The notes: a model not told the origin generated them from the letters alone. A DNA stretch of 32,000 nt from Candidatus Electrothrix sp. GW3-4 (GCF_037902255.1 NZ_CP147990.1:1800001-1832000); one strand, 5' to 3'. Counted from the stretch's first letter, positions 1 to 32,000 are shown. Translations and numbers: made by a program.

Positions 1-395
1 CCTGCAACACCGTGCATAACGGCCGGAAATGCATTGGAGAAGAGATACCGAATGTCTATTTACGCTATGACAGCATAACCAATACCGTCTTTGTTCTTGT
101 CTTACAAAAAGACACCATAGAGGATGGGAAGAAGAAGCCGGTGGTCAATATCTATACCCTTGGGCAAAATATTCCGGTGAACCTTGATGACCCTGGGAAG
201 ATTTCACATTTTTCCTGGGTTATGGATGCGGGACATCGCGTTGGTTGGGAGGGTGCCTTTCAATTGACCCCTGGGGTCTATGATTGTGATACAGGGCAGA
301 GTACCCTTACAGGAGCTCAACCTGCCTCGGAAAAAAAGACAGCAGCAGAGGTGGAGGTCATCGACACAGAGGGGCTCTTTTTAAACTGTAAGTGA
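1..395 (+). CDS. hypothetical protein, C-terminal part (reading frame open to the window start)
   Basis: Frame 3 is open from position 3 to the stop at 393-395. The listed GTG at 12 is probably internal. No family recognised. A terminator hairpin follows. Confidence 0.45.
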   Translation, partial: CNTVHNGRKCIGEEIPNVYLRYDSITNTVFVLVLQKDTIEDGKKKPVVNIYTLGQNIPVNLDDPGKISHFSWVMDAGHRVGWEGAFQLTPGVYDCDTGQSTLTGAQPASEKKTAAEVEVIDTEGLFLNCK

Positions 396-443
396 AAAGA
401 GCCGCTCATGAAGAGAAGAGCAGGGTTTCATCGCATGTTCTGT

Positions 444-484
444 AAGGGGCCAGCCTGTGGAGGGCTGGCCCCTTACCTTGTTTT
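444..484 (+). terminator. rho-independent terminator
   Basis: Perfect 12-bp stem AAGGGGCCAGCC (444-455) / GGCTGGCCCCTT (463-474) with a 7-nt loop, followed by ACCTTGTTTT. Confidence 0.6.
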
Positions 485-592
485 AGAGCTGCCCACAGGT
501 CTTGAATAGTTTGCCTTTCCTGCCCATTTACGGTATATCCTTTTGAGCGGAATGGCACCTTATTGTTAACGACAGAACAACGAAATCCTACC

Positions 593-1060
593 ATGCAAAC
601 AGCCCCTCTCCATATCGTGTTGGTTGAACCGGAAATCCCGCCCAATACCGGGTCAATTGCCCGCCTCTGCGGGGCAACAGATGCTGTTTTGGACCTGGTG
701 CATCCCCTGGGGTTCAGCACTGATGATAAACATCTGAAGCGGGCAGGTCTGGATTATTGGCCCCATGTCAATATCCAACATTGGCAAAACTTCGAGGAAT
801 TTCTTGAGCAGCACGATGAGCGTAAGCTCTTCTTCTTCACCACCAAGTCGGAACGTCCGTATTACCAGGCCACCTTTCATCCAGGAGACTCTCTGGTCTT
901 TGGTCGGGAGACCAAAGGACTCCCTGAAGAAACCCTTGCGCTCTATCCTGACCGCTGTTATACCATTCCCATGACAAATCCGCATATCCGCAGCCTCAAC
1001 CTGGCCATGAGTGCCGGGATTGTTCTTTATGAGGCCCTGCGTCAGGTACAATCTCGTTAA
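593..1060 (+). CDS. trmL: tRNA (cytidine/uridine(34)-2'-O)-methyltransferase TrmL (SpoU/TrmH family)
   Basis: LHIVLVEPEIPPNTGSIARLCGAT...DDKHLKRAGLDYW...FGRETKGLP...IPM...RSLNLAMSAGIVLYEA aligns by eye along its length with E. coli TrmL/YibK. The ATG at 593 (MQTAPLHIVL) gives a family-typical N-terminus. The TTG at 563 in the ORF track is an alternative start. Confidence 0.85.
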   Translation: MQTAPLHIVLVEPEIPPNTGSIARLCGATDAVLDLVHPLGFSTDDKHLKRAGLDYWPHVNIQHWQNFEEFLEQHDERKLFFFTTKSERPYYQATFHPGDSLVFGRETKGLPEETLALYPDRCYTIPMTNPHIRSLNLAMSAGIVLYEALRQVQSR

Positions 1061-1170
1061 CTTCCTCCCGGCCCCGTTGGGCCAGGACAACAAAAGAGCA
1101 AAGGCAGGAAGGCCTGATCAGCTTCACTGACCACTTTCATATAAAACCCCATTGAGGAGCATGACATACA

Positions 1171-2253
1171 ATGCCAGAGAGAATTTATAATTTCAGCCCC
1201 GGACCAGCAACCCTGCCCTATCCTGTTCTTGAAGAGGCAGCTCAAGACATTGTCAATTTCAAGGATAAGGGCATTGGTCTTATTGAGATGAGCCATCGCT
1301 CCAAGGAGTTTATGGCCGTGGCTGATGAGACCGAGGCCCTGGTGCGTGAATTGCTGGCGGTGCCGGAAAACTACAAGGTCCTCTTTCTTCAGGGCGGGGC
1401 CTCGTCGCAGTTTTTCATGGTCCCCATGAACCTGCTCGGGGCAGGAAAAAAGGCAACCTACCTGAACACCGGTACCTGGGCCAAGAAGGCCATTAAGGAG
1501 GCTAAACTGTTCGGTGATATTGATGTGGCCTATACCAGCGAAGAGAGCAGCTTTAACCGGGTCCCAGAAGAGGATGAGTACAGCGTGGATCGGGCCTCAG
1601 AATACCTCTACCTCTGCTCGAATAACACCATCTACGGCACCCAGTTTGCCCAGTTTCCTGGCAAGGGAAGGATGCTGGTCTGTGATATGTCCTCAGATAT
1701 CTTCTCCCGGCCCCTGGATATCTCCCGCTTTGGCATTATCTTTGCTGGTGCCCAGAAGAACATGGGGCCTGCTGGCGTGACCCTGGTTATCATTCGGGAA
1801 GATCTGCTGGATTGCGCCCCGGAGAACGTGCCCACCATGCTCCGCTACAAGACCCATGCCGATAAGGGCTCCATGTTCAATACCCCACCGACCTTTGCCA
1901 TCTACTGTGTGGGGCGGGTCCTGAACTGGTTAAAAGAGCAGGGTGGTGTTGCTGCCATGCAAAAGCGCAATGAAGAAAAGGCAGCGCTGTTGTACGAGGC
2001 CATTGACGGCAGTGATTTTTATCGGGGCCATGCCGAGAAGGCCTCTCGCTCCCTGATGAACGTGACCTTTAACCTGCCCACCCCAGAGTTAGAGGCTGAG
2101 TTCATTGCCGAGGCCGCAGCTCTTGGGTTGGATGGGCTGAAGGGACATCGTTCCATTGGCGGTTGCCGGGCCTCTATCTATAATGCCTTTCCCAAGCAAG
2201 GGGTGGAAAAACTGGTTGCCTTTATGGCAGAGTTTGCTGCAAACAAGGGGTGA
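1171..2253 (+). CDS. serC: 3-phosphoserine/phosphohydroxythreonine aminotransferase
   Basis: 360 aa. N-terminus IYNFSPGPATLPYPVLEEA...IEMSHRSKEF...YKVLFLQGGASSQF is the classic SerC signature. GAGGAG lies 11 nt upstream of the ATG. Confidence 0.95.
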   Translation: MPERIYNFSPGPATLPYPVLEEAAQDIVNFKDKGIGLIEMSHRSKEFMAVADETEALVRELLAVPENYKVLFLQGGASSQFFMVPMNLLGAGKKATYLNTGTWAKKAIKEAKLFGDIDVAYTSEESSFNRVPEEDEYSVDRASEYLYLCSNNTIYGTQFAQFPGKGRMLVCDMSSDIFSRPLDISRFGIIFAGAQKNMGPAGVTLVIIREDLLDCAPENVPTMLRYKTHADKGSMFNTPPTFAIYCVGRVLNWLKEQGGVAAMQKRNEEKAALLYEAIDGSDFYRGHAEKASRSLMNVTFNLPTPELEAEFIAEAAALGLDGLKGHRSIGGCRASIYNAFPKQGVEKLVAFMAEFAANKG

Positions 2254-2256
2254 TCC

Positions 2257-3147
2257 TTGCCCTTTGTTCTTCTTCTGGCTCTTGGACGCCTCCTGGATTA
2301 TCTGAAGATTTTTCCTCCAGGAGCTGATAAGAGCCTGAACCTCTATGTCATCTACATTGCCCTGCCAGCCCTGATCCTGCGCCAAGTACCTGGTTTGGCT
2401 TTCTCAGGAGAATACCTCGCCCCTCTGATTATGCCGTGGTTGGTCCTGCTCTTTTCCGGCCTGCTCGTCTTTCTTCTTTGCCGCCTGCTCCATTGGTCCC
2501 GAGAGATCACCGGGGCCCTGCTCCTTATGGTGCCGCTGGGAAATACCGCTTTTCTTGGTCTTCCCATGGTGGAACATTTTTTCGGCCCAGAAGCTGTTTC
2601 CTCTGCCGTTCTCTATGATCAGTTTGGTTCCTTTCTGATCCTCTCCAGCTATGGGGCCTTTATCCTGGCTCTCTATGGGAGTGGTGAGAAACCACGCCCC
2701 TGGGTGGTTTTGAAAAAGGTCCTGACCTTTCCCCCCTTTCTCACCCTCCTTGTCGCGCTTTTCCTGCGGGGGATTGTCTTACCAGCCTGGTGGCAGCCAA
2801 ATCTGTCTCTGATCTCTCAATCCATGACCCCAGTGGTGATGGTTTCCATTGGCATCCAGATGCGCCTCTTCCTGCCACGACATGAACTCCTCCCCCTGGC
2901 CCTCGGGCTTGTCCTGCGTCTCTTGATCACACCGCTTATCTTTCTCTGGGCCTGTCGTTACCTGCAACTCTCTGGCAGAGCCGTCCAGGTTGCGCTGCTG
3001 GAAACCGCCATGCCATCCATGATCATGGCCAGTGTCTTGGCCTCTGTTGCAGGCCTGAAACCCCGGTTAACTTCGGCAATGGCTGCTTATGGAATTGGCT
3101 GTGCCTTTGTTACCTTGCCAATTATTTATAATCTGGTGTCGGCATAA
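2257..3147 (+). CDS. AEC (auxin efflux carrier) family membrane transporter
   Basis: 296 aa and polytopic. LGRLL...LNLYVIYIALPALI and the C-terminal LETAMPSMIMASVLA are typical of the AEC family. The TTG start lies 4 nt after the serC stop. The frame is closed upstream, so the protein lacks the usual first ~15 residues of the family. Confidence 0.75.
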   Translation: MPFVLLLALGRLLDYLKIFPPGADKSLNLYVIYIALPALILRQVPGLAFSGEYLAPLIMPWLVLLFSGLLVFLLCRLLHWSREITGALLLMVPLGNTAFLGLPMVEHFFGPEAVSSAVLYDQFGSFLILSSYGAFILALYGSGEKPRPWVVLKKVLTFPPFLTLLVALFLRGIVLPAWWQPNLSLISQSMTPVVMVSIGIQMRLFLPRHELLPLALGLVLRLLITPLIFLWACRYLQLSGRAVQVALLETAMPSMIMASVLASVAGLKPRLTSAMAAYGIGCAFVTLPIIYNLVSA

Positions 3148-3183
3148 AAAAAGGGGGAACGGATAACTCCGCTCCCCCTTTTA
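3146..3183. terminator. bidirectional rho-independent terminator between the transporter gene and dnaK
   Basis: AAAAAA-AAGGGGGAACGG-ataact-CCGCTCCCCCTT-TT: a 12-bp stem with one mismatch, an A-run on one side and a T-run on the other. It sits between convergent genes. Confidence 0.6.
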
Positions 3184-3207
3184 GCAACAAGCTAAACTTC
3201 GAAAAGC

Positions 3208-5142
3208 TTACTTCACTTCTTCAAAATCAGCATCAACAACATCGTCATCATCATCTTTGCCTGAAGAGGAGCTACCACCTGCTGCACCAGCACCAGCACC
3301 TGCTGCGCCCGCTGCTCCGGCAGCACCGCCATCCTGAGAAGCCTGGGCGTACATCAGCTCTGCCAGCTTATGGGAGGCCTGGGTCAGGGTCTCAGTAGCA
3401 GACTTAATGGCCTCAAGGTCATCCCCTTCAAGGGCCTTTTTCAGGTTTTCGATCTCGCGCTCTACATTGGCCTTGGTCTCGGCATCCACCTTATCACCCA
3501 ACTCATTCAGGCTTTTTTCGGTCATGTGGATCATGGAGTCGCCGTTATTCTTGGCCTCAACCATTTCCTTGCGTTTCTTGTCCTCTTCCGCATGCAGCTC
3601 AGCATCCTTTTTCATCTTCTCAATCTCTTCCTCACTCAGACCGGAAGAGGCGGTGATGCGGATGGACTGCTCTTTACCCGTGCCCATGTCCTTGGCAGAG
3701 ACATGGAGGATACCGTTGGCGTCCAGGTCAAAGGTGACCTCAATCTGGGGGACCCCACGCGGTGCAGGCGGGATATCTGCCAGCTCAAAACGACCAATGG
3801 TCTTGTTGGCATCAGCCATTTCGCGTTCACCCTGGAGGACATGGATGGATACGGCAGGCTGGTTGTCGGCTGCGGTGGAGAAGACCTGACTCTTCTTGGT
3901 TGGGACGGTGGTGTTCTTTTCAATCAGCTTGGTCATAACACCGCCCAGGGTCTCAATGCCGAGCGAGAGCGGGGTAACATCAAGGAGCAGAACATCTTTG
4001 ACATCACCGCGCAGAACACCACCCTGGATAGCAGCACCGATAGCAACAACTTCATCCGGGTTCACCCCCTTATGCGGGTCTTTGCCGAAGATCTGCTTGA
4101 CCTTCTCCTGGACCTTGGGCATACGGATCATACCACCGACCAGGATGACCTCGTCGATATCAGAGGCAGACAGGCCAGCATCCTTGAGTGCGGTCAGGCA
4201 GGGGCCTTCACAGCGATCAATGAGGTCTGCAACCAGGGATTCCAGTTTTGCCCGGGACAGTTTAACGTTCAGATGCTTGGGACCGGTGGCATCAGCAGTA
4301 ATAAAGGGCAGGTTGATATCGGTCTCCATAGAGGAGGACAGCTCTTTCTTGGCCTTTTCTGCCTCTTCCTTGAGACGCTGCAGCGCCATCTTGTCATCAC
4401 GGAGATCAACACCCTGCTCCCGCTTGAACTCGTCTGCCAGCCAGTTGACGATACGCATGTCAAAGTCTTCACCACCGAGGAAGGTGTCACCGTTGGTGGA
4501 CTTGACCTCAAAGACTCCGTCGCCGATCTCCAGGATAGAGACGTCAAAGGTACCACCACCCAGGTCAAAGACGGCGATTTTCTCTTCGCCTTTTTTGTCC
4601 AGACCATAGGCCAGAGAGGCTGCGGTGGGCTCGTTGATGATGCGTTGCACGTTCAGACCAGCGATCTTGCCTGCATCCTTGGTTGCCTGGCGCTGTGCAT
4701 CGTTGAAGTAGGCAGGAACAGTGACAACCGCTTCAGTTACGGTCTCACCCAGGTATTCTTCTGCGGTCTTCTTCATCTTGCCCAGGGTCATGGCAGAGAC
4801 CTCGGCTGCGGAATAGGACTTGCCGTCCACCTCGACCATTGCATCGCCATTGGGGCCTTCCACGATCTTGAAGGGGCTCAGCTCAATGGATTTTTTTACT
4901 TCAGGGTCAGTGAATTTGCGACCGATCAGTCGTTTGATAGCAAACAGGGTCTTGGTCGGGTTGGTAACTGCCTGGCGTTTTGCCACCTGACCGACCAAAC
5001 GCTCGCCGCTGTCGGAAAAGGCAACAATTGATGGGGTTGTCCGGGTCCCTTCGCTGTTTTCAATAACCTTAGGATCACCGCCATCCATAATGGCCACACA
5101 AGAGTTGGTGGTTCCCAGGTCAATTCCTATTATTTTACTCAT
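3208..5142 (-). CDS. dnaK: molecular chaperone DnaK (Hsp70)
   Basis: 644 aa. [17 protein letters not shown]...[10 protein letters not shown]...[14 protein letters not shown]... with a Gly/Ala-rich acidic tail; unmistakable Hsp70. Confidence 0.98.
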
Positions 5143-5306
5143 AATTTTTCTCCTTTCTCTCGTTATCCTGAAAACAGCTTCCTGGCTGTTCTTTATCTCT
5201 GGATCTCATTTTGAATGTTCATTCCTTCTCTCGACTTCCTACAATGCGCATGAAAACAGGATTGTCAAGGAGTGAATGATAACTTCTTCGGTTCCGCAGG
5301 GAGAAT

Positions 5307-5921
5307 TTACTCCTCTTTTTTCTCGGCAGGGCCACTGGAGACCACGACCTGGGCATGGCGAAGAACCCGGTCCTTAAAGGTATAGCCCTTGGCAAACTCG
5401 GTGACCACATGGTTAGCAGGTATCTCCTCACTGGCCTCCATGGTCAGGGCATCCATCTCATCGGGATTAAAAGGCTGTCCCAAGGCATCCAGCGGGGTCA
5501 CCTCAAAGCGCTCCAGCATGGTGTGCAGGCCTTTTTTGGTCAGCTCTACTCCAGCCAGCAGGGCCTCAAGCTTTTGCGCAGGATCACCGCCCTCAACCGC
5601 TCCCTGTTCCAGGGCCCGGTCCAGGTTATCCACACTGGTCAAGAGCTCCCGCAGGATATTCTCACCAGCGTATTTGAGCAACTTGGCCTTGTCACGCTCC
5701 ATCCGCTTTTTAAAGTTCTCTGCATCGGCGGCAATGCGCAACATCTTGGTGCGGGTTTCTTCCAGCTCCTGAGAAAGGGTTTCCACAGAGGTCTGCTCTT
5801 CTTCCTCTGTTGCGGCCTCTGTAGTCTCCTCTTGCTCTTCAGCCGAGTCAGTCACCTCCTCCTGCACCTCTTCTTGTTCCTCTTCAACAATTTCTGCTTC
5901 AACTTTCTTTTTTTCAGTCAC
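5307..5921 (-). CDS. grpE: nucleotide exchange factor GrpE
   Basis: Acidic N-terminus, then RIAADAENFKKRMERDK...LLTSVDNLDRAL...VTEFAKGYTFKDRVLRHAQVVV is the GrpE signature. The GTG at 5921 is preceded by AGGAGA at about 8 nt, so it is preferred over the ATG at 5945 in the ORF track. Confidence 0.9.
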   Translation of the reverse strand: MTEKKKVEAEIVEEEQEEVQEEVTDSAEEQEETTEAATEEEEQTSVETLSQELEETRTKMLRIAADAENFKKRMERDKAKLLKYAGENILRELLTSVDNLDRALEQGAVEGGDPAQKLEALLAGVELTKKGLHTMLERFEVTPLDALGQPFNPDEMDALTMEASEEIPANHVVTEFAKGYTFKDRVLRHAQVVVSSGPAEKKEE

Positions 5922-5993
5922 GTATCGTTCTCCTAGGATGATCATCCGGCTGACCGGATAAAAAAAATCTTTGTGATGATTAAATCAGATGCA

Positions 5994-6022
5994 ACAATAA
6001 GTATGGGTATTTTTCGTGTCAA
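5994..6022 (-). promoter_or_regulatory. candidate sigma70-type promoter of grpE
   Basis: On the minus strand, TTGACA (6022-6017), a 17-nt spacer, then TATTGT (5999-5994), about 70 nt upstream of the grpE start. The preceding TCTCTCCCTTGACA also resembles a sigma32 -35 box, but the spacing to CCCATACT is too short. Confidence 0.35.
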
Positions 6023-6278
6023 GGGAGAGAAAGGAGGGGAGAGAGGTTTATTGCGCTCTGTTGAGGTGCTGCTGAAGGCGTTTTGCTGCGTATTCCCATC
6101 CTGAAAATTCTTCCTGAAGATGAAGTTGGGTGCGAATTCCTTCTGCCTGTGAGAAAAAAAGGCCGTTGACGAATAGAGAAAGGCGAGTTAGAACAAGGAG
6201 AAGACGAGTAGGGTCGCAATGCGGGATCTGTTCAGGCCAAGAGACAGCACGGGGGACATTTGCACGTCCCTGGTCAAG

Positions 6279-6525
6279 GAAAGAGGTCGCTCATTCGTTA
6301 AGAGAGGCTCCACTCTTTTAAAAAGAGGCCATCCTTTTCTTGCGAGAGGTCGCTCTTTCGTTAAAAGAGAGCTCACCCTTTCGTTAAGAGAGGGGCCACT
6401 CTTTTAAAAAGTAGTCGTCCTTTTCTTAAGAGAGCCACCACTCTTTTCAAGAGTGGGACCTCTTTTGTCGCGAGAGGCTGTTCGTTTGGCAAAAGTGGCG
6501 CCTCTTTTTCGCAAAGAAAAGACCC
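6279..6525. repeat. tandem array of about 11-12 degenerate 21-nt palindromic units (AAGAGaGG-n-CCaCTCTTTT)
   Basis: Consecutive units read directly: aagaggtcgctcattcgtt / aagagaggctccactctttta / aaaagaggccatccttttctt / gcgagaggtcgctctttcgtt / aaaagagagctcaccctttcgtt / aagagaggggccactctttta / aaaagtagtcgtccttttctt / aagagagccaccactcttttc / aagagtgggacctcttttgtc / gcgagaggctgttcgtttg / gcaaaagtggcgcctctttttc. Confidence 0.7.
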
Positions 6526-6608
6526 AGGGCCAGTGAGCGGAAGAAGGCGAAGAGGAAGGATGGGGAGTGATGTCTCCCGGCCCGGAGAGGGGTCTCCGGG
6601 CTCTTCGG
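6523..6608 (+). repeat. degenerate copy 1 of the intergenic repeat family (purine-rich tract plus conserved hairpin)
   Basis: cccagggCCAGTGAGCGGAAGAAGgCGAAGAgGAAGGATGgGGagtgatgtctccCGGCCCGGAGAGGGgTCTCCGGGCTcTT aligns with copies 2 and 3 with indels. The GCCCGGAGA/TCTCCGGGC stem is retained. Confidence 0.6.
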
Positions 6609-6642
6609 AATATCCTCAAGAGGCATGGAGTCTGCAATTTAT

Positions 6643-7125
6643 ATGAAACCGATAGTATATGTTGAATCGTCTGTTATCAGTTATTTGACTTCTCGTCCGA
6701 GTCGTGATGTGGTTATTGCCGGACGACAGGCGGTCACTGTTGAGTGGTGGGATACACAGAGGCATCGCTTTGAGATGCGTATTTCTATCCTTGTGGAAGA
6801 AGAAATAAGCAGAGGGGATGTTGCGGCAGCCGAGTTGCGAAAGAGCAGGGTGGCTGATATCCCGAGCCTGTCTATTTCCGATGAGGCTGTCTGGGTGGCG
6901 AATCTTCTGCTGGAGGAAAAAGCCGTCCCGCTAGGCAGCGAGGATGATGCCCTGCATATAGGTATTGCGGCGGCACAGGGAAGCGATTATCTTTTAACGT
7001 GGAACTTTAAGCATATCAATAACGCCGAAAAAAAGGCTGCGATAACCCGGCTGGTGGAATCCTGCGGCTATGCCTGTCCGCTGTTCTGTTCGCTGGAAGA
7101 ACTGGGAGGAGAAACAGATGATTGA
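6643..7125 (+). CDS. PIN-domain (VapC-like) toxin
   Basis: MKPIVYVESSVISYL...DALHIGIAAAQGSDYLLTWNFKHINN carries the conserved acidic residues and the LTWNFKHI motif of this PIN subfamily. The ATG at 6643 is preferred over 6625. Confidence 0.8.
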   Translation: MKPIVYVESSVISYLTSRPSRDVVIAGRQAVTVEWWDTQRHRFEMRISILVEEEISRGDVAAAELRKSRVADIPSLSISDEAVWVANLLLEEKAVPLGSEDDALHIGIAAAQGSDYLLTWNFKHINNAEKKAAITRLVESCGYACPLFCSLEELGGETDD

Positions 7126-7300
7126 TGATCCGATTGTTGAAGAGATACGTCGTTTTCGTAAAGAACATGCGGCTCAGTATGGAAATAATCTTCAACGTAT
7201 TGTCGAGGCGTTGCGGGAGAAAGAGCGGCTGTCCGACCGGGTGCGGTTGAATCCGGGGCCGAAGCGGTTGGGTGAAAAGGTGTTGGGGAAAGAGGCGTAA
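7118..7300 (+). CDS. small partner protein of the PIN toxin (putative antitoxin)
   Basis: 60 aa, MIDDPIVEEIRRFRKEHAAQYGNNLQRIVEALREKE... GGAGGAG lies 6 nt upstream. The start overlaps the last 8 nt of the PIN gene (7118-7125), which suggests translational coupling. Confidence 0.55.
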   Translation: MIDDPIVEEIRRFRKEHAAQYGNNLQRIVEALREKERLSDRVRLNPGPKRLGEKVLGKEA

Positions 7301-7382
7301 TCATCGCTCAGAGGGACAATGCGAACAAAGATCGCTAGCTTGTGCGGGCGGCGGTCAAGGGGATCTGTGGGCCGGATTCGTT

Positions 7383-7502
7383 GGAGTATGAGATGGTCGG
7401 CGGAACCCAGTCCAGTGAGCGGAAGAAGCCGAAGAAGAAGGATGAAGGGGAGGAGTGAAGCTTATGGCCCGGAGAGGGATCTCCGGGCTGTTGTTGGATG
7501 TC
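7383..7502 (+). repeat. copy 2 of the ~120-bp intergenic repeat
   Basis: GGAGTATGAGATGGTCGGCGGAACCCAGTCCAGTGAGCGGAAGAAGCCGAAGAAGAAGGATGAAGGGGAGGAGTGAAGCTTATGGCCCGGAGAGGGATCTCCGGGCTGTTG... is identical to 8143-8262 except for about 4 positions. Confidence 0.85.
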
Positions 7503-7546
7503 CGTTGCGGGACGAAATACATCAGCAGTGCGGAGTATAATCTGTT

Positions 7547-7825
7547 ATGATTATCAAGTTCAAGCATAAAGGACTCAGGAAATTGTTTCAATCAGGTAAC
7601 ATAGCCGGGATTCTTCCAGGACATGCGAACAGGCTTCGCAAGATTCTTGCCTTGCTTGCAACGGCAGAATCTCCTGATGATCTGGACCTGCCCGGTCTTC
7701 GTTTGCATGCACTGAAAGGAAGCAGGGCCGGAACATGGTCGGTGACGGTCAGCGGAAACTGGAGGGTGACTTTTCGATTTCACAATGCTGATGTAACGGA
7801 TGTTCATTACGAAGATTATCATTAA
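7547..7825 (+). CDS. higB: HigB-type toxin (plasmid maintenance system killer, RelE/ParE superfamily)
   Basis: 92 aa. [17 protein letters not shown]...[31 protein letters not shown]...DVHYEDYH is the canonical HigB pattern. Confidence 0.85.
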
Positions 7826-7836
7826 CGAGGTTGATT

Positions 7837-8121
7837 ATGGAGATGTACAATCCTCCGCATCCGGGAGAGATTATCCGGGAATTCTGTCTGGATGCCTTGG
7901 AGTTGAGCGTGACTGATGCGGCCAAGGCGTTGGGAGTGACACGCAAGAGGTTATCTGCTCTGTTGAACGGTCGTTCCAAGATAAGCCCGGAAATGGCCTT
8001 GCGGTTGTCCAAGGTCTTCGGGCGCACTCCCGAAGGTTGGCTGAAACTTCAGCTTCAGTTTGACTTGGGCAAGATCAGGAAGAAGGTGGATTTGAGTAGG
8101 TTGAAGCGAATGGAGCTGTAA
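7837..8121 (+). CDS. higA: HigA-type antitoxin (XRE-family HTH)
   Basis: [68 protein letters not shown] is the HigA/VapI signature. The ATG at 7837 has GAGG 6 nt upstream and is preferred over the TTG at 7831. Confidence 0.9.
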
Positions 8122-8142
8122 AATTATCGGTGCGAACTCTTC

Positions 8143-8262
8143 GGAGTACGAGATGGTCGGCGGAACCCGGTCCAGTGAGCGGAAGAAGCCGAAGAAGAAG
8201 GATGAAGGGGAGGAGTGAAGCTTATGGCCCGGAGAGGGATCTCCGGGCTGTTGACGGATGTC
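8143..8262 (+). repeat. copy 3 of the ~120-bp intergenic repeat
   Basis: Collinear with 7383-7502 at an offset of 760 bp. Mismatches seen at 8149, 8169 and 8254-8255. Confidence 0.85.
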
Positions 8263-8363
8263 GCGTGCCTTATAATCCCGTATTATCACCCCTTTCTCTC
8301 CCATTTCCCCCTCTATTTTTCCCCGTTGCATTAATCCTGTAATTGGTTCAGAATTTGAAATTC

Positions 8364-8400
8364 AAAAAAAGGCACGGACGTATCAGTGCCTTGCTTTCTG
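8364..8400. terminator. hairpin flanked by an A-run and a T-rich tail (possible bidirectional terminator)
   Basis: AAAAAAA-AAGGCAC(8369-8375)-ggacgtatca-GTGCCTT(8386-8392)-gctttctg. The T-run is strong only on the minus strand. Confidence 0.4.
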
Positions 8401-8410
8401 GTTAGAACCG

Positions 8411-8497
8411 GAAAGTTGCATAAAGCCACAACCGTCGCGAGGCGGTGTCGGAAAGCCACGGGTCTCTGGAGAGGAGATGGCCGGGTTACCTACTTTT
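8411..8497 (+). promoter_or_regulatory. candidate GEMM-I-like (c-di-GMP / cGAMP class) riboswitch aptamer in the leader of the secreted peptidase gene
   Basis: GAAAGU...ACUUUU closing helix (8411-8416 / 8492-8497). Hairpin 1 is CCGUC-GCGA-GGCGG with a GNRA loop. The junction CGGAAAGCC is followed by ACGGGUCUC...GAGAUGGCC-GGGUUACC. The strings AAAGCCACGGGUCU and GCCGGGUUACC match my recollection of the GEMM-I consensus. Two junction positions deviate from it (GCCACAACC for GGCAAACC, CGGAAAGCC for CGCAAAGCC). Confidence 0.4.
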
Positions 8498-8787
8498 ATT
8501 TCTCACCGGAGAGTTTGTTGTGACATTCTCGGAAAGTGTATCCCGCTGGGATACCGCCTCCAATCATCCTGACAAGCGTATTTCTTTCAGTTCTCTCTGT
8601 CCGCTTGTCATCCCGTTAGTTCTCTCTCTTTGCATAAATTCTTTAAGTAATAATAAGCAGAAGAGGCTTTATCCGTCTTTTCGATGCGGATCAGTTTCTG
8701 CATTTCTGTTGTGTTTCGGTACAGAAGAGCCAATACGCGGTACGGCGTGGTGCTGTTCCGCATAAACATAAATAAGCGAGGTGTACG

Positions 8788-8820
8788 ATGTTACGGCTGA
8801 AGAGCTTGATCTGGTACCTA
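8788..8820 (+). pseudogene. 5' fragment (first 11 codons of the signal peptide) of the IS-disrupted secreted peptidase gene
   Basis: GAGG-n6-ATG TTA CGG CTG AAG AGC TTG ATC TGG TAC CTA. Removing the IS plus one TA joins it in frame to GTG 10209, giving MLRLKSLIWYLVLLSLAFPLGNVWA|KQ, a complete Sec signal peptide. Confidence 0.65.
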
Positions 8821-8842
8821 GTACAGCGCGGCGCAAATAACC

Positions 8843-9598
8843 CTATGCTTTTAACGGCAACCCATTAAATGTCCATTTGTATGGTTTTGCCATTGTCGCA
8901 TTAAAGTAATCAATAAAGTCGAGCAATTTGCTCCTGAGATCTTTTTTTGATGTAAAATTACCTCTTTTAATGATTTTCTTAGTAAGAATACCAAACCAAA
9001 TTTCTACTTGATTGAGCCATGAACAGTGTTTTGGGGTATAAACAAAGCGAATTGCATGGTCTTTCTTCCTGAGAAATTCGGCTCTGCTTTTCATTGATTT
9101 CAAAATGCCTTGTTTCCCTTTGACGCCTAAATTATCTTTTATTTCGCATAATTCACTGACCAACTTGACAAGTGATTCCGACTTATGAGTATTGAGCTGA
9201 TCAGCCACAAAGACCCACTCCCGAGTTTCCGGATCGCTTAATATAAGGCTTCGAATATGTTCGCAAAAATCATGTTCGTCCCGAGTGTCTCCTATGCTGG
9301 GAGAGACGACTTCACCGGTCACTACGTCAAAGTTTGCAATGAGCGAGAGTGTTCCGTGCCTGATGTACTCAAACTCAATCCGCTCCGGCTTTCCCGGCTC
9401 TATCTTTTTTGTCGGATTTTTCCTCTCAAGAGCCTGTATTCCGGTATTTTCATCAATACTGATGGTTCGCCTGCCGTTTATTACCGCCTTTCGGGGAGCT
9501 TCGTGGTATGTTTCACAGACATCTTTCACTTCTAAAACAAACAGTTCTTCATTGTCATGATTGGGATTGAGCCAATACCGACTATGATGAGGTTTCAC
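8843..9598 (-). CDS. IS630-family transposase, DDE catalytic part (orfB)
   Basis: KPHHSRYWLNP...ISIDENTGIQALER...FVADQLNTHKS...PKHCSWLNQVEIWFGIL...YKWTF is the IS630/Tc1-mariner-like DDE signature. It is in the +1 frame relative to orfA. Confidence 0.9.
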   Translation of the reverse strand: MKPHHSRYWLNPNHDNEELFVLEVKDVCETYHEAPRKAVINGRRTISIDENTGIQALERKNPTKKIEPGKPERIEFEYIRHGTLSLIANFDVVTGEVVSPSIGDTRDEHDFCEHIRSLILSDPETREWVFVADQLNTHKSESLVKLVSELCEIKDNLGVKGKQGILKSMKSRAEFLRKKDHAIRFVYTPKHCSWLNQVEIWFGILTKKIIKRGNFTSKKDLRSKLLDFIDYFNATMAKPYKWTFNGLPLKA

Positions 9599-10109
9599 AT
9601 CGGTTTCTTTTTAAAAATCGGCCCACTTGACGGTCCGAAATTCCAGAGGTTATCCCACGCTTATTGCATTCATCCGCCAATTCCCTACTGCTCCATTGAG
9701 AAATTGGACGACCGCTTTCTTCGGGATGCTCCAGTGCAACTGCTAAAATCTGACAATATTGTTCTGAAGAATAAGTTACTGGTGCTCCCGGACGCGGATT
9801 ATCTTTTAAAACTTCTCGAATACTTTTTTCCAACTGATTGGCATTTTGGGGATCAGCCTCTATTTGCATTAAAGTATCTTGGTTGGCCAGCCACTTGTAT
9901 CTCCAATGTTTAACCTTGTCGATACTGCAACTCATGACTTTTGCAATCTTTGAGTTCGGTTTTCCTTTCTCAATCTCCAATATTAAAGAAGCCCGACTTA
10001 CCTCACGAAAATCAGCTGTTGATTGTCGAGCTATTTTTGACAAAATTTCTTTCTGTTGTTCGGAAACAGCAATTGATGGCGATTTGGGTGTAGGCATTTT
10101 CGAATCCAT
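9582..10109 (-). CDS. IS630-family transposase, N-terminal HTH part (orfA)
   Basis: MDSKMPTPK...SEQQKEILSKIARQ...KIAKVMSCSIDKVKHWRYKW...RPGAPVTYS...RPISQWSSRELA... is typical of IS630 DNA-binding regions. The ATG at 10109 is preferred over the TTG at 10139. Confidence 0.8.
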   Translation of the reverse strand: MDSKMPTPKSPSIAVSEQQKEILSKIARQSTADFREVSRASLILEIEKGKPNSKIAKVMSCSIDKVKHWRYKWLANQDTLMQIEADPQNANQLEKSIREVLKDNPRPGAPVTYSSEQYCQILAVALEHPEESGRPISQWSSRELADECNKRGITSGISDRQVGRFLKRNRCETSS

Positions 10110-10208
10110 GTGTTGCAAGATTGTTGTCAATATACGCAATCAAAAAGGATTCATGATACAATATTATTGTGCAAAAAAGCAGTGTTTAATTTACGCTGAG
10201 CTGTACTA

Positions 10209-11621
10209 GTGTTGTTATCGCTTGCATTTCCTTTGGGGAATGTGTGGGCAAAGCAGTCAAAATTTAATATTGATGCAGTTTCAGACGTTACACTTGATGT
10301 TGTGAGGTTTGAAGCCTGTATTGACGACACGGATGAATGTGTCATTGCGGGTGGGCCGAAGCAGGTGAATCTTTTGGACTTGGCTGATGGCAGGGTAGAT
10401 TTTGCCAAGCAGGTTCTGTTGCCGGACAATACCACGGAATTACGGCTTGTGTTGGGGGAGAGCAGCACCATTACGGTTGATGATGAGTCTCTGCCTTTGG
10501 ATGTGCCGAGCGGGCAGACTTCCGGGCTGAAGCTGAAAGGTGAGGATGTTTTTCCTCTTGAAGGAGGACTGCTTGCAGGGATGTCCTTGGATTTTGATCT
10601 CGGCAAGGCCCTTGTTGTCCGTGGGAAAAAGTCCGGCTCTTCGTATAAGCTGAAGCCGGTTATCAAGGTGGCGACAGCTGAAATTACGCCAATGACAGAT
10701 GGGACAGCGGCAGTTTTGGCAATGCCTGATGAGGATAGCGAGATAACAATCGGCGAGAAGTTTTCTTTGTTCATTCCTGCCGGAGCTGTTTCTGCGCCTA
10801 TGGTCATTTCCGTCAAGGAAACAAAATTTACTGTTGAGGTTTGGGATGAGGAAACCGGTGAGGTGGTCGAAAAGCCTGCTCTGTCTTCAAGCTATGAATT
10901 GAATCCTGACGGGGCGGAGTTTGCTGTGCCGTTGGAGATAACTATTCCGTACTATCCAGATATGCTGCTTGATGAGGTGTCGGAAGAGGAACTGGCTGTT
11001 TATCTTGACGGGGAAAAAATTCCGACTGATATTGATACAGTGTCGAAGCTGGCTGTAGCAGATGTTTGGCATTTTTCTGTTGCAAAATTGAGTGACGGAA
11101 GGATAGCGTTTGAGACGCAAATGCCTGTTAATGATTTCGATCCTGATATGTTTGGCTATAGATTTATGACCTATGAGTCTCCATACGCTACAATATATCA
11201 TCCTGGAGTTGATTTAAATGTAACTACTACAAGCAGTAGCAGTGGAAAAGACGATAGTAGCAGAACTGTTCCTGTTTTTGCTATTGCTGATGGAACGATT
11301 GTAGCCAAAGAGGATAATTGGACAGGTATAGTCATAAGGCATTCACCTGTTAATGGAAAGACATACTATTCTCAGTACGGCCATATCATACAGTTAACAG
11401 GAGATGAAGAACTAAATGGTAATGGTACGGAAGAGGTAAAACGTGGGAGAAAAATTGGTTATATAGGAGATGTCGGGCAACCGGGTAGTTTTCATCTTCA
11501 TTTCGGGATTAGAAATAATTTTCATTTTAATCCAAAAACAACAGATGAATGGACAACAAATGATTTTAAAGATCTCTTGAAAGATAGAAAAAAGATATTT
11601 AGGGAGTACGAATCACTATAA
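10209..11621 (+). pseudogene. fragment 2 of the disrupted secreted protein: DUF4382-like domain plus M23 (LytM) metallopeptidase domain
   Basis: PKQVNLLDLADG...VPSGQTSGLKLKG...YKLKPVIKV is DUF4382-like. YHPGVDLN (HxxxD) ... YSQYGHI ... GSFHLHFGI (HxH) are the M23 motifs. The ORF stop TAA (11619-11621) abuts the IS3-family end at 11622. Confidence 0.8.
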
Positions 11622-11739
11622 TGGACCCCTATTCTTGGACAGCTATTTAAGGTAGATTTTTTTCTAAAAATGCTGAATGTATTTTGGTGCGCTTGGCACG
11701 AGTCCGAAATTCATACAGCCACTACCGGAGAATCTACGC

Positions 11740-12018
11740 ATGTCACGTAAAAGAAGAGTCCACTCAGCTGCATTTAAAGGAAAAGTTGCACTTGAAGCAC
11801 TGAAAGAACTAAAGCCGATTAATGTACTGGCCTCCCAGTATGAGATTCAGCCAAACCAGATTAGCACCTGGAAAAAGCAGCTAAAAGAAGGAGTAACCGA
11901 AATATTCAGCCGAAAACGCGGTAAAGCAAAAGATGATTCCCGCAAGGCTGAAAAACGCTTATACGAAGAAATCGGTCGTCTGAAAATGGAGCTGGACTGG
12001 CTTAAAAAAAAAGTCTGA
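11740..12018 (+). CDS. IS3-family transposase OrfA (HTH / leucine zipper)
   Basis: MSRKRRVHSAAFKGKVALEAL...NQISTWKKQLKEG...LYEEIGRLKMELDWLKKK is the canonical IS3 OrfA. Confidence 0.85.
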   Translation: MSRKRRVHSAAFKGKVALEALKELKPINVLASQYEIQPNQISTWKKQLKEGVTEIFSRKRGKAKDDSRKAEKRLYEEIGRLKMELDWLKKKV

Positions 12019-12847
12019 GCCCTACTCGGATCCCCTTGATTTAATTGATTCTCAGCATAGGTCGATCAGCATCCAGAGGCAATGTGAGCTGCTTGGCATC
12101 AGTCGATCCCGCTATTACTACAAGCCAGCGGTTGAGAGCGAACTGAACCTCAAATTGATGCGAATTATCGATGAGATCTACACCGACTGTCCTTTTTACG
12201 GAAGCAGACGGATGGTCATCGAGCTGGAACGGCGTGCTTTTCATGTTAACAGAAAACGGGTTCAACGGTTGATGCGCCTAATGGGGCTTGAGGCTATTTA
12301 CCCGAAACCGAAACTAACTCATCGGAATATTGAACACAAAGTTTATCCATACCTTTTGAGGAACATCTTGATTGATCGTCCCAATCAGGTTTGGAGCACT
12401 GATATCACGTATATTCCGATGCAGAGCGGTTTCATGTATCTGACGGTAATTATTGACTGGTACAGCCGATACATCCTCAGTTGGCGTATATCCAATACGA
12501 TGGATAACGATTTTTGTGTCGAAGCTCTTGATGAAGCATTAACTCATGGATTACCCGATATTTTTAATACAGATCAGGGAGTGCAATTCACAAGCAAGCA
12601 GTTTACACAACGCCTGACAGATGTTGATGTAAAAATCAGCATGGACGGCAAGGGCCGAGCACTGGATAATATTTTTGTCGAGCGTCTTTGGCGTACAGTA
12701 AAGTACGAAAATATCTACCTGAAAGACTATCGAAATGGCAATGAGTTATACCACGGTCTGGAAGAGTATTTTTCGTTTTATAACACTCGACGTCCTCATC
12801 AGTCTTTGGGGTACAGATCTCCTGAAGATATTCATTATTGCTCATGA
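12005..12847 (+). CDS. IS3-family transposase OrfB (DDE integrase core), expressed as an OrfAB fusion
   Basis: SIQRQCELLGISRSRYYY...FYGSRRM...NQVWSTDITYI...IIDWYSRYILSW...NTDQGVQFTS...ERLWRTVKYE...YNTRRPHQSLGY is rve/DDE. The frame is open from 11984 and has no own ATG until 12155. It is +1 relative to orfA across A9 (12004-12012). Confidence 0.85.
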   Translation, partial: KKKSEPYSDPLDLIDSQHRSISIQRQCELLGISRSRYYYKPAVESELNLKLMRIIDEIYTDCPFYGSRRMVIELERRAFHVNRKRVQRLMRLMGLEAIYPKPKLTHRNIEHKVYPYLLRNILIDRPNQVWSTDITYIPMQSGFMYLTVIIDWYSRYILSWRISNTMDNDFCVEALDEALTHGLPDIFNTDQGVQFTSKQFTQRLTDVDVKISMDGKGRALDNIFVERLWRTVKYENIYLKDYRNGNELYHGLEEYFSFYNTRRPHQSLGYRSPEDIHYCS

Positions 12848-12953
12848 GATACAGTCAAACAAATATAGGAGGAAATCACCAGATAAGAAAGTTTGTTGTT
12901 AGCCCGAAATCTATCTTAAATTATGCTAAATTTTGTGTTGACTATGGGGTCCA

Positions 12954-14649
12954 CTTTACACCTCTTGCTCTTGTCAGAAGCTATCAGAATCCATATCAGC
13001 TAACTATTATAGTTGAGGACTCCGTAACCTATCCTGGTATTGGCGATAATGGTGAGATTAAGGGTAATAAAGTTGTTGATCCCGATAATGAAACGGTAGT
13101 CATCAAGGAACGTTTTTTTAAGGCTCACAATTTAGAAGAATGGTTCTATAAGGCGTATGATGAGAAATTAGGCATGAAGGCTCCTGCTGCTGGCTTGGCA
13201 GAAAGTCGAGGATTTGGTGGTAATTATCACTATGCCAAAACTGTACTGAAAACTCAAGTTCCTAGTGCAGGAAAATGGTTTTTTGATATACCGGAAGGCG
13301 GATATTATTCGGTTTATGTAAGTATACCTGCTGAAAATGCTACGACAAAAAATGCTAAGTATCAGATTTCTCACAATGGTCGAATAGATTACAAAACCGT
13401 GAATCAGGCCGAAATAGAAGGCCCTTTGGAGAACAGATGGGTACGCCTTGGTACGTATGATTTTGCTGAAGGGAATAACCACTATGTTAAACTCGCCAAT
13501 AATACTGGAGAGGTAGGGAAATATATCGCTTTTGATGCGATTAAGTTTGTCAAGGTATACAGTAATCTTCCTGTCGTGTATTCAGTATCGCCAGCAACTG
13601 CTATTAAAGATGAAGATAAAAAGACAATCTTTACTGTAACCGGTCAGAATTTGGATTTAGTGGAATTGGAATTTTCGCTTGCCAACTGCGAGGGTATTAC
13701 TGAGGTGACCAGCGGAAGTTCAACTTTGAAAGAATTCCAATGTAAGCCGACATCTACCGGGCAACACAGCGGAACGATAAAAGCAGGGGGAAGCATTCTG
13801 AAGGAATTCAGCGTTAAGGTGACAGACCCTCCTGTACCCACTTTGCAGAAAATTACTGTTCACCCCAAAAACGAGGAGGACGGTATTCTTTATGAAGGAG
13901 GACAGGCTTATTACGAGGCGGTGGGAACCTTTTCTGATGGAACTGAAAGTGTTATTACGGATCAGTGTACATGGTGGGCATCCCAGTATGCAACATCTCT
14001 TGGTAACGGACTTGTGGAGGCGTTGCTTGAAAGCGCTGATAACGAAGTGAGAATTACGGCAGTATATAGTGATGATACGATTTCTATTAGCGGAACGTAT
14101 GAAACTGTTGTGACAAAACGGCCTATAATAGTTCGTTCAATATCGCCTACGAGTGTCACCTTAGGCGTAACAACTGATTTCACTATCACAGGAGAGAACT
14201 TGCCTGTCGAAAAATCAATATCCTTACGGCTTGAAGGCTGCGATGAGGAGAGGATGGAGCCGTTAGACAGTGCACGCTCAACGTATATCCAGTTTCGTTG
14301 TACACCAAGGAGTGACGTGAACCCCGGAATGAAGACCGGAGAGTTAACGTATCGACCCTACGGAGATTTGGAGACCTTGGCGACGTTCAGTATAGAGTTT
14401 CTTGAAGCCCCAACTCCGCCAGATGATGAGCAGCTAGTTTTAAAAGAAGTCAGGGTTAAAGCGAATGAAGACCTCTATGCAGGCAAGACTGCCACGTATC
14501 AGGCAAAAGCATATTTCTCGAATAATGTAGGAAATGGGGATTCCCTTAAAGTTCCCGGAGAGAAGGTTCTTAAAATTGTAGAGATTACTGGTGAATGCGC
14601 TTGGCAGGCATATGGGACAAATTATGTTACCTCTCTTGGGGGCGGACTA
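12954..14649 (+). pseudogene. fragment 3 of the disrupted secreted protein: golvesin-C-terminal-like carbohydrate-binding domain plus IPT/Big_2 Ig-like repeats
   Basis: No usable start codon after the IS3 end; the ATG at 12838 in the ORF track lies inside the IS. GYYSVYVSIPAENATTKNAKYQISHNGR...RWVRLGTYDFAEGNNHYVKL is golvesin-like. AVGTFSDGTESVITDQCTWWAS...GLVEA and similar are Big_2. The frame is cut by IS630 copy 2 at 14650. Confidence 0.8.
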
Positions 14650-14671
14650 GTACAGCGCGGCGCAAATAACC

Positions 14672-15427
14672 CTATGCTTTTAACGGCAACCCATTAAATG
14701 TCCATTTGTATGGTTTTGCCATTGTCGCATTAAAGTAATCAATAAAGTCGAGCAATTTACTCCTGAGATCTTTTTTTGATGTAAAATTACCTCTTTTAAT
14801 GATTTTCTTAGTAAGAATACCAAACCAAATTTCTACTTGATTGAGCCATGAACAGTGTTTTGGGGTATAAACAAAGCGAATTGCATGGTCTTTCTTCCTG
14901 AGAAATTCGGCTCTGCTTTTCATTGATTTCAAAATGCCTTGTTTCCCTTTGACGCCTAAATTATCTTTTATTTCGCATAATTCACTGACCAACTTGACAA
15001 GTGATTCCGACTTATGAGTATTGAGCTGATCAGCCACAAAGACCCACTCCCGAGTTTCCGGATCGCTTAATATAAGGCTTCGAATATGTTCGCAAAAATC
15101 ATGTTCGTCCCGAGTGTCTCCTATGCTGGGAGAGACGACTTCACCGGTCACTACGTCAAAGTTTGCAATGAGCGAGAGTGTTCCGTGCCTGATGTACTCA
15201 AACTCAATCCGCTCCGGCTTTCCCGGCTCTATCTTTTTTGTCGGATTTTTCCTCTCAAGAGCCTGTATTCCGGTATTTTCATCAATACTGATGGTTCGCC
15301 TGCCGTTTATTACCGCCTTTCGGGGAGCTTCGTGGTATGTTTCACAGACATCTTTCACTTCTAAAACAAACAGTTCTTCATTGTCATGATTGGGATTGAG
15401 CCAATACCGACTATGATGAGGTTTCAC
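14672..15427 (-). CDS. IS630-family transposase orfB (DDE), copy 2
   Basis: The 251-aa product is identical to copy 1. Confidence 0.9.
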   Translation of the reverse strand: MKPHHSRYWLNPNHDNEELFVLEVKDVCETYHEAPRKAVINGRRTISIDENTGIQALERKNPTKKIEPGKPERIEFEYIRHGTLSLIANFDVVTGEVVSPSIGDTRDEHDFCEHIRSLILSDPETREWVFVADQLNTHKSESLVKLVSELCEIKDNLGVKGKQGILKSMKSRAEFLRKKDHAIRFVYTPKHCSWLNQVEIWFGILTKKIIKRGNFTSKKDLRSKLLDFIDYFNATMAKPYKWTFNGLPLKA

Positions 15428-15938
15428 ATCGGTTTCTTTTTAAAAATCGGCCCACTTGACGGTCCGAAATTCCAGAGGTTATCCCACGCTTATTGCATTC
15501 ATCCGCCAATTCCCTACTGCTCCATTGAGAAATTGGACGACCGCTTTCTTCGGGATGCTCCAGTGCAACTGCTAAAATCTGACAATATTGTTCTGAAGAA
15601 TAAGTTACTGGTGCTCCCGGACGCGGATTATCTTTTAAAACTTCTCGAATACTTTTTTCCAACTGATTGGCATTTTGGGGATCAGTCTCTATTTGCATTA
15701 AAGTATCTTGGTTGGCCAGCCACTTGTATCTCCAATGTTTAACCTTGTCGATACTGCAACTCATGACTTTTGCAATCTTTGAGTTCGGTTTTCCTTTCTC
15801 AATCTCCAATATTAAAGAAGCCCGACTTACCTCACGAAAATCAGCTGTTGATTGTCGAGCTATTTTTGACAAAATTTCTTTCTGTTGTTCGGAAACAGCA
15901 ATTGATGGCGATTTGGGTGTAGGCATTTTCGAATCCAT
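15411..15938 (-). CDS. IS630-family transposase orfA, copy 2
   Basis: Identical to copy 1 except for one residue (MQIETD vs MQIEAD). Confidence 0.8.
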   Translation of the reverse strand: MDSKMPTPKSPSIAVSEQQKEILSKIARQSTADFREVSRASLILEIEKGKPNSKIAKVMSCSIDKVKHWRYKWLANQDTLMQIETDPQNANQLEKSIREVLKDNPRPGAPVTYSSEQYCQILAVALEHPEESGRPISQWSSRELADECNKRGITSGISDRQVGRFLKRNRCETSS

Positions 15939-16037
15939 GTGTTGCAAGATTGTTGTCAATATACGCAATCAAAAAGGATTCATGATACAATATTATTGTG
16001 CAAAAAAGCAGTGTTTAATTTACGCTGAGCTGTACTA

Positions 16038-16148
16038 GTACAGGCCAAACCAGGAACTGAAGGGCAAAATTTCAAGGTGAAGTGTACCTACTACCATAGC
16101 TTCAGCGGATTATCATCGACCGGCACTTGGGAGGATACCATTAAGTAA
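16038..16148 (+). pseudogene. 3' fragment (last 36 codons) of the disrupted secreted protein
   Basis: After removing IS630 copy 2 plus one TA, the frame continues GGL-VQAKPGTEGQNFKVKCTYYHSFSGLSSTGTWEDTIK-stop (TAA at 16146-16148), followed directly by a strong terminator. Confidence 0.7.
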
Positions 16149-16165
16149 TCGTCACAGGTAATACT

Positions 16166-16213
16166 AAAAAGAAAAGCCCTGAGTCCGCCTTGGATTCAGG
16201 GCTTTTCTTTTTT
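16166..16213. terminator. strong bidirectional rho-independent terminator (hairpin family copy 1)
   Basis: AAAAA-GAAAAGCCCTGAGTCC-gcctt-GGATTCAGGGCTTTTC-TTTTTT: a 16-bp stem with one G-U pair, an A-run upstream and a T-run downstream. Confidence 0.75.
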
Positions 16214-16494
16214 GCTACCATTGCTCCCCTTTCCCCGCTTCTCCTCCGTCCCTGTTGACAACACATACCCCCGACTTTTTTTATTGGCTACCCGTATCCG
16301 ATCAGATACAATGAGACACATGAACACTATATTACGAACAAAAGTATTTGACGTATGACTCTCCAAGCTGAAAGATAATCGGGGAAAAGTGCGGATTGTC
16401 GAACGAATCCGTTGAATCTGCTTCAGATTTTGTTCCGCAACAGCACCTTGATGCATGTCTGCTTTCAGGTAAGCAATGATAGCTTGTAAATGCA

Positions 16495-16839
16495 TTACTC
16501 CAGGTAAGCGTCCACGAACTCTCTCGGCTTCAGAACCTCTATTCTCTTATATCCAGAGATGTTCAGTAAGTGTTTATCCCCACTAACAATCAGCTTGCTT
16601 CCGCTGGCAATTGCACACTCAATAAATTTGTTGTCATCAGGATCTTCGCAGATTGTCTCTTTGATGCCTTCTGTTCCGACAAATTCTCCAAAGATGGTAA
16701 AGAGTTCTAGAATCGGCTCAATGTTAACAGAAGGGTATTTCACCGACAACTCCTTTCCCACGCGTTGATATTCCTCCAGTATTTGTGGACTGGTTCCCAA
16801 GCTCTGCTTGGGAACAGACACCGTGAAGCTCCGCTTCAA
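16495..16839 (-). pseudogene. PIN_3-family toxin remnant lacking its N-terminal catalytic region
   Basis: The C-terminal ICEDPDDNKFIECAIASGSKLIVSGDKHLLNISGYKRIEVLKPREF is the PIN_3 signature. The expected N-terminal LDTNV segment is absent. The first ~17 codons are encoded by the palindromic repeat cluster at 16794-16889. Confidence 0.6.
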
Positions 16840-16889
16840 ATAAGAAGCAGAGCTTCAGGAATACGTACTCCCAAGCTGGAGCTTGGGAG
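16794..16889. repeat. cluster of four short perfect palindromes sharing an AAGC-n-GCTT core
   Basis: TTCCCAAGC-tct-GCTTGGGAA (16794-16814), GAAGC-tcc-GCTTC (16825-16837), GAAGC-aga-GCTTC (16844-16856), CTCCCAAGCT-gg-AGCTTGGGAG (16868-16889). Confidence 0.6.
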
Positions 16890-16920
16890 CGAGAATAAAT
16901 AAGATCAACCTCAAATATTC

Positions 16921-16960
16921 GCCCTGAGTCCCCCCGGATTCAGGGCTTTTCTTTTTTTTT
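16921..16960 (+). terminator. terminator-like hairpin (hairpin family copy 2)
   Basis: GCCCTGAGTCC-cccc-GGATTCAGGGC followed by TTTTCTTTTTTTTT. It has the same stem sequence as 16176-16202. Confidence 0.55.
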
Positions 16961-16984
16961 GCCCTTCTCTTCATCCTCCCGTAG

Positions 16985-17013
16985 TTGCAAAAAAGATCCC
17001 CATTCGTTATCAT
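16985..17013 (+). promoter_or_regulatory. candidate sigma70 promoter
   Basis: TTGCAA (16985-16990), a 17-nt spacer, then TATCAT (17008-17013), about 70 nt upstream of the ATG at 17084. Confidence 0.4.
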
Positions 17014-17083
17014 GCTTCCTGAAGGGAATCATACAGACCAGAAAACAGACAGTATATCAATTCAATGCAGAGGAGACGCCACA

Positions 17084-17482
17084 ATGAACCAGGAAGACGA
17101 CTTACCCACCGACGAAGAAGAGCTTATCGAGTTGGCCAAGAAGATTATTAAGGCAATGACCAACAACCCGAAATTTTCAAATTTGCCCGTCTCCGTATCA
17201 GAGATGCAGGAGTCGCTTGATAAGCTTATCAAGACAAGAGAGGCGGAAGCTGCTATCTGTGAAGAACAGAAGCGGGTCAAGAAGAAACTGCAGGCCGCCT
17301 GGGAGGATGTGTGTTCTGCGCAGCAGAGGATACGGGCATATAACAGGAAGCATGGTATACGCGACAACAGCACCAACTTGTTGGCATCCGGCATGCCCGG
17401 ACTGGCTAACCGTGTCTTCTCTCAGCTCCCTGACCAGGACGATACCTTGCAGATTCCAAAAAAGGACAAAAACACTGACTAA
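17084..17482 (+). CDS. hypothetical acidic/coiled-coil protein (132 aa)
   Basis: The ATG at 17084 is preceded by GGAGA at 7 nt; the TTG at 16985 in the ORF track coincides with the promoter box. No family recognised. Confidence 0.5.
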   Translation: MNQEDDLPTDEEELIELAKKIIKAMTNNPKFSNLPVSVSEMQESLDKLIKTREAEAAICEEQKRVKKKLQAAWEDVCSAQQRIRAYNRKHGIRDNSTNLLASGMPGLANRVFSQLPDQDDTLQIPKKDKNTD

Positions 17483-17554
17483 GGGGGCTCGACCAGAAAG
17501 CAGGAAAGGGAAGAAGGCAACCTGTTTCTCTTCCGACTGAGGTGCAGGCGCCTT

Positions 17555-20500
17555 TTATTCCCACTCGGCCAGATCCGCCCGTATCATCCTGATCTGCCGC
17601 ATGATGGTTTCACGCTGAATGCTGAACCAAATCATTCCCCCGGCAACCAGTCCACCCAATACCATCAAGAGAATTGCTTTGCTCAGGCGGTCTTGCGGAT
17701 AAAAATTGATCAGCTGGCCAGTAATATTTAAGACAAAGAAGATGACTCCGGTAAACAGAAAAGCACGCACCCGCAGGGCTATCCCCAAGGCGATGCCGAC
17801 GAGACTCAGGCCCAGCGCCAGGACGAATACATAAAATTCCGGGCGCAGAAATACATCCAAGGCCGTGCCAGCGTATAAGGCGGCTAAGGCGGTGAGGCGT
17901 ACCGCATTGAGGACACTGGGTTTCAGTTCCAGCATATGTAACTGGAGCATGACCAAGACCGTGATGGCCATGGGCACGGTATAGATCTGCACCAATCTAT
18001 ATCTATTATAGAGGCCGGGAAGCCAGAGATAGATGCCCATATTAAGAGCTAATAAGGCCAAATACACTGGCAGGCTTCGATGCTCATCACGCTGTATCAA
18101 CAAAAAAACAGCGGTAGCAGCAAAGAGGGTGCTGCCAGCGTAGACCGAGCCGACCTGCCAGGGCACAGTACCTAAGGCCATGAGGGGAAAGAGCAGGGTG
18201 ACCCGGTAAAGCGGGAGAGAGGTGGGCAGGGCACGTTGCAGGAGCAACACGACAAAGCCAGCACCCATCAAGGCAACCGTATCCCAGAGGGTAAAAGGTG
18301 CCAGGCCCGCCCAAAGCAAACGGACATAAGCTGCCAGGATCAGCATTACCGCAGTCAAACCATAGACCAGCAGGTTATGGCTTTTAATTTTGTGCATCCA
18401 CAGGCCGGTCAGGAGTATTCCGGCTGCAATTGCCGCCACATTATCCCAATACCCCAAGAGCTGCATTGCCCTGCCGCTGCCAGCAGCTGGCGCGATAATC
18501 TCTGTGAGAAAAAACAGGACATGGCCCAGCCATTCCAGGGCTGCCACCATCGACAAGACCGGCATCAACCAACGGAATATCCATAATGCCCTCCTTTCCT
18601 CCTGAGGGGGAGAACCTGCCTCTGCTGACAGCTGCCATCCCCTTTGCATTCCTACAACCAACCAGCTCAACAAGGCGAACTGGAGGGCATTCCAGGGCAA
18701 TAAGGCGGCCCATTGCGCCTGGGGCAGCCAGATCTTCCAGTGGAGATGCAGGGCGATGAGCAACAGGGCCACGCCTCCTGTCTGCCATTGCCGTGCTGTC
18801 TTTTGTGCTTCCGACAGTCCTAAGAGTCCTAAGACCACGCTTGACCCGCCCAACAGGACCAAGCTGAGCAGTTGTTCGCCCGCACTAAGATTCGGCATAA
18901 GGACCAGACCTAATAAGGCGATGCTGAATGTGACAGGTAAGCAATTTCGGGCGGCAGTACGCAGCTCTTCATGAAGATGAATTGAGGGTATAGAGAAATC
19001 CTTTGCCAAAAACAACAGGAGGAGAACACTCAGGCTGAAGAGAAGTGGCAGGCTGAGAGAGTTGATAAAAAGCAGGATCAACGCAGCCTGTCCGGCAACA
19101 ATCAGCATGTGCGCAGTCAAGGAGCGTGGACGCAGCCAGAAGGCGTGCTCAAAAGACAGGGCCAGGGCTGCCCCAAGGGCCATGACCCGCCCGTCCACCC
19201 CAACTGGCAGATGAACAAGGCCCGCTTCATGGAAAAATGCAGAGAGTATGAGGAGGGTAAGACCACACAAGCCGCAACTGAACAGCAGAACCGGCCAGAA
19301 AAAAAGAGGCAAGGTCTGTTTCAGACGATTTTTCAGGAAGACCGGGAGATGAAGCAGCAGGTTGAGCCAGATCAGCAGCCCAGATACATACGCTACTGAT
19401 GGAGAGCCGGGCAGCAGCTGCAGCAGCTCACTGACAACACTCCCGTTGCTCGTTGTGGGCAAAGGCAGGAGAGGAAACAGCTCCAAGAGGAGCAAGGCAC
19501 CGGTCCAGGTCAAAGAGAAGGAGGACAGCCAGGTGAGCCAGTGCCAGCCAGCTGTGCCTTGGAGCAGGAAGAGATGCAGGGTTGCAAGCGCCAGCAGGGG
19601 CCAGGAAAGATGGTGGTTTATTATAGTCCATGTCCCAACGCTGCCCAACAAGAGGATAAAACTTAATACTAAGGAAAAATCGGGAGAAATGGCCCATTGC
19701 GGCCAACGCAGATTCAAACGGGGCAAGGCATGGGTGCCTGCGGCCCAGAGGATGAAGGTCCAGCCTGTTACTGCCAGGGCAAGAGACCCCGGTTTTCCCG
19801 CCCCCAAAGAAAGCAGGTGCAAAGGCAGGAAGTTGCAAAAGCTGATAAAGGCAAGGGTCAAGAGCAGCGGCAGAGCAAGGCCTCTGAGCATCCGCGAGGT
19901 GTCTGATGAACGAGTCAGCAGCGGGATTTGGCCCAGGGCCAGCAAGACGAATATTGCGGGCAGCCAGATAGGTATTGCCTGTGGCCATCCTGTCCGCAGC
20001 AGGTGCAGGCTTTCTCCTAAGGCCCAGCAATAGCTCAGGAAGGGCACCGCCAGCAGGAGCCATGCCCCTATTCCCAACTCAGCTGTTCCCTCTTTTGCCT
20101 TCTCCAGGAAAACCAAAGCAATGCTCAAACCGCTCAATAGGACCAGGATGAGCAGACGTGCTTCCAGGGCAAGATCTGCAAACAGCAAGGTGGCCAAAGC
20201 GGCAGTATACAAAAACGGCAACCATTTCCAGATAACTTCTTTGCGTATTTTTGTGAGAGATACGGCATCTCCCTGCTCCTCTTCCTGCTCATCCTCTGCG
20301 CTGGACAGAGACAGGAAATAAATCGTTTGCAGCAGGGCGGCCCACAACACCAACAGCAGCGGCACCTGAACCATGGCTGCTGCTGTTTTCAAGAGCAGCA
20401 CACCGTTTGTCAGGGCAAGGAGAAGAAGATGGGCGAAGAAAAATCTCCATCGCACAGGGAAACGGGAAGAGAGAAGAAAGAGATGAAGAAACGAAAAGAC

Positions 20501-23500
20501 TTGCACTGCTGCCAGGATAATGAGTACTGTCTGCTCTTGCAGACTGGTGAGCCAGGTTACGCTGTTCAGGATGTCCATGTTGAGGCAAAGGGCAGAAACA
20601 ACCAGGGTCAACAGGACCAGGACAGCGCAGAGCAACAGGCAGGGCCAGAAGAAGAAGGCCCTTTGCAGGCGACGCTGCGTCACGGAAGGTGGTGCATCTC
20701 TGCCCGTTATTCGTAGGATGATGGGCATAATTTGGACGACCAGGTTGAGCCATACGGCTGCGCTGATCAGCAAGGGCAGATGCAAAGGACCTTGTCCTTG
20801 GGGAAGAAGAACAAGCAGCAGATCAAGACCGCTGACCGTAACAGCCAGGCCAGCCAGCCAGGGCAACCACGGCCAAGGTACAGTGCAGCAGATCAGCAGC
20901 AGATACCCTGTTGCCCCGAGCAATATGGGCCAAAAAGGCAGGCCCGAACCCCCTGAGGCGAGCAATCGTGCCAACAAGCTGGAGACCAAGGTGGTCAAGA
21001 CCAGAGCCAGCCCTGCAATGGGCCAGGGGGCAGGGGGGAGAAAACAGTGCGGAAACCGGGCATTCAATCTTGGCAGCAGGAAGACCCCTGTCCCCAGCAG
21101 GACGAGGCTCCAAACTATGAGGACATACGGAAAGAGATAGGTATTGCCGGTAAAGGAACTGGTCAGGGCCATGGTTAAAAAGACGACTATGCCGACACTA
21201 CCGACATTGCCGACATTGCGAAGACGAGTTCTATCCCCGATGGTGTGCAGAATGGATTGGCAAGAGAAGGCCAAGGCCATAAAGAACCAGGGCAAGCCGA
21301 GTTCGGTATTTCCCATTTTCAGACTTTGCCCAAACAACAAGGTATTGCAGAGCAATGCCCAGAGAAAGAGGATAATCGCGCTATGCTGCACAGGGCGACG
21401 GTATAGACTTTCATCAGAGGTATGAAGCAGGTAGGCTGTCAAGGAAAGTGCGGTTGCGAGCAGGGTCAGCATGGGAGCAGCATGCCGGACCTGGAGCAGG
21501 GTTGGCAAAGAAAGGGCAGCCAGCCAGGCATACAGGGTGCAGCCCATCAGAGCGGCGTAGCCGATGAACAGGTAGCTGTGCAAGCGCAGGGTATAACGTT
21601 GTCCGCTCTGCCAGAGAAAAAGCAGGACAAAGGCGAGGGCCATGAGCAAGGCGGCAAAGGGAAGGGGGATTTCCCGGAAAGGAGCGCCACCCTGAGCCGC
21701 TGTAATGACAGACCAACAAGCCACACCTGTACTGAAAAAAGCAAAGAACAAGGCGGTCCAATGGAGTGTCTGTTCACTGAGTCTACTGCCGCCGAGATCT
21801 CCGTAGCCGCCCTGCCATCCCAGAAGGTTGACAAGTCGAAGAGCAAATGCTGTGCGCAGGAGCAGGCTGCATCGCCAGAGCAACAGGGTGAAGCCCATAA
21901 CCAGACAGGGTTGCCAGAGGGAGGAAACCGGGATGAGGACCAGCAGGGCCTTGATCAGCAGGATGGCGACCAGGGGCAAGAGGCAGATCAAGCTGCCCAT
22001 TTGGAGAGGAGGGGATGCCTTTGTTTGCCCAGCTGCCAACAGGCTGGTCAGCGCGCCCAGCAAGGCGAGCACTGCCCAGGAAAAACCGGGCTGGGGCAGG
22101 AAAATGCCAGGGATACTCTTGCAAAGGGCTATCAACCACAAGAGATAGAAAAACTGGCGCAAAGGAGGCCGAACCAGCTGGGTGCGGGTAGGGAAACGGT
22201 TGCTGGCCACCGGGAAGAGCCCGAGTAACAGAACTGAGGGTCTTTCTTTCGTTTTTTTGGTTGGTTTTGACTCTGCTGCATCAGCTAAATCAGCTGGCAA
22301 CGGGGACGGGGCCGTGAGTTTTTCTGTCAGGGCGGTGCGAAGGAATACGCGCCGTTGCAGATACCACTGTACTCCCCAGAGGACGAGGGCCGCAAGCAGG
22401 ACTCCCTTGCCACTGGAGACCGGGATGTAGTGTGTTTTCAGCAGGTAAAATCCGGCGCCGCCAAGGATCATTGCCCCATAGAATAAGGCTTGGTTACGCA
22501 GGCCGAGACTGAGCCAGAGGAGGCCCCCGCCTGCCGCGATCAACAGGCAGGAGATCAGAGGATCCGCAATAAGGGCGGTAAGGTCAAGGCCGGAGTGCGT
22601 CAGCCAACTCCCTGTGATGACAAGAAGGCCTAGTGCAATACTCAAGAGGGCCGAGTTGAATAATGCCTCTTGCCCCTCTGTAATCTTTTTGTGTAAGCGG
22701 CGGAGCCCCCAGCCTGTCCACAGATAGGCCAAGGCAATGAGTCCGCTGCTGAATTGTTCCGGCCAACTCCCCATACGCACAGTCAGCACAGTCAGCACAG
22801 GCGTGTAGGCCAAGGTCAGGGAGAGCAGCCCTGTCAGCATATAATAGCCTTTGGCAGACCCTGGAGCAGAAGCAGAGGTACTGCTGTCAGCGTGCAGGAG
22901 ACCTAGCGGGGTGAGGCCCAGGATCTGCAAGACCAGGGCGGCCGCTGCCAGCGGGGTGAGCATGGGGATGATTCCTTGCGCAGGAAAGGGGCTGTGCAGC
23001 AGACTCCAGAGAACCAACACAGGGATCAATGCCAGCATGGTTTTCTGGACCACCAGGGCCAATGCGCTTGCATTTCGTCGCTGGGCCAGACGATGTACCC
23101 CTATGATGGCGGAGAAGCCGGGCAGGGCGAGCAGGAAATGCCAATGACCGGGAAAAAACTGTAAGATGGATTGGGCGTATAAGGCAGTAAAGCAGGCCAG
23201 GAGGAGATAGAGCGGCGCCAGGGTGAGATATTTCCAGACCATGCCGCCATAGAGCAAGACGCCAATGACCAGGCTCAGGAATAAGGGCAGGGTGAAGAGA
23301 TACTCTCCCCCTGTTCCTCCGGCCAGGGAAACCAGCAGGGCCAACACGGACAGGGCATAGATAACAAAGGTAAAACGGCTGAGCGGGGCATAGTTCCGTA
23401 CCCAGTCCTTGAATTGAATATCCACGGAAAAGAGCAAAGCGCACAGGATCATGAGAAATGGCCCGGCATAGCCTTTGGGCAGGTCCATGCCCGCACCCAG

Positions 23501-25015
23501 GGTCAGGTGAATAAAAGACACTACTGCCGCATAGATCAGGGTCCCTGCTGCATAATAGGCGACTTTGCGTTTATCCATAAAAATGGAGCGGAGCCAGTGG
23601 CGGGTGAAACGCTGTAAGGCATAGCCCAACAGGGCCAGCAGGATGAGGTGCAGGGCTGCCAGCCAAAGCCAGTGCAGCGAGGGATTGAGCAAGGGGACAA
23701 AGAATTGCAGGGCTGCCAGCCCCATAAATAACAAGGGATGTTCCTTGCTCAGGCTCCGGTCGATGAGCCCGGAGGCCAGACGGACAGCCACAGCAAAGCT
23801 GCTCAGGAGAACAAGGGCAACTATTACCGCAAGAGCGAGGAACATCCCATTGGAGCCAGCAGCTGTGATCAGGCGTACACAGGCTGTCAGATTTAAGGGG
23901 ACCAGCAAGACCCCCAAGGCCAACAGGATACCGCTGGAGGTGATCAGTTCCGGCCGTTTTCGACGCAAGAGATATCCTCCCCCCAACAGGATGCCTGTGT
24001 ATCCTACAAGGGAGATAACCACGGCAAGTGCCTTCCAATAGCCTGTGGTTGCGGCCAGCAGATAAATGGAACCGGAGATACCACAGATCCCGGCTATGAA
24101 CCAGCCGATGTTCTGGAGGAAGAAAGGCACCATGATCTGGTACAAAAAGGCGCGGGTCGGTCGACGACGGTATATCTGTTTGACCCAGCTGGACATAAAG
24201 GCTTCCAGGGCGCTGATCCGCTCCGGCTTGGCCCTGTCTTTCTGTTCTTTGGCCGGGGCCTGCTGTTGCGCTTCTGGGATTGTTTCTTCGCGCAGGGTGC
24301 TTCTTGTCGATATGGGTTGTGCAACAGGGGAGGAGGGAATTCTTTCCGGAGCGGGCGTTTTTGCTTGAGGAGTTTTTTGGAAGCGCGTTTGCTTCTCGAT
24401 AGTGGGCCTGACAGTGGCGGTGCCTGGCAAGGACCGGGGGCTGTCCGAGGGGGAACGCTGGGCAGCAGGGGCCTTCTTTGCAAGAGGCGGGACGGCCCGT
24501 GTTGGCATCTGCACCAGAGTTTTTGCGGCAACAGGTGCAGTTTTTTTGTCTGTTGGTTCGGGGGCAGCGTTTTGTTGCCGCCCTGCGTCCTTACTGGCGG
24601 TGCTTTGCTCGGAGAATTCTTCGGAGAAGAGCTGCCAAGGGGGCGGGTCAAGGGGTTGGCCCATGTGCTGTTCCAGCAGGGACCAGGCTGCCTCCAACTG
24701 CTTGCGCCGTGCCTCTCGATTGTACCGCTGCCGATTGCAGAGATGAGTAAAGCGCTTGATCAGCTGGCGATTCAGGCGCTCATAGAGGGAGGAATCAAGC
24801 TGTTCCGCCTCACGGAGTTGGGCCAGTTTCAGGTGCAGCAGGGCCAAATCAGCGAGTTCTTCTTCCGCAGCCGTTTTGGTGTGCTCTTTAACGGCCTTTG
24901 CTTCCCTGATCCTGATTAACAGGAACAGCATGCCTAGAAGCAGGATGGTGCCGATAAGAGAAAATTGCGTAAGAAAAATAATTGCAAAAATGGCTATCAG
25001 TATCCAGCTCTTCAC
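17555..25015 (-). CDS. giant polytopic membrane protein (2486 aa): N-terminal TM anchor, coiled-coil, Pro/Ala/Gln-rich linker, then about 2200 aa of near-continuous transmembrane helices
   Basis: A single uninterrupted 7461-nt ORF. The GTG start has GAGGGG 6-7 nt upstream. Residues 1-35 are hydrophobic, 40-125 are heptad-like (LADLALLHLKLAQLREAEQL...), 130-265 are low complexity, and the rest is dominated by L/A/G/W/F-rich segments. The N-terminal layout is reminiscent of DUF2339-type proteins (recollection, not searched). Confidence 0.9.
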   Translation of the reverse strand: MKSWILIAIFAIIFLTQFSLIGTILLLGMLFLLIRIREAKAVKEHTKTAAEEELADLALLHLKLAQLREAEQLDSSLYERLNRQLIKRFTHLCNRQRYNREARRKQLEAAWSLLEQHMGQPLDPPPWQLFSEEFSEQSTASKDAGRQQNAAPEPTDKKTAPVAAKTLVQMPTRAVPPLAKKAPAAQRSPSDSPRSLPGTATVRPTIEKQTRFQKTPQAKTPAPERIPSSPVAQPISTRSTLREETIPEAQQQAPAKEQKDRAKPERISALEAFMSSWVKQIYRRRPTRAFLYQIMVPFFLQNIGWFIAGICGISGSIYLLAATTGYWKALAVVISLVGYTGILLGGGYLLRRKRPELITSSGILLALGVLLVPLNLTACVRLITAAGSNGMFLALAVIVALVLLSSFAVAVRLASGLIDRSLSKEHPLLFMGLAALQFFVPLLNPSLHWLWLAALHLILLALLGYALQRFTRHWLRSIFMDKRKVAYYAAGTLIYAAVVSFIHLTLGAGMDLPKGYAGPFLMILCALLFSVDIQFKDWVRNYAPLSRFTFVIYALSVLALLVSLAGGTGGEYLFTLPLFLSLVIGVLLYGGMVWKYLTLAPLYLLLACFTALYAQSILQFFPGHWHFLLALPGFSAIIGVHRLAQRRNASALALVVQKTMLALIPVLVLWSLLHSPFPAQGIIPMLTPLAAAALVLQILGLTPLGLLHADSSTSASAPGSAKGYYMLTGLLSLTLAYTPVLTVLTVRMGSWPEQFSSGLIALAYLWTGWGLRRLHKKITEGQEALFNSALLSIALGLLVITGSWLTHSGLDLTALIADPLISCLLIAAGGGLLWLSLGLRNQALFYGAMILGGAGFYLLKTHYIPVSSGKGVLLAALVLWGVQWYLQRRVFLRTALTEKLTAPSPLPADLADAAESKPTKKTKERPSVLLLGLFPVASNRFPTRTQLVRPPLRQFFYLLWLIALCKSIPGIFLPQPGFSWAVLALLGALTSLLAAGQTKASPPLQMGSLICLLPLVAILLIKALLVLIPVSSLWQPCLVMGFTLLLWRCSLLLRTAFALRLVNLLGWQGGYGDLGGSRLSEQTLHWTALFFAFFSTGVACWSVITAAQGGAPFREIPLPFAALLMALAFVLLFLWQSGQRYTLRLHSYLFIGYAALMGCTLYAWLAALSLPTLLQVRHAAPMLTLLATALSLTAYLLHTSDESLYRRPVQHSAIILFLWALLCNTLLFGQSLKMGNTELGLPWFFMALAFSCQSILHTIGDRTRLRNVGNVGSVGIVVFLTMALTSSFTGNTYLFPYVLIVWSLVLLGTGVFLLPRLNARFPHCFLPPAPWPIAGLALVLTTLVSSLLARLLASGGSGLPFWPILLGATGYLLLICCTVPWPWLPWLAGLAVTVSGLDLLLVLLPQGQGPLHLPLLISAAVWLNLVVQIMPIILRITGRDAPPSVTQRRLQRAFFFWPCLLLCAVLVLLTLVVSALCLNMDILNSVTWLTSLQEQTVLIILAAVQVFSFLHLFLLSSRFPVRWRFFFAHLLLLALTNGVLLLKTAAAMVQVPLLLVLWAALLQTIYFLSLSSAEDEQEEEQGDAVSLTKIRKEVIWKWLPFLYTAALATLLFADLALEARLLILVLLSGLSIALVFLEKAKEGTAELGIGAWLLLAVPFLSYCWALGESLHLLRTGWPQAIPIWLPAIFVLLALGQIPLLTRSSDTSRMLRGLALPLLLTLAFISFCNFLPLHLLSLGAGKPGSLALAVTGWTFILWAAGTHALPRLNLRWPQWAISPDFSLVLSFILLLGSVGTWTIINHHLSWPLLALATLHLFLLQGTAGWHWLTWLSSFSLTWTGALLLLELFPLLPLPTTSNGSVVSELLQLLPGSPSVAYVSGLLIWLNLLLHLPVFLKNRLKQTLPLFFWPVLLFSCGLCGLTLLILSAFFHEAGLVHLPVGVDGRVMALGAALALSFEHAFWLRPRSLTAHMLIVAGQAALILLFINSLSLPLLFSLSVLLLLFLAKDFSIPSIHLHEELRTAARNCLPVTFSIALLGLVLMPNLSAGEQLLSLVLLGGSSVVLGLLGLSEAQKTARQWQTGGVALLLIALHLHWKIWLPQAQWAALLPWNALQFALLSWLVVGMQRGWQLSAEAGSPPQEERRALWIFRWLMPVLSMVAALEWLGHVLFFLTEIIAPAAGSGRAMQLLGYWDNVAAIAAGILLTGLWMHKIKSHNLLVYGLTAVMLILAAYVRLLWAGLAPFTLWDTVALMGAGFVVLLLQRALPTSLPLYRVTLLFPLMALGTVPWQVGSVYAGSTLFAATAVFLLIQRDEHRSLPVYLALLALNMGIYLWLPGLYNRYRLVQIYTVPMAITVLVMLQLHMLELKPSVLNAVRLTALAALYAGTALDVFLRPEFYVFVLALGLSLVGIALGIALRVRAFLFTGVIFFVLNITGQLINFYPQDRLSKAILLMVLGGLVAGGMIWFSIQRETIMRQIRMIRADLAEWE

Positions 25016-25247
25016 CGCGTTCCCCTCTGGTTCAAGGATGAAGCCTTGTATACGTCAGCTCCCGAGTCCCCCTCCCCCTCTGGGGAGGGATAATAAGACA
25101 TGAAAGGTGATCCGGCGACTTCAAAGAGTTGTCGGTACTTTCATATAAAATTCCTTCGCCCCTTGGGCTGGGGTAAAAAAATACTTTACAGTTGCGTTGC
25201 AAACAGCGGGGGATCAGGCCCGGAGCTCTTCGTAAGAAAGTAGATGT

Positions 25248-25928
25248 TTACCCAGCGTTTTTCTGCATCTTCATCTTCAGGTCGTTCAGTTCTGTTTCCA
25301 CATCAGCATCTGCCTCCAACTGCAAAAACTCTTTTTCCAAGGGCGACATATCGTTATTCAGCTCGTCCATGGCCTCGGTACGTGCCTCCATTTCCTCCAC
25401 CTTATCTTCCATGCGATCAAAGCGGGCCTGGGCATCCAGACCGGTACGGAAGGTATCCATGGTGCTGTCCATCTGCTGCCGGGCCTCTGTCGCCCGTTGG
25501 CGGGCCAACAAGGTGCTGCGCTTACGCTTGGTTTCTTCCAACTTATTTTCCAGCTGGAGTAGCTGCGCCTTCAGGCGATCACTGGTTGCTTTGGCTGATG
25601 CCCAGGCAGGTTCCAGATTGGTGATGATCTGATCTATTTCTTTTTTTCGGGCCAGCGCAGAACGTGCCAGGTCCTCCTTATCCGCCTGTACGGCTGTTTC
25701 TGCCTTGCTCAACCATTCCTGAGAGTGATTACGATGCTTTTCCAGTTCGCGAAACAACTGCTTTTCACTGGCTATGGCATTTATAACGCCTTCTTTGGCC
25801 TGGCGAATATTATCCTCCATCTCGCGGATGATCTGTTTGATTATCCGTTCAGGATCTTCCAGCCGATCAATCAGGTCGTTCAGATTGGCGTTGATGATGT
25901 CGCTGACCCGCTTAAATATACTGCTCAT
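25248..25928 (-). CDS. pspA: phage shock protein A (PspA/IM30/Vipp1 family, ESCRT-III-like)
   Basis: 226 aa. MSSIFKRVSDIINANLNDLIDRLEDPERIIKQIIREMEDNIRQAKEGV...ALARKKE...LEETKRKRSTLLARQRATEARQQM is the canonical PspA. AGGAGGGG lies 4 nt upstream of the ATG. Confidence 0.95.
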   Translation of the reverse strand: MSSIFKRVSDIINANLNDLIDRLEDPERIIKQIIREMEDNIRQAKEGVINAIASEKQLFRELEKHRNHSQEWLSKAETAVQADKEDLARSALARKKEIDQIITNLEPAWASAKATSDRLKAQLLQLENKLEETKRKRSTLLARQRATEARQQMDSTMDTFRTGLDAQARFDRMEDKVEEMEARTEAMDELNNDMSPLEKEFLQLEADADVETELNDLKMKMQKNAG

Positions 25929-25972
25929 GGTACCCCTCCTGTCGTTGTTTCACCTGGTTGAAAACAAGTACG

Positions 25973-26014
25973 CATTCTTCTCGCAGAATGTAGCATATAT
26001 CAAATCCGTCGTAA
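25973..26014 (-). promoter_or_regulatory. candidate pspA promoter with an overlapping inverted-repeat operator
   Basis: On the minus strand, TTACGA (26014-26009), a 16-nt spacer, then TACATT (25992-25987). The palindrome CATTCT-n6-AGAATG (25973-25990) overlaps the -10/TSS. A third AGAATGCGT half-site lies at 26031-26039. Confidence 0.4.
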
Positions 26015-26202
26015 CTCTTTATTTTAAGATAGAATGCGTCCTTTGCCTACAAAAACAAACTGCGGCCTTGCGCTTTTCTTCTTGTTCCTTTATCTGAAAA
26101 CTGTTACCGCTAACAAAATTATTACAGCTTGAGTTAACCTGTTCAGCTGATCGGATCGAGAGAGGAAGTATCGCATGGCCCAGGATATAATCAGGAGAAA
26201 AA

Positions 26203-26404
26203 ATGAAGTTATCGAGAGAGGATGTAGACCTTTTTTATCGCCTTATGTGGGGATTGCAGTTTTTTGTCAATTGTGAAAAGAAGATAGTTTCCGACATAAC
26301 AAGTCTTGCAGCATATGAAGAAACCAGCACCGAGGAAAAAACGAAAGTCCGGGCTGCACTCTATGAACGTCCTCAACTGATTGACGCCTTTATCTGGAAA
26401 AATC
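26203..26404 (+). pseudogene. 5' part of a 272-aa conserved hypothetical gene split by an IS
   Basis: GGAG-n5-ATG; MKLSREDVDLFYRLMWGLQFFVN...RPQLIDAFIWKN. The frame continues exactly into 28272 once the IS and one 8-bp duplication are removed. Confidence 0.75.
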
Positions 26405-28263
26405 GGCATGCTTCATATCCACCCAAAAGTAGTTGACACTTTTTTTTAATACAATGCGGCGAAGACGCACCAATACATATCACCGCTGTCACTTTCTCAG
26501 AGTTGATTAACGGCTTCTTAACTGAAGATCAGGAACCGTTGATGTATAATTTCAGGCCGCTGCCGAGAAAAATAGAGGGTCTTTTTCCTCAATCAGGTCA
26601 AATAGCAGCTCAGTCCAGTCTTTTTCCTGCTTTTTACCCGTCAAAATCTCCATCGGTGTTTTCTTGACTCGTTTTCCCGCACGGTATCGCCTGTTATTAT
26701 GATAAAATGCGATCAGATTCAAGGTGTTCTGGTTCACCTGTCCCCGTGAGGTATTCAGATACGGACGAATGACGGAGTTGATACATTCGACCATGGCCGA
26801 ACTCTGTACAATTGTGTCCAACTCGTTGTATACACGATCTTTGATAATTTCAAAATCTTCCTGAAGATACCCTACGGCGAATTCAAGATGCCTCTGTTCT
26901 CTGTCCGCGCATCTCTTACGGCGATCCGCCTTTTTTGCTTTGATCACTGCTTTATGATGCTGCCATGCCGAACAGAGCGACGACAGCGCGTTATGATTGA
27001 TCGGCAATTTTTCGAGTTCTTCCCTGACCTCGAGGGCTACAACGAAATAATTCAGAAGATTCGGCAGGATATTTTTTATTCCGTCGATTGCTTTGTTGAT
27101 TTTTTCATTGCCGAGAGTTTCAATCATCTCAAGAGCTGCCTGAATGTTGCCTTCCGCCTGCTGACGATTCCGCAGTTGGCCGTCGCAGCAGAACGGGTTC
27201 AATTCATTGATAATACATCGGTATAGATAAAAAAAGTTATCATACAGCGCCACGGCCTTCCGCGCTTCGCTGCGTGCTTTTTCATAGAGTTCGGTTCGTT
27301 TGCGGATAACCGCCTTCGTTCGTGCAGAAGCAATTTTTCCTTCGCGGTTATACTCCTCCGTAATAGCTTTATAAGCCGATTTTTCTAGTTGTTCCAACCG
27401 ACTTCCGAGACGATATGCAACAGCGTGAAAAGTGTCTGGCTGCCTCATGATGACACCTGAAAAAAGTTCATCGTGAGCCGCGCACAGCCCGGATCCTTCA
27501 TCGGTGACGAGATAAATCGCCTCAATTCCATTATTTTCAAGGCAGATCCAATGCTTTTTCCATTCTTCAGCACGTCGTTTTTCGGCGAGTTCTATCTTTA
27601 AAATCGCGGAGCTGATCGGATCGACAGTGATTAGAATAGGTACACCGCCGGAAAAGATTTCATCGCTCAGAAAGACAACCCGCAAATCATTGTCTTCAAG
27701 CCTCAGCTCAGGGGGAACAAGCGAGCCTATATGATTTAAATATGTGCTAACAGTACCTTGAGATGAGAAGCGTAGGCCGATGCGGTTCATTATCGCCACA
27801 ATAGATCCGATACCGCATTTCCCCTCAAGTCGTAATGAAGCTATCATTTCAACAGCTTCTCTTTTGTTTTCAGTATCGGCAGGTTGAACGGGCGGTCCGA
27901 GCGCAAGTTCAACAATTTCCTCGAAAACCGCCAAGGTGTCATAGATAAACGTCCTGGAAACATTGTAATATTTCGATAATGCGGTTACCGTGCCCCATAG
28001 ACCGAAAATTTTAGCGCAATACGCTTCATAAACGATTTGTAGTCGATCGAAAGTTGCTAACTCAGGGCGACGAAGAAATTTATTTCCGAAAATATTGCTC
28101 GCGTTATCGGGGACGGGCACTTGAGGTACGAGAGAAAACATAAGGCGATGTTGGTTCAATTTGGCTGAGGATTATTTGCCATTATAATAGCTGAACCAAG
28201 CAGCTTGTCGCAACTTTATGAATAACTTTCTGTACAAGTGTCAACCCGGATATGAAGGATGCC
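26405..28263 (-). mobile_element. insertion sequence (1859 bp), family not assigned, with an 8-bp target duplication
   Basis: Terminal inverted repeats GGCATGCTTCATATCC / GGCATCCTTCATATCC (15/16), plus an internal GTTGACACTT in both ends. Direct repeats GAAAAATC at 26397-26404 and 28264-28271. One 535-aa transposase ORF. Confidence 0.85.
26552..28159 (-). CDS. transposase (DDE-type, family unassigned)
   Basis: 535 aa. N-terminal HTH-like YYNVSRTFIYDTL, candidate acidic residues in ILITVDPIS and YLVTDEGSG, and a C-terminal MVECINSVIRPYL...LIAFYHNNRRY motif typical of DDE transposases. It is bounded by the IRs above. Confidence 0.8.
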   Translation of the reverse strand: MNQHRLMFSLVPQVPVPDNASNIFGNKFLRRPELATFDRLQIVYEAYCAKIFGLWGTVTALSKYYNVSRTFIYDTLAVFEEIVELALGPPVQPADTENKREAVEMIASLRLEGKCGIGSIVAIMNRIGLRFSSQGTVSTYLNHIGSLVPPELRLEDNDLRVVFLSDEIFSGGVPILITVDPISSAILKIELAEKRRAEEWKKHWICLENNGIEAIYLVTDEGSGLCAAHDELFSGVIMRQPDTFHAVAYRLGSRLEQLEKSAYKAITEEYNREGKIASARTKAVIRKRTELYEKARSEARKAVALYDNFFYLYRCIINELNPFCCDGQLRNRQQAEGNIQAALEMIETLGNEKINKAIDGIKNILPNLLNYFVVALEVREELEKLPINHNALSSLCSAWQHHKAVIKAKKADRRKRCADREQRHLEFAVGYLQEDFEIIKDRVYNELDTIVQSSAMVECINSVIRPYLNTSRGQVNQNTLNLIAFYHNNRRYRAGKRVKKTPMEILTGKKQEKDWTELLFDLIEEKDPLFFSAAA

Positions 28264-28271
28264 GAAAAATC

Positions 28272-28888
28272 CAGAAAATTTTTCAAAGGATGAGCTGAAT
28301 ATTGTGGCTGGCTGGAAGGAGTTTATCCGAGGCGACTTTTTTATCGAACGCTTTCTCAAAAAACACACGATCTTTATTCTGGGTGAGCAGGTTTATGGAG
28401 TGCATGGCCTGTATGACTCTTTTGACGAGATGATTCATCGTTCCCATCTGCCGCTGTTTGTGAACACTGTCCTGCTGCCCTTTAAGGGGAAAATTATTTA
28501 CGACGGCCTGTTGCATGGAAGAAATATCTATTTCGGAGGCGGGGTTAAGCGCGACCTGAAAGAAGTCTATATGCGGGCCAAACAGAATAACCGGATTATT
28601 GTCTCCCTTGCGTCCGATGCGCAGACAACTGACAAGAAAAAAACGGCTATCCCCTCCAAGGACTGGAAACCTGAGTTGGATGAACTTGCCACCAAGGTAA
28701 AAAAATTGCGCAGTGGTGTCACGCAACCGCCTTTGCACAGCCCGGCTTTCAGTCTGGTCAAGGCGAGCGTGGAGCTTGCGCAACTTGCAGTGGAAAAGAG
28801 ACCTGATTTAGATGCTCTTTACAAAGCACTGCGAAAAGTGGACCGGGCTATGGGGAAGGTGGAGACGGTTTTGGATCGGACGGAATAA
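28272..28888 (+). pseudogene. 3' part of the IS-split 272-aa conserved hypothetical gene
   Basis: Continues ...IWKN|PENFSKDELNIVAGWKEFIRGDFFIERFLKK...LLPFKGKIIYDGLL... 202 nt + 617 nt = 819 nt = 273 codons in frame. The IS end plus the duplication fortuitously supplies an ATG at 28259. Confidence 0.75.
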
Positions 28889-28951
28889 TTTTTGCAGATC
28901 TGCGCTCAGTTTTCTTTTCTTGTTGTCCCGGTCTTCCGGGCCGGGATGGTT

Positions 28952-29321
28952 TTAATACTCATAGCCTCGCTGAACCCAGTACTGCCGTCCTCGACAACCT
29001 GCTCGGTTGCACTGTCCGCATCAATAGCAACTAGCTGGGATAAAGGAACAGCCAGCTGGCGCTCCTTCCATTGTATTTTCACAAACAGCTCTTTTTCGCA
29101 TTCCCGGGCCGGTGCCTCGCCGATGACTTTCACCTCCTCATCTACAAGTAGGGGTGAGATCGATCGTTCTGCGATACATCTTGCCCGAAAGGGAAAGTCG
29201 CATTGTTCGGCAAGGTAATAAAACCAGCCCATTGCCCTTTCCTCACGGTCATAGGCATCAACCACCACTTCATAGTCTCAATTCTATGTTCGCGTTCTTC
29301 GTCTTGCTGAACTTGAGACAT
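28952..29321 (-). pseudogene. CcbP-like (Anabaena calcium-binding protein family) gene with two frameshifts
   Basis: Three frames read MSQVQQDEEREHRIET.., then VVDAYDREERAMGWFYYLAEQCDFPF...AVPLSQLVAIDAD, then QYWVQRGYEY-stop. This matches the remembered CcbP pattern (REHRIETEIIVDA..EERAMGWYYYL...DW.YW..RGY.F). Frame offsets of 53 and 314 nt imply two 1-nt deletions, near 29270 and 28975. Confidence 0.7.
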
Positions 29322-29364
29322 GGTACCCCTCCTGTCGTTGTTCACCTGGTTGAAAACCATAACC

Positions 29365-29407
29365 CATTCTTTTTGGAGAATGTAACATATAATCAAATTT
29401 GTCGTAA
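29365..29407 (-). promoter_or_regulatory. second copy of the pspA-type promoter/operator
   Basis: TTACGA (29407-29402), a 17-nt spacer, then TACATT (29384-29379). Palindrome CATTCT-n6-AGAATG at 29365-29382. The whole 29319-29409 stretch aligns with 25926-26016, including the AGGAGGGGTACC-ATG ribosome site. Confidence 0.45.
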
Positions 29408-29668
29408 CTATTTACCGTCGTCTAATCGGGTTAAAAGTCTTGACTTCCACTGCTTCTATAGTCAATACGATTTTGCCATTTCCCGTGAAACATGGTTTTT
29501 TCTCTGTCTTGGTGCTGTAGGTCGTGTTTTTGAAGCAATGAGTAAAAAGTATTCCCCTTTATCCCCTCATTTTTCCATTCTTGTGTTTTCTTGATATCGC
29601 AGTATTTTTTGTGGGTAGATTTTCTCGGATAAAAATCATCTTCTTACCTATTACCGAAGGAATACGCC

Positions 29669-29868
29669 ATGTTTCGTTTCTCCTTTCTTGTTCGGTCGCT
29701 CGGTTGCTTTTCACTCTCGAGTCTACTGGCTCTTTTCTTTCTGCTATCCGCAGATCCAGCTTCTGCCTGTATGCCGACCATCAAATATATGGCGGATACT
29801 ATGGCCCCGCCCAACCCTGTTGCCGGTACCTCTGCCACAGTGACCTACACCGTTTTTAACGAATCAGG
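29669..29868 (+). pseudogene. N-terminal fragment of an exported (possibly lipo-) protein, truncated at the IS66 remnant
   Basis: MFRFSFLVRSLGCFSLSSLLALFFLLSADPASAC (signal peptide with a lipobox-like ASAC), then PNPVAGTSATVTYTVFN. Beyond about 29868 the listed ORF is antisense to IS66 transposase sequence. Confidence 0.3.
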
Positions 29869-30937
29869 CTGCGATGCAAACGGATATAAACTGGCGTTTC
29901 ATTCTGTTCTGCCAGCAACCCCTGAATGTCTGGCCGAGCACATAATCAAGTACTTTTTGGCTGCGAAGGCCAATGATGTAAAAGGTGACTTTCAGCGAGG
30001 TAAAGACCCATAACCATCGTTTTTCGGCCCACTCCTTCCAGGATGTCTCATCCACGAACAGGATCAGTGATTCACGCACCTCCTCAAGAAACTCATCGCT
30101 AAGGGGAGAAACGGCGCGGCCAGCTTCATGGATACATTGATTGATCGTGCCGATGCCCAAATCCAATCGCAGCCAATCTTGCAGAAATTCCCGGATGCGG
30201 CGGCGAGAAAGGCGCATGCGCTTGGAGAGGCACACGATCAGAGCGGTCAATTTTGGGCCGACCATGTGCCATTGGCTTATTTCAACCCCCCAGTCTTCGT
30301 TTTTTTCGAGACGATGGGGCATAAGCCGATTGACATGACCACAGCCGCCGCACGTCGTGTCTCCGTAGATATGCTTGGTGTTGATCACCTCTATTCCCGG
30401 GCCGGTGGCATCGCCCACCTCAATATCAACGACATAATGACCGGTGCGAGCGATGAAGTCGCATGTTTCGTCCAGCTCAAGGTTACAAGCCAAGCAGGTG
30501 TCTGCTTTGTGAATGATGGTGTCGTGTACGGGAAGTTTTTGCGTTCGACCATGCCCGGTGGTGCCGGGTTGCTTGCCGGGTTTGTTGCCCTTGGGGCGAT
30601 CATCAATATTTTTGGGGGAATCCTGCTGGTCGGACTTGTCCGCATCTTCATCATGCTCGACGGACTCCTCGTCAGAATCGTCGAGTTCTATGTGCGTGGC
30701 TTCGACTTGCTCTTCATCCGGTTCCTCCTCGTCGGCTTGAGCGTCGGCATCAAACCGGGCCCAGGGGAAATTTGAGCTGGGAGGCATGGAGCTGTTTTCG
30801 GAATTTTGACCCAGCCGTTCGTGAAGTTCTTTGAGGTCATCAAGTGCGAGCAGGCACAGCTCCTTTGCACTCTTACCGGGCAAGGAGTCAATAAACTGCT
30901 TATCTATTTTTAGCAACTCTTCTCTGGATAGATGCAT
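29864..30937 (-). pseudogene. IS66-family transposase, C-terminally truncated (357 aa)
   Basis: NSENSSMPPSS, an acidic linker, Cys clusters (CLACN...CGGCGH), GPKLTALIVCLS...RLSRRRIREFL and LFVDETSWKE...WLWVFTS are IS66 TnpC hallmarks. The second and third catalytic acidic regions are missing. Confidence 0.8.
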
Positions 30938-31050
30938 GCGAACTCAGAACGTGGATAGATCTCGTAAAAAACGTTGTGACCGTTAAACTATCGTGATCCT
31001 CTTTTTTGTCCAGTTCTTTTTTGTGTGGAATGAGGGGGGTGAACGGTTAC
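29864..31050 (-). mobile_element. IS66-family element remnant (3'-truncated)
   Basis: The upstream end GTAACCGTTCACCCCCC (minus strand from 31050) resembles IS66-type IRs. The transposase ORF stops at about two thirds of family length. No second IR was found. Confidence 0.65.
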
Positions 31051-31089
31051 TCGGTAGCATTTATTCTTTTAATTTAGAGGGAGAATATT

Positions 31090-31650
31090 ATGAAATTAAA
31101 AATCTGTTTGTTTTCTTGTTTTCTTGTTTTCTTGTTTTCAATATCTGCTGGGGCGCAGACCGAGATTAACACACCTGAACCATTTGACAATTACGTATCT
31201 AGTTACAAGCAGCGCTTTAAGGATATTGCAGAAAAATATTCCAAGCTGCAACCAAGCATGGATGTCCTGAAAAGATTCTCAAAAGATCTAAGTAATCTTG
31301 AAGGTGAGTTCCGTAAAGAACGCCGTGAAGATTATCAGACATACCGCTATCGCATTCAGAAGACTCAAAGCTGTACAAATGGTGTAAGTGGAAAGAGGAA
31401 GGTATGTTCGGGACCCAAGATTACCTGTCCACCAGATACAGTTCTGGTGGGCAATGAGTCAGGCGTGAAAGGTGGCGGAACTTATGAGAATGGAAGAACT
31501 ACCAATTCTCTGTCATGGGAAGTTGTCAAAACCGGCAAAGGACGCAACGAGGGAACGGCGACTGTCCATTGCACGTATGATGAAAGATATGTTAGTGTTA
31601 AGGTCGAGGATGAGCTGAAGCGCATAAAAAAACTGGCAGGAGTTGAGTAG
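31090..31650 (+). CDS. secreted hypothetical protein (186 aa)
   Basis: GAGGGAG lies 7 nt upstream of the ATG. Signal peptide MKLKICLFSCFLVFLFSISAGA|QT. The mature part is Cys-containing. A terminator lies downstream. Confidence 0.7.
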   Translation: MKLKICLFSCFLVFLFSISAGAQTEINTPEPFDNYVSSYKQRFKDIAEKYSKLQPSMDVLKRFSKDLSNLEGEFRKERREDYQTYRYRIQKTQSCTNGVSGKRKVCSGPKITCPPDTVLVGNESGVKGGGTYENGRTTNSLSWEVVKTGKGRNEGTATVHCTYDERYVSVKVEDELKRIKKLAGVE

Positions 31651-31668
31651 TAGTCGCAGACCAAACAC

Positions 31669-31720
31669 AAGACAAACCAAGAGCAGTTCTCTGTCCCTCC
31701 CTTGGTTTGTCTTCTTTTTC
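31669..31720 (+). terminator. rho-independent terminator (long loop)
   Basis: AAGACAAACCAAG (31669-31681) / CTTGGTTTGTCTT (31701-31713): a perfect 13-bp stem with a 19-nt loop, followed by CTTTTTC. Confidence 0.55.
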
Positions 31721-31760
31721 TATAATTTCATTGACTAACCCTCCACCCCCCACCTACCGG

Positions 31761-32000
31761 CTGGCCCAGGTCACTGACCCGGAAGGCCATGCGGTCAGCT
31801 ATGCTTATGATGCTGACGGCAACCGCATCAGCAGAACCTCGGCCCTTGGGATCAGCACCCGTTTTGCCTACGATGCCCTGGATCGCCGCATTGCCGTGAT
31901 CCGTAATGCAGACTCGGGCCTGTCCGCAGATCATCAGACCAATGTCCGCACCGAGTACGGCTATGATCTGGCAGGCAACCTGATCCGCCTGACCAATCCC
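31761..32000 (+). CDS. RHS/YD-repeat protein fragment (5'-truncated; runs off the window end)
   Basis: Frame 3 reads LAQVTDPEGHAVSYAYDADGNRISRTSALGISTRFAYDALDRRIAVIRN...TEYGYDLAGNLIRLTNP, which are canonical YD repeats. Homology begins abruptly, mid-repeat, near 31745, with no N-terminal domain or convincing start. Confidence 0.75.
   Translation, partial: MAQVTDPEGHAVSYAYDADGNRISRTSALGISTRFAYDALDRRIAVIRNADSGLSADHQTNVRTEYGYDLAGNLIRLTNP

Follow-up and report, generated by a model that had tools for sequence, protein, structure and literature searches.

A conserved pairing of pspA with the gene of a giant polytopic membrane protein in Candidatus Electrothrix, a probable new Psp architecture

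In the cable bacterium Candidatus Electrothrix sp. GW3-4, pspA, a gene of membrane repair, is directly followed on the same strand by a single gene that encodes a membrane protein of exceptional size (hereafter, the giant). The two genes probably constitute a conserved module with a new Psp architecture, in which the giant would serve as a dedicated membrane-integral partner of PspA. The genes themselves, their order, their conservation as a unit and the pattern of fusions and fissions of the giant are established, as is the prediction that the latter is a polytopic, all-helical protein. The locus was analysed within a 32,000-nucleotide stretch of DNA (the window), and the positions of its features are collected in Table 1. 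The original prediction had described a candidate novel PspA partner system composed of pspA and, 232 nt apart, a 7.5-kb ORF on the same strand for a protein of 2486 residues; the ORF list agrees with these coordinates, and the conserved linkage presented below supports the proposed system, the partnership being suggested by genomics.

Table 1. Features of the pspA–giant locus, in the order of transcription, with positions counted from the first nucleotide of the window
Feature	Position (strand)	Extent	Description or basis
Region upstream of pspA	25974..26145 (-)		three weak matches to a sigma-70-like promoter, with 9 of 12 positions in the consensus scan
pspA	25248..25928 (-), stop codon included	226 aa, ATG start	first gene of the module
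pspA–giant intergenic gap	25016..25247 (-)	232 nt	no consensus terminator or promoter (consensus scan)
GC-rich hairpin	25069..25090 (-)	UCCCUCCCC-AGAG-GGGGAGGGG	conserved
Giant polytopic membrane protein gene	17555..25015 (-)	2486 aa, GTG start	second gene of the module
N-terminal transmembrane anchor	24914..25006 (-)	residues 4–34	hydropathy peak 2.4; predicted N-out/C-in
Helical, coiled-coil-like charged region, predicted cytoplasmic	24641..24913 (-)	residues 35–125	consensus, alignment A1
Pro/Ala/Gln/Thr-rich low-complexity linker	24161..24640 (-)	residues 126–285, ~160 aa	translation
Conserved N-terminal transmembrane block	22316..24160 (-)	residues 286–900	QNIGWF (invariant) and AYYAAG motifs
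Hydrophilic loop	22187..22315 (-)	residues 901–943	6 K/R, 4 D/E
Middle transmembrane block	21296..22186 (-)	residues 944–1240	hmmsearch mapping, L083 and L084
Tandem module copy 1	19916..21295 (-)	residues 1241–1700, ~450 aa	transmembrane helices; hhalign
Tandem module copy 2	18716..19915 (-)	residues 1701–2100	motif LPRxNxRWPxWAIxP
Conserved C-terminal transmembrane block	17618..18715 (-)	residues 2101–2466	invariant polar residues
C-terminal amphipathic tail helix	17558..17617 (-)	residues 2467–2486	consensus REAILQRIRIxRADLAxWE

The pspA gene and its linkage to the giant gene

The product of pspA belongs to the PspA/IM30 family by the gathering score of the Pfam profile PF04012 (E 1.5e-48, 165.7 bits, cut-off 33.9), which is matched over its full length (positions 1–218 of 220), and its sequence is exactly that of WP_339138200.1 from Ca. 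Electrothrix sp. GW3-4. It missed the cut-off of the equivalog of enterobacterial PspA (TIGR02977, 171.9 versus 242.95 bits) and likewise that of NF007974 (143.1 versus 336 bits); judged by these scores, it is a PspA-family protein and not the enterobacterial equivalog. Family membership suggests the fold and the polymerisation of an ESCRT-III-like membrane-remodelling effector. Upstream of the gene, the sigma-70-like matches do not rise above the shuffle expectation, and the best sigma-54 matches (TGGCAC-N5-TTGC) in the upstream regions of 58 loci are the same as those in shuffled controls, which rules out a promoter of the sigma-54/PspF type.

The reading frame of the giant is real, as full-length orthologues exist (2473–2501 aa, 58–70% identity), and this excludes the assembly or frameshift artefact that the original prediction had kept in view. 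The closed genome of Ca. Electrothrix scaldis carries an orthologue at 70% identity, and one full-length orthologue sits in a closed chromosome of 5.09 Mb. The GTG start is credible because a GAGGGG sequence lies 7–8 nt upstream and the N-termini of the orthologues align (MSWILIAIF...). The search for relatives yielded 72 homologues, with E values reaching 0, and no Pfam domain in any of them. The size of the protein ranges in the family from 1700 to 3667 aa, a variation due to the tandem duplication of a transmembrane module of ~450 aa. The copies of the giant in some MAGs carry frameshifts.

In the gene neighbourhoods of the homologues, pspA was found directly upstream, in the same orientation, in 62 of the 75 informative species genomes, belonging to Gammaproteobacteria, Desulfobacterota, Binatia and Entotheonellaceae, and in 39 of the 41 informative metagenome contigs, that is, in 101 of 116 informative loci. 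Adjacency is not obligatory, given that 13 of the 75 genomes and 2 of the 41 contigs hold the giant without a neighbouring pspA. These pspA-less loci occupy six or more scattered places in the tree, nested among linked loci, and the linkage is thus regarded as ancestral. Their upstream genes (TauE, acetate kinase, T2SS F, GspH and a prephenate-dehydrogenase-like gene) are unrelated housekeeping genes, and an alternative partner at these loci was rejected. The pairwise distances of PspA and of the C-terminal block of the giant correlate (r = 0.94), which may reflect merely a shared vertical descent. No other conserved neighbour was found in 101–151 loci, counting ORFs down to 50 aa; there is at most lineage-specific synteny, in ≤17 loci. 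In E. scaldis the giant gene is followed by grpE-dnaK, which was left out of the module because it is not conserved elsewhere. A chance adjacency, or an artefact of assembly or frameshift, has in its favour the prior probability and the frameshifted copies of some MAGs, but orthologues of the same length and architecture in closed genomes, together with the overall linkage count, refute it.

In other lineages the giant is divided between two genes, and the break lies at one or the other of two positions. Three more distant relatives were checked, and in each of them the giant is split and pspA comes first: two (L083 and L084) have the order pspA–725/794 aa–826/861 aa and the third (L085) the order pspA–428 aa–2357 aa. 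Splits are also present in L105, L115, L119 and L143, all four with pspA upstream, and in L098 and L114, whose contigs end before the position of pspA.

Measured from the stop codon of pspA to the first start codon of the frame downstream, the median interval is 46 nt (n = 62 loci), with ≤100 nt in 51 of the 62. Most other taxa thus have a much shorter interval than Electrothrix; in E. scaldis the gap is ~200 nt. The consensus scan revealed no terminator-like site in the 232-nt gap, as the original prediction had anticipated, and no promoter-like site that would point to independent expression of the giant; GC-rich hairpins do exist in it, as seen in single-sequence folds. One of them, at 25069..25090, is preceded by a U-rich stretch and followed by none. 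RNAalifold on three Electrothrix loci gives it nine pairs, three of them kept by two-sided compensatory changes, and it is recovered in the single-sequence folds too; it is possibly an mRNA processing or stability element. The gene arrangement suggests co-transcription of pspA and the giant gene, and the 200–232-nt gap of Electrothrix with its stable hairpins means that the expression of the two could be uncoupled.

Architecture of the giant protein

The giant begins with the hydrophobic anchor that had been predicted, seen in both translation and hydropathy. In 51 of 56 family members, the 15 residues after this first transmembrane segment are richer in K+R than those before it. The N-terminus of the L085 relative is a Zn ribbon, a domain type that is normally cytoplasmic. 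The positive-inside rule and this ribbon place the charged helical region (residues 35–125) in the cytoplasm. The region carries the family motif LxLLRLELxxL...AWxLL...GxPPW, its residue conservation is low (0.35) and it is short in the split forms of L083 and L084, which weakens the case for it as a universal docking site. The linker that follows differs in sequence and length between homologues; its presence agrees with the original prediction, and its length, put there at ~130 aa, does not.

From residue ~290 to 2467 the protein is a near-continuous succession of hydrophobic helices, with 86 overlapping peaks in the hydropathy scan. DSSP on the AF2 models counts ~38 helices in residues 281–1240 and ~29 in residues 1701–2486, in line with the unbroken series of dozens of transmembrane helices proposed initially. 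Extrapolated from these two models, the whole protein would have about 55–65 helices joined by very short loops.

The QNIGWF and AYYAAG motifs of the N-terminal block are the most conserved parts of the protein (windowed conservation 0.80–0.81), and the invariant columns of this block in alignment A1 are Q300, N301, I302, W304 and F305. The block is a separate gene in split forms, and the AF2 model of the N-terminal part (m0348a6571c04) has a pLDDT of 87.1. The hydrophilic loop behind it coincides with the fission point of the two-gene relatives (profile positions ~860–866), and the middle block, which is still within the N-terminal model, is the start of the “C-part” gene in those forms. Two tandem modules come next, the first being an extra copy that is to a great extent missing in most of the aligned relatives (85 of 460 columns populated in alignment A1); the single acidic island that had been noticed in the protein, SSAEDEQEEEQGD, was located inside this copy (residues 1570–1582, nt 20270–20308). 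The repeat is detectable by profile–profile comparison, hhalign matching residues 1240–1480 to 1700–1900 (probability 99.8%, E 2e-30) and 1480–1700 to 1900–2100 (probability 97%, E 8e-11), and not by BLASTP, which found no internal repeat when the giant was compared with itself. Residues 1701–2486 were modelled by AF2 with a pLDDT of 86.7 (mc2fdcbd7da1f).

The C-terminal block contains seven invariant polar residues (R2231, D2244, H2359, R2372, D2386, R2416 and Q2433), and its profile retrieved 1256 cluster representatives (50% identity) at E <= 1e-3 among 1.84 billion. The amphipathic tail helix, which in the AF2 model continues the last helix, has a conservation among the highest of the protein (0.72) and is kept in split and short forms; the last 22 residues contain a median of 4 K+R. 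We predict a cytoplasmic location for the tail and consider it a candidate docking site. The window protein and the 72 homologues have in common the three elements that define the family: the QNIGWF block, the LPRxNxRWPxWAIxP module and the RADLAxWE end.

These features bear on a different view of the pair, in which the giant has a function of its own and is not a receptor, PspA being co-encoded only to guard the bilayer from the leakage of protons or the defective packing that would follow from inserting and housing a protein with so many helices. The conserved operon fits this view equally well. The established behaviour of PspA speaks for it too: mislocalisation or overproduction of membrane proteins induces PspA, which keeps the leakage of protons in check (PMC7619361). 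It is also in keeping with a protein almost devoid of extramembrane mass and with the weak conservation of its N-terminal region. Against it, the conserved tail helix, predicted to be cytoplasmic, and the polar residues at the interface point to a surface for specific binding; to our knowledge, other very large membrane proteins do not have private pspA genes, and the function of the giant itself would be left unexplained. We consider this view unlikely, and take the giant as a probable partner of PspA.

Family searches and comparison with known systems

Scans of the whole giant with Pfam, NCBIfam, PADLOC and PHROGs gave no family match, with none to the anti-phage defence families of PADLOC or the phage families of PHROGs. 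Across these scans and a Pfam search with five pieces of the protein at E <= 10, the sole hit was a sub-threshold one to Bax1-I/TMBIM (PF01027) at residues 1089–1259, with 19.5–20.5 bits against a gathering cut-off of 34.1, and it was judged to be compositional. The original prediction had found the N-terminal layout reminiscent of DUF2339 (PF10101), a family of predicted membrane proteins that likewise combine a helical N-terminal region and a Pro-rich linker with numerous transmembrane helices. The whole giant gave no match to this family at E <= 0.01 and the five pieces none at E <= 10, so the resemblance was not borne out, and a remote relationship is possible. In ten shorter relatives no hit was obtained, to DUF2339 or otherwise. 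The family profile found nothing among PDB sequences at E <= 0.1, and Foldseek with both confident AF2 models (pLDDT ~87) returned no PDB match at E <= 1e-3, be it a transporter, a channel, a GT-C enzyme or Piezo. The giant thus shows no enzyme, transporter or defence signature visible by sequence or fold, and the earlier impression that it lacks a recognisable enzymatic or transport motif holds across these searches. A reading of the giant as a diverged transporter, channel or DUF protein of some known family, adjacent to pspA through a shared regulon alone, might draw on the Bax1-I match, the DUF2339-like layout and the conserved charged residues in or near the membrane; with the former far under its cut-off, the second without a match and nothing in the shorter relatives, PDB sequences or PDB structures, we regard this as very improbable.

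The top rows of the Foldseek search were soluble TPR/HEAT α-solenoids and designed toroids, with TM-scores ≤0.26 and E above 1e-3. They were rejected as homologues and, at these values, give no real support to a solenoid. They do hint at an array of stacked hairpins instead of a compact bundle and, together with the variable copy number of the repeat module, lend some appeal to the idea that the two proteins together form or maintain special membranes or curvature (vacuoles, intracytoplasmic membranes, the cell–cell junction), with a Vipp1-like PspA and the giant as a curved belt or scaffold. Many carriers of the giant are found among Thiomargarita, Thioploca, Parabeggiatoa, Crenothrix, Methylococcales, Chromatiaceae and cable bacteria, which have elaborate internal membranes, vacuoles or filaments. 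However, Competibacteraceae, Desulforhabdus, Syntrophobacteraceae, Binatia and Entotheonellaceae are carriers as well, and we know of no such membranes in them; with the non-significant structural matches, this makes the idea rather doubtful.

Among the known systems, enterobacterial pspFABCDE is similar in that the genes of its membrane proteins PspB and PspC also come straight after pspA, in the same orientation, and the two proteins are regarded as sensors of membrane stress that bring PspA to the membrane. They are small, with one transmembrane segment each, whereas the giant is far larger and would contain several tens of helices. Genes pspB, pspC and pspF are absent from the scanned ORFs of the window and from the gene calls of five inspected loci (L001, L002 and L083–L085), which lack the corresponding Pfam domains; unlike the enterobacterial operon, the module also has no sigma-54 promoter signal or other conserved neighbour. 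The Electrothrix locus is not a canonical Psp operon (pspF-pspABCDE).

The giant also resembles LiaI/LiaF of the Bacillus liaIH operon and PspM/Rv2743c of Mycobacterium, lineage-specific anchors encoded beside a PspA homologue. According to PMC7619361 and PMC11237479, these recruit the PspA homologue to the membrane. The giant is 10–30 times larger than they are and has no match to LiaI-LiaF-TM, DUF2157 or any other Pfam family, and its neighbourhood has no conserved regulator of the two-component or ClgR type. Vipp1/IM30 of cyanobacteria and plastids, an ESCRT-III-like protein of the PspA family, is dedicated to one specialised task at the membrane. It is often monocistronic (PMC7619361) and has a C-terminal extension, whereas the Electrothrix PspA is of canonical length (226 aa) and paired with the giant. 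By analogy only, the eukaryotic Piezo is likewise a polytopic protein of ~2500 aa made of repeated transmembrane modules. Its extended array senses and bends the bilayer. The giant has no homology to Piezo, no Foldseek match to it at E <= 1e-3 and no evident pore or cap domain.

Proposed role of the pair

In the reading we favour, PspA would be the soluble, ESCRT-III-like effector of the two-gene module and the giant its membrane-integral platform or sensor. Both ends of the giant are predicted to face the cytoplasm: the helical region and the linker at the N-terminus, the conserved amphipathic tail at the C-terminus. The transmembrane array may report on or organise the packing, tension or curvature of the bilayer across a large area, and the giant would recruit or nucleate the PspA polymer there through its conserved cytoplasmic elements, on the model of PspB/C, LiaI or PspM in the known systems. 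Within this reading we infer a physical contact between PspA and the giant, a docking element, a sensing role and induction by stress.

A bolder proposal, which we think unlikely, is that the giant is a “transmembrane solenoid” constructed from duplicable ~450-aa modules, forming an extended or curved belt that together with PspA polymers delimits, senses or shapes a membrane domain. Were this true, the pair would be a bacterial counterpart, coupled to ESCRT-III, of curvature- or tension-sensing arrays such as Piezo, and a categorically new system of membrane architecture, beyond another anchor for PspA.

No description of the pair turned up in literature searches that covered PspA in cable bacteria and Electrothrix, in giant sulfur bacteria, and with giant or polytopic partners. 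The legend to Fig. 3 of PMC11237479, a large survey of PspA neighbourhoods, lists the predominant gene contexts of PspA without the giant pairing, and term searches in this survey and in another (PMC9239133) brought up no mention of it.

The way in which PspA, Vipp1 and other bacterial ESCRT-III-like proteins are targeted to given membrane sites is an open question, and the PspA partners known to us so far are small and restricted to particular lineages. The giant is a widespread candidate partner of PspA that the curated libraries Pfam, NCBIfam, PADLOC and PHROGs leave unannotated. The pair occurs in cultured strains of Thiocystis (T. violacea DSM 207, T. minor DSM 178) and Desulforhabdus (Desulforhabdus sp. 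TSK), which makes the proposal concrete and testable, and the natural series of fusions and fissions could map which parts of the giant work together. The module may thus be relevant to the envelope biology of cable bacteria, giant sulfur bacteria, methanotrophs and glycogen-accumulating organisms.

A pspA gene followed by a giant membrane protein gene

The original prediction of a pspA gene followed after 232 nt, on the same strand, by a single very long ORF is confirmed by the window ORF list and by the Pfam scan, in which the upstream product is identified as PspA/IM30 by a full-length PF04012 match (165.7 bits, E 1.5e-48). This PspA falls under the equivalog cut-offs of both enterobacterial PspA and LiaH (NCBIfam scan). 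Its sequence and that of the window DnaK are identical to those of the cable bacterium Candidatus Electrothrix sp. GW3-4, on a contig of 4.64 Mb. The GTG start of the downstream gene, which encodes the polytopic protein referred to here as the giant, is preceded by a Shine-Dalgarno-like GAGGGG and matched by aligned orthologue N-termini. The layout proposed for this protein is borne out by translation and hydropathy: an N-terminal anchor, a helical region and a Pro/Ala/Gln/Thr-rich linker are followed, according to helix assignment as well, by near-unbroken hydrophobic helices up to residue 2467, with an acidic island at residues 1570–1582. Leucine accounts for 21.8% of the residues.

Features of the pspA–giant locus, its surroundings and the split relatives
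Feature	Position	Strand	Remarks
pspA ORF	25248-25928	-	226 aa; PF04012 match
Giant ORF	17555-25015	-	2486 aa; GTG start
GC-rich hairpin	25069-25090	-	kept in three Electrothrix loci, three compensatory pairs
N-terminal hydrophobic anchor	giant residues 4-34		translation, hydropathy
Charged helical region	giant residues 35-125		translation
Pro/Ala/Gln/Thr-rich linker	giant residues 126-285		translation
DnaK	3208-5142		window
GrpE	5307-5945		window
c-di-GMP-I riboswitch aptamer	8415-8493	+	RF01051, 54.8 bits vs gathering score 35
Two near-identical direct IS copies	8818-~10140, 14647-~15970	-	DDE_3 transposase (251 aa) + HTH protein (185 aa)
DUF4382/M23 peptidase gene	10209-11621	+
rve integrase gene	12155-12847
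Golvesin_C/TIG protein gene	12838-14697
PIN toxin gene	16495-16839
Split locus L083	2753-8115		pspA, 725-aa gene, 826-aa gene
Split locus L084	867-6538		pspA, 794-aa gene, 861-aa gene
Split locus L085	3940-13074		pspA, 428-aa gene, 2357-aa gene; second break point

The neighbourhood was surveyed in 80 loci taken from one-genome-per-species contigs, whose six-frame ORFs were searched with the window PspA. Conserved linkage was found: pspA lies immediately upstream on the same strand in 62 of the 75 loci with enough upstream sequence, with a median of 46 nt separating its stop from the earliest start codon of the downstream reading frame (≤100 nt in 51 of the 62), and an independent scan of metagenome contigs yielded the same arrangement in 39 of 41 informative loci. 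That the pairing is a product of chance or artefact is barely conceivable. No other conserved neighbour emerged when flanking ORFs were clustered (≥90 aa, then ≥50 aa), the next largest real clusters comprising at most 17 loci and representing synteny within Competibacteraceae. Upstream genes in the 13 species loci without pspA are unrelated (TauE, acetate kinase, T2SS F, GspH and, in one, a transposase fragment). Because these loci are scattered over at least six positions in the similarity tree of the C-block, the conserved C-terminal transmembrane part of the giant, and are nested among linked relatives, the linkage is ancestral, with several losses. Pairwise distances of PspA and the C-block correlate at r = 0.94, which fits inheritance as a unit and could also result from common descent alone. 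In a pspA-less Thiomargarita MAG (L058), a YhgA-like transposase fragment (9374–9703) abuts the giant gene, whose profile match begins only at position 189, which suggests that the linkage there was destroyed by insertion.

Gammaproteobacterial carriers include Beggiatoaceae, Thiotrichales, Methylococcales and Crenothrix, Competibacteraceae, Chromatiaceae, Ectothiorhodospiraceae and Halieaceae; Electrothrix, Desulfobacterales and Syntrophobacteraceae represent the Desulfobacterota, and further carriers belong to Binatia and Entotheonellaceae. The cell biology of many of them suggests that the giant might serve membrane architecture as a curvature scaffold, but it does not fit in all, and this model is improbable.

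Architecture and split forms of the giant

When sub-blocks of the family alignment were compared profile against profile, a tandem duplication emerged, in which residues 1240–1480 match 1700–1900 (probability 99.8%, E 2e-30) and residues 1480–1700 match 1900–2100 (probability 97%, E 8e-11). Of the 24 further members in the alignment, most lack the greater part of the first copy, and a 3667-aa homologue carries the module signature motif four times; variation in the copy number of this ~450-aa module explains the size range of 1700–3667 aa. Conservation is highest in the N-terminal transmembrane block, at its QNIGWF and AYYAAG motifs (0.80–0.81), followed by the C-terminal tail helix (0.72; family consensus REAILQRIRIxRADLAxWE) and the last transmembrane helix (0.69); it is weak (0.35) in the N-terminal helical region. 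Loops are mainly 1–8 residues long, and the invariant polar residues (R419, D531, R2231, D2244, H2359, R2372, D2386, R2416 and Q2433) are located at or near helix ends. By the positive-inside rule, 51 of 56 members have the stretch that follows TM1 on the cytoplasmic side, consistent with the Zn-ribbon N-terminus in L085; the Arg-rich C-terminal tail is assigned to the cytoplasm as well. AlphaFold2 models built on a 68-sequence alignment are both confident, predicting ~38 helices for residues 281–1240 (pLDDT 87.1, pTM 0.66) and ~29 for residues 1701–2486 (pLDDT 86.7, pTM 0.69). PspA might merely guard the bilayer against so large an insertion, the giant being a client or hazard, which is rather unlikely.

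In more distant relatives found by profile search, the giant is encoded as two genes, with pspA still first. In L083 and L084 the second gene corresponds to family-profile positions 186–863 (anchor, linker and QNIGWF block) and the third to 866–1989, the break point matching a hydrophilic loop at residues 901–943 of the window giant. The same form, with pspA upstream, occurs in L105, L115, L119 and L143; L098 and L114 are also split, on contigs that stop short of the pspA position. The shorter giant gene of L085 contains the Zn ribbon, a long helical region and the first transmembrane helices (profile 74–343), and the longer covers 353–1984. pspA is upstream in all split loci whose contigs extend that far. 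The fusion/fission pattern supports a functional unit: where the break point shifts and the gene order stays fixed, the parts are classically taken to work together.

The intergenic gap and the surrounding DNA

No U-tailed terminator hairpin had been apparent in the gap, and a consensus scan likewise found neither promoter-like nor terminator-like sites in its 232 nt; weak sigma-70-like sites are found upstream of the window pspA. The Electrothrix gap holds GC-rich hairpins. The one at 25069–25090 is no canonical terminator, because a U-rich stretch precedes its stem and none follows; it could act in the processing or stability of the mRNA and in this way set the PspA:giant ratio. Whereas the enterobacterial psp operon has a sigma-54 promoter, this signal is absent upstream of pspA in 58 loci, and neither the inspected loci nor neighbour clustering revealed pspF, pspB or pspC nearby.

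Mobile elements abound around the locus. In the closed genome of Ca. Electrothrix scaldis (L001), pspA is preceded by a caspase-like NTPase gene and followed by the giant gene (2473 aa, 70% identical), directly after which come grpE and dnaK; in the window, grpE and dnaK lie 11.6 kb beyond the giant gene. The intervening interval (5946–17554) is low in G+C and contains IS copies and an integrase gene, among others, where E. scaldis has the giant–grpE junction, and so looks like a mobile-DNA insertion into this ancestral junction. The IS copies, whose first mismatch comes after 112 nt, could together form a composite transposon around 10.2–14.6 kb. Since one copy sits between the riboswitch and the next substantial plus-strand gene, that of the DUF4382/M23 peptidase, the insertion may have cut the riboswitch off from the target it once had. 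The non-coding stretch from grpE to the riboswitch holds short tandem repeats (6282–6476; 67-nt reference unit, four overlapping copies) as well as two direct repeats of 130 nt (7373–7502 and 8133–8262; 94% identical, 760 nt apart).

Just upstream of the E. scaldis module, a Peptidase_C14 (caspase-like) gene is fused to an NTPase and TPR repeats (L001, 3844–7062), and at the same position in Thiomargarita nelsonii, where pspA is absent, a caspase-like gene is fused to an FGE-sulfatase (L002, 4775–6844). This may be coincidence, as both genomes are rich in metacaspases. The corresponding window position has a 535-aa ORF (26552–28159, minus strand) with only a weak ISL3-transposase match, which together with an IS66-family fragment (29864–30937, minus strand) flanks the module on the pspA side.

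A new family and its proposed role

A search of 5.8 billion proteins yielded 72 homologues of 1459–3667 aa, from Electrothrix, Thiomargarita, Competibacteraceae, Methylococcales, Syntrophobacteraceae, Desulforhabdus and others, all labelled hypothetical and none with a Pfam domain. With a profile built from the last 396 residues, 1256 cluster representatives among 1.84 billion were matched at E ≤ 1e-3 (698 at E ≤ 1e-10), and ten of the shorter matches also contain no Pfam domain. The giant is recognised by no curated library among Pfam, NCBIfam, PADLOC and PHROGs. Its resemblance to DUF2339 proteins, suggested earlier, finds no support in sequence, since the only Pfam match, with the protein scanned whole and in five pieces at E ≤ 10, is a sub-threshold one to Bax1-I (20 bits, where 34 would be required). 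A divergent known transporter or DUF family is very improbable; the giant belongs to a new family, whose confidently predicted fold is unmatched in the PDB.

The predominant PspA contexts named in the Fig. 3 legend of PMC11237479 are PspF/B/C, PspAA/AB, ClgR-PspM/N, band-7/flotillin, Toastrack/Lia, spermine-synthase-type and cyanobacterial, and this legend lists no giant multi-TM protein. Term searches of that survey, a second one (PMC9239133) and a 2025 review (PMC7619361) retrieved no mention of such a partner, which was likely overlooked for want of any Pfam model. Literature searches that paired PspA with cable bacteria, Electrothrix, giant sulfur bacteria or a giant or polytopic partner brought up nothing of relevance, in a coverage that excludes most subscription journals and is hence no proof of novelty. 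The analysis supports the proposal of a novel PspA partner system.

The best-supported reading, and probably the correct one, is a two-gene Psp variant in which the giant is the membrane-integral partner of PspA. Serving as a platform or sensor that extends over a large area of membrane, the giant would recruit PspA or nucleate it by way of conserved cytoplasmic elements, among which the C-terminal tail helix is the best candidate. What is shown is gene order, conservation and predicted structure, and from there on PspA–giant contact, co-transcription and a stress response are inferred. PspB/C, LiaI and PspM are likewise membrane partners encoded beside pspA, but the giant has nothing in common with them in sequence, size or regulatory features. 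The pspA–giant pair is a widespread Psp-system architecture that had not been described before, and the split genes constitute a ready-made series for its domain dissection.
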